Shown: positions 1-64,000 of the stretch, one piece after another | How the letters are laid out: each line of letters starts with the position of its first letter | Numbering within the stretch: position 1 is the first letter of the stretch | Source: Eubacteriales bacterium | Lineage (GTDB): Bacteria; Bacillota; Clostridia; Oscillospirales; CAG-272 | Direction of reading: 5' to 3' | Assembly: GCA_045589215.1 (NCBI GenBank) | Contig: JAZNOQ010000085.1 | Location: 4,348-68,347 of the forward strand | DNA length: 64,000 bases | Made by a program: the position numbers and the translations under genes | The notes under the pieces: model-generated | What the model saw: the letters and a program-made list of their open reading frames with translations, nothing else | Told to the model about the DNA's origin: nothing | The model's database searches: none

Positions 1-1050
1 CACGTGACGGTCCTTCCCGTTTTGTCAGACGGCCGCGTGCGCGGCTACCGCAATAAAGCACAATATCCCGTCGCGATGGGCAAGAATGGCATCGAGGCGG
101 GCTTTTATGCATCCAAAACGCACCGCCTTGTTCCTGCAATCGACTGTGCGCTTCAGCCTGCACGCTTTTCTGAGATCGTCGCCTTTCTGTGCGCGTTCGC
201 GAACAAGCATAAGATCCCCGCGTATAACGAGGAAACAGGGAAGGGGCTGATCCGCCACTTTTATCTCAGGCAGGGAGAGGGAACGGGGGAGATCCTCGTC
301 ACGGTCGTCGTGCGGGATGCAAACTTTCCCCGTGGATACGATATGGCGCGGACGCTTCGGAGACAGTTCCCCGAGGTTGTCGGCGTGCTTCTATGCATAC
401 AGCACGAAAATACCAACGTGGTGCTTGGGGAAAAATATATCGTCCTCGACGGCGTGCGGACACTTCGCGACCGTCTTTGCGGACTTGAATTCGAGATCGA
501 CCCCGCCGCCTTCTGGCAGGTGAACCACGACGGAGCGGAGCTGCTTTACGGACTTGCAAAGGAGCGAGCGGCGCTTACGGGGAAGGAGACTCTTCTTGAC
601 CTCTACTGCGGTATCGGCTCGATCGGGCTTACGATGGCGGACAGCGTGAAGGAGCTTATCGGCATCGAGATCGTCCCCGAGGCGGTCGAGTGCGCGAGGA
701 AAAACGCCGAGCGAAACGGTATTACGAACGCATCCTTCTACTGCGGAGACGCGTCGAGTGCGGAACGGTTCCTTTCTGCCGCCGAGCAGGGGCGCGGAGA
801 GAAGATCTCTGCCGACGTTGTTGTGATCGACCCGCCGAGAAAGGGTACGACACGAGAGCTGATCGATGCGATCGCGGCGCGCGGGGTTCCGCGTGTGGTG
901 TACGTTTCCTGCGGCCCCGACACCCTTGCGAGAGACTGCAAATATTTCTCTGAAAAGGGCTATGAGATCGGGGAGGTGCAGCCCGTTGATCTGTTTCCGA
1001 GGACGGGGCATGTCGAATCTGTCGTGTGTCTGACGAAAAAATCACAATAA
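1..1050 (+). CDS. 23S rRNA (uracil-5-)-methyltransferase, RumA/RlmD (TrmA) family; 5' end truncated by window edge
   Basis: The frame is open to base 1. SAM-MTase motifs are DLYCGIGSIGL, VVIDPPRKG and VYVSCGPDTLARD, with the C-terminal QPVDLFPRTGHVESVVCL typical of RumA enzymes. Confidence 0.85.
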   Translation, partial: HVTVLPVLSDGRVRGYRNKAQYPVAMGKNGIEAGFYASKTHRLVPAIDCALQPARFSEIVAFLCAFANKHKIPAYNEETGKGLIRHFYLRQGEGTGEILVTVVVRDANFPRGYDMARTLRRQFPEVVGVLLCIQHENTNVVLGEKYIVLDGVRTLRDRLCGLEFEIDPAAFWQVNHDGAELLYGLAKERAALTGKETLLDLYCGIGSIGLTMADSVKELIGIEIVPEAVECARKNAERNGITNASFYCGDASSAERFLSAAEQGRGEKISADVVVIDPPRKGTTRELIDAIAARGVPRVVYVSCGPDTLARDCKYFSEKGYEIGEVQPVDLFPRTGHVESVVCLTKKSQ

Positions 1051-1090
1051 CCCTCACCGACAAAAACGAATACTTACACGAGGTACTACT

Positions 1091-1471
1091 ATGCCAATAG
1101 ATCCTATTGATTTCATAGCAATCATTTTCATCGTCTTTATCGTTGTGTTCTGCGTGATTGCGATGATCAGAGGACGCAAACGAGATAAGACGTATAAACA
1201 GCAGCTTGAGGAAGAATTAAAAAAGGTACCAAAGATCGACGAAACGATACACGTAGAGGTGGTCGACCAAAAGTGTTTTGTCACGTCGGAGGGGACCAAG
1301 CTCCCGAAAACGGCTCAGAATTTTGTGATCTTTTTTCAGGACGATCACGGAGAAATACTTAAAATTCCGGTCGAGGAGGATATCTACGACGCTTTCGAGA
1401 TCGGGCAGGTCGGAAAGCTCACGCTGATCGGTGGCAGGGTTCAAGGCTTTGTTTTGGACGAACAAGAATGA
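1091..1471 (+). CDS. small single-pass membrane protein (DUF2500-like)
   Basis: 126-aa ORF with an N-terminal hydrophobic helix (FIAIIFIVFIVVFCVIAMI) followed by a soluble beta-rich domain. The family call is from memory only. Confidence 0.45.
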   Translation: MPIDPIDFIAIIFIVFIVVFCVIAMIRGRKRDKTYKQQLEEELKKVPKIDETIHVEVVDQKCFVTSEGTKLPKTAQNFVIFFQDDHGEILKIPVEEDIYDAFEIGQVGKLTLIGGRVQGFVLDEQE

Positions 1472-1525
1472 CCTTCGGTTGGATTCGTGTCCAAAAAAGA
1501 ATAGAGATTATAGGATTTTAGCAAT

Positions 1526-2401
1526 ATGAAAAAAAGAGCAATTTTCTACATAATTCTTGCGGGGATCTTCTGGGGAACATCGGGGATCTTCGTGCATTAT
1601 CTGACGCCGTACGGCTTTACGTCCTTTCAGATGACGGGTGTTCGTGCCACTGTTTCGTTTCTTTGTATGCTGGTGTATTCCTGCGTTCGCGCAAGGTCTG
1701 CGTTTCGCATAAAGCCGATCTATCTTCTGTTCTTTTTCGGAAGCGGAGCGTGCCTGTTCTTTACGGCAAGCTGTTACTTTCTGTCGATGCAGATGACCTC
1801 GGTTTCGACGGCAGTTGTGCTGATGTACACAGCCCCGATCTACGTGATGATCTTCTCGGTGCTGTTTCTTAAGGAAAAGCTTACGAAGCTGAAGCTCGCA
1901 GCCGTTCTTGGAATGCTGATCGGGTGTTGTCTCGTTTCGGGCATCATCGGCGGTCTGCGGTTTGATGCTGTGGGGATCCTGTTCGGAGCCTTGTCGGGTA
2001 TCGCTTACGCGGGATATAATATTCTGACGAAAATTATGATGCAAAAGAAGATCGCGCCCGCGTCCGTGACCCTGTACAGCTTTCTGTTTATGTCCCTGAT
2101 ATCCCTTTTCGTGCTTGAGCCCGTAAAGGTGGTAACGAATGCCTCTGCGGCGCCTGCTGTCACGATCCCCTTGCTTCTCGGGCTTGGGATCTGTACCTTT
2201 GTTGTGCCGTACGTCCTCTACACCCTTGCAATGAAGAGCCTGTCGGCAGGCACTGCATCGGCACTTGCCGTGGTTGAACCGATGGCGGCGACACTGTTCA
2301 GTGTCATTTTGTTCAAGGAGCCCCTTGATCTGTTTTCGGTGATCGGGATCGTATTGATCCTTGGTGCTATTTTTATGATAGGAAAAGCGGAAAAGGAGTA
2401 A
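1526..2401 (+). CDS. EamA/DMT-superfamily transporter
   Basis: 291 aa with about 10 hydrophobic helices in two repeated halves, an EamA-like pattern (ILAGIFWGTSGIF ... LLGLGICTFVVPYVLYTLAM). Confidence 0.8.
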   Translation: MKKRAIFYIILAGIFWGTSGIFVHYLTPYGFTSFQMTGVRATVSFLCMLVYSCVRARSAFRIKPIYLLFFFGSGACLFFTASCYFLSMQMTSVSTAVVLMYTAPIYVMIFSVLFLKEKLTKLKLAAVLGMLIGCCLVSGIIGGLRFDAVGILFGALSGIAYAGYNILTKIMMQKKIAPASVTLYSFLFMSLISLFVLEPVKVVTNASAAPAVTIPLLLGLGICTFVVPYVLYTLAMKSLSAGTASALAVVEPMAATLFSVILFKEPLDLFSVIGIVLILGAIFMIGKAEKE

Positions 2402-2403
2402 AT

Positions 2404-3048
2404 ATGAAAAAAGTAGTTTTGATCGGAGATTCCATCCGAATGGGGTATGACAAATATGTCAAGGAAGCGCTCAGTAATACGGCTGAGGTCTATTATCCCG
2501 GTGAAAATTGCAGATTCGCGGAATATGTTCTGCGCTATGCGCACGAATGGAAGAAAAAAGGAGGATGGGGGGACGACGTCGACCTCGTTCACTGGAATGC
2601 GGGGCTGTGGGATGCGCTCGAGCTGTTCGGAGACGAGCCGCTTACATCTCTTTCGTACTATGAGGAGGCGATCGCCCGGATCGACAAGCGGTTCAGGATG
2701 CTTTTCCCGAAAGCGAAAATTGTTTTTGCCACGTCTACCTCCGTGAAGGAGGAGTGGTGCAGACCGGAGTTCAAAAGACATAATGCTACGATCGAAAAAT
2801 ACAATACTACTGCGCTGCGAGCGCTTTCTCATACGGATACCGTGATCAATGATCTCTATTCTCTCATGAAGGAAGTCCCCGACTCCTACCGCTCCGATTT
2901 TGTGCATTTCTACACGCCCGCGGGCACTGAGCGGATCGGCGGCAGAGTTTTATCGGTTATTTGTGATCTTCTTGAGATCACACCGTCGGAGGTCAATATA
3001 GAGAATTTCAAGCCCGAGCTTTATTCAAGCAGCAATATAGGATATTGA
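2404..3048 (+). CDS. SGNH/GDSL-family hydrolase (esterase), cytosolic
   Basis: AAAGGAG RBS. Block I GDS motif at the N-terminus (VVLIGDSIRMGY) and a late DxxH-like block (DFVHFY). No signal peptide. Confidence 0.75.
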   Translation: MKKVVLIGDSIRMGYDKYVKEALSNTAEVYYPGENCRFAEYVLRYAHEWKKKGGWGDDVDLVHWNAGLWDALELFGDEPLTSLSYYEEAIARIDKRFRMLFPKAKIVFATSTSVKEEWCRPEFKRHNATIEKYNTTALRALSHTDTVINDLYSLMKEVPDSYRSDFVHFYTPAGTERIGGRVLSVICDLLEITPSEVNIENFKPELYSSSNIGY

Positions 3049-3089
3049 TGCCGTAGTGCCGACGGAAAATCGAAAAGGAGTACATAAAA

Positions 3090-3785
3090 ATGTGGAACGG
3101 AAAGAAAAAGGCAATCACCTTCAGCTTTGACGACGGTGTTACGCAGGACGAGCGGCTGATCGCGATCCTCAATGAATACGGACTGAAGGGAACGTTTAAT
3201 CTGAATTCCTCTCTGCTCGGTCTACCGAACGCGCTCGACAGAAACGGACGACGGGTGCCGCACAACAAAATTTCTCCGTCCGACGTCGGGAGGATCTACG
3301 AAGGGCATGAGATCGCGGTACATACTCTTACACACCCCAATCTCACACGTCTTGACGACGATACGGTCGCGTATCAGGTGGAAAGCGATCGGCGGAAGCT
3401 TTCGGAGCTTGCAGGATACGAGGTCGTCGGTATGGCGTATCCGTGTGGCGGTGTGAACAACGATGACCGCGTAGCGGCGGTGATCCGAGAGCGCACGGGT
3501 GTAAAATATGCCCGAACGATCACGTCGACACATCGCTTTGATCGGCAGGATAATCTATATCGCTTCGATCCGTCGGTGTATTATGTAGAGCCCGAGCTTG
3601 AGAAGATCGTGGATGAATTTTTCGCGCTTGAAGCCGATGAGCCGCAGCTTCTTTATATTTGGGGACATTCGTACGAAATGGATGCCGAATATATCAGTTG
3701 GGAACGCTTTGAAGAAATCTGCAAGAAGCTCTCAGGGCACACGGATATTTTCTACGGAACGAACAAGGAAACGCTTCTTATCTAG
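3090..3785 (+). CDS. polysaccharide deacetylase (NodB homology / CE4-like), cytosolic
   Basis: NodB motifs FSFDDG and HTLTHPNL are present, with a good RBS and no signal peptide. Confidence 0.8.
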   Translation: MWNGKKKAITFSFDDGVTQDERLIAILNEYGLKGTFNLNSSLLGLPNALDRNGRRVPHNKISPSDVGRIYEGHEIAVHTLTHPNLTRLDDDTVAYQVESDRRKLSELAGYEVVGMAYPCGGVNNDDRVAAVIRERTGVKYARTITSTHRFDRQDNLYRFDPSVYYVEPELEKIVDEFFALEADEPQLLYIWGHSYEMDAEYISWERFEEICKKLSGHTDIFYGTNKETLLI

Positions 3786-3916
3786 GTATGCTTTTGATGT
3801 GCAGTATCGTAATTTAGTGGATAAAAAACGGAAGATTTAGAATTGCTTTTCTTGAATGTAACTGCTATAATACATAATAAAGTCTACGATAATTCCTGAA
3901 GAAAGAAGGAGAGAAA

Positions 3917-4951
3917 ATGAAACATTTAGAAAAATGTATTGATGCGCTCATAGAGAATGAGCTTGTTCAAAACATTATCGTTCGTGTCGGACGCGGTGAC
4001 GAGATCCTTTGCGACGTCAAAAGAACCACGCAGGATCGCGTCCTCACCGAAGAGACGCTATTCGATATGGCATCGGTCACGAAGATCGTTGCCACCACCT
4101 CTCTTGCCTTGATGGCGATCGATAAGGGATTGCTTTCCGTTTCGGATCCCGTGAGCAAATTCTTCCCCGTATCCGACGACAAGAAGGAAATGACGGTAAA
4201 ACACCTGATGACGCACACGATGGGCATCGGTCACAAGTCGCTTCTGAAGCACGAGGGCGGTTACGAGACCGTTCAGGATTACATATTGAATATTCCTTCG
4301 GATGTTCCGTTCGGAACGGAAATTCGTTACAGCTGTCCCGGCTTTATCGTTCTCGGCAGAATACTTGAGACGATCTACGGAGAACGCCTTGACGTTGCAT
4401 TCAAAAAGCACGTTGCGGAGCCACTCGGGATGCATTCCTCAGGTTATTTGCCGGATCGAACGCTCGATATCGTAAATGCAAACGGCAAGGAAGAAATGTG
4501 CGGAGTGGTCAATGATTACAACTGTCGACACCTTGGCTGTGTTGCGGGAAACGCGGGGCTGTTTTCGAATCTCAAGGATATGACGCTCTTTGCAAAAATG
4601 CTGATGGCACACGGATCGCCGCTCTTTTCAGAGGAGACCTTTACGCTTGCCGCAAGAAATTACACCGAGAATATGGCAACCGTAAAAACGTCCGGTCACC
4701 GTGGACTTGGCTACGTATACGTGAACGAGAACTTTATGCAGGCAGGCGGGCTTTTCCCTGATGGAAGCATCGGACATTGCGGCCACACGGGACAGTCGGT
4801 ATTCGTCGATCCAGAGAGTGGGCTGTATGTGATCATTTTGACCGATGCGACCCTCAGTATCGCGAAAAAGCTCGGGAAATCAAGCTACGAGCCGGTCATG
4901 CAGATGCGGCATGATCTTCACGCCGCAATCAAGGCAGACCTCGGCCTTTAA
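3917..4951 (+). CDS. serine hydrolase of the beta-lactamase/transpeptidase-like fold (esterase/amidase)
   Basis: SxxK nucleophile motif (MASVTKIV), a class-C-like length (344 aa), an HTGQ-type C-terminal block and no signal peptide. Confidence 0.8.
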   Translation: MKHLEKCIDALIENELVQNIIVRVGRGDEILCDVKRTTQDRVLTEETLFDMASVTKIVATTSLALMAIDKGLLSVSDPVSKFFPVSDDKKEMTVKHLMTHTMGIGHKSLLKHEGGYETVQDYILNIPSDVPFGTEIRYSCPGFIVLGRILETIYGERLDVAFKKHVAEPLGMHSSGYLPDRTLDIVNANGKEEMCGVVNDYNCRHLGCVAGNAGLFSNLKDMTLFAKMLMAHGSPLFSEETFTLAARNYTENMATVKTSGHRGLGYVYVNENFMQAGGLFPDGSIGHCGHTGQSVFVDPESGLYVIILTDATLSIAKKLGKSSYEPVMQMRHDLHAAIKADLGL

Positions 4952-4975
4952 GACGGATTTAAGGAGGAGAATAAA

Positions 4976-5716
4976 ATGGAAATTCGTGACGGCCTCAAGA
5001 TAGAGGGTGGTGCTATTCGGTCATTCCTGATGATCGGACAGTCGAATATGGCGGGCCGCGGAGAATTTGACGAGGTCGAGCCGATCAAAAACAAGAACTG
5101 CCTGATGCTCCGTATGGGCAGATGGCAGACGATGAGCGAGCCGATCAATCCCGACAGGAGGGTTCTTGGAAAAAAGAATCATAGCGGGATTGGTCTTGCG
5201 GCAAGCTTTGCGGATGAGATCGCAAGGGCTACGGGGGAACGGATCGGTCTGATCCCCTGTGCCGACGGCGGAACCCAAATAGAACAATGGATGCCGGGCG
5301 AAATTCTGTACGATCACGCGCTCTTTATGGCGAAGCTCGCGATGAGAACGTCGACACTTGCGGGTATCATCTGGCACCAAGGAGAGAGCGACTGTCATAC
5401 CGACGCGGAGCTTCTCGCGCATAAAGATCGCTTCGTCACGATGATCACGTCGCTTAGGCAGGAGCTTGACGCCGAGGAACTTCCCCTCATCATTGGAGAG
5501 CTATCGGAGAATCCCGGAGAGAAATGGGGATTTGAGGATCGCCCCGCGCGAATGAACGAACAGTACCGTGAGATTGCGAAGGAGCTGCCGAATTGTGCGA
5601 TGGTTTCTGCTGAGGGACTTTCTCTGAAGGACGACGGCATCCACTTTAATTCAGCATCTCTCCGCGTGTTCGGAAAGAGATACGCCGAGGCATATTTGCG
5701 TCTCGCAGAGAAGTGA
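4976..5716 (+). CDS. sialate/carbohydrate O-acetylesterase-like SGNH hydrolase (DUF303 type)
   Basis: GQSNMAGRG nucleophile block, WHQGESD block and a DGIHF C-terminal block. No signal peptide. Confidence 0.7.
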   Translation: MEIRDGLKIEGGAIRSFLMIGQSNMAGRGEFDEVEPIKNKNCLMLRMGRWQTMSEPINPDRRVLGKKNHSGIGLAASFADEIARATGERIGLIPCADGGTQIEQWMPGEILYDHALFMAKLAMRTSTLAGIIWHQGESDCHTDAELLAHKDRFVTMITSLRQELDAEELPLIIGELSENPGEKWGFEDRPARMNEQYREIAKELPNCAMVSAEGLSLKDDGIHFNSASLRVFGKRYAEAYLRLAEK

Positions 5717-5768
5717 ATAAAACGAAGAGACAGAGTCGTACGACTCTGTCTCTTCTGATTATTAGCCT

Positions 5769-6392
5769 TTACTGCAGCTCGCTCGGCAGATGGCTGACGT
5801 CATTGAATGACAGCAGCTTTATTTTTCCGTTTTCGTATTCTGCCACGGTGATCGATGTGTTTTTCGGAGGCGTGACGTCCTGTACCCGCTCGATCGAAAT
5901 GCCCGACCAAGCTGCTACAATGCCGCGGATGATGCCGCCGTGTGTGAAGATGAGGACGGTCTCGCCGTCGTGCTTTTTCGCAAGCTCGGACAGGTAGAGA
6001 AATGCGCGGTCATACCCGTCCTTGAAGCTCTCCCCATTTGGGAAACGGAAGGTGCCGAGGGAGCGTTGTCTCAAAGCAAAGGCGTCGGGCTCCTCGCGCT
6101 TGATGTCGGAGATGAGACGGTTTTCCCACGTTCCGCAATCAAGCTCGCGGAGTGCCTTGCTCGTATGCACGGGCAGACCGAGGCGTTTCGCGGTCGGTGC
6201 GGCTGTGTCACGCGTGCGAGAAAGATCGCTCGCGTAGATCGCAGCTGCAGAAATGCTTTTTGCGATATGCTCTGCCGTAATAGCCGCTTGCCTTACCCCA
6301 AGCTCGTCGAGTGGGGAATCGACCTGCCCCTGACAGCGCCCTGTCGTGTTATACGTGGTGCGTCCGTGACGGATGAGGATAAACTTTACCAT
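5769..6392 (-). CDS. histidine phosphatase family protein (phosphoglycerate-mutase-like)
   Basis: RHG motif (FILIRHGRTTYN) and a later HGG block (FTHGGIIRG). The start is moved to the ATG at 6392, which has a GGAAAGAAGG RBS. The ORF-track start at 6482 lacks an RBS. Confidence 0.8.
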   Translation of the reverse strand: MVKFILIRHGRTTYNTTGRCQGQVDSPLDELGVRQAAITAEHIAKSISAAAIYASDLSRTRDTAAPTAKRLGLPVHTSKALRELDCGTWENRLISDIKREEPDAFALRQRSLGTFRFPNGESFKDGYDRAFLYLSELAKKHDGETVLIFTHGGIIRGIVAAWSGISIERVQDVTPPKNTSITVAEYENGKIKLLSFNDVSHLPSELQ

Positions 6393-6576
6393 ATTTCGCG
6401 CCTTCTTTCCAAAAGTCTTTTGTTTATCTGTATCGTACCACAAAATTCGGCTTTCGGCAAGAGGAAAAACGTATTTTTTCAAAAATCACTTGTTTTTCTT
6501 TTCGAAGAATCTTTACAAGGCGGAACTTTTATTGTATAATGTTGTATGATTGAAGAAACAAACAGGGGAGTGTAGT

Positions 6577-7182
6577 ATGAGCTTTTGTAACGTAGAAAAG
6601 GAACTTCTGAAAAAAGGATATTCGGTCGTATGCTTTGAAACAAAGGAAGAGGCGAGGGATTACCTCGTTCGGACGGTAGAGCGCAGGATCGTTGCGTTCG
6701 GAGGCTCGGTCACCCTTGAGGAAATGGGGCTTTACGAGGCGCTCGGAAAGCGAAACAGCGTGATCTGGCATTGGAGAGTGCCGGGGGGGGCTACCGCCGC
6801 CGACGTTCGCCGTGAGGCGGCGTCTGCAGATGTGTATATTTCATCCGTGAACGGGCTTGCCGAGACGGGTGAGATCATCAACATCGACGGAACCTGCAAC
6901 CGTGTCGCCGCAACGCTTTACGGGCACGAGCGCGTGATCTTCGTTGTTGGAAAAAACAAGCTTGCGCCCGACTATGAATCGGCACTTTTCCGCGCGCGCA
7001 ATGTTGCCGCCCCGAAAAACGCACAGCGCCTCGGGGTGAAAACACCGTGTGCCATCCGTGCGGATAAGTGTTACAACTGCAAGAGCCCCGCGCGTATCTG
7101 CCGCGCGCTCTCAGTGCTTTGGGAGAAGCCGAACGGCGCTGATATCGAGGTCGTGCTTGTAAATGAGGAGCTCGGATATTAA
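6577..7182 (+). CDS. LUD-domain protein (YkgG/LutC-like)
   Basis: GLAETGEIINIDGTCNR and the VIFVVGKNKL pattern are typical of the LUD domain, and there is a C-terminal Cys cluster (CAIRADKCYNCKSPARIC). The start is set at the ATG after an AGGGGAG RBS. Confidence 0.7.
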   Translation: MSFCNVEKELLKKGYSVVCFETKEEARDYLVRTVERRIVAFGGSVTLEEMGLYEALGKRNSVIWHWRVPGGATAADVRREAASADVYISSVNGLAETGEIINIDGTCNRVAATLYGHERVIFVVGKNKLAPDYESALFRARNVAAPKNAQRLGVKTPCAIRADKCYNCKSPARICRALSVLWEKPNGADIEVVLVNEELGY

Positions 7183-7217
7183 GACGTGCTACCGTCTGTG
7201 ACGAAACGGAGAAAAGG

Positions 7218-8006
7218 ATGAAACGAACGAAGATTCAAATTGATCCGCGTGATTATCCGAGCGCGCTTACGGCGATCCTTGACGGTGCGGCGGTCTACGA
7301 TAGCAGCTGCTCCCCTGAAGCGAGGGTGATCTATATTGAGGCGGGCAGGGGATATTATCTGAAGTCTTCCGCAGAGGGAACGCTCGGGAGAGAAGCCGAA
7401 ATGACGCGGTACTTCTATAAAAAAGGACTTGCGTCGGAGGTCTTATATTACGGCTCGGACCGCGGGCGGGATTATCTTCTCACGTCGCGCATCGCAGGGG
7501 AGGATTGCTGTGACAGGCGGTATCTTGAAGACCCGAGGCGCCTTGCCGTTCTTCTCGGAGAGCGCCTTCGTGCGCTTCACGAAACCGAGTATCGTGATTG
7601 TCCCGTCAGAGACAGAATGAGAGGCTATCTTGCGACGGCTGCGGAAAACTACGGAAAAAGGCAATATGATCTCTCCTACCTTGCGGATGGGCTCGCGCAT
7701 TTCACCGCGGACGAGGCGTACCGATACGTCGAAGAGAACAGGGGCGCGTTCAAAAACGAGGTGCTTTTGCACGGCGACTATTGTCTGCCAAACGTGATAC
7801 TCGATGATTGGCGCTTTTCGGGCTTCATCGACCTTGGCGCGGGCGGAGTCGGAGATCGACACGTCGATCTTTTTTGGGGCGCTTGGACGCTTTGCTTCAA
7901 CCTCGGAACCGATGCGTACCGCGATAGATTTTTTGATGCATACGGCAGAGAGTGCGTGGATGAGAATATGATCAAGCTCGTTTCTGCCTGCGAGGTGTTC
8001 GGCTGA
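7218..8006 (+). CDS. aminoglycoside 3'-phosphotransferase-like kinase (APH family)
   Basis: Brenner/catalytic loop LHGDYCLPNVIL followed by GFIDLGAGGVGDRHVDL, as in APH(3') enzymes. Length is 262 aa. Confidence 0.75.
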   Translation: MKRTKIQIDPRDYPSALTAILDGAAVYDSSCSPEARVIYIEAGRGYYLKSSAEGTLGREAEMTRYFYKKGLASEVLYYGSDRGRDYLLTSRIAGEDCCDRRYLEDPRRLAVLLGERLRALHETEYRDCPVRDRMRGYLATAAENYGKRQYDLSYLADGLAHFTADEAYRYVEENRGAFKNEVLLHGDYCLPNVILDDWRFSGFIDLGAGGVGDRHVDLFWGAWTLCFNLGTDAYRDRFFDAYGRECVDENMIKLVSACEVFG

Positions 8007-8045
8007 TCGCAAGCGGATCGAATTCTTAGAATGTGAAGGTGTATT

Positions 8046-8639
8046 ATGAAAAAAGCGGAAGGCACACCCAAGAAAAAGGTCAAAAGCGGCTCGGCGCTGT
8101 TTATGTATATTGTGATCGCCCTGATGCTGACCGTTTCGGCTCTTTCCTTTGTGCTGTATTATGGAGATTACATTCCGAGTGCCGTTCTTCTCTGGGTGGG
8201 AGTTACAGCATTTACGATCGTTTATCACTTCTGGGGGAGAATTCTCCTCGGAAACCTGACGAAGCTCTTTCGGATCCACCACGGTCAGAGGTGGTTTCGG
8301 GAGCATGGCTTTGAAAAAAGGCTGTATAAGCTCCTCTGTGTGCGAAAGTGGAAGGAAAAGGTGCTGACCTACGATCCCGAAGCGTATGACGTAAAAAAGC
8401 ACACGCTCGAAGAGCTTGCGAACACGATGGCGAAGTCTGAGACCGACCACTGGATAAACGAGCTTTTGTCACTGTCGACCTTGCTTTTTGCGCTTCTTTG
8501 GGGAGAATTGTGGATCTTTGCCCTTACGGCGGCGGTCGCTATGCTGTTTGACGCGCAGTTCATTGTCGTTCAGCGCTACAACCGCCCGCGCGTGCTTCGC
8601 CTTTTGGAACGAAAGCGGCGGCGCGCCGAGGGGTGTTGA
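8046..8639 (+). CDS. membrane protein of the CrtO-like (glycosyl-4,4'-diaponeurosporenoate acyltransferase) family
   Basis: The VRKWK, ETDHW and C-terminal VVQRYNRPR motifs resemble staphylococcal CrtO as I recall it. It has 4 hydrophobic helices. Confidence 0.5.
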   Translation: MKKAEGTPKKKVKSGSALFMYIVIALMLTVSALSFVLYYGDYIPSAVLLWVGVTAFTIVYHFWGRILLGNLTKLFRIHHGQRWFREHGFEKRLYKLLCVRKWKEKVLTYDPEAYDVKKHTLEELANTMAKSETDHWINELLSLSTLLFALLWGELWIFALTAAVAMLFDAQFIVVQRYNRPRVLRLLERKRRRAEGC

Positions 8640-8651
8640 AAGGAGAAAGCT

Positions 8652-9788
8652 ATGAGCGAATGCCCACACGCGAAAAAGTGCAGCGGATGTCAACTGCAGA
8701 ACCTCACGTATGAGGAACAGCTTCATATGAAAGAGGCGAAGCTGATAGCCCTGCTCGGGCGGTACGGTCACGTTGAGGAGATCCTCGGGATGGATGACCC
8801 GCATCATTACCGCAACAAGGTGCAGGCGGCGTTCGGTATGCGCGACGGCAGAATGGTGTCGGGGGTGTATCAATCCGCGACGGGACGCATCGTGCCCGTT
8901 GACAGGTGCCTCCTTGAAAATGAAAAGGCGGACGAGATCGTCGTCACCGTGAGAAAGCTCTGTGCGGGCTTTAAGATCAAAGCGTTTGACCCGAAAACGG
9001 GCAGAGGCTTTCTTCGCCACGTCCTCGTGCGGACGGGATTTTTCTCGGGAGAGATCATGGTTGTGCTTGTGACTGCGCGCGGAGGATTTCCGTCGAAGCG
9101 TTCGTTTACGAATGAGCTTCTCCGTCGCCATCCCGAGATCACAACGGTCGTTTGGAATATCAATGCCTCCGACACCGCTTTGATGCTTGGGATCGAGAGC
9201 GAAACGCTGTACGGAGAGGGATATATCACCGATCGTCTGTGCGGGCTTTCCTTTCGTATCAGTCCGCGATCGTTCTATCAGGTGAATTCGCGGCAGACCG
9301 AGGTGCTTTACCGCATCGCGGGAGAGTATGCGGGGCTTACGGGCAAGGAGCGAGTCCTTGACGCATACTGCGGAACGGGAACGATCGGGCTTACGATGGC
9401 GAAGGACGCGCGTGAGCTTATCGGTGTCGAACTAAACCGTGACGCCGTGCGCGACGCGCGGGAGAATGCCGTAGGGAACGGCGTGAAGAATGCGCGCTTT
9501 TACGCGGGCGACGCGGGAGAATTTATGGAGCGCGCTGCAGAGAAGAACGAAACGTTCGACGTTGTTGTGACCGATCCGCCGCGCGCGGGATGCAGTCCGC
9601 GGTTTCTCGGAAGTCTCTTAAAGCTTTCACCGAAGCGTGTTGTGTATATTTCCTGCAACCCTGAGACTCTTGCGCGTGATCTTCATACCTTGACGCGCGG
9701 CGGCTACCGTGTGAAGAAAATTCAGCCCGTCGATATGTTTCCGTATACAAGCCACGTTGAGACCGTTGTTTGTCTGACGAGAAAATAA
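8652..9788 (+). CDS. 23S rRNA (uracil-5-)-methyltransferase RumA-family paralog (no TRAM domain)
   Basis: N-terminal Fe-S Cys motif (CPHAKKCSGCQLQ), FYQVN, DAYCGTGTIGL, VVTDPPRAG and a C-terminal QPVDMFPYTSHVETVVCL. Confidence 0.85.
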   Translation: MSECPHAKKCSGCQLQNLTYEEQLHMKEAKLIALLGRYGHVEEILGMDDPHHYRNKVQAAFGMRDGRMVSGVYQSATGRIVPVDRCLLENEKADEIVVTVRKLCAGFKIKAFDPKTGRGFLRHVLVRTGFFSGEIMVVLVTARGGFPSKRSFTNELLRRHPEITTVVWNINASDTALMLGIESETLYGEGYITDRLCGLSFRISPRSFYQVNSRQTEVLYRIAGEYAGLTGKERVLDAYCGTGTIGLTMAKDARELIGVELNRDAVRDARENAVGNGVKNARFYAGDAGEFMERAAEKNETFDVVVTDPPRAGCSPRFLGSLLKLSPKRVVYISCNPETLARDLHTLTRGGYRVKKIQPVDMFPYTSHVETVVCLTRK

Positions 9789-9800
9789 AGGAGAAAACCG

Positions 9801-10466
9801 ATGAAGCTGATACGGAATGCATGTGCAAAATTTGTGCTTGGGCTTGTTTTGGTCGGTGGGCTGTTGTTTCTGCCCGCGTGGACGGTTTACTACCCCGGTG
9901 CGTGGCTGCTTCTCGCACTACTCTTTCTCCCGATGCTACTGATGGGAATCGTGCTTTTGGTGAAGGCACCCGCACTGCTCGAAAAACGGTTGAATAACAA
10001 GGAAAAGGAAAAAACGCAACAGGGTGTGGTCGCACTGTCGGGCTTGATGTTTCCCGTCGGATTTATTTTGTCCGCGCTCGATTTTCGATTTGGTTGGTCG
10101 AGTGTTCCGCTTTGGCTTGTGATAACCGCTTCCGTGCTGTTTTTGGCAGGATACGGAATATATGCCGAGGTGATGCGCGAAAACGCATATCTCTCGCGCA
10201 CGGTAGAGGTGCAGGAGGGACAGACCGTTATCAGCACGGGGCTTTACTCTGTGGTTCGTCATCCGATGTATCTTGCAACGCTGCTGATGTTTTTACCGCT
10301 TCCCCTGATTCTCGGCTCATTTTGGGGGCTGATCCCCTTTATGCTATATCCCATTGTGACCGTTATCCGCATCCTGAACGAGGAAAAGGTCTTGATAGGG
10401 GGGCTTTCGGGCTATGCGGAATACAAGGAAAAAGTAAAATACAGGCTGATTCCGTTTGTCTGGTAA
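9801..10466 (+). CDS. isoprenylcysteine carboxyl / phospholipid methyltransferase-family membrane protein
   Basis: Polytopic protein with the GLYSVVRHPMYLATLLMF signature of ICMT/PEMT-type methyltransferases. Confidence 0.7.
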   Translation: MKLIRNACAKFVLGLVLVGGLLFLPAWTVYYPGAWLLLALLFLPMLLMGIVLLVKAPALLEKRLNNKEKEKTQQGVVALSGLMFPVGFILSALDFRFGWSSVPLWLVITASVLFLAGYGIYAEVMRENAYLSRTVEVQEGQTVISTGLYSVVRHPMYLATLLMFLPLPLILGSFWGLIPFMLYPIVTVIRILNEEKVLIGGLSGYAEYKEKVKYRLIPFVW

Positions 10467-10516
10467 CAGCTGTAAATCAAAAATCAATATAGAAATCTTT
10501 TCGTTTGGAGGGAATT

Positions 10517-11311
10517 ATGAAATTCAAAATCGATCACGACTACCACATTCATTCGTTCCTGTCATCCTGCTCCCACGACCCCGAACAAACGCCCGAGCGG
10601 ATCCTCGCATATGCGAAGGAGCTGGGGCTTTCGAAAATTTGTCTGACCGATCACTATTGGGACAGCGCCGTTCCGGGGGCTTCAAAGTGGTATACCCCGC
10701 AGAATTTCGATCATATCAAAGAGGCAAAGCCTCTGCCGCAGACCGAGGGCGTTGCGTTTTTGTTTGGGTGCGAGACCGAAATGGATATGTTTAACACGCT
10801 CGGAATTCCCCCCGAGCGATACGACGATTTCGATTTCATTATCATTCCGACGACGCATCTGCATATGAGCTTTACGATCGCACCGGAGGACAGGGAAAGC
10901 AACAAACGGAGAGCAGAGCTCTGGGTCGAGCGCCTCGACGCACTTCTTGACAAGGACCTGCCCTTTCATAAGGTCGGAATTGCACACCTCGCGTGCCCGA
11001 CGCTCAATAAGAAGAGCCGCGAGGATTACCTTGAGGTGCTTTCCTTGATCCCCGAAGAAAAGATGGTAGCACTTTTCACAAAGGCGGCAAAGCGGGGATG
11101 CGGCATTGAGCTCAATATGATCTTCAGCGATGAGGAGGCAGATATTGTCCTTCGCCCCTTCCGTATTGCAAAGGCGTGCGGATGCAAGTTCTACCTCGGA
11201 AGTGACGCGCATCGTACCGAGAGTTTTGATGCGTGCAGGGAGAAATTTGATCGTATGATTACGATGCTGGAGCTTACCGAGGACGATAAATTCCATATCG
11301 GGCGAAAATGA
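10517..11311 (+). CDS. PHP-domain metal-dependent phosphoesterase
   Basis: N-terminal DYHIHSFLSSCSHD (HxH) and a late GSDAH block. The ATG at 10517 follows a GGAGGGA RBS. Confidence 0.65.
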   Translation: MKFKIDHDYHIHSFLSSCSHDPEQTPERILAYAKELGLSKICLTDHYWDSAVPGASKWYTPQNFDHIKEAKPLPQTEGVAFLFGCETEMDMFNTLGIPPERYDDFDFIIIPTTHLHMSFTIAPEDRESNKRRAELWVERLDALLDKDLPFHKVGIAHLACPTLNKKSREDYLEVLSLIPEEKMVALFTKAAKRGCGIELNMIFSDEEADIVLRPFRIAKACGCKFYLGSDAHRTESFDACREKFDRMITMLELTEDDKFHIGRK

Positions 11312-11355
11312 TCGCGGATAAACAGAACGTATAAACCATATATAGGAGAAGAAAC

Positions 11356-12981
11356 ATGAAGATCTGTGTAATTCAACCCCACTATTCGTTTGATGAAAAG
11401 GATGTCGGTGCTTGCTTTGAGGGGCTGCTTAAGCTACTTGACGAGTGCGACGAGAGCCTTGACCTCATCGTCCTGCCCGAGTACAGCGATGCCCTTGCCG
11501 ACGTCAAGGGGAAGGCGGGATTTTACGATACCGCACGGGCGTACGGTCCGATCCTACTTGAGCGGGCGAGGGAGACGGCGAAAAAATGTAACGCGATCGT
11601 ATTTGTGAACGCAGGATATGAAACCGAAAACGGCATTCGGAATACCACCTATGCGATCGATAGGGAAGGTAGTATCGTCGGAAAATATTTCAAGGCACAC
11701 CCCGCACCGAGTGAGGTGAAGACGGATGCCGAGGGCGGGCACGAGCTTGACGTTGCGTACAGCTACGAGATCGCACAGCCGTACGTTCTTGAGCTTGAGG
11801 GACTTCGCTTCGGCTTCCTCACCTGCTATGATTTCTATTTTTATGAGAACTTTGCGAAGATCGCGCGTGAAAATGTCGACATCATTATCGGTTGCTCGCT
11901 TCAGCGTACCGACCGTCACGAGGCGCCTTCGATCATCAACAAATTCCTCTCCTACAACACGAACGCACACCTCATCCGCGCTTCGGTCTCGCTTTCCGAG
12001 GATTCGGAGGTCTGCGGTTGCAGTATGGTGGTTTCTCCTGACGGAAGGACACTGCTCAATATGGAGAGCCGTGTCGGACTCGGCATTTGCGAGATCGATC
12101 CGTTAAAGAAGTACTATAAGCCCGCTGGGCATATGGGAAGGATGAAATCCCACTACGAATACATCGAGGAGGGACGCAGACCGTGGCTTTACCGCAACGG
12201 TGGTGCATCGGTCGTCCCCTTTGACAGCGTAATGAAGTATCCCCGCCTATGCGCGCACCGCGGGTTCAATACGGTCGCACCCGAGAACAGTATGCCTGCG
12301 TTCGGAGCGGCGGTCGCACTCGGCGCGGAGGAGATCGAATTTGATTTGTGGTCTACGAAGGACGGCGTGCTTGTTTCGAGCCACGACCCGAGGCTTGAGC
12401 GCGTCAGCAACGGAACGGGGAAGATCTACGAGCATACCTATGAAGAGCTTCGCGCGCTGGATTTCAGCAAGGGATACAGCGAAAAATTCGCGGGGCTGAA
12501 GATCCCGACCTTCGAGGAGATCCTTCAGAAATTCGCGGGGCGCGTGATCATGAATATTCACGTTAAGATCTGGGATAAGAATTTTGAAGATCTTATGATA
12601 GAGGAGATCGTCGGACTTGTCCGCAAGTATGACTGTGAAAAGCACATCTACTTTATGACGACTAAGGACAATGTCATAAGGAAGGTGATGGAATATGCAC
12701 CCGATCTTCGCGTTTGTGTCGGTTGGGACGGAAACAAGACCGATCCCATGTCGATCGTCAACCGCGCGATCGCGCTCGGTGCGTACAAGGTACAGCTTTT
12801 CAAGCCCTATTTTAATCAGGAAAGCATCGACAAGGCGCACGCACACGGTATTCTTTGTAACGTGTTCTACGCGGACGATCCAGAAGAGGCGAGACGTTAC
12901 CTTGAAATGGGTGTCGATACGGTACTCACAAACGATTATTTGACGGTGTATAACGCCGTAAAGGACGATTACCTTGCATAG
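11356..12981 (+). CDS. fusion protein: N-terminal carbon-nitrogen hydrolase (nitrilase superfamily) + C-terminal glycerophosphodiester phosphodiesterase (GDPD)
   Basis: Candidate E-K-C triad (LIVLPEYS, YFKAHP, FGFLTCYDFYF) in residues 1-270, and a GDPD signature (CAHRGFNTVAPENSMPAF ... EIEFDLWSTKDGVLVSSHD) in residues 300-541. Confidence 0.7.
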   Translation: MKICVIQPHYSFDEKDVGACFEGLLKLLDECDESLDLIVLPEYSDALADVKGKAGFYDTARAYGPILLERARETAKKCNAIVFVNAGYETENGIRNTTYAIDREGSIVGKYFKAHPAPSEVKTDAEGGHELDVAYSYEIAQPYVLELEGLRFGFLTCYDFYFYENFAKIARENVDIIIGCSLQRTDRHEAPSIINKFLSYNTNAHLIRASVSLSEDSEVCGCSMVVSPDGRTLLNMESRVGLGICEIDPLKKYYKPAGHMGRMKSHYEYIEEGRRPWLYRNGGASVVPFDSVMKYPRLCAHRGFNTVAPENSMPAFGAAVALGAEEIEFDLWSTKDGVLVSSHDPRLERVSNGTGKIYEHTYEELRALDFSKGYSEKFAGLKIPTFEEILQKFAGRVIMNIHVKIWDKNFEDLMIEEIVGLVRKYDCEKHIYFMTTKDNVIRKVMEYAPDLRVCVGWDGNKTDPMSIVNRAIALGAYKVQLFKPYFNQESIDKAHAHGILCNVFYADDPEEARRYLEMGVDTVLTNDYLTVYNAVKDDYLA

Positions 12982-12992
12982 GGAGAAGGACA

Positions 12993-13880
12993 ATGGAGAA
13001 AAAATACAGCATTCAAGAGTTCCTTGTCGATATCCTATATGCGATCATCGCGGGTGTGATCGTCGGCACGGCGTATTACTTCTTTCAGAATAGCAATAGC
13101 TTTGCACCGGGCGGCGTCGGAGGTCTTGCGACCATTACGTATCACCTGCTCGGGAATAAGGTCAGCTGGTCGATCCTCATGGTGGCATTCAATCTGCCGA
13201 TCTTCGTTTTGGTGAGTGCCATTGTTAATAAAAAGCTCGGCCTGATGCTCAGCATCTATATGGTCGTGCAGTCCTTCTTCCCGAAGCTTTACGAGGCGAT
13301 CGAAGTTCAGCCGTATTGCTACGCGAGCTATGAAGAGGACTTCAATATCGTATTTGCCTGTATCGCAACGGGTGTTATATCGGGCTTTGGATTTTCCCTG
13401 ATGCTGCGGCGGTTCGGTGCCAGTGGCGGTACGTACGGAATTTCCGCACTCATCAAAAAGGCGCGTCCCGAAATGAACATCGCGTATATTTCCTTCATTA
13501 TGGATGCAAGCGTGGTCTTTATTGCATTCTTCGTTTACGGAATGAAGGTCACCCCCGTGATGTGTACGCTTCTCAACCTGTTTATTGCCAACGTCATCGT
13601 GGATAACGGCCTCAGCGGTATCAAGAACGGCTATAAATTCGAGATCATCACGAGTAATCCGACCGAGCTTGCACAGGAGCTGATGACGAAGATGAAGCAC
13701 GGCGTCACCGAGATCAAGGTACACGGTATGTATTCGGACACCGATAAATATATGCTCGTTTGCATCATCAACAAGCGGCAGATCGGCGAAATGATGCGGA
13801 TCTTAAAAAAGCACCCCGACACGTTTGCATGCTTTGAAAAGGTAAACGAGGTGTTCGGAAACTTCAAACGGAAGGTCTGA
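12993..13880 (+). CDS. YitT-family membrane protein (DUF161 + C-terminal DUF2179)
   Basis: Five or six TM helices with GGxGG (APGGVGGLA) and a soluble C-terminal domain (VTEIKVHGMYSDTDKYMLVCII) typical of YitT. Confidence 0.75.
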   Translation: MEKKYSIQEFLVDILYAIIAGVIVGTAYYFFQNSNSFAPGGVGGLATITYHLLGNKVSWSILMVAFNLPIFVLVSAIVNKKLGLMLSIYMVVQSFFPKLYEAIEVQPYCYASYEEDFNIVFACIATGVISGFGFSLMLRRFGASGGTYGISALIKKARPEMNIAYISFIMDASVVFIAFFVYGMKVTPVMCTLLNLFIANVIVDNGLSGIKNGYKFEIITSNPTELAQELMTKMKHGVTEIKVHGMYSDTDKYMLVCIINKRQIGEMMRILKKHPDTFACFEKVNEVFGNFKRKV

Positions 13881-13922
13881 CGCTTATACGAAAGAGCCTT
13901 CCTTGAAAATGCTTGTTACCCC

Positions 13923-13951
13923 TTGCAAACTGCGGGGAAATATGGTATAAT
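13923..13951 (+). promoter_or_regulatory. sigma-A promoter upstream of glcK
   Basis: TTGCAA, a 17-nt spacer, then TGg-TATAAT (extended -10). Confidence 0.6.
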
Positions 13952-14026
13952 ATTCTTATCAAGTTGGTTTTCGGAGGACCGAATGCGGTCTTCGGAGGAT
14001 CATATCTCTCGTATGGAGGAACAATT

Positions 14027-14986
14027 ATGTACAGAATCGGAGTAGATCTCGGCGGAACGAACATCGCCGTCGGACTTGTGGATGAAAGCTATCGCATTGT
14101 CGCAAAGGTAAGCGCACCGACGGGCGCAGGGCGTCCTGGGGAGGAGATCGTTGACGATATTGCGAAGCTGTGTAAGAAGGTCTGCCTTGAGGCGGGCGTT
14201 ACCGCGAATGACGTTGTGGCGGTCGGCATCGCAACCCCCGGCATTGCCGATTACAATGCGGGCGTAGTTCGTTATTCCTGCAATCTAAACTTCCGTAATT
14301 TCCCGCTCGCAGAGATGCTTCAAAAGAAGTTCCCCGTTGAGACCGTGCACATCGAAAACGATGCAAATGCGGCGGCTTGGGGCGAAGCGGTCGCGGGAGC
14401 TGCAAAGGGAACGAAGAACTCCCTGATGATCACCCTCGGAACGGGTGTCGGCGGCGGCATCATCATCGACGGAAAGGTCTACTCGGGCTTTAACTGTGCG
14501 GGCGGTGAGCTTGGACACGCGGTCATCGTTGCGGGTGGACGTCCCTGCGGCTGCGGACGAAAGGGTTGTTGGGAGGCTTACAGCTCGGCGACGGGGCTGA
14601 TCAATATGACGAAGGATAAGCTCGCAGAATGCGAAAGGACAGGCAGAGCGACTGTTATGACCGAGCTTCGCGAGAAGTACGGAAAGGTCAACGGACGGAT
14701 CGCGTTCGATGCGATGCGTCTTGGCGATGAGGCGGGCAAGGAGGTCGTTGACGAGTACGTTTACTATCTTGGAATCGGACTTGCGAATATGATCAATCTC
14801 TTCCAGCCCGAGGTGCTTTCGATCGGCGGCGGCATTTCGAACGAGGGACAGACTCTGCTTGATCTCGTTGTTCCTTTTGTACGCGCAGAGCAGTATGGCG
14901 GAGACTTTGCGGCACTTACGCAGATCCGCATTGCGGCACTGAAAAATGATGCGGGCATCATCGGTGCGGCTACGCTTGGATTGTAA
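14027..14986 (+). CDS. glcK: ROK-family glucokinase
   Basis: IGVDLGGTNIAVGLV ATP-binding motif and a ROK zinc motif (GGRPCGCGRKGCWE). The start is set at the ATG at 14027 after a GGAGG RBS. Confidence 0.85.
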   Translation: MYRIGVDLGGTNIAVGLVDESYRIVAKVSAPTGAGRPGEEIVDDIAKLCKKVCLEAGVTANDVVAVGIATPGIADYNAGVVRYSCNLNFRNFPLAEMLQKKFPVETVHIENDANAAAWGEAVAGAAKGTKNSLMITLGTGVGGGIIIDGKVYSGFNCAGGELGHAVIVAGGRPCGCGRKGCWEAYSSATGLINMTKDKLAECERTGRATVMTELREKYGKVNGRIAFDAMRLGDEAGKEVVDEYVYYLGIGLANMINLFQPEVLSIGGGISNEGQTLLDLVVPFVRAEQYGGDFAALTQIRIAALKNDAGIIGAATLGL

Positions 14987-15032
14987 TTTTAATTTATTAA
15001 AATAAATATCGCAACATTTTGAGGACGCAGTT

Positions 15033-15968
15033 ATGTTGAAGGTTGGTGTACAGTCTTCGGGCTGGTATAACGAAAAAGACCCAATGGGTTCCCTTGCGTA
15101 TATCAAGTCGTGCGGCTTTGAAGCGATCGATTTTAATATCGACCATTATATGAAGCCCGGCAAGATGGTGAAGGAGGGGATCTATCCGACGATATTCGAC
15201 GAGCCCACGGAAAGGGTCCTCGAATTCTTTGTTCCCTTGAAGGAGGCATCCGAAAGGACCGGTGTTACGATCTGTCAGATGCATGCCCCCTTCCCGGTTT
15301 GGCATGAAGGGGAGGACGAGATCAACGAGCTTGTCATAACGGCTCTTGACAAATGCTTTGCTGTTTGCGAATTTGTCGGTTGTCCCGCGATCGTTGTTCA
15401 TCCCGTCAGCGGTCCCACAAGAGAAGAGGAATGGAACGCAAATCTTGCGCTCTATCGCCGTCTTATTCCGATCATTCAGAAATACAAGGGCGTCAAGATC
15501 TGCCTCGAGAACATTTTCAGTCATTACGAAAAGCGTATCATTGAGGGTCGTCTTTCCAACGCATCCGATGCGTGCCGTATGCTCGACATTCTGAACGAGG
15601 AAGCAGGTGGGGATTACTTTGGCTTTTGTCTTGACGTCGGACACGCAAATCTCACCCGTCGTAACCTTAAGGAATATATCAGGGAGCTTGGTGCAAGGCT
15701 CACGATCCTGCACACCCACGATAACAATGGTGTAGACGACCTGCATATGATCCCGTATTCGTATCTCGCGTCGGGCAAGACTCACGTATGTGATTGGGAG
15801 GGCTTTGTTGAGGGCCTGAAGGAGATCAATTATTCCGGCGTGATTATGTTTGAGACCTTCCGCATCTTCTCGGCATACCCCCAGACGGTACATACCGAGG
15901 CGCTGAAGCTGATCTCTGCGATCGGACACTATTGGGCGAAGCGGATCGACGAACCGGACGAAAACTGA
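15033..15968 (+). CDS. sugar phosphate isomerase/epimerase (xylose-isomerase-like TIM barrel)
   Basis: AP-endonuclease-2/TIM pattern (IVVHP, KICLEN, FCLDVGHAN, HTHDN). Confidence 0.75.
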   Translation: MLKVGVQSSGWYNEKDPMGSLAYIKSCGFEAIDFNIDHYMKPGKMVKEGIYPTIFDEPTERVLEFFVPLKEASERTGVTICQMHAPFPVWHEGEDEINELVITALDKCFAVCEFVGCPAIVVHPVSGPTREEEWNANLALYRRLIPIIQKYKGVKICLENIFSHYEKRIIEGRLSNASDACRMLDILNEEAGGDYFGFCLDVGHANLTRRNLKEYIRELGARLTILHTHDNNGVDDLHMIPYSYLASGKTHVCDWEGFVEGLKEINYSGVIMFETFRIFSAYPQTVHTEALKLISAIGHYWAKRIDEPDEN

Positions 15969-16005
15969 TCTACGGTAAAAATAAAAAGCCTACAGACGGC
16001 TTTCG

Positions 16006-16040
16006 AAAAAAGGCTGAGTCGGTCGACTCAGCCTTTTTTG
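16006..16040. terminator. bidirectional intrinsic terminator between convergent genes
   Basis: AAAAAAGGCTGAGTC-ggtc-GACTCAGCCTTTTTT. Confidence 0.8.
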
Positions 16041-16065
16041 GTTGTATTTCAAATGATGTGACGCC

Positions 16066-17976
16066 TCATTTTCCGTTCTTCGATCGGCGCGACCGACGGA
16101 GAGAGTCCTTTGTGTGGCGTTTCTTTGCCGAGCGACCGGGCAGGGCGCGGACCGAACGGAACGCAAACCGTATGAGGCGTAAGGGGAATATCACAAGCTT
16201 TTCGGGCAGCGCCGAAACGATGCGTGCGACTGTCGTGAGGAGCCCGAGAAGAAGCTTTCCGATCGGAAGGTAAATCAGGGGCTCGAGTGCGAGTTTTGAG
16301 GGCAAGCGGTTGACGTAAAAGCGCAGCCCCGTGCCCTCGTCGCGCTTCATAAGAAGTCTGCGGACGACGAGCAGGTAAACGAGCGTGGCAATCGCGAGCG
16401 AGATGCATACGCCGCGGAGGTTCGTCCATGAAAAATACTCGACGCGATGAGAGAGCGGTTGCCCGCCGACAAAGGAGAGACCGAATGCGGAAATTCTCTC
16501 TGCGAACATGTGCGGCGCGTAGCCGAGAACGAGGATTGGGAGAGTGCCCATCAGAAGCGCGACCCACGAAAGGACCGTGAGGCGTTTTTTGCGTTCCGAG
16601 CCGTCTTTCTTTGCGGGTGAATGCTCGGCGCTCGGGCGTTCAATGAAGATTGCGACAAAGAGCTTTGCTACGTACGCTGCGGTGAGACCGCCCGACAGGA
16701 GAAAGAGCCATTCGACGAGGGTGATGAGCGCGCCGCCGTGTGCGGCATATTCGACGATGCTTTCATGCACGAGCGTTTTCGAGAGGTAGCCGAGCGTTCC
16801 GGGAATACCCGCAAGGCTTGCACCGCCGACAAGGAAAACTGCACCGAGGAGGGGCTTCTGTCTGCCGTAGCCGCGAAGCTCGTTCAGGTGAAGGGTGTGT
16901 GCCGTTGCATAGATTGCACCTGCTGTGAGGAACAGAACGAGCATAGACAGCGAATGATTCAGCATATAAAGAACCGTTCCGTTTGCGGCAAGCGCGTTCC
17001 CATCGCCGAGAAGACAGATCATCGAGATCCCGACCGTAATGAATCCGATCTGCGACATCGACGAGCAGGCAAGGGTGCGCTTCAAATGAACTGAGAAAAG
17101 TGCAAGAGCGGCTCCGACGAGCATGGTGATCGCTCCGAGCGCGAGGAGAAGCTCTCCCCAGGGGCGTTCGCCGGGAAGTACGTTCGCGGTCACGATCAGA
17201 ATTCCGAAAATACCCGTTTTCGTGACAACCCCCGACAAAAGCACACTTGCGGGTGTCGGGGTGACGGGATGGACTCTCGGGAGCCAGCTTGGCGTCGGGA
17301 ACAGTCCTGCCTTTGTGCCGAAGCCGAGAAGGATGCAAATTGCCGCGAGGTAGAGCTCTGTACGGTTCTTTGCAGTCGGGCAGAGTGCGCGGAGCTCGGA
17401 GAAGCTTAGCGTCCCAGCGCAATGATTCAGAAGAAGGATGCCTGCGAGGGCTACCATACTGCCGATCACCGCGATCGTGAGATAGGATTTGCCTGCCTTC
17501 AGTGAGCCGAGCGTTTCCTCCTCTGCGACCCAGGCATAGGACGCGAGAGAGGTCAACTCGAAGAAGATGAATGTCGTGAGCAGATTTGTTGAAAGAAAGA
17601 TGCCGAGGGTCGAACCGAGGGTAAACAGAAAGAAGAAGCAGAAGCGTCCGCTGATACCGTGGCGTTTGAAATACTGTGGCGAGAGGAGTGATGCGCCGAA
17701 CCACATAAAGACGGTGACGAGCGCGTAGATCGCCCGAAGCCCGTCGAAGGACAGGTGGATGCGGAGCATATCTGTGGAGCAGCTTGCTTCGCAACCGGAT
17801 ACAAGCAACCAAAGCGCCGCTAGAAGCTCGATGAGGCAGGTCGCGATCAGTAGGATACAGCGGGCGGACTTGACAGCTTTTTTGTGGACTTTAAGACACT
17901 TTCCCGTAGCATAGGTGACGAATGCCGACAAAAGGGGAAAGAGTACGAGAAGAAGCAGAAGAATGGAAGGGTTCAT
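16066..17976 (-). CDS. proton-conducting membrane transporter, complex I NuoL/MnhA-like antiporter subunit (divergent)
   Basis: 636 aa and highly polytopic. TM5 Glu (FIFFELTSLASY), TM7 Lys (GFGTKAGLFP) and the TPASVLLSGVVTKTG block are present. AAGGAGG RBS lies 16 nt after the upstream stop. Confidence 0.8.
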   Translation of the reverse strand: MNPSILLLLLVLFPLLSAFVTYATGKCLKVHKKAVKSARCILLIATCLIELLAALWLLVSGCEASCSTDMLRIHLSFDGLRAIYALVTVFMWFGASLLSPQYFKRHGISGRFCFFFLFTLGSTLGIFLSTNLLTTFIFFELTSLASYAWVAEEETLGSLKAGKSYLTIAVIGSMVALAGILLLNHCAGTLSFSELRALCPTAKNRTELYLAAICILLGFGTKAGLFPTPSWLPRVHPVTPTPASVLLSGVVTKTGIFGILIVTANVLPGERPWGELLLALGAITMLVGAALALFSVHLKRTLACSSMSQIGFITVGISMICLLGDGNALAANGTVLYMLNHSLSMLVLFLTAGAIYATAHTLHLNELRGYGRQKPLLGAVFLVGGASLAGIPGTLGYLSKTLVHESIVEYAAHGGALITLVEWLFLLSGGLTAAYVAKLFVAIFIERPSAEHSPAKKDGSERKKRLTVLSWVALLMGTLPILVLGYAPHMFAERISAFGLSFVGGQPLSHRVEYFSWTNLRGVCISLAIATLVYLLVVRRLLMKRDEGTGLRFYVNRLPSKLALEPLIYLPIGKLLLGLLTTVARIVSALPEKLVIFPLRLIRFAFRSVRALPGRSAKKRHTKDSLRRSRRSKNGK

Positions 17977-17992
17977 AAGTCGTCTGCCTCCT

Positions 17993-19447
17993 TTACAGTA
18001 TCGTGCCGACGATCAGATCGGCAATCGCGGAGGTCATTCCCGCAGGTAGTCCGAGAAGAACGGTGGACGCCGCGAGAAGCACGGTCGGGAGCACGAGAAG
18101 GAGGGGTTCCTTTTTCGTTTGGGACTCGATAAACGCGGGATTGATTTTGTCCCCGGGATAAAATGCACGCACCGAGACCGACAAGAGCGCGCCTGCCGTA
18201 AGCAGAGCCGACAGGATCAAAACGGCGGGAATGATATACGAAAGGGGAGAAGGGATTCCTTCGAGTGCCGCAGAGGCAAGCGTCCAGGTTGAGAGGAAGC
18301 CGCCCGTCGGGGGCATTCCGATCATAGAAAGCGCGGCAACGGTAAAGGAGAGCGTAGTCACGGGCATTCGTTTTCTGATGCCGCAGAGGGCACTCGTTTC
18401 GGTCTCGCCTGTGAGATAAACGACTGCGCCTGCGAAAAGAAGGAGTGCCGTTTGGGCAGCCGTGTGGGAGGCGATTTGCAGAAACGCGCCCTTAAGCCCG
18501 TCCGCTGTGAAGAGGAAGATCCCAATGAGTGCGTAGGAGACCCGACTGACCGTCAAATAAGCAAGACGCTTTTTAAGGAGCTTTTCATTGTACGCAAGCG
18601 TCGCACCGATCAGGATCGATATGAGCGCGAGGACGATCAGGGCGGTCTGCACCCAGGTTTCCTTGAGAAGGGCAGGACCTGCGATGAAATAAAGGACGCG
18701 AACGATTGCGAGAACACCTACTTTGGTGATGAGTCCCGACAAAAGGGCGCTCGCAGGAGCGGGAGCATTGGGGGAAGCGGATATCAGCCAACCGTGAAGC
18801 GGATAAAGACCGGCCCTCATGCCAAAGCCAAGAACCAAACAAAAGAGCGCCAACAAGGTAAGCGGGAGTGCTTCGAGCCCGACACCGCCGACTGTAAAAG
18901 AGAATGTGGAGGCGATGCCCGCAAGCGCAAAGATACCGAACAGAACGAGGAGCGCACCCGAGACCGAGTAAAACAGATATTTTATCGCACTTCGCTTTGA
19001 CGCGCAGCTTCCGTTGTGAAGAACGAGGGGGATCGAGCAAACGGTCAGTAGCTCACAGAAAACGAACATCGTAACGAGGCTCGTCGACAGGGCTGCGCCG
19101 ATAACTGCCGCTTCGGACAGAAACATACAAATATAAAAGCCGGGCTCGTTTTTCTCGCGTTGCATGGCGACGAAGGAATATAGTATTACGAAAAGCCAGC
19201 CGATCGCAACGAGCGTGCAGAAGAATTTAGCCGTTCCGTCCGAGCGAAAGGCGATCTCGATCTTATCTGAAGCGTGAAAAAGCGTAAGCGCCGTTTCGGG
19301 CAGGAGTACGACCGACGCGAGGAGAGCCGAGACGAGCGATTGCAGGAGGGCCGTAAGAACGAGCAGAAGGGGTCTGTTTGCTTTTCGGAAGATCCCCACG
19401 ACCAAGGCGGCGAGAAGGGGGAAGGGAATAGAGGGAGCAAGTATCAT
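17993..19447 (-). CDS. proton-conducting membrane transporter, NuoN/MnhD-like antiporter subunit (divergent)
   Basis: 484 aa. TM5 Glu (FVFCELLTV), GFGMRAGLYPLHGWL (Arg where Lys is usual) and APASALLSGLITKVG are present. Confidence 0.8.
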   Translation of the reverse strand: MILAPSIPFPLLAALVVGIFRKANRPLLLVLTALLQSLVSALLASVVLLPETALTLFHASDKIEIAFRSDGTAKFFCTLVAIGWLFVILYSFVAMQREKNEPGFYICMFLSEAAVIGAALSTSLVTMFVFCELLTVCSIPLVLHNGSCASKRSAIKYLFYSVSGALLVLFGIFALAGIASTFSFTVGGVGLEALPLTLLALFCLVLGFGMRAGLYPLHGWLISASPNAPAPASALLSGLITKVGVLAIVRVLYFIAGPALLKETWVQTALIVLALISILIGATLAYNEKLLKKRLAYLTVSRVSYALIGIFLFTADGLKGAFLQIASHTAAQTALLLFAGAVVYLTGETETSALCGIRKRMPVTTLSFTVAALSMIGMPPTGGFLSTWTLASAALEGIPSPLSYIIPAVLILSALLTAGALLSVSVRAFYPGDKINPAFIESQTKKEPLLLVLPTVLLAASTVLLGLPAGMTSAIADLIVGTIL

Positions 19448-19563
19448 TGCAGTACCTTTCTTTGCATATCGGCGAACCGAGATGAGCGACCAATGCGTGT
19501 TGCTTTTTTTGGAAAACGCATCGTGACGTTACAGATTTAATGAAAGAAATCGGTTCGAGTTTT

Positions 19564-19592
19564 ATTATACCACACCCATCGTATAATTGCAA
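19564..19592 (-). promoter_or_regulatory. sigma-A promoter for the antiporter-like two-gene operon
   Basis: On the minus strand: TTGCAA, a 17-nt spacer, then TGg-TATAAT, about 115 nt upstream of the start codon at 19447. Confidence 0.6.
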
Positions 19593-20280
19593 GTCCGGCG
19601 GACAAAAAAGCGATAGCGAGAAAGAGAGGAGGACGAAAAATCAACCAAACCGAGGATATATCAACAAAACAGGCCGGAATCATGTGAAGGCAGAACGATG
19701 TGTAGCGGAAACGGAAGTTTGTTTGGCGACAGCAACCGATGCGGAAGATCTTGTATGTGTCATAAAAACAGCCGGATCGGTCATGAAACGAGGGGAAATT
19801 TGCACAAGACGCAAAAGAAGAAATAAATGGAGGAAAAGGCAAAAAAAGGAATTGCTGAATGAAAAAGGTAACATGATCAATGTGTGTCTTTGCGCGAGGG
19901 CAGAAAATTTGCAAAAAAAGAAAAAACTTTCTTTCACGAAGGTGTAGAAAAAACAACTCGATTTTTGTGCAATCTGCACACAGGAGCTTGGCGCACCTCG
20001 AAAAAGCTCCGTTCAGACACAAAAAACAAGCGGTGAAAGTGTGTAACAAGGTCAATTTCTTTTTTGGATGGTCGAAAAATATTTTCAACAAAAAATGGTC
20101 AAAAAGCAAAGAAAAAAGCAGTTCAAAAGGGTAGCTCGGGTAAATGATATTTACTTTTCTCGGGGCGCGCAAAAAGTTTGATTTTGCACTTCTTTTGCGG
20201 CCCGCGTGAAATGTGGAAAACCTGTGTGAAACTTTGTGACACCTATAAGGAAGGAAACCAACGCGAAAGAGGAGAAATGC

Positions 20281-20309
20281 TTGACATTTTGGGCATTGTG
20301 TGGTATGAT
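20281..20309 (+). promoter_or_regulatory. sigma-A promoter of the giant SBP/permease operon
   Basis: TTGACA, a 17-nt spacer, then TGg-TATGAT, leaving a ~195-nt leader. Confidence 0.65.
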
Positions 20310-20369
20310 ATCAACATCAATATTAGGGCAAAATGCGGTCTATGCCGCGTCGACAGCGGCGCTTGAAAT

Positions 20370-20408
20370 CCGGGAGTGTTCCTCTCGGGTTTCATTTTCG
20401 TCTGTTTT
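20370..20408 (+). promoter_or_regulatory. terminator-like hairpin inside the operon leader (candidate attenuator)
   Basis: CCGGGAG-uguuc-CUCUCGG followed by GUUUCAUUUUCGUCUGUUUU. Flanking hairpins are GCCGC-gucgaca-GCGGC (20343-20359) and CCCGAA..UUCGGG (20410-20434). Confidence 0.45.
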
Positions 20409-20504
20409 GCCCGAAAAGCGGCGGTCCGCTTCGGGATGCGCCGAAGGAGCTGCGTGAATTTTCCGCGCGCGACTCCCTGAAAAATCTACTAGGAGGGAAA
20501 ATCC

Positions 20505-23500
20505 ATGAAAAAGACGAAATTACAGCGCTTGATAGCTTTGCTTCTTGCGGCGGTATTTCTGATCTGCGGCGGTACCATAACCGTCGGCGCAACGGATGGA
20601 GGTGGATCGGAGGACGGCTCCTCGGGCAACTCGTCTACCACAACCGTTACGACTGCCGACATTAAGGCACTGCTGAATTCGATGACGTACGACGAGTACG
20701 TTGCGGCTTATTTTGACACGGTTCCCCGTGCAGAGGGAGAGCCTATTGTCATAAACGGCGTCGATTACGACCCCGAGCAGACCAACATAGGGTTTGACGA
20801 CGGCTCGGATGGCGTTTTTGACGACAGCTGTATCTCGGTCCGCGAATACCTTGGCGTTAAAGGGCTTTATACGCCCGGCAACGGCATCGTATCCTGGAAG
20901 ATCGATCAAATAACGAAGAAGACTCGTTATTCGATCAGCATTGAGTACTACCCGATCGAGAATAAGTCTGCTTCCATTGAACGTGTGTTCTACATCAACG
21001 GCTCGGTTCCGTTTAAGGAGGCGCGTTACCTGACCCTTTCAAAGGTTTGGAGAAATGCTTACCCGAACGGCTCGTTTGTCCTTGCAAAGGGTGAGAGCGA
21101 TGCGGATGGAGCGGCATACGTAAGCGCGGCGGCTGAAATCGGGATCAAGGCGAGCTACGACGCCGAGACGAGAACGGTATCATATGAGATGCCCGCATAT
21201 TGGACGCAGGATATTTCGGACCTCGCCAACGAGAAGCAGCTTCGCTTCTTCAAGAACGATATTGACAAAAACGAGATCAGACCCACCATCGAGCAGGTGC
21301 CCGAATGGCGTTCCTACGAGATGAGTGACTCGAACGGCTATTATACCGAGTCCTTTGAGTTCATCGTCGAGCCGAACAAGAACGGTGAGGTGATCCTCTC
21401 GCTCGAGGGCGTGAACGAGCCTATGGTGATCAAGAGCATTACGCTCTTTGCTCACGAGGATAACGTTTCGTACGAGCAATATCTGAAGGATCTCGGCGAC
21501 AAGGCTACCGCTTCGGGTCAGGATAAGATCAAGATCGAGGGCGAGGAGCTGCTTGCGGCTTCCTCCAAGACCATTTACGCGATCAACGATAACTCCTGCG
21601 CGATCAACTCTCCCACCGACACCACCCGTACGGTACTCAACACCATCGGCGGCGAAAAGTGGCAAACGGCAGGTCAGTGGGTGCGCTACGGCTTTGCGGT
21701 GCAGACCGCGGGTATGTACGACATCGCGATCCGTTACCGTCAGAACGTCCTCGACGGTCTGTATACGTCGCGTTCTCTTTCGATCTCTTCCTATTATAAA
21801 GGTGCGAACGGCGAGCTCGTTCGGTACGATAAAGCTACATATCTTGCACAGCACGGAAACACCGCAGGCTTCTATGACGGTGTTCCGTTCGACGAGGCTG
21901 CGAGACTTCAGTTCTCTTACGACCAGGATTGGCAATCGACCTTCCTAACCGCAGATGTTGACGGAGACAAGAACCTGCCGATCTACTTCGAGGATGGCGT
22001 CGTGTATATGATGGAGATCGAGGTCACCATCGGTGAGATGGGCGAGATCGTTCGTGAGGTCCAGGAAACGCTTGATGTTATCAATGACTGCTATCTGAAC
22101 ATTCTCCAGCTGACCGGTACGAACCCTGACGAATACCGCGACTACGGATTCTCGCGTATTATGCCCGATACCATCAACCAGATGGAGATGGCGGCGCAGA
22201 GACTTGCGGGGCCGAACTCCGACGGTGAGGGCGGTATTGTTAAGGCACTTGAGAACATTTCGGGCGAGGCGAGCTCGATGACCGCAACTCTGGAGCGTGT
22301 GGCATGGCTCCTCCACCGTATGACGGATGAGGATAACATCGCATCGAACCTCGGTCAGCTTAAGACCTATATCGGTACGCTCGGTACTTGGCTTGGCGAT
22401 GCAAAGACCCAGCCCCTTCAGCTTGACTACCTCGTGGTTCAGCCCACGAACGGAAAGCTGCCTAAGGCGACTCCGAACTTCTTTAAGACGATGGCTCATG
22501 AGTTCTCGAGCTTCTTCCAGAGCTTCATTCGAAATTACGACCGTATGGGCGCAACCGTTGAAGCTACCGATGCCGCGACCGAGGTATGGCTTGCATATGG
22601 CCGTGACCAGTCTCAGGTCATCCGTAATCTGATCAACAACGATTTTACTCCCAATAAGGAGGAGTTCGGCGATAAGGACGGCAACGAGATCATCGTTGAC
22701 CTGAAACTTGTCGCAGGCGGCACGCTCCTTCCGTCTATCCTTTCGGGTGCGGGTCCTGATGTTTATATCGGACTTGGCGAGGATAACGTAATCAACTACG
22801 CGATCCGCGGTGCACTCATTGCGATCGAAAATATGGAAGGCTTCAATGAAATGTGCCTCCAGGAATATGAGGACGAAAACGGTAATATTGTCGACAACTC
22901 GAAGAACGCACAGTTCAATGAGGCGGCAATGATCGTTATGGGCATTGAGGACGCTAAGGGGGATATGCATTACTACGGTCTCCCCGAGACGCAGGGCTTC
23001 AGTATGATGTTCGTGCGTGAGGATATCCTTGCTGACCTTGATATCGATATTCCCCGTACGTGGGATGACATCTACGCCGCGATCCCCACGCTTCAGGCGA
23101 ACAACATGCAGATCGGTGTACAGAACGACTACAAGATCTTCCTGTACCAGATGGGCGGCGAGCTCTTTGCGGATAACGGTATGAGAATCAATCTTGATTC
23201 CAACGTTGCGCTGACCTCGTTCAATATGATGTGTAATCTCTTTACACAGTACGGCTTCCCCTATAAGTACGACTTTGCAAACCGTTTCAGAACCGGTGAG
23301 ATGCCGATCGGCTTTGCAAGCTACACGGGTACCTACAACCACCTGAAGGTCTTCGCGACTGAGATCGAGGGCTTGTGGGGCTTCTACCCGCTTCCCGGTA
23401 TGATCAAGACCGACGAGAAGGGAAATGAGATCTATGACGAGAACGGTGATCCCGTGATCAACAACGTTGCGGTCTCTGCTTGCTCTGCGATCGTTATGAT

Positions 23501-24149
23501 CGTCGGATGCGACAACGAGTACAACGCATGGCAGTTTATGAGATGGCACGTAGGTGCTGATTGTCAGGCGACATACTCGGAGGAGATGTGTGCGATCATC
23601 GGTCCTTCCGCAAAGCACTCTACCGCAAACCTCCAGGCACTTGCAGATATGCCTTGGACCTCCGAGGAGCTTCTGCAGCTCGGAACGCAGTTCAACAATC
23701 TCGCATCTATCCCGAACTACCCCGGTTCCTACATCATCGGCCGTTACACCAACTTCGCATTCCTCTCGGCGTATAATAGCTCGGCAGACCCTACCGAGGA
23801 GCTGCTCTCCTATATCACCACGATCAACAAGGAGATCACGCGTAAGCGTGAGGAGTTTGAGCTTGAAACGCTCGAGATCGGTCAGACCCTCGCCGAAAAG
23901 AGGATCGGAGAGGCAGAGGCTGCTCTTAAAGCACTTCGCGAATCCGACTCTTGGAGCGCAAGCTACGATGCTCTTTATGAAAGATCGCTCGGAAGCTACG
24001 GTCTCCTCCATCAGACACAAGAAGACTACGCCGCACTCTTTGCTCTTGCTTCCGACTTTAAGACCGCAAACGCGACTCTGTTCGAGGAAGTCGTTGAGTG
24101 CATCAATGAGGCCGCTACGGCACTGAAGACTTACGAGGCTTATAAATAA
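20505..24149 (+). CDS. giant extracellular solute-binding protein: signal peptide + two CBM/beta-sandwich-like segments + helical module + family-1 (CUT1) SBP domain + helical C-terminal tail
   Basis: AGGAGGG RBS and a signal peptide (LIALLLAAVFLICGG..VGA|TD). A CBM6/35-like stretch is present (KIEGEELL...GQWVRYGFAVQTAGMYDIAIRYRQ). SBP-like blocks are EVWLAYGRDQ, LLPSILSGAGPDVYIG and WGFYPLPG. Confidence 0.75.
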   Translation: MKKTKLQRLIALLLAAVFLICGGTITVGATDGGGSEDGSSGNSSTTTVTTADIKALLNSMTYDEYVAAYFDTVPRAEGEPIVINGVDYDPEQTNIGFDDGSDGVFDDSCISVREYLGVKGLYTPGNGIVSWKIDQITKKTRYSISIEYYPIENKSASIERVFYINGSVPFKEARYLTLSKVWRNAYPNGSFVLAKGESDADGAAYVSAAAEIGIKASYDAETRTVSYEMPAYWTQDISDLANEKQLRFFKNDIDKNEIRPTIEQVPEWRSYEMSDSNGYYTESFEFIVEPNKNGEVILSLEGVNEPMVIKSITLFAHEDNVSYEQYLKDLGDKATASGQDKIKIEGEELLAASSKTIYAINDNSCAINSPTDTTRTVLNTIGGEKWQTAGQWVRYGFAVQTAGMYDIAIRYRQNVLDGLYTSRSLSISSYYKGANGELVRYDKATYLAQHGNTAGFYDGVPFDEAARLQFSYDQDWQSTFLTADVDGDKNLPIYFEDGVVYMMEIEVTIGEMGEIVREVQETLDVINDCYLNILQLTGTNPDEYRDYGFSRIMPDTINQMEMAAQRLAGPNSDGEGGIVKALENISGEASSMTATLERVAWLLHRMTDEDNIASNLGQLKTYIGTLGTWLGDAKTQPLQLDYLVVQPTNGKLPKATPNFFKTMAHEFSSFFQSFIRNYDRMGATVEATDAATEVWLAYGRDQSQVIRNLINNDFTPNKEEFGDKDGNEIIVDLKLVAGGTLLPSILSGAGPDVYIGLGEDNVINYAIRGALIAIENMEGFNEMCLQEYEDENGNIVDNSKNAQFNEAAMIVMGIEDAKGDMHYYGLPETQGFSMMFVREDILADLDIDIPRTWDDIYAAIPTLQANNMQIGVQNDYKIFLYQMGGELFADNGMRINLDSNVALTSFNMMCNLFTQYGFPYKYDFANRFRTGEMPIGFASYTGTYNHLKVFATEIEGLWGFYPLPGMIKTDEKGNEIYDENGDPVINNVAVSACSAIVMIVGCDNEYNAWQFMRWHVGADCQATYSEEMCAIIGPSAKHSTANLQALADMPWTSEELLQLGTQFNNLASIPNYPGSYIIGRYTNFAFLSAYNSSADPTEELLSYITTINKEITRKREEFELETLEIGQTLAEKRIGEAEAALKALRESDSWSASYDALYERSLGSYGLLHQTQEDYAALFALASDFKTANATLFEEVVECINEAATALKTYEAYK

Positions 24150-24200
24150 TTCGCCGGATGCAATAATAAACCTACATTATTATATAATACGGCGCAGATC

Positions 24201-24239
24201 CGTGATCGGGATTTTGCAGAAAGGCAAATTCCCGACACG
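24201..24239 (+). other. intercistronic stem-loop between the SBP gene and the first permease gene
   Basis: CGTGATCGGGATTT / AAATTCCCGACACG forms an imperfect ~13-bp stem with no U-tract. The placement is typical of SBP-mRNA stabilisers in ABC operons. Confidence 0.4.
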
Positions 24240-24290
24240 GTGAGCCCCGCAAATCTTCGCTCGAAATTTTAGTTAAGGAGATAAGAGCAT

Positions 24291-25238
24291 ATGCCTACAA
24301 AAGTGAAACAGAAACAAGCTGTTTCCAGAAAGGACATGACGAAAGCGCAATGGATCTGGAAGGAAATGAAGCGCAATAAGGTCGGCTACGCAATGATCGC
24401 CCCCTTTATGCTCGTTTTCACGCTTTTCACCGTTGTGCCGGTCGCATTGTCCATTTATTACAGCTTTACAGACTTTAACCTGCTCGAGACAGCCCAGTGG
24501 CGAGGAATTGAAAACTACATTCGTCTGTTCCTTGACGATGACATCTTCCTCATATGTGTGAAGAACACGTTTATGTTCGCGGTGGTCGTAGGCCCCGCGT
24601 CCTACCTGATTTCCTTCCTCGTCGCATGGTTCATCAACGAGCTTTCTCCGATCGTTCGTTCGATCGTTACCCTGATTTTCTACGCTCCGTCCATTGCGGG
24701 TCAGGTTTACCTGATTTGGGGTACTCTTTTCTCGAGTGACTCCTACGGATGGGTCAATGCAACACTATTGAATATGGGTATGATCAGTGAACCGATCGCC
24801 TTCTTCGAGGATGAGGACTACGTTATGCCGCTTTGTATCGTGGTCTCTCTTTGGACGTCACTCGGTACTGCGTTCCTGTCGTTTATCGCAGGTCTGCAGG
24901 GTATTGATCACTCGCTGTACGAGGCGGGTGCCGTCGACGGTGTCAAGAACCGTTGGCAGGAGCTGTGGTACATTACGCTTCCTACGATGAGACCGCAGCT
25001 GATGTTCGGTGCGATCATGGCGATCACGAACTCCTTCGGATTTGGCGGTATCGTTACCGCGCTGTGCGGATTCCCGTCGGTTAACTACTGTGCGCATACG
25101 ATCATGCACCATCTTGAGGACTATGGCGGACAACGCTTTGAGATCGGTTATTCTTCCACCATTGCTGTCGTCTTGTTCGTTATCATGATCGGTGCGAACA
25201 TGCTCGTCAAGAAAGTGCTTTCTAAGGTGGGTAAGTAA
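24291..25238 (+). CDS. carbohydrate ABC transporter permease (MalF-like), pair 1
   Basis: Six TM helices and an EAA loop (YEAGAVDGVKNRWQELWYITLPTMRP). Good RBS. Confidence 0.9.
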   Translation: MPTKVKQKQAVSRKDMTKAQWIWKEMKRNKVGYAMIAPFMLVFTLFTVVPVALSIYYSFTDFNLLETAQWRGIENYIRLFLDDDIFLICVKNTFMFAVVVGPASYLISFLVAWFINELSPIVRSIVTLIFYAPSIAGQVYLIWGTLFSSDSYGWVNATLLNMGMISEPIAFFEDEDYVMPLCIVVSLWTSLGTAFLSFIAGLQGIDHSLYEAGAVDGVKNRWQELWYITLPTMRPQLMFGAIMAITNSFGFGGIVTALCGFPSVNYCAHTIMHHLEDYGGQRFEIGYSSTIAVVLFVIMIGANMLVKKVLSKVGK

Positions 25239-25239
25239 T

Positions 25240-26112
25240 ATGGCAAAGTTAAGAACAAGAAGACACAAGGTCGTCCTTGCCCGCTCACGAGGCGGTGATG
25301 CGGCGATATCGGTTATCCTTGTAATTTTGGGCGCGTTCATGTTCCTCCCGATGTATTACGTCGTGATACAGTCCTTTAAGCCCCTTGATGAGCTTTGGAT
25401 GTTCCCGCCCCGATTCTACGTAATCAATATGACCCCTAAGAACTACACGGATCTCTTTACATTGATGAGCACCTCGTGGGTTCCGTTCTCGCGTTACATT
25501 TTCAATACTGTTCTGACCTCGGTAGCAGGTACGTTCGGTAACCTGTTCTCGGCATCTCTTGCGGCATACGCAATTTCCAAGATCAAGTTCCCGGGACGAA
25601 AGTTTACGTTTAAGCTCGTCCGTACCTCGCTGATGTTCCACTCGACCGTTACCGGTATCACGTCCTTTATGATTATGTCGAGTCTTAAGCTCGTCGATAC
25701 ATATTGGGCGCTGATCCTTCCGGCACTCGGTTATAAGCTCGGCCTTTACCTGATGAAGCAGTTTATGGACACCAACGTTCCCAACACGGTCCTTGAAAGT
25801 GCCCGTCTCGACGGCTCGGGAGAATTGCGGACCTTCTGGGTCATTGCAATGCCTATGGTTAAGCCCGCATGGCTGACACTGATCATCTACTGCTTCGAGG
25901 ATCTGTGGAATAGAGGCTCTTCGACCTATATTCATTCGGAGCAGCTCAAATCGTTTAACTACGCAATCGGTCAGATCATGGCAGGCGGTATCAAACGTGC
26001 AGGTGCGCATGCCGCTTCCACGGTCATTATGATGCTCGTCCCGATCGCGGTATTCGTTATTACCCAGTCGAACGTCATCGAAACGATGGGCTCCTCGGGC
26101 ATGAAGGATTAA
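25240..26112 (+). CDS. carbohydrate ABC transporter permease (MalG-like), pair 1
   Basis: The ATG lies 1 nt after the upstream stop. EAA loop is ESARLDGSGELRTFWVIAMPMVKPA. Confidence 0.9.
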   Translation: MAKLRTRRHKVVLARSRGGDAAISVILVILGAFMFLPMYYVVIQSFKPLDELWMFPPRFYVINMTPKNYTDLFTLMSTSWVPFSRYIFNTVLTSVAGTFGNLFSASLAAYAISKIKFPGRKFTFKLVRTSLMFHSTVTGITSFMIMSSLKLVDTYWALILPALGYKLGLYLMKQFMDTNVPNTVLESARLDGSGELRTFWVIAMPMVKPAWLTLIIYCFEDLWNRGSSTYIHSEQLKSFNYAIGQIMAGGIKRAGAHAASTVIMMLVPIAVFVITQSNVIETMGSSGMKD

Positions 26113-26130
26113 AAGGAGGCAAGATTTTAT

Positions 26131-28266
26131 ATGAAAAAGAAAATAATTGCACTCCTGTTTGCGCTTGTGTTTGCCTTGAGTGCACTTGCTCTTCCTGCGA
26201 GCGCTGCATCGCCGTATCAGACCTATACGTATTCGATCAACGGTACTCCGTTGCATTCTCCTGATGCGTATACTCCGATCAAGGTAATGGATTCCGACAC
26301 CATGGGCCTCGAGCTCGTGATGAAAAATCCGACCGACCTTGTCGTTGACGACGATCTGAATATCTATATCGCGGATAGAGATAACAACAGAATCCTTGTA
26401 AACGACCGCTACGGAAAGAATAAGTTCATCATCGAGACCTTTATCAACGAAGATGGTGTCCCCGATGAGCTTACGCATCCGCAGGGACTCTTCGTCACCG
26501 AAGATAAGATCTACGTTTGCGATACCGAAGCAGCTCGAATCGTAACCTTCGACCTAGAAGGTAATTTCCTTTCGGTTATTCCTGCCCCTGAAAGCGCACT
26601 GTTTGACGAGGGCTCGATCTATTCGCCGATCGCGATCGCGGTCGATAAGTACGACAGACTCTTTGTCGTTTCGCGTGACACCTATCAGGGTATCATCGTT
26701 ATGACGAGTGACGGTATGTTTACCGGATTTATCGGTGCACAGGCGGTCTCGCTTACCTTTTGGGAGATGATGATCCGTCGATTCCAAACCGATGAGCAGA
26801 GAGCACAGAGTGTTCTCAACGTCTCGGTTTCCTACAATAACATCGCCGTTACCGAAGAGGGCTTCGTTTACGCGACCACCTCTTACATCGACGAGGCTAA
26901 AGTACAGTCCTTCATTAAGAGTAAGTCGAGTAGCGGTAAATATTCGCCGGTTAAGCTCCTGAATGCAAAGGGCGACGAGATCATGAAGCGTAACGGCTTC
27001 TGGCCGCCTGCCGGTGAGGTCGATATGACCAGAGCGTCCTCTGCCGATACAATTAGCGGTCCTTCGACCGTTATAGACGTCGCGGTCGGACCTCAGAAGA
27101 CCTGGTCGATCGTCGACTCCAAGCGAAACAAAATCTTTACCTATGACTTTAACGGTAACCTTCTTTATGCCTTTGGCGATACCGGTCAGCAGATCGGTAG
27201 CCTTATGAGCGTCACGTCGATCGTTTATCAGGGAGACACGATGCTCGTGCTCGACAAATCGAACTGTACCATTACGGTATATGAGCGAACCGAGTACGGC
27301 GATATTCTGATCGATGCGATCACAAACCAGAACGCACAGCTCTATGATAGTGCTGTTGCCGACTGGACGGAGATCCTGAAGCGTAACTCCAACTTTGACG
27401 CCGCTTACGTCGGCATCGGTAATGCGCTGTACCGTGACGGTGCTTTTGAGGAATCTTTGGCATATTACAGAGCTGCTTACGATACCACGAACTATTCGAA
27501 GGCGTATCAGGAGATCCGTAAGGAATGGATCTCCGATTGGATCATCCTTCTTCCGATCGTTGTCGTTGTGGCAGTAGTCCTGTGGGTACTGCTGATGCGT
27601 TACGCCAAGAAGGTCAACGGAAGAGCGGCAGTTACCGGAGGAAAGCGCACCTTCAAGGAGGAGCTTCTGTATTGCTTCCACACGATGTTCCATCCGTTCG
27701 ACGGTTATTGGGATCTGAAGCACGAAAAGCGCGGCTCGATTCGGGCATCCCTCGTGTTTATCGGTATCACGATCCTTGCGTTCTATTATCAGAATATCGG
27801 TACGGGTTATATCAGCAATCCCAGAGAGAACTATTCGTCCTTCGTTGCACAGATCACGGGCGTTCTGCTCCCGCTGTTCCTGTTTGTCATCGGCAACTGG
27901 TGTCTTACCACGCTGTTTGAGGGCGAGGGCAGCATGAAGGATATCTTCATCGCAACCGCCTACTCTCTTGTACCGCTTCCCTTTTTCATCGTTCTTTCTA
28001 CGATGTTCTCAAACGTGGCACTCAAGGCAGAGCTTGATATGGTCAATATGCTCGTTACCGTTGCGTTTATCTGGGTCGGTCTCCTGCTCTTCTTCGGCGT
28101 CATGACCGTCCACGACTATTCGCTCGGAAAGAACGTCCTGACAATCATCGGAACACTTGCAGCGATGATCTTCATTATGTTTATCGCACTTCTGTTCACA
28201 ACGCTTCTCAGTAAGGTTATCGGCCTTATCTCGAATATCATCACCGAAATCAGCTATCGCTTATAA
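26131..28266 (+). CDS. secreted NHL-repeat beta-propeller / TPR-like linker / C-terminal Yip1-domain polytopic membrane protein
   Basis: Signal peptide (ALSALALPASA|AS). Repeated NHL-like blades are present (LNIYIADRDNNRILV, KIYVCDTEAARIVTFD, RLFVVSRDTYQGIIVM, KIFTYDFNGNLLYAFG). A TPR-like helix pair (GNALYRDGAFEESLAYYRAAYD) is followed by about 6 TM helices resembling Yip1. Confidence 0.65.
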   Translation: MKKKIIALLFALVFALSALALPASAASPYQTYTYSINGTPLHSPDAYTPIKVMDSDTMGLELVMKNPTDLVVDDDLNIYIADRDNNRILVNDRYGKNKFIIETFINEDGVPDELTHPQGLFVTEDKIYVCDTEAARIVTFDLEGNFLSVIPAPESALFDEGSIYSPIAIAVDKYDRLFVVSRDTYQGIIVMTSDGMFTGFIGAQAVSLTFWEMMIRRFQTDEQRAQSVLNVSVSYNNIAVTEEGFVYATTSYIDEAKVQSFIKSKSSSGKYSPVKLLNAKGDEIMKRNGFWPPAGEVDMTRASSADTISGPSTVIDVAVGPQKTWSIVDSKRNKIFTYDFNGNLLYAFGDTGQQIGSLMSVTSIVYQGDTMLVLDKSNCTITVYERTEYGDILIDAITNQNAQLYDSAVADWTEILKRNSNFDAAYVGIGNALYRDGAFEESLAYYRAAYDTTNYSKAYQEIRKEWISDWIILLPIVVVVAVVLWVLLMRYAKKVNGRAAVTGGKRTFKEELLYCFHTMFHPFDGYWDLKHEKRGSIRASLVFIGITILAFYYQNIGTGYISNPRENYSSFVAQITGVLLPLFLFVIGNWCLTTLFEGEGSMKDIFIATAYSLVPLPFFIVLSTMFSNVALKAELDMVNMLVTVAFIWVGLLLFFGVMTVHDYSLGKNVLTIIGTLAAMIFIMFIALLFTTLLSKVIGLISNIITEISYRL

Positions 28267-28289
28267 CAAACCGGAGGATATAGAAAATT

Positions 28290-31200
28290 ATGAAATTCAG
28301 AAGAATAATTTCAATGTTCCTGGCCGTATTGTTTGTGATCGGTACGTGCTCGGTGACGATCGGTGCAGCCGATACGTCCACGGGAACATCGAATTCGTCC
28401 TCCTCCGGTACTGTTGCGGAGAAGGTAACGTATAGCTATTACACCAACAGTAGTCCAAACCCTGAGGATGCTACCGTCCAGTATTTCGTTGATAAGGATC
28501 TCGAATGGACGGAGGCGAAGGTGTTTGACACTCCGAACGAAAAGCTCCAAACGATGGATCTTCGTCTTCAGCAGAACGGATATCAGCTGTATGTAGACGA
28601 ATACTCGGGTGAGGTGGCTTGCAGAAACCTTACCACCGAGGAGATCCTCTTCACGAACCCTTATAATATCGGTGCTTCTACGGCAAAGGGCAATCAGCTG
28701 TACGAGCTAATGTCGCAGATCCTCGTTGAGTATACCGATAAATCGACCGGCGTTACGACGACCTTCACCAGCTTTAAGGAAACCTCGGTCAGAGGTCAGC
28801 TCAAGGTGAAGAACATCAAGAACGGTCTCCGTGTTGAATATACCGTCGGTCGTGAGGAAGCGAAGATGCTCGTTCCGAGACTGATCGAAAAGACCCGCTT
28901 TGAAACCAAGATCCAGTCCGTGCTCGAAGAGGCACTTGTTGCCGAGGGTGAAGTCGGTCGTCTTAAGATCAATAAGGTCGTAAAGTGGTATAAGCTTTAC
29001 GATATCTCGCAGGCGACCAACGACATTGAATACGACTCGATGATCGCGATTGTTCCGATCGCAAGAGAGATGCCGGTATACAGTATCGACGAGTCTGTAA
29101 CCTCGGTTCAGCTTGCCGCGATCGAAATGCTCATCAAGACCTACGCATCCTCGTACACCTACGAGGATCTGGATTACGACCACGAGCTCACCGAATACGA
29201 GGGCGAGGAACAGAACCCGCCGCTCTTTAAGATGGCGCTTGAGTACATCATTTCGGACGAGGGACTTACCGTTACGCTTCCCGCAAACGGTCTCCGTTTC
29301 GACGAGTCTCGTTACACGCTTGAAAACATCTCCGTCCTGCCCTATATGGGTGCAGGTATGTCGCCCAACGAAGGTTATACCTTCTTCCCGGACGGCTCCG
29401 GTGCGCTCTTCGACTTTGAGGAGCTGCGTCAGCTGTCCTCGACCAGCATCAGCGGCCAGGTTTACGGCGTTGACTACGCATATCAGACCATTGCGGCGAC
29501 CCACCAGGAGACCATTCGCTATCCTGTATTCGGCGTCGTAGAGGTTCAGCAGCTCGAGAAGCTTGCTCCTGACCTTTCGATCCGGGAATATGAGCAGGAT
29601 CGCGGTTTCGTTGCGATCATTACTGAGGGTGACTCGATGGCAAAGCTTACCTCCGTACACGGCGGTAAGACGACGCACGAATATCACTCGGTCAAAATGA
29701 CCTACTACCCGCGTCCGAAGGACTCCTACAACCTGAAGGATGCGCTTTCGTCGACTTCTAACGGTAGCGGCGCTATGTGGGAAGTCGTTTCCTCGAGAAA
29801 GTACACCGGCAACTATACCGTGAAGTACGTAATGCTGACCGATACCGACGTCGCAGAGCAGATACAGCACGATATGGGTGAGGGAGAGACCTTTGATTAC
29901 TACGAATGCTCCTATATGGGTATGGCATCGGCGTATCGCGATTATCTCCTCGATACCGGCGTTCTGACTCCCCTTACGGAAGAGGATATCAGCGACGATA
30001 TCCCGCTTTACATCAATACCTTCGGTGCGATCGAGACGACTCAGAAGATCATGTCGATCCCCGTTGATGTAACCGTTGCTTTGACCTCCTTCAAGGACGT
30101 TGCGGAAATGTACGCACAGCTCGAGAAGGTTGGCATTACCAATGTAAACTTCAAGCTTACGGGTTACTCAAACGGCGGTATGTACGCGACTGTTCCGTAT
30201 TACCTCGATTGGGAAAAGGCCGTCGGCGGTGACAACGGCTTTGAGGCACTCCTCGACGACGCAAACAAGAAGGGCTATAAGGTCTTCCCGGACTTTGACT
30301 TCGTTTACGTTTCCGAAACCGGAATGATCGACGGTCTCGCACTTCGTAAACACGTCGTTAAGAGTATCGACAACCGTTACACCAGCCGTCGTGAATACTC
30401 TGCGACCAAGCAGGCGTTTGTCAGCTACTTCGAACTTTGTATCTCGCCCGCTTACTACGATCACTTCTACGAGAAGCTCACGACGAACTATCTGAAGCAC
30501 TTCGAAGATACCGATTATAACACCTCGATCTCGATCGGAACGCTCGGCTCCGAGCTGAACTCGGACTTCGATGAAGACGATCCGTTTAACCGTGAGGACT
30601 CGAAGCAGTCTACGATCAAGGCGTTTAAGTATTTCGACGAGAATTACGATTACGTAATGACCAATGGCGGTAACGCTTATACTTGGAAGTACGTAGATTA
30701 CATTCTCGATGTGCCGCTTGATTCGAGCCGCTTCATCAGAGCAAGCGCGTCGGTTCCCTTTATGGGTATCGTTCTCCACGGATATGTTCAGTTCTCCGGA
30801 ACGCCTATCAATATGGAGGGTAATCTCAATTACGCATTCCTGAAGGCGATCGAGAACGGTGCTTCCGTAAACTTCGTTCTTTCTTATCAGAATACGACTA
30901 CGCTGAAGAATGATATGCGTCTCAGCAAGTATTATTCGATTCGTTACGATATCTGGTTCGATGACGTTGTAACGATCTACAATAACCTGAATTCGCTCCT
31001 TTCTGACGTACAGCTTGAGACCATCGTTGATCACGAATTTATCGACGCACTTCGTGTTGCCGATCTTGACGAGGCAAAGAATGATCTCGACGCGGCGATC
31101 CTCGATTCGATCGAGGCAGAGCGTGAGGCTCTTGATAAGCAGAAGCTCGAAGAAATACAGACCATTCTGAATGCACGTCAGCTGATCCGTATCAACAGCG

Positions 31201-33017
31201 CGGCTGTTACCGCAGAGCTTGAAAAGCTGATGGGATACAAGGAATCGCTTATTTTGAAGCTCGGCTATGTCGAGAACGAGGATGGTGTTTCCTACACCAG
31301 CGGTGAGCTTGCACTTGCGATCAATAACTTTAACGCCGCAGTTCAGAATTATATCAAGGTTTACAACGGCGGTGACTGTGGTGCCAATGAGACCACGGGA
31401 ACCTCCGCAATTCTGGGTGACGCAGCCCGTGCGATGAACAATGCGGCGGCAGAGCTGCAGAAGTTCTACGATCAGGCGCAGAACGGTTCGGTCAACTATA
31501 TTGCCAACCAGGCGTATACCGCTGAGCTTGCAGCACGCGAGGCATATGAGAATGCAATCGCGGCATACGAAATCCTCGCTGCTACATCTGCAGTTTCGGA
31601 TTACATCAGAGAGCTCGCATGGGGACTTGTCGAGGATACCGCTGAGGCGGTAGCGACCATCGGCTCGATCGCGCCCAGCGTTTACGAAATGGCACAGGAC
31701 GCATACGATTATGCGATCAGCGGTGCCGCAACTCTGACCGATGCGAACGGTGATGCGATCTGCGAGATCAGCACCTATCAGTTCTACCTCTACGCACTTT
31801 GCGGTTACCTCGGTGTACAGCCGACCGTAAAGATCGATCCGAAGAACGTGCTTCGTTGCTATGAGATCGGCCTCATTAAGAGCGATCTTACGGCAAAGGC
31901 AGCGCTTGATCAGATCTGCAATATCTTGAAGATTGAGGACGCAACGGTTGCTCCTGATTATGCGGCTCTCTTTGCAGGCTATCTGAGCAAGTCCGGTCAG
32001 GTCGGATTTGAAACCAGATACAACACCTTCGCCGAAAGATGGCAGGAATATCAGGAGATCTACGAGCGATATAAGAACAAGAAGGCGACCTCGATTGATC
32101 TCGCGAATGCTCTGACTCCTTTGATGAATGCTGCAATTTACCTCAACACCGAATTCGGCTATTTCGTCGATCTGTTTGAGGCTTCGCCCAAGTCTGCGAA
32201 CAGCATCATTACCTTCTACGAGAATTCGCTTGATCTTCAGGCTCAGGCGAATGCCTTCTCGGCTGCATTTGCGGCTTGCTATGCTGCGGAAAATCCGTCC
32301 TCGGCACAGCTGAAGACGCTTGCCGATGCGGCGAAGATGCTCTCTGCATCCTTCGATACGATTTCCGACGATTATGCGATCGTTCCGAGCGATTCCGCAA
32401 CCGGTATCAACTCGTATGCTAAGAATGCCGAAAAGCATATGACGGTTCTTAAGAACGCTATGGAGACTGCGAAGTCGGTGCTTGCAACGCTTCAGAGGAC
32501 CCCGATCGCCGAGGGTGAAGAGGGCTATGCAGAGCGTCAGGCAGCGATCGCTTTGGCCCTTGAATACGTTCAGTATACCGAACGCAATTACAACGAAGTT
32601 GAAGCGGCTGCTAACGAGGTTGTTGATCTTGCGGAGAAGGCTTACGAAGAAGCTTCGAAGATCGATGAGGTTGTGAAGTACTGCAAGGCGGTCGAAGAGG
32701 TGACCTTTGCTGCAGAGGAGGATGAACGCCTTCTCGACGTGGCTCCCAAGTTCATCGAGCTTCTCCATCCGTACGATTATATCGCTCCGGAGGTAGAGGA
32801 GGAGATCCTTGAGGATGAGGAAGAGGTATATAACAAGTACAGCTCGGATAAGAACAGTGTCGTGCTTGTAACCTATTCGAACGGAACCAGATTCCTGTTG
32901 AATTATTGCAACTATGCAATCGTGGTGGAAATCGACGGAGTTTCTTACCGCGTGGAATCTCAGAGCTATCAAAAGATTCCCGTGGTGGAAAGTGAGGTAG
33001 AAGACAATGACCAGTGA
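28290..33017 (+). CDS. 1575-aa secreted DUF5696-like protein (putative glycan-processing TIM-barrel core) with ~600-aa Ala-rich all-helical C-terminal extension
   Basis: Signal peptide (FLAVLFVIGTCSVTIGA|AD). The core has FPDGSGALFDF, TGYSNGGMY..WEKAVGG, FPDFDFVYV, IGTLGSELNSDF and VPFMGIVLHGY. Residues ~900-1500 are Ala/Glu/Leu-rich helices, followed by a small terminal beta domain. The DUF5696 label is from memory. Confidence 0.55.
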   Translation: MKFRRIISMFLAVLFVIGTCSVTIGAADTSTGTSNSSSSGTVAEKVTYSYYTNSSPNPEDATVQYFVDKDLEWTEAKVFDTPNEKLQTMDLRLQQNGYQLYVDEYSGEVACRNLTTEEILFTNPYNIGASTAKGNQLYELMSQILVEYTDKSTGVTTTFTSFKETSVRGQLKVKNIKNGLRVEYTVGREEAKMLVPRLIEKTRFETKIQSVLEEALVAEGEVGRLKINKVVKWYKLYDISQATNDIEYDSMIAIVPIAREMPVYSIDESVTSVQLAAIEMLIKTYASSYTYEDLDYDHELTEYEGEEQNPPLFKMALEYIISDEGLTVTLPANGLRFDESRYTLENISVLPYMGAGMSPNEGYTFFPDGSGALFDFEELRQLSSTSISGQVYGVDYAYQTIAATHQETIRYPVFGVVEVQQLEKLAPDLSIREYEQDRGFVAIITEGDSMAKLTSVHGGKTTHEYHSVKMTYYPRPKDSYNLKDALSSTSNGSGAMWEVVSSRKYTGNYTVKYVMLTDTDVAEQIQHDMGEGETFDYYECSYMGMASAYRDYLLDTGVLTPLTEEDISDDIPLYINTFGAIETTQKIMSIPVDVTVALTSFKDVAEMYAQLEKVGITNVNFKLTGYSNGGMYATVPYYLDWEKAVGGDNGFEALLDDANKKGYKVFPDFDFVYVSETGMIDGLALRKHVVKSIDNRYTSRREYSATKQAFVSYFELCISPAYYDHFYEKLTTNYLKHFEDTDYNTSISIGTLGSELNSDFDEDDPFNREDSKQSTIKAFKYFDENYDYVMTNGGNAYTWKYVDYILDVPLDSSRFIRASASVPFMGIVLHGYVQFSGTPINMEGNLNYAFLKAIENGASVNFVLSYQNTTTLKNDMRLSKYYSIRYDIWFDDVVTIYNNLNSLLSDVQLETIVDHEFIDALRVADLDEAKNDLDAAILDSIEAEREALDKQKLEEIQTILNARQLIRINSAAVTAELEKLMGYKESLILKLGYVENEDGVSYTSGELALAINNFNAAVQNYIKVYNGGDCGANETTGTSAILGDAARAMNNAAAELQKFYDQAQNGSVNYIANQAYTAELAAREAYENAIAAYEILAATSAVSDYIRELAWGLVEDTAEAVATIGSIAPSVYEMAQDAYDYAISGAATLTDANGDAICEISTYQFYLYALCGYLGVQPTVKIDPKNVLRCYEIGLIKSDLTAKAALDQICNILKIEDATVAPDYAALFAGYLSKSGQVGFETRYNTFAERWQEYQEIYERYKNKKATSIDLANALTPLMNAAIYLNTEFGYFVDLFEASPKSANSIITFYENSLDLQAQANAFSAAFAACYAAENPSSAQLKTLADAAKMLSASFDTISDDYAIVPSDSATGINSYAKNAEKHMTVLKNAMETAKSVLATLQRTPIAEGEEGYAERQAAIALALEYVQYTERNYNEVEAAANEVVDLAEKAYEEASKIDEVVKYCKAVEEVTFAAEEDERLLDVAPKFIELLHPYDYIAPEVEEEILEDEEEVYNKYSSDKNSVVLVTYSNGTRFLLNYCNYAIVVEIDGVSYRVESQSYQKIPVVESEVEDNDQ

Positions 33018-33969
33018 TATGAATCTTCAAAATACCGTAAGCACTCCGAAGTCGGGGAAGAAGAAAAAGGCTTCTTCCCTGAACGCCCGGAAGGCTCGCG
33101 CAGGTTGGTGGTTCGTTGCCCCCTTTATCGTGGGCTTTGTCCTGATCTATCTGCCGATCCTTATTGAGTCGATCACCTATACCTTCTGCGAGGTTACAAC
33201 TCTCGGCCCCGGTGAATTCGAAACGAAATTCGTCGGCTTCGAGAACTATCAGAATGCATTCTTGGTGGATGCGAAATTCGTTCCCACCCTGCTCGGGGGT
33301 CTGCAGACCCTTGCGCTGAATATCCCGATGATCGTTATTTTCTCACTCTTTATGGCGGTCATTCTCAACCAGAAGATGGTCGGTCGTACCTTCTTCCGTG
33401 CAGTATTCTTTATCCCCGTCGTTCTTTCGGTCGGTATTCTTGAGAACCTTGACCCGAACTTCGACCCCGGTGCCGACGGTATTTCGGACGGCTCGGGAGA
33501 GAATGCGACTGAGGACCTAGTCTCTGCATTTGACCTTGCAATGCTCTTCCAGAGTATGAAGATCGGGGAACAGCTTGTTCAGATCGTTGTTGATGCGATC
33601 AACGGCGTTCAGGAGATCATCAGCCGTTCGGGCGTACAGTTCCTGATCTTCTTGACCGGTCTGCAGTCGATCTCGCCTGCGATCTACGAGTCGTGTCAGA
33701 TCGACGGCGCGACCTCTTGGGAGACCTTCTGGAAGATCACTCTGCCGATGATATCACCGATGATCCTTGTTAATGCGATCTATACCGTCATTGACAGCTT
33801 TACGGTGAATAACGTAGTCATGGACTATGTTCTGAATTACAGCGCGAACGTTACGGATGGTATTGCTTCGGCAATGGCTTGGTCGTACGTCTTGATCGTT
33901 GTCGGAATCATTGGAATTGTGGCACTTCTGCTCAAGGGCTTTGTCTTCTATCAGAAGCGTGATGCATAA
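33007..33969 (+). CDS. carbohydrate ABC transporter permease (MalF-like), pair 2
   Basis: The start overlaps the upstream stop by 11 nt. EAA loop is YESCQIDGATSWETFWKITLPMISP. Confidence 0.85.
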   Translation: MTSDMNLQNTVSTPKSGKKKKASSLNARKARAGWWFVAPFIVGFVLIYLPILIESITYTFCEVTTLGPGEFETKFVGFENYQNAFLVDAKFVPTLLGGLQTLALNIPMIVIFSLFMAVILNQKMVGRTFFRAVFFIPVVLSVGILENLDPNFDPGADGISDGSGENATEDLVSAFDLAMLFQSMKIGEQLVQIVVDAINGVQEIISRSGVQFLIFLTGLQSISPAIYESCQIDGATSWETFWKITLPMISPMILVNAIYTVIDSFTVNNVVMDYVLNYSANVTDGIASAMAWSYVLIVVGIIGIVALLLKGFVFYQKRDA

Positions 33970-33987
33970 GGAAAGGAGGAAGAAGTA

Positions 33988-35106
33988 ATGAATCAAGAAA
34001 CGATGCCAAAGGTTAAAAAAGAAACGAAAAATAAAATTCGCGTTGAATTTGACAGAACTCCGCTGAAAGAGCGTCTGATGTCAAAGTTTCTCAGCCTGTT
34101 CTTTCTGAAGAAGGTTGTGTGGTATATTTTTCGTCTCGTCCTTCTGATTGGTATTGCATACGTAATCCTTTCTCCCTTCCTCACGATGCTTATGAGATCC
34201 TTCATGAGCCTCGACGATCTTGCTGACCCCACGGTCATGCTGATCCCGAAGCATTGGAACGTCAGGATATATAAGGAAGTCTGGACACAGAACGGATATC
34301 TTGAGGCCTTTGTCAATACCTTCATCCTCTCCGGCAGTACGGCGTTGATCCAGACGTTCGTCTGCTGTCTGATCGGATACGGTCTTGCAAAGTTCAAGTT
34401 CAAGGGCAACAAGCTGATCTTTTTCGCAGTCATCTTTACGATGATCGTTCCGCATCAGGCTCTTTACAGCTCAATGCACATCAATTTCTCCTCCTTTGAC
34501 GTTTTTGGAATCTTCCAATTCCTGAACGGAGGCGGAATCGATCTGTTCGGTATCACGACGATCAACAACAGCTTCTTCGAGATGATCGATATTTTCCCGG
34601 ACACCGATGCTTTTAATAAGGTGTTCCAGAAAAACGGTCTGAACTTGATCGGCTCGGACATCCCGATTTATCTGCTTTCGTTTACCGGACTTGCGTTTAA
34701 GAACGGTCTGTATATCTTTATGCTTCGTCAGTTCTATCAGGGCGTTCCGGATGAGCTTGAGGAATCGGCATATATGGATGGATCGGGTACCTTCCGAACC
34801 TTCATACAGATCATTCTGCCGCTGTCGATCCCGATGATGATCACGGTGTTCATTTTCGCGTTCTGCTGGCAGTGGACGGATGACTTCTATGCGCAGGCAT
34901 TCAATCCGACGAATAAGAGCCTGCTGATGGATGATGTCATTCAACCTCCGGTTACAATGTCCATAGAGGTTGCGGAGAACCCGGACTATAAGACCGTTAT
35001 CAACAATACGGCGGGTCTGATGGTGCTTGCACCGCTTTTGATCCTTTACTGCGCGGGACAGAAGTTCCTCGTACAGGGTATCGAAAGCTCCGGTCTTGCA
35101 AACTGA
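33988..35106 (+). CDS. carbohydrate ABC transporter permease (MalG-like, extended), pair 2
   Basis: GGAAAGGAGG RBS and EAA loop EESAYMDGSGTFRTFIQIILPLSIPM. At 372 aa it is longer than usual. Confidence 0.85.
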   Translation: MNQETMPKVKKETKNKIRVEFDRTPLKERLMSKFLSLFFLKKVVWYIFRLVLLIGIAYVILSPFLTMLMRSFMSLDDLADPTVMLIPKHWNVRIYKEVWTQNGYLEAFVNTFILSGSTALIQTFVCCLIGYGLAKFKFKGNKLIFFAVIFTMIVPHQALYSSMHINFSSFDVFGIFQFLNGGGIDLFGITTINNSFFEMIDIFPDTDAFNKVFQKNGLNLIGSDIPIYLLSFTGLAFKNGLYIFMLRQFYQGVPDELEESAYMDGSGTFRTFIQIILPLSIPMMITVFIFAFCWQWTDDFYAQAFNPTNKSLLMDDVIQPPVTMSIEVAENPDYKTVINNTAGLMVLAPLLILYCAGQKFLVQGIESSGLAN

Positions 35107-35141
35107 TCTAAATCTTGGTTTATCCCAAGAATTACCCTTAA

Positions 35142-35175
35142 GGGGGCTATCTCAACGAGGTAGCCCCCCTTTTTC
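35142..35175 (+). terminator. intrinsic terminator ending the seven-gene operon
   Basis: GGGGGCTAT-ctcaacgag-GTAGCCCCCC followed by TTTTT. Confidence 0.85.
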
Positions 35176-35176
35176 C

Positions 35177-35230
35177 AAAAACAAAAGAGCCATCGACGAC
35201 CGGCTTGCACGCCGTATCCGATGGCTCTCT
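35177..35230 (-). terminator. intrinsic terminator of the GDPD gene
   Basis: On the minus strand, the stem AGAGCCATCG...CGATGGCTCT is followed by TTTTGTTTTT. Confidence 0.7.
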
Positions 35231-35250
35231 TTGGTTTTGTTACGGTTATT

Positions 35251-35973
35251 TTATTCGAGAATGTTCGAGGTAATGTAATCTATGCCCCAAGCGATCAGAT
35301 CTTCGGCATTTTCAAGCTGATCCACCGTCCAGCAATTGACGCGAATGCCGTTTTCGTGGCAGAGTGCGATCTTTTCTGCATCGAGTGCCTTGTAATGAAT
35401 ATCAAGGTCGAGATCTTGTGCCTTGAGTCGGTCGATCAGATCCTCGGAAAATTTTTTGGTGATAAACTGTGCCGCTTGTGTGGGATATTTCTTACGGAGA
35501 AATACCAGATTTTCATAGCAAGACGAAATAAAGATCGTTTTGTCGAGATAGCCGAGTTCGTCGATGATCCTGCAGATCTCATAGATATCCTCTTCGAAAA
35601 ATGCTTTTTTCAGCTCAAGTACTGCATACTTTTCGTAATATTTGCAGACGTTGATGTATTCCTCCAGATTGGGCATACGAAGGTCGATGCGTCCTCTTTT
35701 GCCCTCCTTGTCGGTGAGGGGAAGCGCACGAAGGGTATCGTACGTGGTTTCCTCGACAACCATGTTGTCGATCGCAACGCGAGCGGTGGTATCATCGTGG
35801 AAGAGAATGTACTTTCCGTCGCCGGTCTTTTGGATGTCGGTCTCGATGCCGTAATAGGAACGGTTACCTGCCGCAACGAATGCGGGCATGGTGTTTTCCT
35901 TCTCAAGTCCGCTGCAGCCGCGATGTGCGACCATCAGGGTCTTTCCTTTGTTTTTTATGTGGATGGTATCCAT
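35251..35973 (-). CDS. glycerophosphodiester phosphodiesterase (GDPD family)
   Basis: MVAHRGCSGLEKENTMPAF and IETDIQKTGDGKYILFHDD signatures. GGAGGAA RBS. Confidence 0.85.
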   Translation of the reverse strand: MDTIHIKNKGKTLMVAHRGCSGLEKENTMPAFVAAGNRSYYGIETDIQKTGDGKYILFHDDTTARVAIDNMVVEETTYDTLRALPLTDKEGKRGRIDLRMPNLEEYINVCKYYEKYAVLELKKAFFEEDIYEICRIIDELGYLDKTIFISSCYENLVFLRKKYPTQAAQFITKKFSEDLIDRLKAQDLDLDIHYKALDAEKIALCHENGIRVNCWTVDQLENAEDLIAWGIDYITSNILE

Positions 35974-36024
35974 GGCGTGATTCCTCCGAGCGGTTGCAGA
36001 TATGATTTGCGGAAAACGCAGTGA

Positions 36025-37053
36025 TCAGCACTTGATCTCGTGGATCCAACCTGCGGGTGCCTCGATCCTGCCCATCTGAATGCCCGTGAGGGTCTCGTAG
36101 AGCTGCTTTGTGACCTTGCCCATCTCGTTCATTCCCGAGGGGAGGCAGATCTCCTTGCCGTGGTCGACGATCTTACCGACGGGGGAGATGACCGCCGCCG
36201 TACCGCAAAGTCCGCATTCTGCCATATCGGAAAGCTCGGAGAGATAGACCTCTCGCTCCTCGACGTCAAGTCCAAGGTATTCCTTCGCGACGTAGACGAG
36301 ACTGCGGCGAGTGATCGAGGGAAGAATGCTGTCCGACTTCGGCGTGACCACCTTTCCGTCCTTTGTAACGAAAAGAATGTTCGCACCGCCCGTTTCCTCG
36401 ATCTTCGTGCGTGTGCCGGGATCAAGATAAATGTTTTCGTCGTAGCCCTGCTCGTGTGCATCAACGATATTGTACAGCGACATCGCGTAATTCAGTCCCG
36501 CCTTGATGTGACCGGTTCCGCGCGGAGCGGCACGGTCAAGATCGGATACGCGGAGGGTAAGCGGACGAACGCCGCCCTTGAAGTACGGACCTACGGGGGT
36601 TGCAAAGAGACGGAACTGATATTCCTGCGCGGGCTTTACGCCGATGACCGAGCTGCTTCCGAACACGAAGGGACGGAGATAAAGGGTTGCGCCCGAGCCG
36701 TACGGAGGAACCCAAGCGGCATTTGCCGCGACGGTCTTCTCAACAGCTTCGATGAAACGCTCTGCGGGGAGTGCAGGGATCTTTAGCTGACGGGACGAGT
36801 CGATCATACGCTGTGCGTTCAGATCGGGACGGAAGGTAACAATGCGGCCGTCCTCGGTGGTGTATGCCTTGAGGCCCTCAAAGCAGGTTTGTGCATACTG
36901 AAGCACGCCTGCGCATTCGCTGATCGTGATCGTGTTTTCCGTAGAGAGCGCGCCGTCATCCCATGCGCCGTCCTTGAAGTTCGTGACATAGCGATAGTCG
37001 GTGGGAATGTAGCCGAAGCCGAGACTCGCCCAATCAATATTTTTCTTTTCCAT
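36025..37053 (-). CDS. ilvE: branched-chain amino acid aminotransferase
   Basis: 342 aa with a fold-type IV PLP enzyme pattern (FEGLKAY, YLRPF, AAPRGTGHIKAGLNY, GTAAVISPV). Confidence 0.9.
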   Translation of the reverse strand: MEKKNIDWASLGFGYIPTDYRYVTNFKDGAWDDGALSTENTITISECAGVLQYAQTCFEGLKAYTTEDGRIVTFRPDLNAQRMIDSSRQLKIPALPAERFIEAVEKTVAANAAWVPPYGSGATLYLRPFVFGSSSVIGVKPAQEYQFRLFATPVGPYFKGGVRPLTLRVSDLDRAAPRGTGHIKAGLNYAMSLYNIVDAHEQGYDENIYLDPGTRTKIEETGGANILFVTKDGKVVTPKSDSILPSITRRSLVYVAKEYLGLDVEEREVYLSELSDMAECGLCGTAAVISPVGKIVDHGKEICLPSGMNEMGKVTKQLYETLTGIQMGRIEAPAGWIHEIKC

Positions 37054-37208
37054 AAAATATACCTGCCTTTCGGAAATGTTCTCTATAAGCCCATGTGAAG
37101 GGGCAACGCAATTATTTTATCACATCTTGCTTCAAAATGCGATAGCTTTTTGAAAAAAATTTCGCGTTTTGTGTATTTTTTCGCAAAAAAATGAGTGAAG
37201 CCTCATAT

Positions 37209-37544
37209 TTACGGCTCAATGGCGGTCAATTTGATGATCAACCGAAGATCATCGGGCTGAACCTTCGCCTCGTGTGCCGTTCGGTTTCTGCGGATCATGC
37301 CGCACTTTTTGCATTTATGCACGATCATATAGCCCTTTTTTGAGTCCACCTCTACGCGGATCGGCTCGAGGTCGCCGCCGCAGTTCGCCGCGCGATCGCC
37401 CGGGTTTACATCGAGGTGAAGAGACCATAGGCAGAAGGGGCAATGATTGCGCGAGGAATAGCCGAGGGGCTTGACCTCTTTGCCGCAATGCGCGCAGATA
37501 AAGGATTCGTCGAGCTTTGTGAAGCGCTTGCTTTCAAGTTCCAT
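37209..37544 (-). CDS. RNHCP-domain zinc-ribbon protein
   Basis: Literal RNHCPFCLWSLH motif flanked by CxxC pairs (CAHCG, CKKCG). Confidence 0.7.
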   Translation of the reverse strand: MELESKRFTKLDESFICAHCGKEVKPLGYSSRNHCPFCLWSLHLDVNPGDRAANCGGDLEPIRVEVDSKKGYMIVHKCKKCGMIRRNRTAHEAKVQPDDLRLIIKLTAIEP

Positions 37545-37580
37545 AAACAGCCTTTCCGTAAAATCGTCCGTTTTGTGCCG

Positions 37581-39845
37581 TTAATTCGGCGTAAAGAATT
37601 TCTTCAGTGAAATAAAGGTATCGGTCGCGTATTTTGTAAGGTTTGCGTTATACGAAACCGAGAGGAGGAGAGACGCGATACACGCGACGGTGAAGAAAAG
37701 AAGCACCAAAGAAGTGATCGCCTTTTTGCCTTTCGGGATAACCGTCGAGCTGCCGCTTGCTTCTTCTGCTTGCCCATCTGTACCTGAAAACGCGGAAGAG
37801 AGAGCAAAGGCGAGAAATACTGCCGCGAGAGCCCCCATAACGGTCAGATCGGCAACGTAACGGAAGATCACTCCACCGAGTGAAAAATCAAGAAGTGCAA
37901 CCGTGAAGATACCGACGAGGGTACACATAAGGAGGACCTTTTCGTAGCGCGTGCGGTCTTTCAGAAACAGCGCGGCAGGAGAAAGCAGGAGCGCACGGAA
38001 GAGGGGCAGGGCAAAGAGCCCGAAGCTTGCGTCGATATAAACGTAGTGTCCGTAATCCGAGAGGCTCTCGCGGTTGATCGAAAGGAAGGGGAAGAACGCC
38101 GAGAGCTTCAGATCCTGCAGAAAATAGTGATAGAGCGCGGGGAAGATGTCACCGAGGGACAGCTCGTTGTAGCGGACGTCGCTGACCGTCAGCTGATAGG
38201 AGGTGCCGAATTCAAAAATCGATCCGAACCGCGCTTTGTTGAGACAAAGCAGGACAGTAAGCCCGATCAGCACGGGGAGACCGAGCGCGATGAGCGACAG
38301 CGCGATCTCCTTTGGGGGCGCGAAAAAGCTACGCATCCGCATCAAGCGTGCCGCGAAACGTTTGCTAAGTGAGCTGTGAGCATCGTTCGGGGGATCTTCG
38401 TGGCCGTTCGGCTCATCCGATTCGGAGGGCTCGGCGCGCCGCTTCAGGACACGGAAGACGAGATACGGGATCACGATGAATGCGGCAAGCAGAGCGATGT
38501 TTAGCCTCGAATGAAGAATGAATGCAAAGGAGAGCCCCGCAAGAACGTAGAAAACCGTCCGTGTGCGGAACCGCTCGGCTTCGGCTGCCTTCAGGAGAAG
38601 GTAGAGGAATACAGATAGAAAGGCACTTGCCGCAAGTGTTGCGATATAATAGAAGGGTGTTACGCTTCGTGCGATCAGAAGCATAAGAGAGCCGACGAAC
38701 GCTGTGACCGCTCCGAGCCAGACAACGGGCAGGGGAAGTCTCTGCTTTTCGTGGAGATCTGCCCATTTCAGTACACAAAGCGGGATAAAGACCGCAGCGA
38801 TGAGGAGAAATACCGTCATCACGATGCCGTCGGAGGGAAGAGCACCCGAGAAGAGATAATAGGGGAAATAAACGAGTAGGATGGGGGCTACTCCGAAATA
38901 CGAATAATATTTTCCGTCGTAATACGCGCGGTCCCAAAGGGGATCTGCATCAACGCGGGTGGCGTAGTCGTAGGGGTTTTCAAGAGAAAGCATCTCGTCA
39001 GAGACCGGTATGTCAAGATGAAGCTGTCCCTTCATAAAAGCATCAAACTGCTGGATATAGGGCTGATAGTTGCGTACAGCGCCCTGAAGCGGATACGCGA
39101 TCGCGTCCTTTTGATAGAGAAAGAGGGACGAAAAGAAGATCGCGAGGAAAAGCGTCACGAGGACGGCGGTTTTTGCGCCGTACCGATGGCGGAGGTTCTT
39201 CGGATCGTAATTGGTGTAGAAAAGCCCCGTCACCGAAAGCAGAGCCGGAATGATGAGGAGAAGTGCTACGAGCAGAAAACGAAGGAATGAGAACGCAAAC
39301 GCAGGTGTTTCGTTGATCCGAACCTCGCGAAGCTCGATCGCACCCTTGAGGTTTGAGAATGAGAGCCGCAGATTTCCCTTGTCTTCGTTATCGATCGAAA
39401 GATGAAGCAAGACCGAAGAGAATTCGCCGCCCTCACCGACCGCAAAGGCTTCGTTTGCAACGGTAATGAAGCCGCCGCTCGACCAGGTCGTGCGCGGATC
39501 GGTCGCTGTGACCATTATCTCCGGAGCAGGAAGGGTGTCCCTTGTGTTCGGATTCGTGTATCGGATGTCAAAGGCTACTGTGGAGATGTCGCCGGGGATC
39601 TCTTTAAAGGTAATAGACACCGAGCCCGACTGTGACGGGGTGAGAAGATACGGGTCGCTTTCGTCGGTCTTTTCGACGGTGCAGTAGGGGAGAAGAGAGA
39701 TCTCTTCTTTTCCTGCGTTATAGATAAAGAAACGGCTGAAATTCGCAAAGAGAAGCTCGAATATGAGCGCAAGGAGAACGCAAAGGATCACCGCCCGCAT
39801 CATACGGACGGAACTTGGGTATTTGCTGAAAATCGATGGCTTCAC
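37581..39845 (-). CDS. large polytopic membrane protein with N-terminal extracytoplasmic beta domain (possible GT-C-like glycosyltransferase); GTG start
   Basis: AAAGGAGAG RBS lies 6 nt before the GTG at 39845, with an alternative ATG at 39803. One TM helix, a ~190-aa beta-rich domain and at least 12 TM helices are present. The loop motif PYDYATRVDADPLWDRAYYDGKYYSYFG is also present. Confidence 0.5.
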   Translation of the reverse strand: MKPSIFSKYPSSVRMMRAVILCVLLALIFELLFANFSRFFIYNAGKEEISLLPYCTVEKTDESDPYLLTPSQSGSVSITFKEIPGDISTVAFDIRYTNPNTRDTLPAPEIMVTATDPRTTWSSGGFITVANEAFAVGEGGEFSSVLLHLSIDNEDKGNLRLSFSNLKGAIELREVRINETPAFAFSFLRFLLVALLLIIPALLSVTGLFYTNYDPKNLRHRYGAKTAVLVTLFLAIFFSSLFLYQKDAIAYPLQGAVRNYQPYIQQFDAFMKGQLHLDIPVSDEMLSLENPYDYATRVDADPLWDRAYYDGKYYSYFGVAPILLVYFPYYLFSGALPSDGIVMTVFLLIAAVFIPLCVLKWADLHEKQRLPLPVVWLGAVTAFVGSLMLLIARSVTPFYYIATLAASAFLSVFLYLLLKAAEAERFRTRTVFYVLAGLSFAFILHSRLNIALLAAFIVIPYLVFRVLKRRAEPSESDEPNGHEDPPNDAHSSLSKRFAARLMRMRSFFAPPKEIALSLIALGLPVLIGLTVLLCLNKARFGSIFEFGTSYQLTVSDVRYNELSLGDIFPALYHYFLQDLKLSAFFPFLSINRESLSDYGHYVYIDASFGLFALPLFRALLLSPAALFLKDRTRYEKVLLMCTLVGIFTVALLDFSLGGVIFRYVADLTVMGALAAVFLAFALSSAFSGTDGQAEEASGSSTVIPKGKKAITSLVLLFFTVACIASLLLSVSYNANLTKYATDTFISLKKFFTPN

Positions 39846-40088
39846 GCGGCACTCTCCTTTCCAATCTGCGGGACAAACATATATAATGTAGTATAGCACA
39901 AATCAGAGCTTCTGTCAAGGCAGGGGATAAATGTAAAAAACTTGAGCTTGCTTTGATTTTTTGAAAAATAATGAGCCATAATTCATATAGGGTTCACATA
40001 TTTTTTATATAATGACTTTGAATAGGTTGTGTACGCGAATTGCCGTGCAGAGTTAGATATAGAGTTAGACAGAAAGGTTTCAACAGGT

Positions 40089-41360
40089 ATGGAAAAGGAT
40101 AAAAAACGGGAAGAAAGCTGTGCGCTGAGGAGAAAAACCTCGATCGGCGGACAGGCTTTGATCGAGGGAATTATGATGCGCGGTCCGAAGAAAACCGCGA
40201 TGGCGGTGCGTGATACGCACGGAGAGATCGTTTTTGAGGAGACGGTCAATAAGGAGTCAAAGCATCCGTGGATCAAAAAGGTTCCGATTTTACGCGGCGT
40301 GATCGGCTTCATTCAGTCGATGACGGTCGGATATAAGTGCCTGATGCGCTCGGCAGAGCTGTCGGGGCTTGAAGAGGCAGAGGCGGAGCTTGAACGCGAA
40401 AAAGCAGAAAAAAAGGCGAGAAAAGCGGCAGAGAAGGAAGCGAAGAAAAGCGGAAGATCTGTCGAGGAGATCCTCGCAGAGAGAGCCGAGGCTGAAGCGG
40501 CAAACGAAAAAGCCACATCCGAAGCCGAAACTGACGGAATAGAGAATGGCAAGCCCGATCAAAAATCGGGATCCTCGCCGCTTATGGTCGGCATTATGGT
40601 GCTTGCCGTGATCCTCGCGGTCGTTTTGATGGTCGTGCTGTTCATCTGGCTTCCGACGACCCTGTTCGGGCTTCTCACGAAGGCATTTCCCGTCCTTCTC
40701 TTTCCGAAGAGTCCCGCACTTGCGTCGCTTCTGAAATCGGTGTTTGAGGGACTTTTCAAGGTCATCCTGCTCGTTGCCTATATGGCGCTCGTCTCGCTGA
40801 TGAAGGACATTCGCCGCACCTTTGAATATCACGGTGCAGAGCACAAGACGATCTTCTGCTACGAGCACGGCAAGGCCTTGACCGTTGAAAACGTGCGGAA
40901 GGAACGTCGTTTCCATCCGAGATGCGGAACCTCCTTCCTCATTTTGATGATGCTCGTCGGCATCTTTGTTTGCTTCTTCATTGACCCGATCGCGATCCTC
41001 GTGTCGGGAGCGCCGCTCATCGGTTGGCTTCGTACCGTGGTGCGTCTTGCCCTGCTTCCGATCATCATGGGGCTCGGCTACGAGGTGCTGAAATTTGCGG
41101 GACGGCACGAAAATTGGTTTACCCGTATCATTTCTGCCCCCGGGATGTGGTTACAGCATATCACGGTTCGTGAGCCCGACGATGATATGATCGAATGCGC
41201 GATCAAGGCTTTTCTCGCGGTCATTCCCGAAGGGGAGCTTGAAGAGGAGCTTCAAAAGATCGAAGCGGAAGCACCTTCCGCTCCTTCGGAAGCGTCCGGA
41301 GAGGATGATCCTTCGGAAGCGTCTAGAGAGGATGACTCTGCAAACACATTCGAGGCGTGA
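40089..41360 (+). CDS. DUF1385 (YqhQ-like) membrane protein with inserted Lys/Glu-rich segment and acidic repeat tail
   Basis: IGGQALIEGIMMRG, EYHGAEHKTI and HPRCGTSFL are hallmarks of DUF1385. The start is set at the ATG at 40089. Confidence 0.75.
   Translation: MEKDKKREESCALRRKTSIGGQALIEGIMMRGPKKTAMAVRDTHGEIVFEETVNKESKHPWIKKVPILRGVIGFIQSMTVGYKCLMRSAELSGLEEAEAELEREKAEKKARKAAEKEAKKSGRSVEEILAERAEAEAANEKATSEAETDGIENGKPDQKSGSSPLMVGIMVLAVILAVVLMVVLFIWLPTTLFGLLTKAFPVLLFPKSPALASLLKSVFEGLFKVILLVAYMALVSLMKDIRRTFEYHGAEHKTIFCYEHGKALTVENVRKERRFHPRCGTSFLILMMLVGIFVCFFIDPIAILVSGAPLIGWLRTVVRLALLPIIMGLGYEVLKFAGRHENWFTRIISAPGMWLQHITVREPDDDMIECAIKAFLAVIPEGELEEELQKIEAEAPSAPSEASGEDDPSEASREDDSANTFEA
41283..41336 (+). 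repeat. in-frame 2 x 27-nt tandem repeat in the DUF1385 gene tail
   Basis: ccttcggaagcgtccggagaggatgat / ccttcggaagcgtctagagaggatgac, encoding PSEASGEDD / PSEASREDD. Confidence 0.8.
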
Positions 41361-41396
41361 CCGATTTTATGAAATCCAAAAGTGAAAGGGGTACCT

Positions 41397-41750
41397 ATGG
41401 CAGTTCGATACGTTCGTCTTTCCCCGCGCGAGGCGTATGATAAGATATGCGTCGGCTTGACAGGACAATTCCTCACCGCGGAGGAGATCGCGTCGCATAC
41501 CGTAAGAAATGCGGACAAAAGCGAAACGGTTGTCGGTGTCTTTGAAAAGTATTCGTGGAGAAACAGCAACCGTATGACGATGACGGTGCTGTGCAGTCCC
41601 GCAGGCAAAGGGAAAAGCGAGGTTTTCTTCGTTGCGTCGGGGGCGAGCGGCGGACTTCTCGGCTTCGATTGGGGTGCCGGAGAGGATTTCGAGCATGCGC
41701 TGGAGTCTTCGCTTGGAGAATACCTTTGTACGGATCCCGATGATCTGTGA
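41397..41750 (+). CDS. hypothetical small cytosolic protein
   Basis: 117-aa ORF after a GAAAGGGG RBS. I recognise no motif. Confidence 0.4.
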   Translation: MAVRYVRLSPREAYDKICVGLTGQFLTAEEIASHTVRNADKSETVVGVFEKYSWRNSNRMTMTVLCSPAGKGKSEVFFVASGASGGLLGFDWGAGEDFEHALESSLGEYLCTDPDDL

Positions 41751-41846
41751 CCGCGGATGCGAATTTTTCAAAAACAAGACATAGCAGAATAATGCTCGTG
41801 TAATCTGTGCAATATTCAGACAAACCATGCTTTATAGGAGGAAATT

Positions 41847-43640
41847 ATGCGTATTACAAACGATATCAAATATATTGGCGTGAACGATCACGAGATCGAT
41901 CTCTTCGAGGGGCAGTACGTGGTCCCGAACGGAATGTCGTACAATTCTTATGCCATTATCGACGAAAAGATCGCCGTAATGGATACAGTCGATCAGAGAT
42001 TTACACACGAATGGCTTGACAATATCCGCGATGCACTCGACGGAAGAAAGCCCGATTATCTCGTCGTTCAGCATATGGAGCCCGATCACTCCGCAAACAT
42101 CGTGAATTTCACAAAAGCTTATCCCGATGCGAAGATCGTTGCATCTCAGAAGGCATTCGCTATGATGAAGAACTTCTTCGGCGTTTCGTTTGACGAAAAG
42201 CAGATCGTTGTCGGAGAGGGGGATACCCTTTCGCTCGGCAAGCATCAGCTTACCTTCGTTACCGCACCGATGGTGCCTTGGCCCGAGGTCATCGTAGCGT
42301 ACGACAGCACCGACCGCGTGCTGTTTTCGGCGGACGGCTTCGGCAAGTTCGGTGCTTTTGACGCGGACGAAGAATGGGCAGACGAGGCAAGACGCTATTA
42401 TATCGGCATTGTCGGCAAATACGGCGCGCAGGTACAGAGCCTGCTCCGAAAGGCGGCAACGCTTGATATCGGGACGATCTGCCCCCTGCACGGTCCTGTG
42501 CTTTCCGAAAATCTCGGCTATTATCTTGATCTCTATAACCTTTGGTCGAGCTATCAGATCGAAGAGGAGGGAATCGTCATCGCCTATACCTCGGTTTACG
42601 GAAATACGAAGAAGGCAGTCCTTCAGCTTGCGGAAAAGCTGAAGGCGAACGGATGCCCCAAGGTCGTGATCTATGATCTCGCCCGCTGCGACACTGCAAC
42701 GGCGGTAGCGGATGCCTTCCGTTACAGTAAGCTCGTTCTGGCGACTACGACCTACAATGCAGGGATCTTCCCGTATATGCGCGAGTTCATCGATCACCTG
42801 ACCGAGCGCAATTTCTCGAACAGAACCGTTGCTTTCATCGAAAACGGAAGCTGGGCGCCTCTTGCTGCGAAGGTTATGAAGGGAATGCTTGAAAAATCCC
42901 CGAATATAACCTATACCGAGAACAACGTGAAGATCCTTTCTGCGCTGAATGAGGAATGCTCTGCACAGGTCACGGCTCTTGCAGAGGAGCTTTGCCGTGA
43001 ATATCTCGCACAGCAGGATGCAACCGCAAATAAGAACGATCTTACCGCGCTCTTCCACATCGGCTACGGTCTTTACGTGGTCACGTCGAACGATGGGAAA
43101 AAGGATAACGGTCTGATCGTCAACACCGTGACGCAGGTGACGAGCACGCCGAACAGGATCGCAGTTACGATCAATAAGGCGAATTATTCCCACCACGTGA
43201 TAAAGCAAAGCGGAACGATGAATGTGAACTGCCTGACCGTCGACGCGCCCTTCCAGGTGTTTGAGACGTTCGGCTTCCAGAGCGGCAGAAACGTTAATAA
43301 GTTTGAAAACTGCGAGCCGCTCCGATCGGATAACGGCCTTGTTTTCCTGCCGCGCTATATCAATGCCTTTATGTCGCTCAAGGTCGAGCAGTATATCGAT
43401 CTTGATACACACGGTATGTTTATTTGCTCGGTGACCGAGAGCCGTGTGATCAACAACATCGAAACGATGACGTACACCTATTACCAGAACAACGTAAAGC
43501 CGAAGCCCGAGACCGAAGGGAAGAAGGGCTACGTTTGCAAGATCTGCGGTTACGTGTACGAGGGTGAGCCGCTTCCCGAGGACTTTATTTGCCCGCTTTG
43601 TAAGCACGGCGCGGCAGACTTTGAGCCAATTCAGCAATAA
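41847..43640 (+). CDS. multidomain flavodiiron protein: FprA core (metallo-beta-lactamase-like diiron + flavodoxin) fused to flavin-reductase-like domain and C-terminal rubredoxin
   Basis: Diiron motif VVQHMEPDHSAN, a flavodoxin-like IAYTSVYGNTKK, a flavin-reductase-like YVVTSNDGKKDNGLIVNTV and rubredoxin motifs CKICGYVYEG...CPLCKHG. Confidence 0.85.
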   Translation: MRITNDIKYIGVNDHEIDLFEGQYVVPNGMSYNSYAIIDEKIAVMDTVDQRFTHEWLDNIRDALDGRKPDYLVVQHMEPDHSANIVNFTKAYPDAKIVASQKAFAMMKNFFGVSFDEKQIVVGEGDTLSLGKHQLTFVTAPMVPWPEVIVAYDSTDRVLFSADGFGKFGAFDADEEWADEARRYYIGIVGKYGAQVQSLLRKAATLDIGTICPLHGPVLSENLGYYLDLYNLWSSYQIEEEGIVIAYTSVYGNTKKAVLQLAEKLKANGCPKVVIYDLARCDTATAVADAFRYSKLVLATTTYNAGIFPYMREFIDHLTERNFSNRTVAFIENGSWAPLAAKVMKGMLEKSPNITYTENNVKILSALNEECSAQVTALAEELCREYLAQQDATANKNDLTALFHIGYGLYVVTSNDGKKDNGLIVNTVTQVTSTPNRIAVTINKANYSHHVIKQSGTMNVNCLTVDAPFQVFETFGFQSGRNVNKFENCEPLRSDNGLVFLPRYINAFMSLKVEQYIDLDTHGMFICSVTESRVINNIETMTYTYYQNNVKPKPETEGKKGYVCKICGYVYEGEPLPEDFICPLCKHGAADFEPIQQ

Positions 43641-43738
43641 GCGGATGCTTTAGGCTTCTTTAAAACGAAAACCGTACATTTTGCCCAAAAATATTTGATG
43701 AATATAATTGGATTTCGTGGAAAAGCTCAAAAGGCTAT

Positions 43739-43768
43739 TGACAAGAAGCGGAAAAGTATGGTATAATA
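43739..43768 (+). promoter_or_regulatory. sigma-A promoter upstream of the MGS-like gene
   Basis: TTGACA, an 18-nt spacer, then TGg-TATAAT. Confidence 0.6.
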
Positions 43769-43844
43769 ACACGAACAGAGTAGCTTCGGTGCGGCGAAGG
43801 CCCACCGTGATACGGTATACGACAGTAAGGAGGACATCGTTCGA

Positions 43845-44285
43845 ATGGAGATCGCTATCATTGCACACGATATGAAAAAAGAGCTGATGACACAGTTCTG
43901 CATAGCATACTGCGGTATTTTGAGTAAACACCGCTTGTGTGCGACCAGCATTACGGCAAAATATATTTCCGAGGCCACGGGGCTCGATATTGAGCGCCTG
44001 ATGACGGGTGAGCAGGGCGGTGAGGAGCAGATTGCGTCGAGAATATCCTATAACGAGATTGATCTTCTGCTTTATTTTCGAGACACCCGCTCCGACTCTC
44101 TCCCCAAGGAATCGGATATGGAGCTGCTTCGTATGTGTGATATGTATAATATCCCCGTTGCTACCAATATTGCAACGGCAGAGGTGCTCGTTTGCGCACT
44201 CGACCGCGGCGACCTCGATTGGAGGGCGTTCGTAAATCCTCGCTCGGACTACAATCGGGCGAAGACGATAGACGGAGCGATTTGA
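43845..44285 (+). CDS. methylglyoxal synthase-like (MGS-like) domain protein with non-canonical active-site residues
   Basis: IAIIAHDMKK, ATSITAKYI, GGEEQI and NIPVATNIATAE align to the MgsA blocks AHDHCK, ATGTTG, GGDQQ and NIPVATN. Confidence 0.7.
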   Translation: MEIAIIAHDMKKELMTQFCIAYCGILSKHRLCATSITAKYISEATGLDIERLMTGEQGGEEQIASRISYNEIDLLLYFRDTRSDSLPKESDMELLRMCDMYNIPVATNIATAEVLVCALDRGDLDWRAFVNPRSDYNRAKTIDGAI

Positions 44286-44301
44286 CGGGCGGATAACGGA
44301 G

Positions 44302-45153
44302 ATGAAAAAAATCACAGCGTGGCTTTGCGCTTTCGCACTGCTATTGATGTCGACCTCTTTTTTGACGGCCTGCAATAACGGCAAGCGACCAAGCGAGGGG
44401 CTCGAATTTAAACTGAATTCCGACGGAGTCTCCTATTCGGTCAGCGGACGCGGAACGTGCGAGGATAAGCGTATCGTCATTCCGAGCACCTACGAGGAGC
44501 TTCCCGTGACCGCCATCGGTACGGCGGCGTTTTACGACACTTCGATCAAGTCGGTCGTTTTGCCTGAAGGTATCACGAGTATCGGGGCGTGGGCGTTTGA
44601 AAAATGTAAGAGTCTGACGAAGGTTACCCTTCCCGAGGGACTTACGACAATCGGAAATGGTGCGTTTTATATGTGTGATAAGATCACGTCGATAAAGCTC
44701 CCATCCACTGTGACGAGTATTGGAGCAAAGGCATTTGCCTCCTGCGGCGGACTTACCGAGATCATTTTTCCGGACAGTGTAACCACGGTCGGAGACGAGG
44801 CGTTTTCAGGGTGCTATAACATAACGAAGCTGATGCTTGGACAAAATCTGAAAACGATCGGATCGGGTGCCTTCCATTCCTGCTGGTCGATTCGGAACGT
44901 GACGATCACGGGCAATGTTTCGCGTATTTCTCCAAACGCCTTTGAGGATTGTCGCGCCCTTGTTAATCTGACGATCCCGAAGACCGTCGTAAACATTGCA
45001 GATAGCGCACTTCGCGGGTGCGAACAGCTTACATCGCTGACCTACGGAGGAAAAAAGGCGGATTTTGGAAGGGTTCTGCTCGAAAGCAATTGGAGAGCCG
45101 AATCTGCCGTCAAAGAAATCATTTGCTCGGATGGGATCATCCTTCTCCCATAA
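44302..45153 (+). CDS. surface lipoprotein with BspA-type leucine-rich repeats
   Basis: Lipobox SFLTA|C. About 9 tandem ~23-aa repeats follow the pattern (V/I)xIPxxVTSIGxxAFxxCxxL. Confidence 0.75.
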   Translation: MKKITAWLCAFALLLMSTSFLTACNNGKRPSEGLEFKLNSDGVSYSVSGRGTCEDKRIVIPSTYEELPVTAIGTAAFYDTSIKSVVLPEGITSIGAWAFEKCKSLTKVTLPEGLTTIGNGAFYMCDKITSIKLPSTVTSIGAKAFASCGGLTEIIFPDSVTTVGDEAFSGCYNITKLMLGQNLKTIGSGAFHSCWSIRNVTITGNVSRISPNAFEDCRALVNLTIPKTVVNIADSALRGCEQLTSLTYGGKKADFGRVLLESNWRAESAVKEIICSDGIILLP

Positions 45154-45156
45154 CAT

Positions 45157-45197
45157 AAAAAGAACTGCTCCGCAGCGGAGCAGTTCTTTTTATTTTT
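45157..45197. terminator. bidirectional intrinsic terminator (LRR lipoprotein gene / ABC-F gene)
   Basis: AAAAAGAACTGCTCC-gcagc-GGAGCAGTTCTTTTTATTTTT. Confidence 0.85.
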
Positions 45198-45200
45198 AAG

Positions 45201-46802
45201 TTACGCTTCGGTTTCTGCCTTTTTGCGCTCGACGTATTCGTCGTACGTGCCGAGGAAGTCTCTCCATTCACCGCCGGGAAGGATCTCGATGATGCGGTTG
45301 GCTACCGTATTTACAAGCTCGTAGTCATGCGAGGAGAAGAGAATGTTGCCCTTGAAATTCGACAGACCGTGGTTGACTGCGGAGATCGACTCAAGGTCGA
45401 GATGGTCGGTCGGCTGATCGACGATCAGCATATTCGAGCCGAACAGCATCATACGCGAGAACATACAACGCACCTTTTCGCCACCCGAAAGAACGTCTAC
45501 GGGCTTGTAGACGGCATCACCCGAGAAGAGCATTCTGCCGAGGAATCCACGCAGGTAGCTCTCGGTCTGATCCTTTGAATACGGACGGAGCCAATCGAGG
45601 ATCGTTTCCTTGTGACCGTTGAAATACTCGCTGTTGTCGTGAGGGAAGTAGGATTTCGTAATGCTGATGCCCCACTTGAAGTCACCTGCATCGGGCTCGT
45701 CCTCCTCCATCAGAATGCGGAAGAGCGCGGTGATCGCGGGTTCATTTCCGACGAATGCGATCTTCTCCTCCTTGTTGACCGTAAAGGAGAGATCCTTGAT
45801 GAGGGGAACGCCGCCCTGTGACTTTGAAATGTTCCGAACGAAGAGAATGTCTTTGCCGGGTGCGCGATCCATATCGAAGCCGATGAAGGGATAGCGGCGG
45901 CTCGATGCGGGGATCTCCTCGACCGTGAGCTTGTCAAGAAGCTTGCGGCGTGAGGTTGCTTGACGGGACTTCGACTTGTTCGCAGAGAAGCGGGAGATGA
46001 ATTCCTGCAGCTCCTTGATCTTTTCCTCGTTCTTTTTGTTCTGCTGCTTCATCATACGCTGGACGAGCTGACTCGATTCGTACCAGAATTCGTAGTTGCC
46101 GACGTACATTTTGATGGCGCTGAAGTCGATATCGACAATGTTCGTGCAGACGTCATTGAGGAAGTGACGATCATGCGAGATGACGAGGACGGTGCCGAAG
46201 TAATCTGCGAGGAAGTCCTCAAGCCACATAACGGCATTGATGTCAAGACCGTTCGTGGGCTCGTCGAGGAGGATCACGGCGGGGGTGCCGAAAAGTGCCT
46301 GCGCAAGCAGCACCTTGACCTTTTCGCTTTCCTTCAGCTCGCTCATCTGTGAATAGAGGAGATCGATCGAAAGCCCGAGCCCCTGTATGAGACGGGAGGC
46401 GTCGGTTTCGGCTTCCCAACCGCCCATTTCGGCAAAGTCAGCCTCAAGCTCGGAGGCGCGTACACCGTCTTCGTCAGTGAAGTCCTCCTTCTCGTAGATC
46501 GCATCCTTTTCCTTCATCACGGCATATAGCTTTTCGTTACCCATAATGACCGTGTCAAGGACGGTGTATTCGTCAAACGCGAAGTGATCCTGCTTCAGGA
46601 CCGACATACGGAGATTTTCGGGAATCGTGATCTCGCCCTTCGTCGGCTCAAGCTCTCCTGCGAGGAGCTTGAAAAAGGTCGTCTTGCCCGCACCGTTTGC
46701 ACCGATGATACCGTAGCAGTTACCGGGGGTGAACTTCAGGTCAACGTTCTTGAAAAGAACGTGGCTGTCGTATTGGAAGCTTAAATTCGATACTGTAATC
46801 AT
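45201..46802 (-). CDS. ABC-F family ATPase (YbiT-like translation factor)
   Basis: Two NBDs (GANGAGKTT, LSGGEKVR) and no TM segments. The N-terminus closely parallels E. coli YbiT (..FKNVDLKF..GNCYGIIGANGAGKTTF..LKQDHFAFDEYTVLDTVIMG). Confidence 0.85.
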   Translation of the reverse strand: MITVSNLSFQYDSHVLFKNVDLKFTPGNCYGIIGANGAGKTTFFKLLAGELEPTKGEITIPENLRMSVLKQDHFAFDEYTVLDTVIMGNEKLYAVMKEKDAIYEKEDFTDEDGVRASELEADFAEMGGWEAETDASRLIQGLGLSIDLLYSQMSELKESEKVKVLLAQALFGTPAVILLDEPTNGLDINAVMWLEDFLADYFGTVLVISHDRHFLNDVCTNIVDIDFSAIKMYVGNYEFWYESSQLVQRMMKQQNKKNEEKIKELQEFISRFSANKSKSRQATSRRKLLDKLTVEEIPASSRRYPFIGFDMDRAPGKDILFVRNISKSQGGVPLIKDLSFTVNKEEKIAFVGNEPAITALFRILMEEDEPDAGDFKWGISITKSYFPHDNSEYFNGHKETILDWLRPYSKDQTESYLRGFLGRMLFSGDAVYKPVDVLSGGEKVRCMFSRMMLFGSNMLIVDQPTDHLDLESISAVNHGLSNFKGNILFSSHDYELVNTVANRIIEILPGGEWRDFLGTYDEYVERKKAETEA

Positions 46803-47004
46803 TTTTACTCCTTATTGTTGCTCTTTTGGCGGGGAAAGAACCTTTCTTTTGAGAAAGGCTTCTTTCCCCCGCACCCCCATCTCCAAAGAACTTAAAAAAG
46901 GGGGGAATGCAAAATATAATTGGGAAAAGTTCTTGGAAATTCTTAAGAACCTTCCTTCAAGAAGGTTCTTAAGCAGGGTGAAGGGACGGCGTCCCTGCTT
47001 TCTG
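46803..47004 (-). promoter_or_regulatory. structured 5' leader / upstream region of the ABC-F gene
   Basis: A nested GC-rich hairpin lies at 46829-46872, immediately upstream of the SD sequence. A 22-codon uORF (46812-46880) ends at the main SD. Two further hairpins lie at 46942-46973 and 46971-47000. The AAGAAC/GTTCTT motif recurs. Confidence 0.4.
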
Positions 47005-47037
47005 TAAAAAACCGGTCGGCGTATAGGTCGACCGGTT
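47005..47037 (-). terminator. intrinsic terminator of hom
   Basis: On the minus strand: AACCGGTCG-acctatacg-CCGACCGGTT followed by TTTTT. Confidence 0.75.
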
Positions 47038-47053
47038 TATGTGCGAGGAAGGA

Positions 47054-48277
47054 TCAGCCGAGAACGCGAATGCGCTTGACGAAGGGAAGGGGCGCGGATG
47101 CGGAAAGAGCATCTGCCTTTTCCTCGGTCAGCTCCTCGGTCATTACGGCGAGAAGTCCGAGCGAGGGGAAAGCCTTGACCTCGGCTCCGCCGAAGTGCGT
47201 GGAAAGCGCGGATGCGCTGTCAGCAGTTCCCTTATAGATCGCAAGGCTGCGGCAGGCGTAAGAGGAGAAATCCGCAACGGTTTCCTTGCTTGCGGGCGAC
47301 CAAACGACCTCTGCAACCTGTTTTGCATCGGTCTGCCAAACGTCGATCAGATCCGCCACAACTGCCGAGGCGGTCGGAAGCTTGCCGGCTCCTCTGCCGT
47401 AGAACATGACCTTGTCGACCATATTGGCGTCAACCAAGACACCGTTGAAAACGTCCGAAACACCCGAAAGGGGATTTTGCTTCGGAACAACGCGAGGAGA
47501 GACCATACAGAGAACCTTGCCGTCGATCTTCTCGGTGTGTCCGATCAGCTTCAGAGAAGCACCGAACGCCTCTGTGATCTTGACGTCATCAAGCGTAAGA
47601 CGGGTGATGCCCTCTACGTGGATGTCATCGGGACGGAGGATCGTTCCGAATGCGAGAGCCGCGAGAATGACGATCTTGCGTGCCGCGTCAAGTCCCTCAA
47701 CGTCCGCGGTCGGATCCTTCTCGGCATATCCCTTAGCCTGCGCGTCCGCGAGAGCATTCTCAAACGAAACGCCGTTTTCGATCATCTGGGTCAGGATATA
47801 GTTGGTCGTTCCGTTCAGAATGCCGCTGACCGAGACGATCTCATTCGACTGCAGATCGTGCATCATAGGACGAATGATCGGAATACCGCCGCCAACACTC
47901 GCTTCAAAGAGATAACGGACACCGTTTTCTGCCGCGAGATGTTGAAGTTCTGCACCAAAATTCGCAACGACCTCCTTGTTCGAAGTAACGACGCTCTTGC
48001 CCGCCTCAATGCAAGCCTTTGAAAAATCGTATGCGGGATGAGAGCCTCCCATCATTTCAGCAACGACCGAAACCTCGGGATCGTTTAAAATGACATTAAA
48101 ATCATGAACGATGAGGTGCTCGAGCGGATGCCCCTTGAATTCGCGGAGATCGAGGATATACTTAATGTTGATCTCCGAGCCGATACGGGACTCGATGAGC
48201 TTTTTGTTTTCGGTAAGGACTTCTGCGACACCGCTGCCGATGACGCCGAAGCCGAGGATCGCGAGATTGATTGCCAT
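47054..48277 (-). CDS. hom: homoserine dehydrogenase with C-terminal ACT domain
   Basis: N-terminal Rossmann fold (LAILGFGVIGSGV), the GILNGTTNYILT motif, and a 407-aa length. Confidence 0.9.
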   Translation of the reverse strand: MAINLAILGFGVIGSGVAEVLTENKKLIESRIGSEINIKYILDLREFKGHPLEHLIVHDFNVILNDPEVSVVAEMMGGSHPAYDFSKACIEAGKSVVTSNKEVVANFGAELQHLAAENGVRYLFEASVGGGIPIIRPMMHDLQSNEIVSVSGILNGTTNYILTQMIENGVSFENALADAQAKGYAEKDPTADVEGLDAARKIVILAALAFGTILRPDDIHVEGITRLTLDDVKITEAFGASLKLIGHTEKIDGKVLCMVSPRVVPKQNPLSGVSDVFNGVLVDANMVDKVMFYGRGAGKLPTASAVVADLIDVWQTDAKQVAEVVWSPASKETVADFSSYACRSLAIYKGTADSASALSTHFGGAEVKAFPSLGLLAVMTEELTEEKADALSASAPLPFVKRIRVLG

Positions 48278-48390
48278 AGTCTGACCTTGCTTTCTTGGAA
48301 TTTGTACCTGCCCCCGAAGGAGCGGTACTCCGAAAAATTTATTTATACATTATATCATACCACATTTTAGAGGAAAAAGCAAGTTTTCTA

Positions 48391-48419
48391 TTGCATTTTT
48401 TTTCGGAATGTGGTAGAAT
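48391..48419 (+). promoter_or_regulatory. sigma-A promoter upstream of the DUF4364 gene
   Basis: TTGCAT, a 17-nt spacer, then TGg-TAGAAT. Confidence 0.5.
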
Positions 48420-48486
48420 ATTTCATAAGATACACGCCGTTTTATGTGTGAAATGCCGTTTTTCTGAAAAAAGGAGGCTTTGTGTG

Positions 48487-49023
48487 ATGAAAAGCAGTGA
48501 GACTGTCAGAATTTTCGTTCTTTATCTGATGCAAAACGTGGGATATCCCCTTGACTATATATCGATCAGCGATATGATCCTGCAGACCGATTACGTGATC
48601 TATCTCGACTTTGCCGAAGCGTTTGCCGAGCTTGTCGACAGCGACATGGTGCGCGAGGAAGGGAAGAATGAGAGAGGGGAGCCGTTATATATTGTAACCG
48701 AAAAGGGCAGATGCGTTTGTGAGGAGCTTGGAAAGTCCCGCACGCCGATCGTGCTTGAAAACGCGCTTGCGGCGGCGCTTCGCTTTCTTGATTTTCAGAA
48801 AAGAGATATTACGCTTCACAGCCATATCGAGGACACCGAGGACGGCCGCTTCTGGTTTGTTTGCGGCGTGACCGAGAAGGGTGTACTGCTTGTGGAAAAT
48901 CGCATTCTCGTGGATAGCCGCGCGCGTGCGATCCAGATGGAGCAGAATTTCCGTAAAAGGCCCGAGGCGATCTACCGCGGAACCGTTGCGCTCCTGTCGG
49001 GCAACGTGAATTATCTTTTGTGA
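48487..49023 (+). CDS. DUF4364-like protein (winged-helix N-terminus)
   Basis: 178 aa starting at the ATG after an AAGGAGG RBS. The ORF-track start at 48295 has no RBS. The family call is from memory. Confidence 0.5.
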   Translation: MKSSETVRIFVLYLMQNVGYPLDYISISDMILQTDYVIYLDFAEAFAELVDSDMVREEGKNERGEPLYIVTEKGRCVCEELGKSRTPIVLENALAAALRFLDFQKRDITLHSHIEDTEDGRFWFVCGVTEKGVLLVENRILVDSRARAIQMEQNFRKRPEAIYRGTVALLSGNVNYLL

Positions 49024-49092
49024 AAAAGGGCAATGAAAGAGGGTATGATTTCAAAAGCGTGATCAAAAAATCCCTTTTCAATGCAACATTCG

Positions 49093-49132
49093 ATGCACTT
49101 CGTTGCTTTGACGGCAACGAGGTGCATTTTTG
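49093..49132 (+). terminator. intrinsic terminator after the DUF4364 gene
   Basis: ATGCACTTCGTTGC-tttgacg-GCAACGAGGTGCAT followed by TTTTT. Confidence 0.75.
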
Positions 49133-49367
49133 ATGAATTTGTCAACAAATTGTTCGGGATCTGACCTGTTGAAATAGACATTTGCCTTTGAAAATAAAAA
49201 AGTTGGTATCAAAAATGACAAAGTTTTTGAGCCGTTTCCGTGCAAAATGACGAGCAAAGGAGGTTCCAATACGAATAGTTTACAGTTTCATGATACGGAT
49301 TTTGTCTAAAATGTGCGGTGCCCTCAAAATGTGTCGGAAATCGACAAAACTATTTTTAAAAAACCTC

Positions 49368-49396
49368 TTGACATTATATAGTTTTCCGATTATAAT
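49368..49396 (+). promoter_or_regulatory. perfect-consensus sigma-A promoter upstream of the sigma-factor gene
   Basis: TTGACA, a 17-nt spacer, then TATAAT, about 105 nt upstream of the ATG at 49502. Confidence 0.65.
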
Positions 49397-49501
49397 TAAG
49401 ATGCTTGCTTTCGCAAGTGAAAGTGCTTCGCACCCCAAAGACCTTGCGGCGGCTTCGCGAAAAGCCGATTTGAAACCGTACAGAGCGGAGAGACGGAAGG
49501 C

Positions 49502-50116
49502 ATGAAAAACACCGAGAAAACAAACGATACGGCAAAAAGAGAAGCTCGTGATCAGGTTCGCGCATTGATCTTACAGATCAGAAGCTCGGATGCGGACGCG
49601 CAGAGCGGCTTTGACTTGCTGATGGAGCGTTATTTGCCCCTGATCGAGAAGACCGTGGAGCGGTTTTCGGACGTGCTTGTATCGGATACCGACCGAGACG
49701 ATCTCCGACAGGAGGCGCTTATGAGCCTTTACCGTGCAGCAATGTCGTTTGATCTTTCGCAGGACAAGGTCAGCTTTGGGCTGTACGCACAGATCTGTAT
49801 GACGAACCGTATGGTCTCTTACGTGCGCGCCTACGAGAAGAGAAGGGATGAACAGATCCTGCCGATCGACGAACAGATCTGCTCGGACGAGACGCCCATC
49901 TCTGCGCTCGAAGAAGAGGAGCGCGTACGGTGCACCTATGAGGTGATCCGCCGTGTGCTGTCGCCCTTCGAGTATAAGGTCTGGTGCCATTATGTCGGCG
50001 GCTCGTTGGTCTCGGAGATCTCAGCTTTGGTTCGGAAGGACGAGAAGTCGGTTTCGAACGCGATCTCGCGTATCCGTCGGAAGCTGCGTGCGGCGCGGAA
50101 GGAATTTGATTTTTGA
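49502..50116 (+). CDS. sigma-70 family RNA polymerase sigma factor (SigH-like group)
   Basis: Region 2 (DDLRQEALMSLYRAAMSFD...FGLYAQICMTNRMVSYVR) and region 4 HTH (SLVSEISALVRKDEKSVSNAISRIRRKL) parallel B. subtilis SigH in layout. Confidence 0.65.
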   Translation: MKNTEKTNDTAKREARDQVRALILQIRSSDADAQSGFDLLMERYLPLIEKTVERFSDVLVSDTDRDDLRQEALMSLYRAAMSFDLSQDKVSFGLYAQICMTNRMVSYVRAYEKRRDEQILPIDEQICSDETPISALEEEERVRCTYEVIRRVLSPFEYKVWCHYVGGSLVSEISALVRKDEKSVSNAISRIRRKLRAARKEFDF

Positions 50117-50222
50117 TCCTGCAAGCTTTTGTGGGATTTATATGCCCCAATGCCGTATAGCGGCGATTCGGTTCATAGCCGAGTTGGGGTAGATTAACTA
50201 CAAGTTAAAGTGAGGTAACATC

Positions 50223-50531
50223 ATGTTCAACGAGGAAGTCAACGCAGAAGTCGAAGTGTTTGAGGACGAGACTCTGGTCTGCAAGGACTGTGGCAACGAA
50301 TTTGTTTTCACTGCAGGTGAAAAGCAGTTCTACAAAGAAAAGGGCTTTATGAATAAGCCGAAGTGCTGCAAGCCTTGCCGTGACGCAAAGAAGAATGGCG
50401 AGCGTGCCGCTCGTCAGTATTTCGAGACCACCTGCGCACAGTGCGGCGGTGTCGCTCGCGTTACGTTCCAACCCTCCGCAGACAGACCTGTCTATTGCAA
50501 GGAGTGCTTCGAGGCTTCAAAGGCAAAATGA
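50223..50531 (+). CDS. zinc-ribbon protein (CxxC-x17-CxxC type)
   Basis: CKDCG...CCKPC and CAQCG...CKECF pairs. Good RBS (GTGAGGT). Confidence 0.65.
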   Translation: MFNEEVNAEVEVFEDETLVCKDCGNEFVFTAGEKQFYKEKGFMNKPKCCKPCRDAKKNGERAARQYFETTCAQCGGVARVTFQPSADRPVYCKECFEASKAK

Positions 50532-50620
50532 GTGAGCTGTCCGAAGGCAGTGCATTCAGGACTGTATCAAGGAGACGCCCCGTTTTGGACTGAATTTTTG
50601 ATAGAGATCCGATCTGTAAG

Positions 50621-50664
50621 AGAAACACGCGCGACCGAAATTCGGTCGCGCGTGTTTCTTTTTA
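50621..50664 (+). terminator. intrinsic terminator after the zinc-ribbon gene
   Basis: AGAAACACGCGCGACCGAA-a-TTCGGTCGCGCGTGTTTCT followed by TTTTAT. Confidence 0.85.
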
Positions 50665-50700
50665 TATAACGGAAACCACTCGCTTAGCCTGTGGTTATGA

Positions 50701-51564
50701 CTATAATTCCTCTCGTGCGGCGCGGCGGAAATCCGACGGAGATGCTCCGACGGTGCGGCTGAAGAGGCGCGTGAAGTAATACGGCGAAGAGAACCCGACG
50801 GCGTAAGAGATCTCCGAGATCGAAAGCGGAGTGCTGCGTAAAAGCTCCTGCGCCTTCCCGATGCGAACGTTTTGGATAAATGCGGTCACACTCTGTCCTG
50901 CGTGGCGGCGGAATACACGCGCCGCATACTGCGGGGAGATGCTCATTTCCTCACTGAGCGACGAGAGGGAGAGGGGCTCGGGATAGTGCGCTTCGATGTA
51001 GTCGCGCATTGCGAGATAAGTGTTTTTGCTTTTGGGGGCAGGGGATTCCTCTGTCGGTACGGTGTAATTTTCGCTCAGCAGGAGCATGATGCGAAGAAGG
51101 GCGAGATCAAGCCGCGTTTTATCGAAGGTGTGCGAGCACGGAGCGTGACGAAGCGCGGATACGGCAAGATGCTCGACCTGCTCGCGCGACGCATTGATCG
51201 GCGTTGCGGAAGGCAGGAAAAATCCCGTTTCGCGCGGCTGAAGCTGTCCGATGAGCGGATGAGAGTCGGATTTCGTAAAATACAGCTTGTCTTCTTCCGT
51301 TCGGGACATCGTAAAGTGAAAATAGCAGTAATCGCAGTCCTCGACGGCACAGACCGAGTAGGCCGTATCCTCTTCGAGGAGAACAGCGGTTCCCGCGGGA
51401 AGCGAAACGTTTTGGGGGCCGAGTGAAAAACGCAGAATTCCGCTGAAAACATAGTAAAGCGCAGGCCTTTTCAGCCTTCTGCCTTGCTTCTGCCAGCCTG
51501 TTTCGTATTTCATACGCCCTGCGATGAGGGTTTGGGGGAGGGAATCGAGAGAAAAGATCGGCAT
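50701..51564 (-). CDS. AraC-family transcriptional regulator (cupin + HTH)
   Basis: C-terminal AraC HTH (ISEISYAVGFSSPYYFTRLFSRTVGASPSDFRR). The start is set at the ATG at 51564 after an AAAGGAGA RBS. Confidence 0.8.
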   Translation of the reverse strand: MPIFSLDSLPQTLIAGRMKYETGWQKQGRRLKRPALYYVFSGILRFSLGPQNVSLPAGTAVLLEEDTAYSVCAVEDCDYCYFHFTMSRTEEDKLYFTKSDSHPLIGQLQPRETGFFLPSATPINASREQVEHLAVSALRHAPCSHTFDKTRLDLALLRIMLLLSENYTVPTEESPAPKSKNTYLAMRDYIEAHYPEPLSLSSLSEEMSISPQYAARVFRRHAGQSVTAFIQNVRIGKAQELLRSTPLSISEISYAVGFSSPYYFTRLFSRTVGASPSDFRRAAREEL

Positions 51565-51712
51565 AGCAGGTCTCCTTTCGTTTTTTTTATTGTAGCACAG
51601 GGCTTGAGAAAAGTCAAGAGGTTTCGAAAAATGCAAAAAAATGCAGGGGTAGTCAATGGAAACATAGGGGCAATGTGTGTTATACTGAAAAAAACATTTG
51701 GAGGTTATAAAA

Positions 51713-53701
51713 ATGAATCAGAATAAGTTGACCTTTTCCGTAAATAAATGCGGCAACGCCGCTATCTGGGCTGCCGAGGGACTGCCGACGCGTGCGCGTG
51801 AGGGTAGTGACTTCTGGCGTATTATGATGGATGATGGGTACTACCGCGAGATGCCGGTCTATTCGCGTGACCAGATCGCCGCGTCGATCACCACCGAGAA
51901 GGGCAAGACTACCGTTGTGTACAATGGTCTTGTCGGTCGCGACGGTCGCAAATTCGACGTCGTTCTGAAGCTGACTGTGAAGGACGCAGGCGATATGCTT
52001 ACGTTTGATGCCGAGATCGAAAACCGCGATGAGGCTCGCGTAAACGAGCTTGAATATCCCTTCGTCGATCTTGAGCAGGTTGCAGATCCCGAATACAGGA
52101 AGGACGTTCTTTACCGTCCGAACGCGATGGGTGAGCGCATTGAAAATCCCCGTGCGGCACTTGCAAAGGCGCACACCGAGTACATGAGCGCAGACTACGA
52201 GGACATCAAGTCCACGCTCGCATATCCCCGCCCCGCAACGATGGCATGGATGGGGCTTGAGAGCGCGGGACACTTTCTCTACATTGGCAGACACGACGCG
52301 GAGTTCCGTGCCTGCTCGCTCCTTTGTGCGGTTGCACCGCGCGGCGCCTCCGACGACCGTCTGTCGCTTGCACTTTGCCACTATCCCTTCGCTAGGGAGG
52401 GAGAGACGGTTTCGATCGCTACCTGTGCGGTCTCCCTCACCGAGGGCGATTGGCGCGAGGGATCGCAGCGTTACCGCCGCTTTGCCGACGAGACCTTCTA
52501 TAAGCCCCATCCGAGACCGCAGTGGGTCAAGGATATGCACGGCTGGCAGAGGATCATCCTCCGTCATCAGTACGGTGAGGCATTCTGGAAGTACGAGGAT
52601 CTACCCCGTATCTATCTCGAGGGCAAGAAGAGCGGACTTGATACGCTTATGGTGTTCGGATGGTGGAAGGGACGCTTTGACAACGGATACCCGCTGTACG
52701 AAATCGACGAGGAGCTTGGCGGCGAGCAGGGCTTGAAGGATGCGATCGCAGAGGTTCAGAGACTCGGCGGCCGTGTGATCCTTTACAACAACGGTATTCT
52801 GATCGATACGAAGTCCGATTTCTTCCGTGACTATGGCGACGAGGTTGCAAAGATCGACATCGACGGAAATATGCATATGGACCACTACAAGTTCGAGAAC
52901 AACGGTACGGTTCTTCGTAACTACGGCTATAAGACCTTCGTTCGCGCCTGCCACGCGGCACCGCGTTGGAAGGACGTTATGGTGAATAACGCACGTCAGA
53001 AGCTGTCCTACGGCTGTGACGCGATTTTCTACGACCAGCTCGGTCAGAATGTTGCGCCCTGCTTCAATCCGAAGCACAGACACGGCAACAGAGCCGATTC
53101 GGAAGCGGTCTACCGTATGGAGAATGCCGAGGCGTGCCGTGCCGAGCTTTGGGGTGACAAGGCGATCGGAACCGAATGTGCAAACGATTTCGCCGTTACG
53201 TACGTTGACTTCCTCCACGGCTGTGAAAGAGGCGTTTACTACAAGAAGAACGATTCTGACAGAACGAAGACGGGCTTCCACGCGCTCTTCCGTCACACCT
53301 TCCCCGAGATCCCTGCGACGAACCGCTTCCAGCACGACTGCCGTGACGGCTTTGTCGACGAGCTGAACTACACCTTCGTCAATGGCTACCGCTTTGACGT
53401 TTCGATCTACCGCGGCAGAAAGTGTATCATCAGCGATATGCCCGAATATGCCGAATGCGTCGGGAAGCTGAACAAGCTGAAGGATCAGTACGCAGAATTC
53501 TTCTTCGGGGACGGACACTATGTTTACGATACCGTTCCGGAGCTTGAGAAGGGAAAGAAGCTCTTCTTCGGCGAGCATATTTCGGCGGACGGCAAGTATA
53601 TGATGGCATTCTCGAACGCATCCGACGAGGACGCAGAGGTCAGCGTTTACGGACAGACCGTTACGGTTCCCGCACACGAAGTGATCTGCGTGAGAAAGTA
53701 A
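51713..53701 (+). CDS. uncharacterised cytosolic glycoside-hydrolase-like protein (beta-sandwich + TIM-barrel, DUF-type), paralog A
   Basis: GGAGG RBS and no signal peptide. Barrel-like blocks are LMVFGWWKGRFDNGYP, RLGGRVILYNNG and DAIFYDQLG. Confidence 0.55.
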   Translation: MNQNKLTFSVNKCGNAAIWAAEGLPTRAREGSDFWRIMMDDGYYREMPVYSRDQIAASITTEKGKTTVVYNGLVGRDGRKFDVVLKLTVKDAGDMLTFDAEIENRDEARVNELEYPFVDLEQVADPEYRKDVLYRPNAMGERIENPRAALAKAHTEYMSADYEDIKSTLAYPRPATMAWMGLESAGHFLYIGRHDAEFRACSLLCAVAPRGASDDRLSLALCHYPFAREGETVSIATCAVSLTEGDWREGSQRYRRFADETFYKPHPRPQWVKDMHGWQRIILRHQYGEAFWKYEDLPRIYLEGKKSGLDTLMVFGWWKGRFDNGYPLYEIDEELGGEQGLKDAIAEVQRLGGRVILYNNGILIDTKSDFFRDYGDEVAKIDIDGNMHMDHYKFENNGTVLRNYGYKTFVRACHAAPRWKDVMVNNARQKLSYGCDAIFYDQLGQNVAPCFNPKHRHGNRADSEAVYRMENAEACRAELWGDKAIGTECANDFAVTYVDFLHGCERGVYYKKNDSDRTKTGFHALFRHTFPEIPATNRFQHDCRDGFVDELNYTFVNGYRFDVSIYRGRKCIISDMPEYAECVGKLNKLKDQYAEFFFGDGHYVYDTVPELEKGKKLFFGEHISADGKYMMAFSNASDEDAEVSVYGQTVTVPAHEVICVRK

Positions 53702-53770
53702 TCTTAGAACCAAAAAGGGGGCGAGTCATTTGATTGCCTCCTTCTCGAAAATCATAAAGGGAGATCTGTT

Positions 53771-55771
53771 ATGTATACACTCAGTTCAAAGCATATGACC
53801 TACTCACTGAACGAGCAGGGACTCGTTACATCGATCGTAAATGGATATAGCGGTCACGAGTACTGCATCATTCCGGGGGAGACCTTCAAACTGATCTACA
53901 AGGAGGATGACTGCGAGGAACGCCCCATATTCGGATCGCTTCAAACGCCGAGTATACGGATCGACGGAAACGTGATGACGGTAATGTACGACAAGCTCGT
54001 CAGCGACAACCGCACGCTGGATATATCGCTTACGATCCGTTACGAGCTTTCAGGAGACACGCTGACGACGGGATATACGATCAAAAACAACTCCGATGTG
54101 CTTGTTGCGGAGTTTCAATTTTCTCCCGTATCGGGGATTCAGTCGCTGAACGGAAATCCGAAGGAGGATTACGTGATGTGGCCTGCAAATTTGGGAGCAA
54201 AGATCGCAAATCCCGCTTTTACCGATCTTTCGACGATGTCGGGCTTCCGAAAGTACGAGCGTCACGATTTTCTGCACACCGATCTCGATAAGCTCTACCC
54301 CGGACACGCGACGATGCAGTTTTACGTTCTCTGTAATGACAGCGAGGGCATTTACGTTGGCAGCCACGACAAGACCCATCAGACAACGGGCATTCATGTC
54401 GAAAGAAGGGTGATGGATAACACGCTTCGGCTTGGCATCATCAAATACCCCTTCGCTGAACCGGGCGAGGAATACATCTCTGAACCGATCGTCTACGCGA
54501 TGCTCGACGGTGACTGGCACCTCGGATCAAAGATCTATCGGAAATGGATCGAGGAGGAATGCGGTTGGAGGGCTCCGACGCGCCCCGAATGGGCACAGGA
54601 GTTTCAGGGCTGGCTGCGCTGTATTTTCAGAACGCACCACGGCGAATACAACTGGACATATAAGGATATTCCGAGGCTCTTCGATCAGGTCAAAGAGGTT
54701 GGGCTGAACACCCTTTTTGTGCTGGGCTGGCCGAAGGGCGGTTTTGCGCGTATGTGGCCTGATTATATTGCCGATCCGCGACAGGGCGGAGAAGAGGAAC
54801 TGAAGAAGGCAATCGACTATGTCCACTCGAAGGGTGGCAAGCTGATTATGTTCCTCAGTTACTTCCTGATCGACAGAAACAGCGATTTCTACAAAAACGA
54901 GGACGGCAAGGAATGTCTCATCAAGGACATTTGGGGATACGAATATCCCTTTAGGGAGACCTACTGCGGTGAGGGTACGTACAGAAAGCTGCCGAATCAG
55001 CCGATGCCGATGCTCGGCGCTTGCCCGGGCTCAGATGCTTGGCAGGAGAAGATGAAAAAGAGTGCAGATTATTGTCTTAATCTCGGATGCGACGGTGTGC
55101 TTTATGACCTCGGCGGTCTTGCTCCGTTTTTCTGCTTTGCCGAGGGACACGATCACGAGAAGCCGAATTTTTCACACGCTTCAAAGGCAAAGCGGTTTGC
55201 CGAGCTTCGCGAGACCGTCAAGAGGCACGGCGATGAAAGGATCATTCTGCAGGAGCACTGTGTGGATATTTTTGCGCAGAGTATGGACATCGTTCAGCCG
55301 AGCGGCTTCGGCAATATCAGAAAGAACGTCAAGGCATATGAGTTTATGCGCTACACCTTTCCCGAGATCGTGATGACGAATCGCGAGATGGGACAAGATG
55401 ATTCAAACTATCTTGACAACGTGAACTGCACCTTTGTATACGGTGTTGCGTTCGATATGACGATCTACCGCTGTTGCGGAGATCTTCACGATGTTCCGAA
55501 ATACGCCGAATATATGAGCCGTATCATTGCACTCAGAAAGCAGTATGCGAAGTATTTCTTTGACGGAAGATTCGTTGACACGGATGGTATAGCGGCTTCT
55601 TCTGAGAGTTTCCTCTATAAGGGTTACCTTGCGAAGGACGGAAGCCTTGGTGTTGCCGTGTGGAACTGGAGCAAGGGGGATGACATCGTGACGTACACAA
55701 ACAAGGAGACGGGCAAAAGCGTTGCAGTCTCTCTTAAAAAGGACGAGGTTACCTTCGTCGAGCTTTCATAG
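53771..55771 (+). CDS. uncharacterised cytosolic glycoside-hydrolase-like protein, paralog B
   Basis: Same length (666 aa) and collinear motifs with paralog A (LFVLGWPKGGFARMWP, SKGGKLIMFLSY, DGVLYDLGG). Confidence 0.55.
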   Translation: MYTLSSKHMTYSLNEQGLVTSIVNGYSGHEYCIIPGETFKLIYKEDDCEERPIFGSLQTPSIRIDGNVMTVMYDKLVSDNRTLDISLTIRYELSGDTLTTGYTIKNNSDVLVAEFQFSPVSGIQSLNGNPKEDYVMWPANLGAKIANPAFTDLSTMSGFRKYERHDFLHTDLDKLYPGHATMQFYVLCNDSEGIYVGSHDKTHQTTGIHVERRVMDNTLRLGIIKYPFAEPGEEYISEPIVYAMLDGDWHLGSKIYRKWIEEECGWRAPTRPEWAQEFQGWLRCIFRTHHGEYNWTYKDIPRLFDQVKEVGLNTLFVLGWPKGGFARMWPDYIADPRQGGEEELKKAIDYVHSKGGKLIMFLSYFLIDRNSDFYKNEDGKECLIKDIWGYEYPFRETYCGEGTYRKLPNQPMPMLGACPGSDAWQEKMKKSADYCLNLGCDGVLYDLGGLAPFFCFAEGHDHEKPNFSHASKAKRFAELRETVKRHGDERIILQEHCVDIFAQSMDIVQPSGFGNIRKNVKAYEFMRYTFPEIVMTNREMGQDDSNYLDNVNCTFVYGVAFDMTIYRCCGDLHDVPKYAEYMSRIIALRKQYAKYFFDGRFVDTDGIAASSESFLYKGYLAKDGSLGVAVWNWSKGDDIVTYTNKETGKSVAVSLKKDEVTFVELS

Positions 55772-55775
55772 AAAA

Positions 55776-55805
55776 CGGGACCGAGTCAATTTTGACTCGG
55801 TCCCG
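55776..55805. terminator. hairpin between convergent GH-like and oxidoreductase operons
   Basis: CGGGACCGAGTCAA-tt-TTGACTCGGTCCCG. The flanking A and T runs are only moderate. Confidence 0.6.
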
Positions 55806-55829
55806 AAGTTATTTTATATGAATGGTTCT

Positions 55830-56888
55830 TCAGATCGTGACCTCGTGGCCGCTTTCTGCCGAACGGTAGATCGCCGAGAGGATACGCATCAGCTCAACAC
55901 CGTCCTCTGCGGGGTTGCGGCACTCGACCTTGCCCTCGATCGCATCGACGAAATGGTTGATCTCGCGTGTGAACGCCTCGCTGACGCTGAGCCCGGTCTT
56001 GCCCTCGAACTCGAAGTCCTTCAATTCGTCGTTCTCCTCGCCGTACATACGGACATCCTTGCCGATATAGAGACCTGCGCCCGTGCCGAAAAGCTCGACG
56101 CTGTTGCGGTCGCCCTCAAGGTTCAGGCTGAAGCTCATTTCTGCGGTCATGACCGCGCCGTTATCGAAGCGGATGGTCGCAGCGGCGAGATCCTCGCAGT
56201 CGCATTCTCCGAGCGATTTGCTCGAGGAGGTGTAATTCTTTTTGTTCTTCAGGTTCGAGCGGTCACCGAGCTTCAAGAAGGTAGAGCCGTAAACCGAAAC
56301 CGCCTTCGGCTTGCCCATCAGATAACGAACGAGGTCGATCGAGTGAACGCCGAGGTCAATGAGAGGACCGCCTCCCGAGAATTCCTTTCTGCCGAACCAG
56401 CCGCCGGGGTGACCGTTACGGCGAAGGTACTGCGCCTTTGCGTAGTAGATCTCTCCGAGCTTGCCGTCCGCGATCAGATCCGATGCGAGGTCGCAGTCGC
56501 GGCCGAAGCGGCGAACGAAGCCGATCATCAGAAGCTTGCCGTTTCTCTCTGCGGCTGCCTGCATTGCCTCTGCCTCTTCGAGGGTGGAAGCCATCGGCTT
56601 CTCGCACAGGACGTGCTTGCCTGCGTCAAGCGCCATAATGGTGCAGGGTGCGTGTGCGCTGTTCCAAGTGCAGACGCTTACGGCGTCGATCTCGGGAAGT
56701 GCGCGGAGCATTTCCGCTTCGCTGGTGTAAAGACGGGTGACACCGTACTTTTCGCCCATCAGCTTGAGGCGCTCCTCGTTGATGTCGCAGAACGCGTACA
56801 GCTCAACGTCGGGATTTGCAATATAATTTTTGATGTGGTAGGATGAGATGCTTCCAACGCCTACAACGGCTACCTTGATCTTTTCCAT
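55830..56888 (-). CDS. Gfo/Idh/MocA-family NAD(P)-dependent oxidoreductase
   Basis: Rossmann N-terminus KVAVVGVGSISS and an EKPMA motif (VLCEKPMAST). The start is at the ATG at 56888 after an AAAGGAG RBS. Confidence 0.85.
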   Translation of the reverse strand: MEKIKVAVVGVGSISSYHIKNYIANPDVELYAFCDINEERLKLMGEKYGVTRLYTSEAEMLRALPEIDAVSVCTWNSAHAPCTIMALDAGKHVLCEKPMASTLEEAEAMQAAAERNGKLLMIGFVRRFGRDCDLASDLIADGKLGEIYYAKAQYLRRNGHPGGWFGRKEFSGGGPLIDLGVHSIDLVRYLMGKPKAVSVYGSTFLKLGDRSNLKNKKNYTSSSKSLGECDCEDLAAATIRFDNGAVMTAEMSFSLNLEGDRNSVELFGTGAGLYIGKDVRMYGEENDELKDFEFEGKTGLSVSEAFTREINHFVDAIEGKVECRNPAEDGVELMRILSAIYRSAESGHEVTI

Positions 56889-56910
56889 TTTGATATACTC
56901 CTTTTCTTGA

Positions 56911-57768
56911 TCAGTTGTTTTCAATCGTCGAGGTGAGGAAATTCTTGGCGATCACAATATCCCCGACGCGATCCTCACCGCATTCGCGTTCGATCGTGAG
57001 GAAGCCCTTGTAGCCGATCGCTTCAAGCGCACGGAGATATTCGGGGAAGGGGACGGAGCCCGTTCCGAGCGCGACCTCCTTGAAGTAGGGACCCTGAAGC
57101 AGCGGATCCTCAGGCTTCGGAACGACGTGATAAACGACCTCGGGATTCGACTCCTTCAGCTTGATGCCGTCCTTTGCGTGGGTGTGTACGATGTATTTCT
57201 TTAAAGTGTGGACTGCCTTTACGGGATCGTCGCCCGTGACCATCACGAGGTTTGCAGGGTCAAGGTTGACGCTGACGCCCGTTGAGTGGAGTCCGTCGAG
57301 GAATCCCTTCAGAACGGTAGCGGTCTCGGGACCTGTTTCGATCGCGAAATGCGCCCCTACGCTGTCTGCAAATTCCGCGAGCTCGCCGCAGGCATCCTGC
57401 ATAATGGCGTAGCGGGGGTGAGAGGGATCGGTCGGAACGACGCCGATGTGCGTCGTGATGATGTTCGTTTCAAGCTCGAGCGCCATCTCGACGATACGCT
57501 TCGATTTCTCGATGAGAGCGGGATTGAGCTCGGGGTTTCCGAAGCCCTTTCCGAGGTCGCCGCAAAGCGCAGAGAAAACGAGACCGTTCGACTTCATAAC
57601 GTCGAGCAGCTCACGACGCGCCTCGGTGCTCATGTTTTCGGGCGCGTGCTCGCCCTTGGTCGCGTACATCTGGATACCCTTGGCACCGATCTCCGCCGCC
57701 TTTTCGATCGCCTCGACCGTAGGGAGACGGAAGGATTCGAGCATAACGCCGATGGGAAATTGATACAT
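56911..57768 (-). CDS. sugar phosphate isomerase/epimerase-family TIM-barrel protein
   Basis: Xylose-isomerase-like TIM blocks (IITTHIG, FAIETG, VNLDPANL, HTHAKD, LTIERE). Confidence 0.8.
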   Translation of the reverse strand: MYQFPIGVMLESFRLPTVEAIEKAAEIGAKGIQMYATKGEHAPENMSTEARRELLDVMKSNGLVFSALCGDLGKGFGNPELNPALIEKSKRIVEMALELETNIITTHIGVVPTDPSHPRYAIMQDACGELAEFADSVGAHFAIETGPETATVLKGFLDGLHSTGVSVNLDPANLVMVTGDDPVKAVHTLKKYIVHTHAKDGIKLKESNPEVVYHVVPKPEDPLLQGPYFKEVALGTGSVPFPEYLRALEAIGYKGFLTIERECGEDRVGDIVIAKNFLTSTIENN

Positions 57769-57934
57769 AGCCGTATTTCCTTTCTGATTTGGAATTCATA
57801 TTTTTCGGAACCCTGCATAGAGATCCGAAAAAAGGGTTGATTTTTCCTTATCTCTATTGTATAATAAGAAATAAGGATTGTCAATCCTAAATTTTTGCGT
57901 TTTTTTAGCACGATGTTGCTTTTTTGGAGGAAAT

Positions 57935-58756
57935 ATGAGTATTTATGAAAATCACCGCATGAAGGATCCGCGGCTCCCGTTTATTTTCCACTTCACCCGT
58001 TTCTCCCCCGGACATCCCGCGGGGCGCGGAAATTGGCATGAAAATCTTGAGCTTTTGTATTTCGTTTCGGGCTCTGCAACCGTGACGAGCAATGAGGATC
58101 GACTTTCACTTTCTGCGGGGGAGATTGCCATTCTGAACACCAACCGTCTGCATATGATCTCGACCTCCTCCGAGGAGGGGGCGGAATATTATTGCCTGAT
58201 CATCGACCGCAGCTTTTGTCTTGCAAATCACTTCGACACGGGACGGATCGAATTTGACGAGATCGTGCGTGACAAAGAGATCTCGGGACTGTTCGACCGC
58301 TTGATCTCGGAGTACGCAGAGGACAAGGATGCCCCCTACCGCGTACAGATGATCCGCTCGACCGTCCTTCGAATGATGGCACTTTTGTGTAGACACCACA
58401 GCCGCGCGGAGCTGTCCGAGGAAACCGACTCCCACTGTCTCGTCTGCATCAAGCAGGCTCTCGGACGGATCCACGCGCACAGCGAGGAGGCGTTCACACT
58501 CGACGATATCGCGGAATTCGTCGGGATGAGCAAGTATCATTTCGCAAGAGAGTTTCGCCGCGTTACGGGGCATACCTTCGTCGCGTACGTCAATCTCATC
58601 CGATGTGAAAAGGCAAAGGCACTGCTTTCCGAGGGGCAGATGCGGATCGGAGACGTTGCGCGTGCATGCGGATTTGAGAGTCAATCGTACTTTACAAAGA
58701 CCTTTCGGAAGAATACGGGCGAGCTTCCGAATGAGTACCGAAAACGGAAAAAGTGA
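57935..58756 (+). CDS. AraC-family transcriptional regulator (cupin + HTH)
   Basis: N-terminal cupin (WHENLELLYFVSG) and a C-terminal HTH (IGDVARACGFESQSYFTKTFRKNTGELPNEYR). GGAGG RBS. Confidence 0.8.
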   Translation: MSIYENHRMKDPRLPFIFHFTRFSPGHPAGRGNWHENLELLYFVSGSATVTSNEDRLSLSAGEIAILNTNRLHMISTSSEEGAEYYCLIIDRSFCLANHFDTGRIEFDEIVRDKEISGLFDRLISEYAEDKDAPYRVQMIRSTVLRMMALLCRHHSRAELSEETDSHCLVCIKQALGRIHAHSEEAFTLDDIAEFVGMSKYHFAREFRRVTGHTFVAYVNLIRCEKAKALLSEGQMRIGDVARACGFESQSYFTKTFRKNTGELPNEYRKRKK

Positions 58757-58837
58757 ATTTTTAACCGTGTTTTTATGAAAAAATCAGCTTTTTTGGAAAA
58801 AAATTCTGAATTACAGGGCTCTGCTACTTGACAAAAT

Positions 58838-58866
58838 TACAAATTTCGGATAAAATAATAGTATGT
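58838..58866 (+). promoter_or_regulatory. sigma-A promoter upstream of rny
   Basis: TTGACA, a 17-nt spacer, then TAAAAT. Confidence 0.55.
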
Positions 58867-58954
58867 TTTATGATGCCTCATTGTTTGTGTGAGGCAGAAG
58901 AAAATAAATAATTTGAAAAAAAGCATAAAACAAGTAAAAATTAGGAGGTGCTAT

Positions 58955-60499
58955 ATGATTCCTATTTGGGCCGCGGCTCTGATTGGAGTTCTCGCGGTTG
59001 CCATCGGTATCGTCATCGGTATTTTGATCCGCAAGTTTATCGGAGAGAACAAGATCGGTTCAGCCGAGCGGGAAGCAAAGCGCGTTCGGGAGGAAGCCGA
59101 AAAAACGGCGGAGACCCTGAAAAAAGAAGCGGTTATCAGTGCAAAAGAAGAAATTCTTCGCCAGCGCAACGAGGCCGAGCGCGAGCTGAAGGAGCGCAGA
59201 AGCGAGGTCAGCCGCCAGGAACGCAGAATCACGCAAAAGGAAGAGGCTTTGGATAAAAAGTCCGAGGCGATGGAGCGCAAGAGCGAGCAGCTTGATCGAA
59301 AGATGAAGGAATGCGACGTTGTGCGCGAAGAGGTCAGCGAGGTGCTGAAGCAGCATCTGGAGAAGCTTGAAAAGATCTCCGGTTATACTGCGGCGGAGGC
59401 AAAGGATGAGCTGATCAGCAGAGTTGAGATCGATGCAAGACATGAGATGGCTCAGAGGCTCGCAGAGCTTGAGGAGCAGTTCAAGGACGAGGCAGATACC
59501 AAGGCCAAGAACATTCTGTCTCTTGCGATCCAGCGTTATGCTGCAGACCACGTTTCGGAGGCGACCATCTCGGTCGTTCAGATCCCGAGCGAGGATATGA
59601 AGGGGCGCATCATCGGACGCGAGGGGCGCAACATTCAGAAGCTCGAAACGCTTACGGGCGTTGAGCTCATTATTGACGATACTCCCGAGGCAATTACGCT
59701 TTCGGGCTTTGATCCGGTCCGCAGAGAGGTCGCAAGGCTTGCGCTTGAACGACTGATCGCTGACGGACGCATCCATCCCGCGCGCATCGAGGAGATGGTG
59801 GAAAAGGCGCAGAAGGAGGTCGACACCGCAGTCAAGCAGGCAGGTGAAAAGGCTGTCTTTGAGGTTGGCGTACGCGGCATCCATCCTGACCTGATCCGTC
59901 TGCTCGGCAGACTTCGCTACCGTACCAGCTACGGTCAGAACGTGCTTCAGCATTCGATCGAGGTCGCGTTCCTTGCGGGTATGATGGCGGATGAGCTTGG
60001 GGTAGACAGTACGCTTGCAAGACGTGCGGGACTTCTGCACGACATCGGCAAGGCATTCCCCCATGACGTTGAGGGCTCACACGTTGAGATCGGTGTCAAC
60101 GCCGTCAAGAAGTACAAGGAAAACAAGGATATCATTCACGCGATCGAGGCACATCACGGAGACGTCGAGGCAAAGACGATCATCGCAGTGCTTGTGCAGG
60201 CGGCAGACGCAATCTCTGCGGCAAGACCCGGTGCAAGACGTGAGGATATGGAAAACTACATCAAGCGTCTCGAAAAGCTTGAGGAGATCGCACTCGGATT
60301 TACGGGTGTTGAAAAGGCGTATGCGATCCAGGCGGGAAGAGAGCTTCGCGTGCTTGTGAAGCCTGAGGACGTAAACGATGACGGAATGCAGATCATTGCA
60401 CGCGATATGGCGGCGAAGATCAAGTCCGAGATGAAGTATCCGGGACAGATCAAGATCCACGTCATTCGTGAGAGCCGCGCGGTCGATTACGCGAAGTAA
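58955..60499 (+). CDS. rny: ribonuclease Y
   Basis: N-terminal TM helix, a coiled-coil region, a KH domain ([12 protein letters not shown]) and an HD domain (LLHDIGK). AGGAGG RBS before the ATG at 58955. Confidence 0.9.
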
Positions 60500-60673
60500 T
60501 ACGCTGCTTGATCATTCAAATCCTTCGGTGCCGTTGGCATCGGATACAAGAGGTTATTTCTGTTTTAGATGAACCCTTACGGGTGTGCATATATTTTTAC
60601 ATAAAATTCAGTAGAAAAATTGCTCGACCGCATCTCGGTCAGCTCGTATAGATAAAGCTAAAAAATGACCGAA

Positions 60674-60698
60674 GGGGCTGAGTCAACGACTCAGCCCC
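60674..60698. terminator. hairpin between convergent rny and deacylase genes
   Basis: GGGGCTGAGTC-aac-GACTCAGCCCC. The T-rich tracts on both sides are imperfect. Confidence 0.55.
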
Positions 60699-60721
60699 TC
60701 TTCTATTTGTCAAATCCTTTG

Positions 60722-62227
60722 TCAGCGAAGATAGATCTTGCCGCGGCGAATGCCGTTGAATTCGTTGTTTTCGACCACGACCTCGCCGTCGACGATGACG
60801 TAATGAAGTCCCTTGTTCTTGCGCTCACAATGGACGAAATCTGCACAGTCCTCGATCTTATCCGCATCAAAAATGCAAAGATCGGCATCCTTGCCGACGA
60901 GGAGCCTGCCCTTTTCGGGAAGGTTGTAAACGTCAGCGGGAAGGGAGGTCATCCTGCGGATCATTTCGGGGAGCGGGACAATACTTCGCTCACGAACGTA
61001 ACGCGCGAGAACGCGGGGGAAGGTGGCACGGAGACGCGGATGATACTTGCGCGATTTGCCTGCAACCGCGGAGTCGGTGCCGATCATCGTGCGCGGATGC
61101 TTCAATACATTTTCGACATCCTCTTCACACATCATAAAGAAGCAAGCACCCGCTCCGCCCTTGGTTTCGCGAAGGATCGAGAAAACGGTATCCATGCGGT
61201 CGGAGTCGCCGCGCAGCTCTGCGATTTCGTTTACGTTCATGCCCTCGTACTCGGGATGCTCGTTGCATTTTGTGACGAGAGTCCAGCTGAGATCGTTGTT
61301 CCATTGCTCAGCCCACTTTTTGATATCCGCTACGATCGCGGGATTATCAAGTAGACTAAGCGCGTTGGTCGTTCCTTCGGGATGGAATGCCTTCGGGACG
61401 AATCTCGCGAGCATCGTCGTATGGGATGCGATGTAGGGGTAGACGTCAAGATATAGATCTGCTCCGTTCGCATTCGCTTCGTCGATCAGGGCGAGCGTCT
61501 CTTTTGTCTTTCCGAAGTTCGCGAAGCCGTGCGCCTTATGATGGGAGAACACAGCGCGGCATCCCGACTTTACGCTGATGCTTATGAATTCCTTAACCGA
61601 TTCGATGACGTTATCATCCTCACAGCGGATATGCGCCGCGATCACGCCGTTGTTTCTCGCTACGACCTTCGCAAGAGCGATTGCCTCGTCGGTGGGGGCG
61701 TAGCAGCCGGGAACATAAAAGAGCCCGAAGGACAAACCGATGGCACCCGCATCCATTGCATCCTGTACAAGCTCCTCCATCCTTTGGAGCTCCTCGGGAG
61801 TAGCATTGCGGTTCACCTTGCCCATTACAGCTGAGCGAAGTGAGTTATGACCGATCATAAGAGCTGCGCTTGAGCCCTGTGACAGATCCTTTACGCCCGA
61901 AATGTATTGACTCATTTTGGTCAAAACGCCGTCCTTTTTCTTGGGGGCTTGGGAGAATCCGCATTGTCCCGTGATCGAAAGAGTAATGCCTTGCTCGATT
62001 TTTTCACGCTGATTCGGAAAGGGCTTGATCGTTCTGTCGGAATGGCTGTGTGAATCGATGAAGCCGGGTGTGACCGTGAGGCCCGTTGCATCGATCACCT
62101 TGTCAGCACCGTTGAGGTCCTCTCCGATCGCGGCGATCTTGCCGTCCTTTACGGCGACATCGCCCATATAAGGTTCAGATCCCGTACCGTCTATGACCGT
62201 TGCGTTCTTGATCATCAAGTCGTACAT
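60722..62227 (-). CDS. N-acyl-D-amino-acid deacylase (D-aminoacylase) family amidohydrolase
   Basis: IKNATVIDGTG..VAVKDGKIAAIG..PGFIDSHSHSD N-terminal pattern and a ~500-aa length. Confidence 0.8.
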   Translation of the reverse strand: MYDLMIKNATVIDGTGSEPYMGDVAVKDGKIAAIGEDLNGADKVIDATGLTVTPGFIDSHSHSDRTIKPFPNQREKIEQGITLSITGQCGFSQAPKKKDGVLTKMSQYISGVKDLSQGSSAALMIGHNSLRSAVMGKVNRNATPEELQRMEELVQDAMDAGAIGLSFGLFYVPGCYAPTDEAIALAKVVARNNGVIAAHIRCEDDNVIESVKEFISISVKSGCRAVFSHHKAHGFANFGKTKETLALIDEANANGADLYLDVYPYIASHTTMLARFVPKAFHPEGTTNALSLLDNPAIVADIKKWAEQWNNDLSWTLVTKCNEHPEYEGMNVNEIAELRGDSDRMDTVFSILRETKGGAGACFFMMCEEDVENVLKHPRTMIGTDSAVAGKSRKYHPRLRATFPRVLARYVRERSIVPLPEMIRRMTSLPADVYNLPEKGRLLVGKDADLCIFDADKIEDCADFVHCERKNKGLHYVIVDGEVVVENNEFNGIRRGKIYLR

Positions 62228-62286
62228 AATAAACACCTCTTTTTCAGTATTACTTAGGCTTCGTTTGACGAGATCACGTCCCGTTT

Positions 62287-62315
62287 ATTATAGCACCTAT
62301 GCCGTTATATGTCAA
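62287..62315 (-). promoter_or_regulatory. perfect-consensus sigma-A promoter of the D-aminoacylase gene
   Basis: On the minus strand: TTGACA, a 17-nt spacer, then TATAAT, about 55 nt upstream of the ATG at 62227. Confidence 0.65.
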
Positions 62316-62337
62316 GAACATGCCACCAAAAAACGAA

Positions 62338-62388
62338 CGGAAAAAGAAAGAGAGAGACCGCCATGTTAGACGAGTCTCTCTTTTTCTG
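62338..62388. terminator. strong intrinsic terminator (readable on both strands) ending the DUF1292/RNA-candidate transcript
   Basis: AAAAAGAAAGAGAGAGAC-cgccatgttagacga-GTCTCTCTTTTTCT. Confidence 0.8.
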
Positions 62389-62640
62389 TATGTGTGCCCC
62401 ACCTGGCCGTGTAACCGATGATGAGAAAACCCGCTAAACGAGGGCGGCTCCCTATCCGTTTCTTTACTGCTCCCAACGTCCGTGCTTCTCCGGTCGGGAC
62501 AAGTCACCGATGCGGGAGAAGGCGGGAGGTCTGCAAACCAAAACAGAATCTCATTATTTCGGGATCCTTTTTCTAACTGTAGGTTCTAAAATCAGTTATC
62601 ACGCACCCGGCAGGATGTGTACTGTAACTTTGCGGGCAGA
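62389..62640 (-). ncRNA. candidate structured RNA of unassigned family (or long structured 3' UTR of the DUF1292 gene)
   Basis: ~250-nt non-coding gap ending in a strong intrinsic terminator. Long-range complementarity links CCUGCC..GUGAUAAC-UGAU..AGAACC to GG(UU)UUCU-C-AUCA..GUUACAC-GGCCAGG. An internal helix CUUCUCC/GGAGAAG and a direct repeat CAUCGGUGAC / CAUCGGUUAC are also present. Confidence 0.35.
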
Positions 62641-62644
62641 TGGA

Positions 62645-62959
62645 TTACTTCTTGCCCTTTTCCGTGGGAGGGTTCAGATCGTAATCAAGATCGGAAATGA
62701 ACATATCGTCGAAGATGTCTGCGACGTCGTCGAACTCGTTGTCGTCGTCGAGGGTGACGAGCATATCCTCGCCGTTGTCGATGATCTTCTTCAGAATGAC
62801 GTATTCGCATTCGGTTGCGTCGGCATCGACGTCGGAGGGGATCATCGCGAAGTATTCGGTGCCCTTATATTCGCACTTTCCGATGACCTCAAATTCGAGC
62901 TCGTTGCCGTCCTCGTCGGTCAAGGTGTAGTATTCGCTTTCGAAGGTTGCGTTATCCAT
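62645..62959 (-). CDS. DUF1292-family small acidic protein
   Basis: YTLTDEDGNELEFEVIG...EYFAMIP...EYVILK pattern. 104 aa and strongly acidic. Confidence 0.7.
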   Translation of the reverse strand: MDNATFESEYYTLTDEDGNELEFEVIGKCEYKGTEYFAMIPSDVDADATECEYVILKKIIDNGEDMLVTLDDDNEFDDVADIFDDMFISDLDYDLNPPTEKGKK

Positions 62960-63082
62960 AGTTTTGTAGAGCCTTTCTCTTTTTTACGTTGATAATGGTT
63001 TCTACTAATATTGTATCGTATTTCCCCCGTCTTGTCAATGGTTTTCGAAAAGTTTTAGCGGGGAATTTTTTCCTTATAACGA

Positions 63083-63120
63083 CAAACGGGCTGTCTCACT
63101 TAAGCGAGACAGCCCGTTTG
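63083..63120 (-). other. 15-bp perfect hairpin downstream of tRNA-Thr
   Basis: CAAACGGGCTGTCTC-acttaagc-GAGACAGCCCGTTTG. On the tRNA strand the U-run precedes rather than follows the stem, so terminator function is uncertain. Confidence 0.4.
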
Positions 63121-63129
63121 AAAAAGAAA

Positions 63130-63201
63130 AAGCTGGTGGTGAGATTCGAACTCACGACCTGCTGATTACGAATCAGCTGCACTACCCCTGTGCTACACCA
63201 G
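63130..63201 (-). tRNA. tRNA-Thr (anticodon CGU)
   Basis: Hand-folded cloverleaf: acceptor GCUGGUG/CACCAGC, D-stem GCAC/GUGC, anticodon stem GCUGA/UCAGC with loop UUCGUAA, and T-arm GUGAG-UUCGAAU-CUCAC. CCA is not encoded. Confidence 0.85.
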
Positions 63202-63234
63202 CTTATCTCTGCGGTTCTTCGCAGAACCTTGACT

Positions 63235-63263
63235 ATTATAGCGCAAAAAACGTGATTTGTCAA
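63235..63263 (-). promoter_or_regulatory. perfect-consensus sigma-A promoter of tRNA-Thr
   Basis: On the minus strand: TTGACA, a 17-nt spacer, then TATAAT, ending 33 nt upstream of the tRNA 5' end. Confidence 0.65.
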
Positions 63264-63332
63264 GGGCTTTTTTTGAAAAAAGTAAAGAGAGAGGGAATTT
63301 TTTCGCGCACTCTCTTCACTTATTCGGTGGGT

Positions 63333-63755
63333 TTATTCCTCGTTGCCCGTGTAAAGGCGTTCAATGCGATAAAAATCGCGTGCGTCGGGAGTGAAAATGT
63401 GTACGATCACGGGACCGTAATCGAGCAGTACCCACGCACCGCCTGCACGTCCCTCGGTGTGGATCGGAGTAGCACCTCGCCGCGAGGTCTGAAAATCAAG
63501 CTCGTCGCCGAGCGCTTTTGCATGCGTTGTCGAGGTTGCCGTGCAGATGACGAAATAAGACGTCAGGGAGGTCTTTTCGGCTACGTCGAGCACGAGGATG
63601 TCCGAGCCCTTTTTGGCGTCCAGAAAGCCTTCTACGGCCTTTGCGAGGGTCTCGGGCTCTGCGTCCTTTAGTTCGCAGGGATCGATCGTGTCCGAGGCCT
63701 CCGAAACGGGCTCCTTCGGGATAAGGGTAGGGTACTGATTTGTGGGCTGTTCCAT
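63333..63755 (-). CDS. rsfS: ribosome silencing factor
   Basis: DILVLDV...TSYFVICTATSTTHAKAL...WVLLDYGPVIVHIFTPDARDFYRIERLY is a canonical RsfS/iojap core, preceded by a ~35-aa N-terminal extension. Confidence 0.85.
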   Translation of the reverse strand: MEQPTNQYPTLIPKEPVSEASDTIDPCELKDAEPETLAKAVEGFLDAKKGSDILVLDVAEKTSLTSYFVICTATSTTHAKALGDELDFQTSRRGATPIHTEGRAGGAWVLLDYGPVIVHIFTPDARDFYRIERLYTGNEE

Positions 63756-63798
63756 ATGAGTGTCCTTTCAAAAAATATGTGTGTTTATGGCTTTGCGG

Positions 63799-63999
63799 TC
63801 ATCCGTCGCTTCCTTTGCTGTGATAAATGGCATCGAAATGCGGATAAGCCTCGCTTGTGAAGCGTGCTTCGGGATCGAAGCGAGAGGACGGGAGGGGGAC
63901 TTCCGATACGTTCAGCATACGGTTTACCGTATCGTACGCCGCATCTCGGTACAGGATATAATACCACGCACCGCTGTCGCCGTCGGTTCGTGCAGCTTC
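63799..63999 (-). CDS. 3' end of an unidentified protein gene (5' part beyond window)
   Basis: Frame open to the window edge. It ends ...GAWYYILYRDAAYDTVNRMLNVSEVPLPSSRFDPEARFTSEAYPHFDAIYHSKGSDG* and is not in the ORF track because it has no in-window start. Confidence 0.35.
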   Translation of the reverse strand, partial: EAARTDGDSGAWYYILYRDAAYDTVNRMLNVSEVPLPSSRFDPEARFTSEAYPHFDAIYHSKGSDG

Positions 64000-64000
64000 A

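Follow-up and report, generated by a model that had tools for sequence, protein, structure and literature searches.

The stretch of DNA analysed here (64,000 nt from an Eubacteriales bacterium, hereafter the window) carries an open reading frame at 20505–24149 (+) whose product of 1214 amino acids joins a solute-binding protein (SBP) to a long N-terminal extension and a helical tail. This raises the questions of what such a receptor captures and how it is held at the cell when its signal peptide has no lipobox. The protein, referred to below as the long SBP, probably serves a CUT1-type (sugar-class) ABC importer as its extracellular receptor subunit, and it belongs, with its modular build, to a "long SBP" superfamily that is large and uncharacterised. 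Glycan capture for this importer is its most likely role, for which we infer both the carbohydrate binding and the ligand.

The domain layout was derived from an AlphaFold2 model of the mature protein (pLDDT 83, pTM 0.77); domain borders are given in full-length numbering and all coordinates of the domains are on the + strand. The overall architecture proposed by the sequence-only reading, i.e., a 1214-residue SBP with a long N-terminal extension and a helical tail, was confirmed by the ORF, by Pfam and by this model. The signal peptide (residues 1–29; 20505–20591) is without lipobox, is unusually conserved, and consists of an n-region MKKTKLQR, an h-region LIALLLAAVFLIC, a Gly-Gly pair and a c-region TITVGA/T (the slash marking the cleavage site). 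It is followed by a Ser/Thr/Gly-rich linker (residues 30–49) and two short helices (residues 50–69), together at 20592–20711, the S-Y-x-x-Y motif of the helices being invariant superfamily-wide. Beta-sandwich domain 1 (residues ~79–320; 20739–21464), assigned as CBM35-like from the model, Foldseek and relatives, holds an insertion of ~55 residues (~190–245) that is specific to the subfamily. Beta-sandwich domain 2 (residues ~342–508; 21528–22028) is CBM6/35-like, with a GQWVRYGFAVQTAGMYDIAIRYRQ motif at residues 390–413. The helical bundle behind them (residues 512–634, ~125 aa; 22038–22406) is a core domain conserved in the superfamily, with an invariant TGxxPDxYRDY loop, and not a generic coiled coil. 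A connecting strand and helix (residues 638–675; 22416–22529) and then a low-confidence linker of the AlphaFold2 model lead to the solute-binding fold of the CUT1/MalE-like class (residues 692–1117; 22578–23855), the best-conserved part of the protein. This part had been thought to start at residue ~650, but the stretch EVWLAYGRDQ, with which the fold begins, is actually at residue 693. Similarly, the helical tail had been estimated at ~110 residues, but the subfamily-specific tail comprises ~93 residues (1122–1214; 23868–24149), with four helices modelled at residues 1129–1213 and Y-E-A-Y-K preceding the stop codon; the helix with ITRKREEF (residues 1111–1118) belongs to the core common to the whole superfamily and lies outside this tail.

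The only Pfam matches in the protein were SBP_bac_1 (44.4 bits, cut-off 26) and SBP_bac_8 (43.9 bits, cut-off 27), both within residues 731–1031. In the model, this region forms a two-lobe alpha/beta fold with a hinge that superposed on solved SBPs: Foldseek retrieved 5ysf, 9xf5, 3k01 and MalE with E~1e-13, target TM-scores of 0.71–0.78 and ~450 aligned columns. The structural neighbours also include the dinucleotide-binding SBP 7c19, which counts against a reading restricted to sugars. By sequence the protein is very divergent, a profile search against PDB sequences giving an SBP match at only E~3e-3; phmmer and profile searches of PDB sequences otherwise returned marginal SBP matches and spurious designed coiled coils, which were discarded. 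The two-lobe fold is shared with CUT1 oligosaccharide SBPs (the Listeria beta-1,2-glucooligosaccharide-binding protein 5ysf, the cycloisomaltooligosaccharide-binding protein 9xf5, GacH 3k01 and MalE), as are the SBP_bac_1/SBP_bac_8 match and the adjoining EAA-loop permeases of the MalF/MalG type. However, those proteins are single-domain, 370–440 aa long and, in Gram-positives, usually lipoproteins, whereas the long SBP carries ~660 additional residues at its N-terminus, ends in a ~93-aa tail and lacks a lipobox. Within the SBP core the top-residue frequency reached 0.84 (residues 800–950), and the permeases showed 72–80% identity; this high conservation points to strong selection on both.

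The nature of the extension was addressed with a separate model of the N-terminal part (pLDDT 88, pTM 0.87). Foldseek matched its domains to a tandem CBM51 (2ygm, 5.9e-5), CBM6 (2cdp) and CBM35 (2w1w, 2vzp and 2w47) with target TM-scores of 0.51–0.62, although these matches were weak (E 1e-3 to 1e-5, 6–12% identity). Pfam and NCBIfam searches of residues 30–690 and of the tail detected no family even at E≤10. Sequence signals were present in relatives: in P0498, which is 35% identical over residues 120–1121, Pfam CBM_35 scored 41.6 bits (cut-off 28; 1.8e-10), and the matching segment aligns with residues 120–176 of the long SBP, i.e., in beta domain 1. Among 50 shorter relatives, CBM_35 was found in 10 and CBM_6 in 2 at E≤0.01, and Golvesin_C in 20. 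The Foldseek folds and the P0498 match thus bear out the proposal of CBM-like sandwiches in the extension. A CBM6/35 signature had been noted in one of them; this held for that domain, but not its restriction to one, since both domains are CBM35-like. The signal for a duplication between domains 1 and 2 was weak (BLASTP cross-match E=0.002; hhalign over 20 columns, E=3.7e-4). With the CBM35/CBM6 modules of glycoside hydrolases, the domains have in common the beta-jelly-roll fold and a motif of the type G-x-W-x-x-Y-x-[FV]...G-x-Y-x-[IL]-x-[IV]-R-Y; they differ in falling below Pfam detection, in their large insertions, and in sitting on a transport receptor rather than on an enzyme. The modelled folds suggest that the two domains bind carbohydrate, but beta-sandwiches of the CBM6/35 class may equally mediate protein–protein contacts, a point against the glycan reading.

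The long SBP is the first gene of a seven-gene system (20505–35106) of fixed order, all on the + strand. It is followed by two permeases with EAA loops, of the MalF/UgpA type (24291–25238) and the MalG/UgpE type (25192–26112, the real start probably being the ATG at 25240). Next is a membrane protein of 711 aa (26131–28266) with a signal peptide, an extracellular NHL beta-propeller, TPR, one TM helix and a multi-TM Yip1 domain (NHL(-TPR)-Yip1). A secreted DUF5696 protein of 1575 aa follows (28290–33017; DUF5696 domain at residues 292–918 and an Ala-rich helical region of ~560 aa), and then a second pair of EAA-loop permeases, of the MalF type (33007–33969) and the MalG type with an insertion (33988–35106). 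A strong AGGAGG ribosome-binding site lies 5' of the long-SBP ATG, as it does in 44 related loci. Further upstream, a promoter-like site (20281–20309, +; TTGACA and TATGAT 17 nt apart, the latter with an extended −10, TG-n) has 11 of 12 matches, as a consensus match only, and the 5' leader contains, at 20364–20394 (+), a terminator-like hairpin with a T-run, a possible attenuator; the leader matched no Rfam family. At the other end, a strong intrinsic-terminator-like hairpin of 12 pairs (8 G-C) with a T-run (35142–35168, +) marks where the operon ends. The ORFs at 19537–20172 (−) and 35221–36024 (+) were dismissed as genes because of odd composition and no family, the second also overlapping a real GDPD gene on the opposite strand.

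No ABC ATPase is encoded in the operon or nearby, a point against the importer reading, and the sole ABC_tran ORF scanned in the window was ABC-F-like (45201–46802). CUT1 operons commonly have no ATPase, shared MsmX-type ATPases being usual. Also against it, the presence of one SBP for two permease pairs is not accounted for by a simple importer model. For the DUF5696 protein, sequence and profile searches for PDB relatives gave matches only in the helical region, which were rejected as coiled-coil noise, and no second Pfam family was detected at E≤10; its homologues are all annotated as "hypothetical", and a literature search on DUF5696 found no papers. A precedent for the Yip1 domain is YknWXYZ of Bacillus subtilis, in which YknW, a membrane protein of the Yip1 family, joins an ABC transporter as its fourth component. 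Both systems pair a Yip1-domain membrane protein with an ABC transporter genetically and, presumably, in the assembled complex. YknYZ, however, is of the exporter type with a membrane-fusion protein, whereas here Yip1 has an extracellular NHL propeller as its fusion partner or neighbour and lies beside type-I importer permeases.

Relatives of the long SBP are widespread, with 587 among species-representative genomes, and the N-terminal module comprises 1518 clusters at 50% identity. The system occurs in hundreds of uncultured gut Clostridia, and its gene content and order are constant across hundreds of species. Gene order was kept in all 80 loci fetched, as far as the contigs extend. The same order was found in loci L081–L086, and it is kept in the relatives P0277, P0274 and P0292 (only ~35% identical in the N-terminal part), in Paenibacillus sp. 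BIHB 4019 and in Neobacillus bataviensis. The versions in Paenibacillus and Neobacillus are shorter and stand beside glycoside-hydrolase genes; in the Bacilli and L081, the genes flanking the module include LacI/GntR regulators, GH30, GH2 and GH123, together with a GDSL esterase and a BNR sialidase-like gene. In the clade of the 1214-aa protein, the operon lies amid housekeeping genes (Suf, NifS/NifU, the ribosomal operon and Mrp) with no CAZymes nearby, which counts against the glycan reading, and the upstream neighbours in related loci are likewise housekeeping genes, uninformative on the substrate. The sequence-only reading had treated the SBP by itself, so that the seven-gene module is new context. 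Literature searches found no paper on the system, and nothing relevant on CBM-SBP fusions or on Yip1 beside importers.

In the mechanism that we favour, the CBM-like modules would keep a glycan (polymer or large oligosaccharide) at the cell surface near the binding cleft, and the cleft would accept an oligosaccharide and pass it to the permeases, for which a shared MsmX-type ATPase with its gene elsewhere would supply the power. Polymer capture at the transporter, as had been suggested previously, is plausible and would fit the CAZyme neighbourhoods in Bacilli. The DUF5696 and beta-propeller-Yip1 proteins may be obligatory partners, either in processing the substrate or as a scaffold for the assembly. 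The long SBP itself would be kept at the membrane lipid-free, through either its conserved N-terminal hydrophobic helix or contacts with membrane partners.

How the N-terminus contributes to this retention is the point at which an alternative deserves most weight. The absence of a canonical lipobox had been noted before and was upheld: in FLIC/GG the Ile at −1 fails PROSITE PS51257, which requires A, G or S; of 66 relatives, 38 have Gly and 24 have Cys in the column aligned with Cys21; and only 5 of 119 close relatives fit the lipobox. The proposed type-I site, VGA/TD, gained support from the conservation of V-x-A among relatives. These patterns indicate that Cys21 is not a lipidation site. 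It is a serious possibility, though not the one that we would expect, that the hydrophobic segment is uncleaved or specifically recognised and acts as a membrane anchor packing on Yip1 or permease helices, with neither a lipid nor a docking module being needed. The first 22 residues are conserved like the folded domains (0.69 vs. 0.67), with A11 and A15 invariant in 66/66 relatives; the DUF5696 N-terminus, which resembles that of the long SBP, is similarly conserved (0.53 vs. 0.42), in contrast to the signal peptide of NHL-Yip1 (0.50 vs. 0.69). Moreover, the segment reaches a Kyte-Doolittle value of 2.6 over 19 residues, sufficient for a TM helix. Plain TM anchors lacking an A-x-A site are seen in some distant relatives and true lipoboxes in ~10%, suggesting that membrane tethering was an ancestral requirement. 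On the other hand, the short h-region (~13 residues) followed by Gly-Gly and the conserved V-x-A form the textbook arrangement of a type-I signal peptide that is cleaved, and the Paenibacillus versions resemble ordinary cleavable ones. SBPs tethered without lipid occur as SBP-permease fusions (OpuA, GlnPQ) and as N-terminally TM-anchored SBPs of archaea and some Firmicutes. The likeness lies in lipid-free retention, and in the plain TM anchors of some distant long-SBP relatives; the long SBP differs in not being fused to a permease and in having a cleavable-looking signal peptide.

A second alternative is that the beta-sandwich and helical modules are not glycan binders but an assembly scaffold fixing the SBP to the DUF5696 protein, to NHL-Yip1 or to both. 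This would suit the constant company of two other large extracytoplasmic proteins and the missing lipid anchor, as well as the high pTM of the full-length model, in which the tail is confidently placed although its sequence conservation is low; the extreme C-terminus YEAYK is, moreover, kept in ~60% of close relatives. We nevertheless regard it as unlikely given the CBM_35 and CBM_6 signals in relatives. The suggestion that the helical modules are docking elements, which this reading extends to the whole N-terminus, drew no support, and three results count against both: most of the superfamily has no tail, yet has the same partners, tail length showed no covariation with the size of the helical extension in DUF5696 (rho 0.09, p 0.57), and hhalign found no module shared by the long SBP and DUF5696 beyond the signal peptide.

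A core envelope function, in which the cell would for example salvage pieces of its own wall or capsule, appears improbable; the CBM-like modules would then bind a polymer made by the cell itself, which would also retain the protein at the surface. This reading would explain the housekeeping surroundings and fixed chromosomal context in the clade of the 1214-aa protein and in several distant clostridial relatives. Conservation across hundreds of species, very strong in the permeases and in the cleft region of the SBP, also suggests one common ligand. The variable CAZyme clusters in Bacilli and L081, however, are typical of the use of foreign glycans. Finally, an ordinary lipoprotein lipidated at Cys21, with the off-rule lipobox as a tolerated variant, is very improbable. 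In its favour, the h-region ends in a Cys, 64 of 119 close relatives carry one within the N-terminal 45 residues (the other 55 have none there), and true lipoboxes do occur in a minority of the distant relatives. The Ile at −1, the excess of Gly over Cys at this column and the rarity of PS51257 fits all speak against it.

Returning to glycan capture, we tentatively extend it to a proposal that is itself doubtful, namely that the seven genes form a single surface machine of monoderms that captures, processes and imports glycans, in which the secreted, CBM-bearing SBP and the enzyme-like DUF5696 protein would be held over the two permease pairs by the beta-propeller-Yip1 scaffold, possibly through their mutually similar, conserved N-terminal helices as the holding contact. 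Such a machine, if real, would give the Sus paradigm of Bacteroidota an ABC-based counterpart and would add a new lipid-independent mode of SBP retention. Sus-like systems of Bacteroidota have surface glycan-binding proteins (SusD, SusE, SusF and SGBPs). The likeness would be a functional one by analogy, i.e., glycan capture at the surface beside a transporter and an operon with a putative processing protein; the architectures are unrelated, with no homology, Sus-like systems using TonB-dependent outer-membrane transport as opposed to an ABC importer in monoderms.

ABC importers with a lipoprotein SBP are the standard model of sugar uptake in Gram-positive gut bacteria. To this model the long-SBP system adds putative glycan-binding modules on the receptor and, invariably, two large partners (DUF5696 and NHL-Yip1) and a second permease pair. 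Solving it would give DUF5696 a function, reveal the role of a bacterial Yip1 domain beside an importer, and show by what means the cell retains an SBP that lacks a lipid anchor. The occurrence of the module in cultured Paenibacillus and Neobacillus strains makes direct testing feasible, and the system could show how many uncultured Clostridia of the ruminant and human gut acquire carbohydrates.

The product of the ORF at 20505–24149 (+ strand, 1214 codons) is a CUT1-class (sugar-importer) solute-binding protein (SBP) that carries a pair of CBM35-like modules in addition to a conserved helical bundle. AGGAGGG precedes its ATG. Both this strong Shine-Dalgarno sequence and the ATG recur at 44 related loci, so the start codon is real and so is the hydrophobic N-terminal segment. 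Residues 731–1031 matched Pfam SBP_bac_1 and SBP_bac_8 (44 bits; cut-offs 26 and 27). No other Pfam family was found in the protein, including at E ≤ 10 for residues 30–690 and for the last 104 residues, and an NCBIfam scan returned no family. The mature protein (residues 30–1214) was modelled with AlphaFold2 from 67 homologues (mean pLDDT 83, pTM 0.77). Numbered as in the full-length protein, the model consists of a disordered Ser/Thr/Gly linker (30–49), two short helices with an S-Y-x-x-Y motif that is invariant throughout the superfamily (50–69), beta-rich domains 1 (~79–320) and 2 (~342–508), the helical bundle (512–634) with its invariant TGxxPDxYRDY loop, a strand and helix (638–675), the SBP fold (692–~1117), and four further helices (1129–1213). 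A Foldseek search of the PDB with the whole model returned approximately 900 SBPs. The top matches were the CUT1 oligosaccharide binders 5ysf (for beta-1,2-glucooligosaccharides), 9xf5 (for cycloisomaltooligosaccharides), GacH (3k01) and MalE (E ~1e-13, target TM-score 0.71–0.78).

The sequence-only reading had proposed CBM-like beta sandwiches in the N-terminal extension, and this was borne out. A separate model of residues 69–511 (pLDDT 88, pTM 0.87) matched the tandem CBM51 structure 2ygm (E 5.9e-5), CBM6 (2cdp) and CBM35 (2w1w, 2vzp, 2w47; probability 1.00, target TM-scores 0.51–0.62) in Foldseek; Vip3 and Cry toxins were matched as well, through their CBM-like domains. These CBM scores are weak (6–12% identity) yet consistent. 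In P0498, a 981-aa relative, residues 116–172 pass Pfam CBM_35 (1.8e-10, 41.6 bits, cut-off 28). BLASTP aligned this relative with residues 120–1121 of the window protein at 35% identity, which places the CBM_35 match on window residues 120–176, in beta domain 1. In other relatives, CBM_35 or Golvesin_C was matched below threshold where one or the other domain lies; among 50 randomly picked shorter relatives, matches at E ≤ 0.01 were found to CBM_35 in 10, to CBM_6 in 2 and to Golvesin_C in 20. The CBM-like fold class and the homology of the sandwiches are therefore supported. For the window sequence itself, assignment to Pfam CBM_35 is unsupported. Window domain 1 also cross-aligned with domain 2 of P0498 (E 0.002), and hhalign found a motif, (N/D)G-VPF-EA-x-L, common to both beta domains (E 3.7e-4, over only 20 columns), weak evidence that the two may have arisen by tandem duplication. 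On balance, we lean towards the sandwiches really binding carbohydrate.

The protein belongs to a large family. A word-indexed search found 548 homologues; the best 120 of these were all 1088–1214 aa long (query cover 91–100%, identity 52–100%), originated from Clostridia metagenome-assembled genomes (MAGs) and carried the sole name “extracellular solute-binding protein”. A scan of one genome per species yielded at least 587 confirmed relatives. The 80 that were kept came nearly all from MAGs labelled Clostridia, Eubacteriales or Oscillospiraceae, with one labelled Bulleidia sp. Their sources were mainly ruminant gut; some were Hadza human-gut or other faecal samples. When only the N-terminal 661 residues served as the query, an exhaustive search gave 1518 clusters at 50% identity, mostly of 930–1100 aa. 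A third search, seeded with the shorter relative P0277 (958 aa), reached cultured Paenibacillus lautus, P. humicus, P. algorifonticola, Paenibacillus sp. BIHB 4019, Gracilibacillus marinus and Neobacillus bataviensis. The shorter relatives keep the same core as the window protein; what sets the window protein's subfamily apart is its C-terminal tail, together with insertions within the SBP and each of the two sandwiches. The tail marks the subfamily because most other relatives end directly after the ...INKEITRKRxEFGL helix; it terminates in YEAYK in approximately 60% of close relatives.

The transcription unit appears to extend from a near-consensus extended −10 promoter (20281–20309) to a strong terminator (35142–35168). 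The 5' leader of approximately 195 nt from promoter to ATG (20281–20504) contains a terminator-like hairpin with a T-run (20364–20394), which may act as an attenuator or serve as an antiterminator target; an Rfam scan of the leader returned no family. Seven genes lie between these limits, encoding the long SBP, permeases 1 and 2, a 711-aa protein, a DUF5696 protein, and permeases 3 and 4. The permeases (24291–26112 and 33007–35106) all contain EAA loops and thus form two complete MalF/MalG-like pairs, served by a single SBP gene; the operon contains no ATPase gene. The 711-aa protein (26131–28266) combines a signal peptide, an extracellular NHL propeller, a TPR, one transmembrane helix and a Yip1 domain. 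The DUF5696 protein (28290–33017; 1575 aa) is secreted, with the Pfam domain at residues 292–918 followed by an Ala-rich helical region of approximately 560 aa. This region varies widely in length (orthologues total 936–1951 aa), the protein contains many invariant acidic residues, and it had no relative in the PDB.

Directly upstream, on the strand opposite to the operon (− strand, 16066–19447), lie genes for two Proton_antipo_M proteins of 636 and 484 aa, which are Mrp antiporter, hydrogenase-4 or NuoL/M-like subunits. A 541-aa protein at 11356–12981 combines CN_hydrolase (nitrilase-superfamily) and glycerophosphodiester phosphodiesterase (GDPD) domains, and a stand-alone GDPD gene is present just past the operon terminator (35251–35973, − strand). 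It is overlapped on the opposite strand by an ORF of 267 aa (35221–36024, +); this ORF and another of 211 aa (19537–20172, −) both seem spurious, being of odd composition and without a family match. A 772-aa ORF at 37581–39899 (− strand) had no Pfam match at E ≤ 0.001. At 50701–58756, a 666-aa DUF6259 protein (53771–55771) is encoded with two AraC-type regulators, a GFO/IDH/MocA oxidoreductase and a xylose-isomerase-like TIM-barrel protein, in what looks like a separate sugar-related cluster.

The long SBP is always encoded with the two permease pairs, the NHL-Yip1 membrane protein and DUF5696. None of the 80 related loci departed from this gene order within the reach of its contig; permease identities were 66–80% (mostly 72–80%), and the flanking genes were not conserved. 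The order was also kept in four loci of distant relatives (L081–L084), where the N-terminal part is only approximately 35% identical, and in Paenibacillus sp. BIHB 4019 (CP016808.1, 6,989,470–7,012,385) and Neobacillus bataviensis LMG 21833 (AJLS01000137.1). The NHL/TPR and Yip1 parts are fused in one gene in Clostridia and split into two adjacent genes at the Paenibacillus/Neobacillus loci (L085 14778–16842, L086 14814–16908), which argues that ectodomain and membrane domain function together. Neighbouring genes in Clostridia are often housekeeping genes (Suf, NifS/NifU, ribosomal operon), and in the window they include the Mrp-like antiporter subunits. In the Bacilli and L081 they include LacI/GntR regulators, GH30, GH2, GH123, a BNR sialidase-like gene, a GDSL esterase and a conventional SBP. 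This second SBP gene lies beside the module in Paenibacillus, Neobacillus and L081, whereas the window clade has one SBP. Between the conventional and the long SBP, the human-gut Clostridiales relative (L081 8776–9948; L082 8695–9948) encodes a protein of 390–417 aa with a C-terminal hydrophobic segment and a weak CD1107-like match.

The long SBP is secreted without a lipobox, as had been noticed from the sequence: its F-L-I-C breaks the lipobox rule, and only 5 of 119 close homologues fit PROSITE PS51257. No Cys occurs within the first 45 residues in 55 of the 119. Of 66 aligned sequences, 38 have Gly and 24 have Cys in the Cys column, and a V-x-A site lies after it, so that ordinary lipidation is very unlikely. 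Unexpectedly, conservation of the first 22 residues matches that of the folded domains (0.69 vs. 0.67 by top-residue frequency), with Ala11 and Ala15 invariant. The N-terminus of the DUF5696 protein followed the same pattern, being no less conserved than the mature part (0.53 vs. 0.42), and the NHL-Yip1 signal peptide from the same loci behaved normally (0.50 vs. 0.69). This segment was the only similarity between the SBP and DUF5696 profiles in hhalign; the two hydrophobic stretches are encoded at 20505–20570 and 28290–28360. Across the superfamily, approximately 10% of N-termini are true lipoboxes, some are plain transmembrane anchors without A-x-A and most are SPase-I-like; closeness to the membrane seems to be needed, by differing means. 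Retention of the long SBP may depend on its conserved N-terminal helix or on protein contacts. Assigning the helix as the anchor is tentative, and it is doubtful that the helical modules are docking elements.

The SBP fold and CBM35 are each already known on their own. Our literature search found nothing relevant on CBM-SBP fusions or on Yip1 beside importers, no paper on DUF5696, and no description of the absent lipid anchor or of the fixed seven-gene module; databases give the long SBP generic names only. Taken as a whole, the reading of the long SBP as an importer receptor with glycan capture is likely. The CBM-like modules would hold glycan at the cell surface, and the SBP cleft would take the oligosaccharide and pass it to the permeases, powered by a shared ATPase, with DUF5696 and the propeller processing the substrate or scaffolding the assembly.

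Follow-up and report, generated by a model that had tools for sequence, protein, structure and literature searches.

What would a secreted beta-propeller joined to a Yip1-type membrane domain do between the permease genes of an ABC transporter operon? The question is raised by an open reading frame, here called gene 4, in a 64,000-nucleotide stretch of DNA from an Eubacteriales bacterium (GenBank assembly GCA_045589215.1, contig JAZNOQ010000085.1), which we refer to as the window. A preliminary description, made from the letters alone, had proposed that the product is a component of a transport machine rather than an enzyme. We followed up this proposal with profile searches, structure prediction and a comparison of homologous loci. 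Coordinates are positions in the window, and all features of the operon lie on the + strand.

Domain architecture of the gene 4 product

Gene 4 (26131-28266) comprises 711 codons and has an ATG start with AAGGAGG upstream. A chance open reading frame is ruled out by thousands of homologues, and the architecture is far beyond chance because more than 3400 homologues share it. The product starts with a signal peptide (aa 1-25; 26131..26205) that has a hydropathy peak at aa 5-23 and a PASA/AS (ASA/AS) site. It is followed by an extracellular six-bladed NHL beta-propeller (aa 29-386; 26215..27288), in which IYIADRDNNRILV is found at aa 78-90 and IYVCDTEAARIVTFD at aa 127-141. The propeller is matched by the Pfam NHL family (PF01436; E = 1.1e-10, 41.4 bits against a cut-off of 20), with a single repeat (aa 66-90) clearing the cut-off by itself and the others not. 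A sequence search of the PDB returned the NHL domains of Thin, TRIM71, NHLRC2 and PknD with E-values from 7e-11 to 4e-6. In the AlphaFold2 (AF2) model of the whole product (pLDDT 80, pTM 0.64), beta strands occupy aa 31-386 and six long helices aa 473-710. The top NHL match in Foldseek was TRIM71 (E = 1e-16, TM-score on target about 0.8, about 340 aligned columns); TRIM71, Thin and Brat together ranged from 1e-16 to 1e-13, and the range extends from 1e-16 to 1e-11 when the Pizza6 designs are included. A closed propeller of six four-stranded blades agrees with both the model and these matches, with pLDDT falling to 50-75 at aa 205-310, where a helical insertion at about aa 205-265 is modelled with lower confidence.

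The propeller leads into two helical hairpins (aa 387-466; 27289..27528) on the outside, adjacent to the membrane. Their TPR_16 match (E = 6.7e-6, 26.9 bits) does not reach the Pfam cut-off of 32.7. Consensus TPR proteins in the PDB were matched by phmmer at aa 405-451 (E 4e-5), most homologues have precomputed TPR_1, TPR_2 or TPR_16 matches, and AF2 places helices at aa 388-401, 405-418, 423-435, 439-448 and 452-470; "TPR-like" is thus the safe wording. A first transmembrane helix (TM1, aa 467-490; 27529..27600), placed at aa 468-489 by hydropathy and also seen in AF2, is followed by a basic cytoplasmic loop with 11 K/R residues (about aa 490-536; 27601..27738) and by a five-TM Yip1 domain (aa 537-711; 27739..28263). 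The Pfam Yip1 family (PF04893) was matched with E = 3e-14 and 53.7 bits against a cut-off of 28.6, over aa 517-684 and profile positions 2-171 of 173, and it is also matched by divergent relatives of the protein. Hydropathy gives five hydrophobic segments at aa 537-690 after the basic loop, and the AF2 helices concur. From sequence and model, the Yip1 domain is predicted to have its N-terminus in the cytoplasm and, after five TM helices, its C-terminus on the opposite side of the membrane.

These results bear out the architecture first read from the letters, namely a cleavable signal peptide, some six NHL blades, a TPR-like helix pair and about six TM helices resembling Yip1, the six being TM1 and the five of the Yip1 segment. 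That reading had been made to depend on significant NHL and Yip1 profile matches, and both were significant. Two other identities were rejected for the gene 4 product. It is not a lipoprotein or sortase-anchored surface protein, having neither a lipobox nor an LPXTG motif and six predicted TM helices. The lack of a cytoplasmic output domain likewise speaks against a sensor kinase or signalling protein of the classical kind.

Gene content of the operon

The operon encodes, in order, a giant solute-binding protein, two CUT1 permeases, gene 4, a DUF5696 protein and two further CUT1 permeases, with tight gene spacing, a promoter-like site and a strong terminator-like hairpin. The neighbours agree with the preliminary description: gene 4 is flanked on either side by a pair of BPD_transp_1 permeases, and the giant proteins of the operon are one of 1214 aa with SBP_bac_1 and one of 1575 aa with DUF5696. 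The promoter-like site upstream of the operon (TTGACA-17-TATGAT, 20281..20309; 11/12 matches, with a TG extension) is a consensus match only, and such sites in the region are not above shuffled expectation. The 5' leader contains a hairpin followed by a T-run (20364..20394), which is a possible attenuator, and a search of the leader against Rfam gave no match to a riboswitch or any other family. An intrinsic-terminator-like hairpin with a 12-bp stem, eight GC pairs and a subsequent T-run (35142..35168) is likely to mark the end of the operon.

Gene 1 (20505..24149) encodes the giant extracellular solute-binding protein of 1214 aa, which carries a signal peptide and is of the SBP_bac_1/SBP_bac_8 type (Pfam). 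About 700 aa of unannotated N-terminal sequence precede the SBP_bac_1 domain (aa 731-1014), and the C-terminus is helical; a relaxed Pfam search with its N-terminal 690 aa returned nothing meaningful, and a lipobox Cys is not a constant feature of the family. The four permeases are all UgpAE/MalFG-like, have EAA-type loops and form two pairs, A/B and C/D. Gene 2 (24291..25238) encodes permease A (UgpA/MalF-like, EAA loop YEAGAVDG) and gene 3 (25192..26112) permease B (UgpE/MalG-like, ESARLDG), whose true start is probably the ATG at 25240. Gene 5 (28290..33017) encodes the secreted 1575-aa DUF5696 protein (Pfam DUF5696, E = 3e-133), gene 6 (33007..33969) permease C (ESCQIDG) and gene 7 (33988..35106) permease D (ESAYMDG), which has 372 aa and contains an insertion.

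No open reading frame with Walker A and LSGG motifs was found in the cassette or within 10 kb of it in 68 of 70 long loci, using loose patterns able to catch the ABC-F gene of the window; this ABC-F-type protein (45201-46802) is the only open reading frame in the window with ATPase motifs. We assume that the ATPase is shared and encoded elsewhere. The cassette also contains no MFP or FtsX gene. Genes for GH43, GH5, GH106, CBM6 and GxGYxYP proteins flank it in some genomes; in the cultured carrier Anaerotaenia torta, which has two cassettes, these neighbours are GH43, GH5 and GH106 genes.

Conservation and distribution of the cassette

All 39 of the 39 genome loci, at 46-86% identity, have the seven genes in the same order, and gene 1 is at its position in all 39 where the contig reaches. 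The order is likewise identical, as far as contigs reach, in 79 of the 80 metagenome loci that gave the best matches to a divergent Yip1 alignment; these 80 belong without exception to the fused type, have 51-63% identity and count as replicates, not as diversity. It is also kept where the Yip1 part is just 33-45% identical, in loci L040-42, L044, L045, L049 (Anaerotaenia torta), L050, L131 and L132. The genomic surroundings beyond the cassette vary between loci. At one exceptional locus, L105, permeases A/B and the NHL-Yip1 gene are followed downstream by neither DUF5696 nor the second permease pair. Homologues in mostly unrelated neighbourhoods had been named at the outset as grounds for abandoning a transport role; what we found was the same cassette in essentially every homologue locus examined. 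Because the gene is encoded within the cassette in essentially every one of these loci, its product is very probably an accessory part of a sugar-uptake machine.

Two adjacent genes take the place of gene 4 in Lachnospiraceae and Clostridiaceae, one for NHL-TPR-TM1 (about 500 aa) and one for Yip1 (about 207 aa), with the break directly after TM1. Gene 4 is therefore best explained as the fused form of a two-module subunit, made up of an NHL-TPR-TM1 module and a five-TM Yip1 module. Cassettes of the window type have one binding protein for the two permease pairs, and a second one is present in some split-type cassettes. The Yip1 module family of the cassette numbers 1629 clusters at 50% identity, and the fused form alone more than 3400 clusters at 90% identity. 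The cassette is carried by Clostridia of the gut and rumen, among them Lachnospiraceae and Oscillospiraceae, major degraders of fibre. We found no literature on the cassette, including under the topics of DUF5696, the YIP1 family protein, Yip1 with solute-binding proteins and NHL with ABC transporters, and no Yip1, NHL or DUF component is named in a 2026 review that covers 124 characterised glycoside ABC transporters.

The DUF5696 protein as a glycosidase-like neighbour

The nature of the machine is indicated in part by the neighbour of gene 4. The AF2 model of the DUF5696 protein (pLDDT 77, built on a homologue alignment of lesser diversity) contains a GH129/GH31/GH101-like N-domain and a (beta/alpha)8 barrel, together with an Ala-rich helical insertion of about 600 aa and a conserved C-terminal beta module. 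Foldseek matched it to 5opq (E = 5e-23) and 5wzp (E = 9e-18) over about 870 aligned columns with a TM-score on target of about 0.65. The predicted fold is like that of GH129, the family of the Bifidobacterium bifidum alpha-N-acetylgalactosaminidase NagBb and a Zobellia 3,6-anhydro-D-galactosidase, at an identity of only about 10%; GH31 and GH101 rank after GH129 among the fold matches. Pfam GH family models gave no match to the protein at E<=0.01, and a relaxed Pfam search with its C-terminal 655 aa returned nothing meaningful. Residues D368, D395, E769 and E855 (full-length numbering) are invariant and are only candidates for a catalytic role. The candidate beta-4 Asp residues (FPDFDF) are Asn in loci L035 and L044, so the DUF5696 protein may not be an active hydrolase everywhere.

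How this protein stays at the cell surface is relevant to gene 4. A plain Sec signal peptide without a lipobox is present in 104 of 120 DUF5696 proteins, and neither an LPXTG-type sortase motif nor a C-terminal TM helix was found in that of the window or in seven distant relatives. Some means of retention is therefore needed. The DUF5696 proteins of some lineages (L040 and L044) do have a lipobox and would not need a docking partner for their retention.

Conserved motifs and alternative roles

We examined conservation in 91 representatives of the gene 4 family with 28-51% identity. The best-conserved segments of the whole family are two cytoplasmic motifs of the Yip1 part. The first, HPFDG(F/Y)WDLKHEKRGS at the end of the basic cytoplasmic loop, is the 20-aa window of highest conservation (0.73) and includes the invariant residues H17, P18, G21 and G31 (numbering of alignment A4); the second, NWCLTTLxxGEGS, lies at the cytoplasmic end of the second helix of the domain. 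Such motifs (in the form HPFDGxWDLKHEKRGS for the first) are what would be expected if the protein were a sensor or gate, in which the propeller senses glycan or the loaded binding protein and the cytoplasmic Yip1 motifs switch the ATPase or permeases on or off. Among the sequence matches of the propeller is the sensor domain of PknD, a kinase whose NHL propeller is thought to sense a ligand, and no dedicated regulator lies near the window operon. However, short loops take the place of any cytoplasmic output domain, and ordinary AraC or LacI regulators adjoin some split-type cassettes. We consider a sensor or gate unlikely.

The propeller itself allows a second alternative to be weighed. Positions kept in at least 90% of the 91 representatives are the blade-structural Asp (one per blade), Gly, Pro and aromatic residues, and a conserved His/Glu/Asn metal-binding or otherwise catalytic-looking set is absent from them. 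This argues against a membrane-anchored enzyme (a lactonase, lyase or esterase of the SMP-30/gluconolactonase, paraoxonase or virginiamycin B lyase type) whose propeller would modify the glycan or strip a substituent before import, with Yip1 as a mere anchor. Weak or sub-threshold matches to the SGL and Arylesterase families do occur in some relatives, and virginiamycin B lyase is among the fold matches (Foldseek, E = 5e-10), but in structure and in sequence alike, the propeller is best matched by NHL domains that are non-catalytic. If anchoring were all that is needed, one TM helix would do, but among the 91 representatives the conservation of the five-TM Yip1 domain is no lower than that of the propeller. 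An enzymatic role thus appears improbable.

Polar residues are kept in or at the ends of the TM helices (N589, W590, T593, E634, H661, Y663), as might be expected if the Yip1 domain were itself a channel or transporter for an ion, a small solute or a lipid-linked molecule, working alongside the ABC importers and not built into them as a structural subunit. We consider this very improbable. We know of no Yip1 protein with transport activity, and the strict co-occurrence with four permeases, which make up two complete membrane cores, leaves no obvious need for another pore. A channel or transporter role has been raised for prokaryotic Yip1 homologues, as a speculation, by the authors of a review of YIPF proteins (PMC6682643), although the studied bacterial member, YknW, is described as an assembly-modulating accessory subunit in the secondary account cited below.

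Co-variation of the propeller with DUF5696

An accessory role is further indicated by the correlation of distance matrices across 60 cassettes. Propeller distances correlated best with those of DUF5696 (r = 0.92) and permease C of the second pair (0.89), followed by the binding protein (0.84) and permeases A/B (0.76-0.80), and this order was reversed in 0/500 bootstraps. As an internal positive control, the binding protein paired with permeases A/B (r about 0.90). That the propeller follows DUF5696 rather than the binding protein also counts against the sensor or gate discussed above. The correlation could alternatively reflect a shared selective pressure on extracellular, substrate-facing proteins. 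A shared recombination history is less likely, because the preference for DUF5696 is not shared by the Yip1-coding part, although on the DNA this part separates the propeller from DUF5696. Together with the strict synteny, the gene split and a propeller lacking catalytic-looking residues, this co-variation favours a component of the transport machine over an enzyme, as had been suggested from the operon position alone.

Proposed role and significance

The cassette is best explained as a conserved and self-contained glycan-uptake unit of two CUT1 membrane cores, a giant binding protein and a glycosidase-like DUF5696 protein. We infer that the gene 4 product is, with moderate likelihood, a non-enzymatic accessory subunit that keeps the secreted, glycosidase-like DUF5696 protein in position above the translocons; the proposal comprises physical association, the docking partner and glycan as the substrate. 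By analogy with YknW in the YknWXYZ exporter, the Yip1 domain would pack on the transmembrane domains of the permeases. The ectodomain of propeller and TPR-like hairpins would hold or position DUF5696, and possibly the glycan substrate, right over the second translocon, allowing the products of DUF5696 cleavage to be captured and imported. For the two conserved motifs in the cytoplasm, possible contacts are the cytoplasmic face of the permeases or the shared ATPase.

Should a surface glycosidase and two ABC translocons indeed be organised by an accessory protein in this way, this would represent a new coupling of glycan cleavage and uptake in Gram-positive bacteria. After YknW, the gene 4 product would also be the second Yip1 protein of bacteria to be linked with an ABC transporter, and would offer a tractable bacterial system for the molecular role of the Yip1 domain. 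More tentatively, the whole cassette could be an unrecognised Gram-positive surface machine for harvesting glycans, a counterpart of the Sus-like "utilisome" of Bacteroidetes, in which the NHL-TPR-Yip1 protein is the organiser that couples a GH129-like surface enzyme and the giant binding protein to two ABC translocons. If this were true, it would give Yip1 its first mechanistic role, as a membrane-embedded organiser of multi-subunit transporter complexes, and it could inform the function of the eukaryotic YIPF proteins.

Comparison with known systems

The closest functional precedent is YknW of Bacillus subtilis, an accessory subunit of the Yip1 family that the YknXYZ exporter requires and that is reported to modulate assembly of the complex, according to the account given in PMC4887032 (citing Yamada et al. 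2012). The initial remark that bacterial Yip1 proteins are functionally uncharacterised was accordingly not quite right; the preliminary description had also overlooked the glycosidase-like predicted fold of DUF5696 and the lack of an ATPase gene in the operon. Like the gene 4 product, YknW is by this account a bacterial Yip1 membrane protein encoded in an ABC-transporter operon. However, its partners there form a MacB-type exporter (the FtsX-type permease YknZ, the ATPase YknY and the membrane-fusion protein YknX), whereas those of gene 4 are type I CUT1 importer permeases (BPD_transp_1) and a binding protein, and YknW as described has no NHL/TPR ectodomain. The analogy, drawn by description, is a loose one because a MacB-type exporter belongs to a different ABC class.

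The eukaryotic YIPF proteins (Yip1p, Yif1p, YIPF1-7) share the same Pfam family (PF04893), five TM helices, a cytoplasmic N-terminus and a C-terminus on the far side, while the gene 4 product has no N-terminal cytoplasmic Rab-binding region. In eukaryotes Yip1 is defined functionally by its interaction with Rab/Ypt GTPases and the Yif1 partner. To our knowledge these partners are absent in bacteria, and the criterion therefore bears on function, not on fold. Among the motifs given for YIPF proteins (PMC6682643), phi-phi-G-Y-x-phi-phi-P of the third helix is present in the third helix of our Yip1 domain as (A)TAYSLVP, with Ala for Gly, and D-L/F-x-G/I-P before the first helix is partly present as WDLKHEKRGS. 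The context is that of an ABC importer operon and not of vesicle traffic, and the membrane domain shares its polypeptide with a large extracellular part.

The extracellular half most resembles PknD of Mycobacterium tuberculosis, in which a six-bladed NHL propeller is also carried outside the cell on a TM helix (sequence match E = 4e-6); the Pizza6 designs derived from PknD match the fold of our propeller with E of about 1e-12. The output of PknD is a cytoplasmic Ser/Thr kinase, whereas the gene 4 product continues into the Yip1 membrane domain and lacks a domain for enzymatic output. For the cassette as a whole, the nearest relatives are the CUT1 importers of Firmicutes with an MsmK/MsmX-type ATPase, which likewise have MalFG/UgpAE-like permease pairs, an SBP_bac_1 protein and an ATPase encoded outside the operon. 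Several CUT1 systems share one ATPase, such as MsmX in B. subtilis and MsmK in Streptococcus pneumoniae. The present cassette differs from the usual CUT1 importers in having two permease pairs, a binding protein of 950-1200 aa with a large extra N-terminal region, and a DUF5696 protein and an NHL/Yip1 membrane protein as obligatory members.

Results

Seven closely spaced genes on the + strand form an operon, and the fourth of them encodes the NHL-Yip1 protein. The genes on either side of the operon are unrelated, those upstream encoding Mrp/NADH-dehydrogenase-type membrane subunits and the downstream one an aminotransferase. Gene 1 (20505-24149, +) encodes a giant binding protein of 1214 aa with an SBP_bac_1 domain, genes 2-3 (24291-26112, +) encode the BPD_transp_1 permeases A and B, gene 5 (28290-33017, +) encodes a 1575-aa DUF5696 protein, and genes 6-7 (33007-35106, +) encode two further BPD_transp_1 permeases, C and D. 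All four permeases group with UgpA/UgpE and MalF/MalG, the CUT1 sugar type (NCBIfam), and each contains an EAA coupling loop; the operon thus encodes two complete importer membrane cores. It contains no ABC ATPase, the sole one in the 64-kb window being an ABC-F-type protein 10 kb away. A good promoter-like site (20281-20309) is found upstream of gene 1, and a strong terminator-like hairpin (35142-35168) 3' of the last permease gene. The 5' leader between this promoter-like site and gene 1 carries a 13-bp hairpin followed by a T-run (20364-20394), which matched no Rfam family and is possibly a transcription attenuator. With its listed GTG (25192), permease B would share 47 bases with permease A; translation more likely begins at the ATG in position 25240 (MAKLRTRR...), which lies one base past the permease A stop.

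Several other genes and ORFs in the window were observed. Past the terminator, a 267-aa ORF of odd Cys/Phe-rich composition (35221-36024, +) has no family match and overlaps a 240-aa ORF on the opposite strand (35251-35973, -). A 772-aa ORF (37581-39899, -) without a Pfam or NCBIfam match has a 65% identical counterpart, correspondingly placed, in a related genome locus (L001). The multi-domain protein at 41847-43640 (+), with metallo-beta-lactamase-like ODP, flavodoxin, flavin reductase and rubredoxin-like domains, resembles the flavo-diiron type of protein that detoxifies oxygen or NO and is typical of anaerobes. An AraC-type regulator (50701-51636, -) is encoded close to a DUF6259 protein of 666 aa (53771-55771, +) and to two ORFs that lack family matches; this group may be a further carbohydrate-related locus.

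Gene 4 is an ORF of 711 codons (26131-28266, +), with its ATG eight bases downstream of AAGGAGG. Its product belongs to the Yip1 Pfam family and to the NHL-propeller fold class. Both domains, first read from the sequence in a preliminary description, scored above the Pfam cut-offs: Yip1 (PF04893) matched full-length at aa 517-684 (E=3e-14, 53.7 bits vs. a cut-off of 28.6) and the NHL repeat with E=1.1e-10, and the two motifs quoted in that description were located at aa 78-90 and aa 127-141 of the translation. TPR_16 remained under threshold (26.9 vs. 32.7 bits), and on sequence grounds the region is best named TPR-like. A PDB sequence search returned the NHL domains of Thin, TRIM71 and NHLRC2 and the PknD sensor domain (E 7e-11 to 4e-6), as well as consensus TPR proteins for aa 405-451 (E 4e-5). 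The AlphaFold2 model, built with 75 homologues as input (mean pLDDT 80, pTM 0.64), consists of strands at aa 31-386, five helices at 388-470, which agree with the TPR-like region previously proposed, and six long helices at 473-710. Foldseek matched the beta region to six-bladed NHL propellers, including TRIM71 (E=1e-16, TM-score on target ~0.8, ~340 aligned columns).

Hydropathy and the positive-inside rule likewise bear out the cleavable signal peptide (aa 1-25) and the approximately six transmembrane helices of the preliminary description. The propeller and TPR-like region are predicted to be extracellular and are followed by TM1 (aa 468-489). A cytoplasmic loop (aa 490-536) containing 11 Lys/Arg then leads to five further helices, which leave the C-terminus outside. 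This predicted orientation of the Yip1 domain, N-terminus in and C-terminus out, is that of the eukaryotic YIPF proteins (PMC6682643).

The fused Yip1, TPR and NHL architecture is shared by more than 3400 clusters (90% identity; 705-750 aa) in the protein database. All are of uncultured origin (Clostridia, Eubacteriales or Oscillospiraceae), and those with a name are called 'YIP1 family protein'. The transporter setting described previously recurs among these relatives: as far as the contigs reach, the same cassette order, on a single strand, was kept in 39 of 39 genome loci (46-86% identity), and the order in 79 of 80 metagenome loci. The exception, L105:1-14183, contains permeases A/B and a 721-aa NHL-Yip1 gene without DUF5696 or the second permease pair, followed by guaA, polysaccharide deacetylase, subtilase and P-type ATPase genes; this locus could represent half of a cassette or a chimeric assembly. 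Of 70 long loci, 68 have no ABC ATPase in or adjoining the cassette. The surroundings vary, including a ribosomal-protein operon (locus L045), GH43, GH5, GH106 and AraC or LacI regulators (Anaerotaenia torta), GxGYxYP and CBM6 proteins (locus L040), and IF3/L35/L20 (locus L132). The window-type cassette stops at the terminator, and its two permease pairs have the giant binding protein as their only one. In three split-type cassettes, a second SBP_bac_1 binding protein of ordinary size (460-502 aa) directly follows the second permease pair (L050:16667-18049; L131:15232-16740; L132:15303-16745).

The split form emerged from a search of the membrane part only (aa 471-711) against 1.8 billion cluster representatives, which yielded 1629 clusters at E<=1e-3 (183 at E<=1e-30). 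They comprised fused proteins of ~700 aa, with identities as low as 31%, and stand-alone Yip1 proteins of ~205-220 aa (33-39%). The stand-alone gene is found in the same cassette, directly 3' of a separate gene for a ~480-516-aa NHL propeller-TPR-TM1 protein; the split point falls directly past TM1, and the split Yip1 gene begins with the cytoplasmic motif FHPFDGFWDIKHEKRGS. Split forms occur in Lachnospiraceae and Clostridiaceae genomes and in cultured A. torta (two copies). We regard this fusion/fission as direct evidence that the two modules work together.

We correlated matrices of pairwise protein distances for each component of 60 complete cassettes, with 500 bootstrap resamplings of loci, and obtained two blocks. 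The first, the binding protein with permeases A and B (r about 0.90), represents an expected cognate pairing and serves as a positive control. The second unites DUF5696, permeases C and D and the NHL propeller (r 0.84-0.92). The propeller correlated with DUF5696 at r 0.92 (partial r 0.44), vs. 0.84 with the binding protein and 0.76 with permease B, its immediate upstream neighbour, and these differences were upheld in all 500 resamplings. Across the same cassettes, the TPR and Yip1 parts showed no preference for either block; since the Yip1-coding DNA lies between propeller and DUF5696, an explanation by recombination blocks fits poorly. The propeller-DUF5696 co-variation is correlative and could stem from shared selection on substrate-facing proteins.

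Conservation was assessed in 91 fused representatives (28-51% identity). Propeller positions kept in at least 90% of them comprise one Asp per blade together with Gly, Pro and aromatic residues, a pattern that reads as structural for NHL repeats, and include no His/Glu/Asn cluster of the catalytic-propeller kind; we consider a catalytic propeller quite unlikely. Over the full protein, conservation in 20-residue windows is highest at two sites of the Yip1 module, both facing the cytoplasm: HPFDGxWDLKHEKRGS, directly before the first Yip1 helix, and NWCLTTLxxGEGS, at the inner end of the second. The third Yip1 helix carries TAYSLVP, which fits the YIPF motif phi-phi-G-Y-x-phi-phi-P with Ala replacing Gly (PMC6682643). 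That the Yip1 domain itself functions as a channel seems very improbable to us.

For DUF5696, sequence searches gave no solved relative and a literature search found no paper. A model of aa 40-960 (pLDDT 77, pTM 0.74) matched GH129 enzymes over ~870 columns, namely the Zobellia 3,6-anhydro-D-galactosidase (E=5e-23) and the Bifidobacterium bifidum alpha-N-acetylgalactosaminidase (E=9e-18), followed by GH31 and GH101 enzymes. Based on these matches, its predicted fold is that of a retaining alpha-glycosidase superfamily. Several acidic residues are invariant across the family members compared, and the catalytic residues are putative. Both Asp of the conserved FPDFDF, at the presumed end of strand beta-4, are replaced in two relatives (PNFNY in L035:12321-14777; PSMNF in L044:912-3572); judging from these sequences, either the nucleophile lies elsewhere or not all DUF5696 members are hydrolases.

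A plain Sec signal peptide without a lipobox was found in 104 of 120 DUF5696 proteins (a few distant ones have a lipobox), and inspection of the termini of the window protein and seven distant relatives revealed no LPXTG motif or C-terminal TM helix. The lipobox Cys of the giant binding protein is likewise not conserved, so how the two proteins are retained at the surface is not obvious from their own sequences. The window DUF5696 protein has 1575 aa vs. 850-910 aa in distant cassettes (L040:8673-11315; L049:10670-13285, from A. torta; L132:10638-13184). Its extra ~600 aa form an Ala-rich helical stretch that separates the barrel from a small beta module at the C-terminus (..TTYENG..VNYN..V..DG..), the module being conserved in short and long forms.

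Discussion

We somewhat favour the reading that the gene 4 product is an accessory subunit of this importer rather than an enzyme; a sensor or gate role for it appears unlikely. The protein would be a probably non-catalytic membrane component of a dual CUT1-type glycan importer, whose Yip1 domain may associate with the permease membrane domains, as the example of YknW suggests. Its propeller/TPR ectodomain could position or hold the glycosidase-like DUF5696 protein, or its substrate, above the second translocon, and the conserved cytoplasmic motifs could touch the inner face of the permeases or a shared ATPase. The more specific proposal that the ectodomain docks DUF5696 is tentative. Domain architecture, operon membership, fusion/fission, the predicted DUF5696 fold and the co-variation are results of the analysis, and physical contacts, the docking partner and the class of substrate are inferences.

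As a sequence, gene 4 is not new: NCBI already contains its product, on an 83-kb contig, and its family is present in public databases, named by domain. Neither the cassette nor the part played in it by the NHL-Yip1 component appears to have been described. According to a review of the YIPF proteins, prokaryotic Yip1 homologues had no reported function (PMC6682643), and the preliminary description also took bacterial Yip1 proteins to be uncharacterised. Neither statement is strictly so, since the only one studied, YknW of Bacillus subtilis, is reported to be required for the YknXYZ ABC exporter, whose assembly it modulates (PMC4887032, citing Yamada et al. 2012). Like gene 4, YknW is a Yip1 protein encoded in an ABC-transporter operon, but the two differ in ABC class, transport direction and the presence of an ectodomain. 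Gut and rumen Clostridia contain a very large NHL-Yip1 family, one carrier of which is in culture, and the system would allow a concrete role of a bacterial Yip1 domain to be tested. CUT1 ABC importers, the setting of gene 4, are not known to include Yip1, NHL or DUF5696 components, and a 2026 review of 124 characterised glycoside ABC transporters mentions none of the three. We rate the cassette as a binding-protein-dependent sugar importer whose obligatory extra components are without precedent.

Follow-up and report, generated by a model that had tools for sequence, protein, structure and literature searches.

What does a very large, apparently exported protein do when its gene is packed directly in front of a pair of permease genes: does it process glycans, hold a complex together, or stand in for a binding protein? 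The question is raised by a 64,000-nucleotide stretch of DNA, here called the window, from an Eubacteriales bacterium (contig JAZNOQ010000085.1, assembly GCA_045589215.1). Comparison with related loci shows that this gene is inherited together with six others, as part of an ABC sugar-import cassette that has two translocators, and that it never occurs alone. Table 1 collects the coordinates of the cassette and of the domains of the protein.

Table 1. Features of the seven-gene cassette and domain layout of the gene 5 product (window coordinates).
Feature	Coordinates	Strand	Remarks
Promoter-like site TTGACA-17-TATGAT with TG extension	20281..20309	+	Best site upstream of the cassette; 11/12 matches, consensus match only
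Gene 1, giant SBP, 1214 aa	20505..24149	+	Signal peptide; N-terminal region of ~700 aa without family match; SBP_bac_1 at 731-1014
Gene 2, permease P1a (UgpA/MalF-like, BPD_transp_1)	24291..25238	+	~75% identity across the clade
Gene 3, permease P1b (UgpE/MalG-like)	25240..26112	+	Probable start ATG 25240, 1 nt past the P1a stop
Gene 4, membrane protein, 711 aa	26131..28266	+	Signal peptide, extracytoplasmic NHL beta-propeller, TPR region, one transmembrane helix, five-helix Yip1 domain
Gene 5, DUF5696 protein, 1575 aa	28290..33017	+	ORF and Pfam match
Signal peptide, residues 1-26 (...VTIGA/AD)	28290..28367	+	Cleavage site inferred from sequence
N-terminal domain, residues ~45-290	28422..29159	+	Family-conserved, outside the Pfam model
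Beta-sandwich domain, residues ~313-517	29226..29840	+	Invariant PDGSG motif (D368), YG.D motif (D395)
(Beta/alpha)8-barrel-like domain, residues ~560-907	29967..31010	+	With D759, R768, N795, N841 and E855 (98-100% conserved)
Ala-rich helical insertion, residues ~926-1515	31065..32834	+	Lineage-specific; missing from short-form homologues
C-terminal beta domain, residues 1516-1566	32835..32987	+	Corresponds to ~35 positions at the end of the Pfam DUF5696 profile
Shine-Dalgarno-like GTGAGGT for P2a	32992..32998	+	Here inside the DUF5696 coding sequence
Gene 6, permease P2a, 320 aa	33007..33969	+	EAA loop; first 11 nt shared with the end of the DUF5696 gene
Gene 7, permease P2b, 372 aa	33988..35106	+	EAA loop; family match and motif
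Terminator-like hairpin	35142..35178	+	12 bp stem, 8 GC pairs, T-rich tail; 36 nt past the P2b stop

Judged by its sequence, the gene 5 product is a bona fide member of the Pfam family DUF5696 (PF18952), with residues 292-918 matching profile positions 2-576 of 612 at 446.2 bits (E = 2.6e-133), above the gathering score of 25.6 bits. This was the sole Pfam family of the protein; searches at E <= 10 with its N-terminal domain, core and helical region, and with the N-terminus of the giant SBP, returned nothing informative. NCBIfam gave no match, and the matches from the PDB sequence search (phmmer with the protein, and two profiles), to coiled-coil proteins and interferon-gamma, were all judged spurious. 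The family is large (4010 clusters at 50% identity), and ~440 stretches of GTDB species-representative genomes match the long form found here, taken by itself. Its members carry the NCBI label 'DUF5696 domain-containing protein', as do WP_073386913.1 of Butyrivibrio fibrisolvens D1 and WP_110042929.1 of Paenibacillus cellulosilyticus. We found no characterised member, and the literature search recovered no paper naming DUF5696 or PF18952 or describing the cassette.

The original prediction had read the core as a beta-sandwich followed by a (beta/alpha)8 barrel of the glycan-active type, without a place in any CAZy family, and both statements were borne out. Two independent AlphaFold models (pLDDT 73.6 and 77.3) were used for Foldseek comparisons, in which the top match was in each case NagBb, the GH129 alpha-N-acetylgalactosaminidase of Bifidobacterium bifidum (5wzp; E = 3.5e-14 and 5.1e-9, target TM-score 0.64 and 0.47), with GH101 ranking next and then GH31 and GH13; by sequence, no glycoside hydrolase family could be assigned to the protein. 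At the level of predicted structure, these comparisons show that the DUF5696 body has a retaining glycosidase fold of the GH129/GH101 type, which is new for the family. The modelled succession of N-terminal beta-sandwich, (beta/alpha)8 barrel and C-terminal beta domain is that of GH129, as seen in NagBb (5WZP/5WZN) and DagB (5OPQ), whereas the DUF5696 protein has neither sequence similarity to NagBb nor any HMM-detectable similarity to the GH129 family, and it is enlarged by the long helical insertion and by a further domain at the N-terminus. Identity to NagBb within the structural alignment amounts to 10-12%. The second-best fold matches, EngBF (2ZXQ) and SpGH101 (3ECQ/5A55), are alike at the level of fold only (E = 1e-8 to 1e-6, TM-scores 0.2-0.3); GH101 sequence features, including the D764/E796 catalytic pair, were not found in the DUF5696 protein. 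GH101 enzymes are extracellular and multidomain with a partially broken barrel (PMC8106489); they differ from the DUF5696 protein in their accessory domains and do not belong to a transporter cassette.

The cellular location separates the protein from its best structural match as well, NagBb being cytoplasmic and devoid of a signal peptide (PMC7232152). In the window protein the N-terminal signal peptide is the sole hydrophobic segment, and there is no lipobox. At their N-terminus, short-form relatives have either a signal peptide or a membrane anchor, and the Paenibacillaceae forms resemble type II membrane-anchored proteins. Unlike NagBb, the DUF5696 protein is most likely exported, by way of its putative Sec signal peptide.

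Beyond the barrel, the protein had been described as ending in a helical C-terminal extension and a separate small domain. The Ala/Glu/Leu/Tyr-rich helices (~926-1515) are indeed there, predicted as near-continuous at pLDDT values mostly of 80-97, and the claim that they hold no internal repeat agrees with a best self-alignment score of 42 against a shuffled maximum of 47. Their placement had to be revised: the helical stretch interrupts the DUF5696 domain as an insertion, because the final 70 residues of the protein align to the end of the family's Pfam profile and short homologues lack the helices. Specifically, profile positions 572-605 of 612 match residues ~1516-1551, some 600 aa downstream (E = 0.031), where the AlphaFold model has five beta strands (residues ~1524-1563), and the window protein in consequence lacks a contiguous full-profile domain. 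Cultured homologues match profile positions 3-612 without interruption, and their alignment with the window protein shows a clean insertion; in Butyrivibrio and Paenibacillus homologues (757-839 aa) the helices are missing entirely. The short forms WP_073386913.1 and WP_110042929.1 otherwise share the N-terminal export signal, beta-sandwich, barrel, C-terminal beta motif and seven-gene neighbourhood, and differ from the window protein by this ~590-aa insertion between profile positions ~576 and ~572-577. Across gut Clostridia the insert varies from 199 to 965 aa. It most likely represents a helical arm, fast-evolving yet folded, that was inserted between barrel and C-terminal beta domain in a clade of uncultured gut Clostridia. 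Note that a Foldseek match of this region to the Umb1 umbrella-toxin particle (8w20) was local only (TM-score 0.08-0.12) and was rejected as evidence of homology.

The five motif blocks singled out earlier were all recovered, every one on invariant alignment columns: FPDGSGALFDF (366-376), TGYSNGGMY (624-632), FPDFDFVYV (666-674), IGTLGSELNSDF (749-760) and VPFMGIVLHGY (822-832). Among 81 sequences of long and short form, D368, D395, D759, N795 and E855 are present in every one (100%), R768 and N841 in 98%, and conservation of these polar residues persists down to 24% identity. We propose D368, D395, D759, R768 and N795 as a candidate site. D759 lies ~57% of the way into the barrel, which by relative position is roughly that of DagB Asp486 and NagBb Asp435 and makes it a positionally plausible candidate for the nucleophile. 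In the GH129-like DagB, Asp486 is the equivalent of NagBb Asp435, and acidic residues of the N-domain participate in catalysis (PMC5698469). The position expected for the NagBb acid/base (Glu478, about D803 in the DUF5696 protein) is not invariant, and E855 appears in the models to be on the wrong side of the barrel. By secondary-structure register only, the invariant N795 falls at the end of barrel strand 5, the position of the GH13 acid/base.

The genes around the DUF5696 gene define its setting. The cassette combines an SBP_bac_1 protein with BPD_transp_1 permeases, and EAA loops are present in both permease pairs (ESCQIDGA...ITLP in P2a, EESAYMDGS...IILP in P2b), the composition that defines a type I importer of the CUT1 class. 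CUT1 importers and Gram-positive polysaccharide utilisation loci are represented by the MalEFGK2, UgpABCE and GanSPQ types, with a shared MsmX/UgpC ATPase; in Firmicutes, ATPases of the MsmX type are usually shared and encoded elsewhere. The cassette resembles these systems in its SBP, in its UgpA/UgpE- or MalF/MalG-like permeases and in its ATPase, which has no MsmX/UgpC-like gene within the window and lies directly upstream of the cassette, as a ugpC-type gene, in Paenibacillus cellulosilyticus. Unlike them, it has two permease pairs, an SBP of ~1000-1350 aa, and an obligatory NHL-propeller/Yip1 protein together with DUF5696. Elsewhere the window holds no ordinary SBP and no classical glycoside hydrolase, and Mrp antiporter and aminotransferase genes border the cassette; the triad of transporter, degrading enzyme and regulator that marks a Gram-positive polysaccharide utilisation locus is found in cultured relatives and not in the window. 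A 267-aa ORF (35221-36024) was considered as a further member and rejected: it lies past the terminator, has no Pfam match and has a counterpart in one close relative only.

The order giant SBP, two permeases, NHL/TPR/Yip1 protein, DUF5696, two permeases is complete in 63 of 84 loci, and the remainder are compatible fragments, consistent with contig ends. Genes flanking the cassette vary between loci. The same order recurs in Butyrivibrio fibrisolvens and P. cellulosilyticus, where the best match of each window protein is its positional counterpart, and the cassette is retained in cultured Bacillota at 24% identity. Positional orthologues of the giant SBP were found in 67 loci and in Butyrivibrio and Paenibacillus, while in Butyrivibrio and other Bacillota two separate genes, NHL and YIP1, take the place of gene 4. 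In relatives the neighbours include GH26, GH113, GH53, GH43, GH35 and GH42 genes, along with LacI or histidine-kinase/response-regulator genes; the loci of the window's own clade have no neighbouring glycoside hydrolases, regulators or ordinary SBPs, and in this the window cassette differs from the short-form loci. The length of the DUF5696 protein was weakly correlated with that of the SBP (rho = 0.25, p = 0.05) and negatively with that of the Yip1 protein (rho = -0.43), the latter probably reflecting phylogenetic structure.

We consider, at a probability of about 0.55, that the DUF5696 protein works outside the cytoplasm, as a glycan-processing or accessory subunit of an ancient two-translocator ABC sugar-import cassette of the CUT1 type. 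The barrel, with loops of the beta-sandwich, would bind an extracellular glycan and then cleave or remodel it, the products would be imported by the adjacent permease pair, and an MsmX/UgpC-type ATPase encoded elsewhere would energise that pair. Counting against an enzymatic role, the cassette lies in different relatives beside enzymes for polysaccharides that are chemically unlike one another (mannan, galactan, arabinan/arabinogalactan), and a single linkage-specific activity is therefore a poor fit.

The same variation suggests a non-catalytic alternative, which we hold to be possible though unlikely: that the glycosidase-like ectodomain is an ancillary or scaffold subunit that acts on permease pair 2 and the Yip1/NHL protein by stabilising, positioning or gating them, with the helical arm as a protein-protein or wall-spanning element. 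A role of this kind is known from rBAT and 4F2hc, whose GH13-like ectodomains serve heteromeric amino-acid transporters. Since the cassette is invariant and the hydrolases beside it vary (GH26/GH113, GH53 or GH43), a role independent of substrate is suggested, and the constant position of the gene directly upstream of pair 2, the membrane-anchored appearance of the Paenibacillaceae forms, the lack of a glycoside hydrolase family by sequence, and an invariant Asn where, by secondary-structure register, GH13 enzymes have their acid/base all agree with it. However, three Asp residues that are 100% invariant, together with invariant Arg, Asn and Glu, down to the lowest identities compared, are more what one sees in an active or ligand-binding site than in a scaffold. 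Moreover, the C-terminal and helical parts have no counterparts in other cassette proteins: an HMM of the C-terminal beta domain found no copy among other ORFs of the cassette loci, and the helical region showed no similarity to the SBP, the Yip1 protein or the permeases.

The junction with P2a bears on a further reading, in which the DUF5696 protein would itself deliver substrate to pair 2 in place of an SBP, the overlap of stop and start enforcing a fixed stoichiometry. The original prediction had drawn the second conclusion from an 11-nt overlap and put forward the first as a possibility. The overlap itself was confirmed (stop TGA at 33015-33017, ATG at 33007-33009), as was the choice of ATG 33007 over the alternative at 33019, since the MT[KN][DE] start and the Shine-Dalgarno site that all relatives conserve line up with it. 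In 77 of 80 relatives, however, the two genes are separated by 9-34 nt (median 18); one of the other three has the same 11-nt overlap, and two have a possible overlap of 1 nt. Paenibacillaceae short forms have 4-nt overlaps by called coordinates. In the window and its closest relative the reading frame runs ~9 codons beyond the ancestral stop, so that the 11-nt overlap is most likely an incidental, lineage-specific frame extension in a tightly packed operon and not a conserved design. Fixed stoichiometry is not implied, because P2a keeps its own conserved Shine-Dalgarno site. What stands of the proposed tie to pair 2 is a conserved functional link, supported by strict synteny and not by the overlap.

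Replacement of a second SBP is accordingly hard to sustain, and we regard it as very improbable. The symmetrical order of the cassette (exoprotein, permease, permease, twice over), the tightness of the P2a junction in all relatives, and the absence of a second SBP both from the window and from the loci of its clade speak for it. Against these stand the lack of an SBP fold or SBP Pfam match in the DUF5696 protein and the company it keeps: one or two ordinary SBPs lie beside the cassette in 7 of 8 cultured or other Bacillota loci examined, the eighth, P. cellulosilyticus, having none directly adjacent. Cultured relatives thus possess both proteins, and DUF5696 is therefore a constant component of the cassette and not an SBP replacement.

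Finally, a stand-alone secreted mucin-type alpha-N-acetylgalactosaminidase of GH129/GH101 function with incidental transporter neighbours can scarcely be credited, even though GH129 NagBb and the GH101 endo-alpha-GalNAcases are the best structural matches and the close relatives of the window protein all come from animal-gut MAGs, given strict synteny with six other genes across Clostridia and Bacilli, relatives in soil Paenibacillus and Cohnella that adjoin plant-mannan enzymes, the very low identity to NagBb, and the fact that even the GH129-like DagB differs in activity and catalytic set.

Returning to the preferred reading of a glycan-processing or accessory import subunit, a wider conjecture, which we consider rather doubtful, is that the seven proteins form a Gram-positive surface "utilisome" with a logic like that of the Bacteroidetes SusC/D system. 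A Yip1-anchored NHL propeller, the giant SBP and the GH129-like DUF5696 protein would together capture and process long glycans over two ABC translocators that import them. In a large clade of uncultured gut Clostridia this would be a stand-alone locus in a housekeeping context, with a DUF5696 protein whose helical arm of 200-965 aa may reach through the cell wall or anchor in it.

Overall, a fold and a fixed seven-gene setting are now added to a large family without a characterised member. The association of the cassette in cultured Firmicutes with mannan, galactan and arabinan/arabinogalactan enzymes makes its part in the import of complex glycans by Gram-positive gut and soil bacteria directly testable in Paenibacillus, Butyrivibrio and Roseburia, and the fact that a broad clade of uncultured gut Clostridia keeps it among housekeeping genes is a hint that its role in them belongs to core physiology.

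The DUF5696 protein is encoded within a cassette of seven genes, in the order giant solute-binding protein (SBP), permeases P1a and P1b, an NHL/TPR/Yip1 membrane protein, DUF5696, and permeases P2a and P2b. This full order was recovered in 63 of 84 loci (L001-L084) encoding long-form relatives, which carry a helical insert, and the other 21 contained compatible fragments of it, consistent with truncation at contig ends. Housekeeping genes that varied by locus flanked the cassette: in relatives these were Suf genes, enolase, purine synthesis and AlaRS, and in the window Mrp antiporter and an aminotransferase. Gaps between window cassette genes beyond the first junction span 1-23 nt. Long-form relatives are encoded in about 440 stretches of GTDB species-representative genomes; the best 80 of these were MAGs without exception, almost all carrying the label of uncultured Clostridia or Eubacteriales, with animal guts or faeces as the named sample sources.

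Coordinates of the cassette and of other features of the window
Feature	Position	Strand
Best promoter-like site, cassette 5' boundary	20281-20309	
13-bp hairpin followed by T-run, SBP leader	20364-20394	+
Start of giant SBP	20505	
SBP residues 1-730	20505-22700	
Permease pair 1 (P1a, P1b)	24291-26112	
DUF5696 ORF (1575 aa)	28290-33017	+
Shine-Dalgarno-like GTGAGGT	32992-32998	
ATG of P2a	33007-33009	
TGA of DUF5696	33015-33017	
Strong terminator-like hairpin, cassette 3' boundary	35142-35168	
267-aa ORF	35221-36024	+
772-aa ORF	37581-39899	-
AraC-family regulator	50701-51636	-
DUF6259 protein (666 aa)	53771-55771	+

Cultured Butyrivibrio and Paenibacillus also carry the cassette on their replicons, where DUF5696 is only 24% identical to that of the window. 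All seven window proteins matched their positional counterparts best (in the Butyrivibrio and Paenibacillus comparison, P2a was 39% and 32% identical to P2a and about 25% to P1a), which indicates that the permease pairs split before the divergence of Clostridia and Bacilli. Both P2a and P2b have EAA loops and are therefore expected to function as ABC translocator subunits. An ugpC/msmX-type ATPase gene lies immediately upstream of the Paenibacillus cassette; none occurs in the window. Across L001-L084, identity was about 75-78% for permease pair 1 versus about 55% for pair 2, and about 57%, 50% and 47% for the Yip1, SBP and DUF5696 proteins, respectively. Lengths of the DUF5696 and NHL/TPR/Yip1 genes were negatively correlated in these loci (Spearman rho = -0.43, p = 5e-4), a pattern that may reflect phylogenetic structure only. 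The giant SBP has some 700 residues before its SBP domain that match no family even at E <= 10, with stretches resembling, by eye, carbohydrate-binding beta-sandwich motifs; its relatives gave faint Golvesin_C matches. A lipobox is missing from all three exported proteins of the cassette.

The original prediction took the 11-nt overlap of DUF5696 with P2a to imply fixed stoichiometry with permease pair 2. The overlap is present, and the P2a start is the ATG at 33007 and not that at 33019, as it aligns with the conserved MT[KN][DE] start of all relatives, with GGAGG or GAGGT ahead of it in every case. The overlap does not, however, imply fixed stoichiometry, because P2a retains its own Shine-Dalgarno site. 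For 77 of 80 relatives, the P2a ATG follows the DUF5696 stop at a distance of 9-34 nt (median 18). Only L005, the closest relative, shares the window's 11-nt overlap; in both, the frame runs about 9 codons longer (...VVESEVEDNDQ*), across the Shine-Dalgarno site. Two further relatives have a possible 1-nt overlap (longest-ORF call). Called coordinates give 4-nt overlaps with P2a for Paenibacillaceae short forms, which lack the insert, and the split NHL and Yip1 genes overlap too. Judged from these junctions, tight packing is a property of the whole operon and the 11-nt overlap an accident of lineage.

The protein matches PF18952 over residues 292-918 (446 bits, E = 2.6e-133), which makes it a true family member rather than a "DUF5696-like" one. 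A signal peptide (residues 1-26, ...VTIGA/AD) without a lipobox is its sole hydrophobic segment. Residues ~926-1515 are indeed rich in Ala, Glu, Leu and Tyr, AlphaFold predicts near-continuous helices with few short hairpin breaks (mostly pLDDT 80-97), and self-comparison gave no repeat unit above shuffled controls. A five-stranded beta domain is predicted to follow (about residues 1524-1563), as foreseen. The helices had been read as a C-terminal extension, but profile match and alignment with short forms show an insertion within the DUF5696 domain. The main Pfam match ends at profile position 576 of 612, and the last 70 residues match positions 572-605, weakly (E = 0.031) yet exactly in register. 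The match runs unbroken over positions 3-612 in the homologues from Butyrivibrio fibrisolvens D1 (839 aa) and Paenibacillus cellulosilyticus (757 aa), and in direct alignment the short-form ...SHELLSE / LVKVTYDNGTRIYVNY junction brackets the entire helical region. Lachnospiraceae and Paenibacillaceae commonly have short forms of ~830-900 aa with this C-terminal motif. In the gut-Clostridia clade, inserts span 199-965 aa (median 275; 590 aa, mid-range, in the window) and whole proteins about 1170 to >2000 aa. When the nine closest full-length relatives are compared, their inserts align nearly gap-free down to 29% identity and diverge about twice as fast as the core, and we infer a folded, selected and fast-evolving module. 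No convincing structural or sequence relative of it was found. Because the insertion point lies after the last helix of the barrel and before the C-terminal beta domain, the two ends of the insert must be near each other, and it would thus be expected to stand out from the catalytic body like an arm. One long-form homologue (P0109 of L003/L004, 10001-13585) is named "cell envelope integrity protein TolA" in one public source, a name almost certainly assigned in error because of the Ala/Glu-rich insertion.

The expected beta-sandwich plus (beta/alpha)8 glycan-active scaffold was supported at fold level in two AlphaFold2 models built from family alignments (residues 1-1200, pLDDT 73.6; 376-1575, pLDDT 77.3). 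Foldseek against the PDB ranked NagBb (5wzp), an alpha-N-acetylgalactosaminidase of family GH129, first (E = 3.5e-14, target TM-score 0.64 for model 1-1200; E = 5.1e-9 for 376-1575), then the GH101 endo-alpha-GalNAcases 5a59, 2zxq and 3ecq (E = 1e-8 to 1e-6), a GH31 cycloalternan-forming enzyme and GH13 amylases. Sequence searches placed the core in no GH family, as had been anticipated: NCBIfam gave zero matches, Pfam down to E <= 10 nothing besides DUF5696, and the PDB, searched by phmmer and two family profiles, no meaningful match. The five motif blocks quoted earlier were all found, on invariant columns of a 60-sequence alignment.

Eight loci beyond the window's clade were inspected, seven of them in a typical polysaccharide-utilisation setting; the system is therefore a glycan importer. 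In the clade of the window, GHs, regulators and ordinary SBPs next to the cassette have been lost or are located elsewhere.

Genes flanking the cassette outside the window's clade
Locus	Flanking genes
Butyrivibrio fibrisolvens	GH43, histidine kinase/response regulator, two SBPs
Acetatifactor	GH43, histidine kinase, two SBPs
Roseburia MAG	LacI, two GH53 genes, one SBP
L093 (metagenome contig)	GH43, SBP, GH35, LacI, GH42
Paenibacillus alkalitolerans	LacI, SBP, GH113
Cohnella nanjingensis	LacI, SBP, GH26
Paenibacillus catalpae	LacI, SBP, GH26, GH113
Paenibacillus cellulosilyticus	ugpC-type ATPase; no GH, regulator or directly adjacent ordinary SBP

Conservation was scored over 81 long-form and short-form sequences at a threshold of >=95%. 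D368 (PDGSG), D395 (YG.D), D759 (SD[FY]), N795 and E855 were 100% conserved, and R768, N841, W889 and H915 were conserved in at least 95%. D759 is predicted to lie in the loop past barrel strand 4, about 57% into the barrel, a relative position similar to that of Asp486 of the GH129-like DagB (equivalent to Asp435 of NagBb). In DagB, the NagBb Glu is not conserved and an acidic residue of the N-terminal domain also contributes to catalysis (PMC5698469). We favour a putative extracytoplasmic glycan-processing subunit, with a probability of roughly 0.55. The main rival, a non-catalytic ancillary subunit, would be comparable in logic to rBAT and 4F2hc, which carry GH13-like ectodomains, and we consider it possible though clearly less probable. 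Mannan, galactan and arabinan/arabinogalactan enzymes beside the cassettes argue against a single linkage-specific DUF5696 activity. The proposal that the protein stands in for a missing SBP is improbable, since it coexists with ordinary SBPs of 455-631 aa in other Bacillota loci. A free mucin GalNAcase is the least credible reading.

Elsewhere in the window, the leader hairpin between promoter-like site and SBP start gave nothing in Rfam and could act as a transcription attenuator or as the target of antitermination. The DUF6259 protein and the nearby AraC-family regulator may form a further uncharacterised, glycan-related gene pair. The 772-aa ORF has no Pfam match. The 267-aa ORF just past the operon terminator is probably not a real gene: it has no Pfam match, a counterpart in only one close relative, and an overlapping minus-strand 240-aa ORF.

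No paper in the searchable literature names DUF5696 or PF18952. The protein belongs to a family already catalogued though uncharacterised, and is ordinary in that narrow sense. Absent from that literature are the model-based GH129/GH101 fold assignment, the helical region as a clade-specific insertion and, above all, an ancient seven-component cassette that is strictly conserved and has two translocators. The kind of locus is already known, that of ABC glycan importers, and the window cassette is a variant of it.
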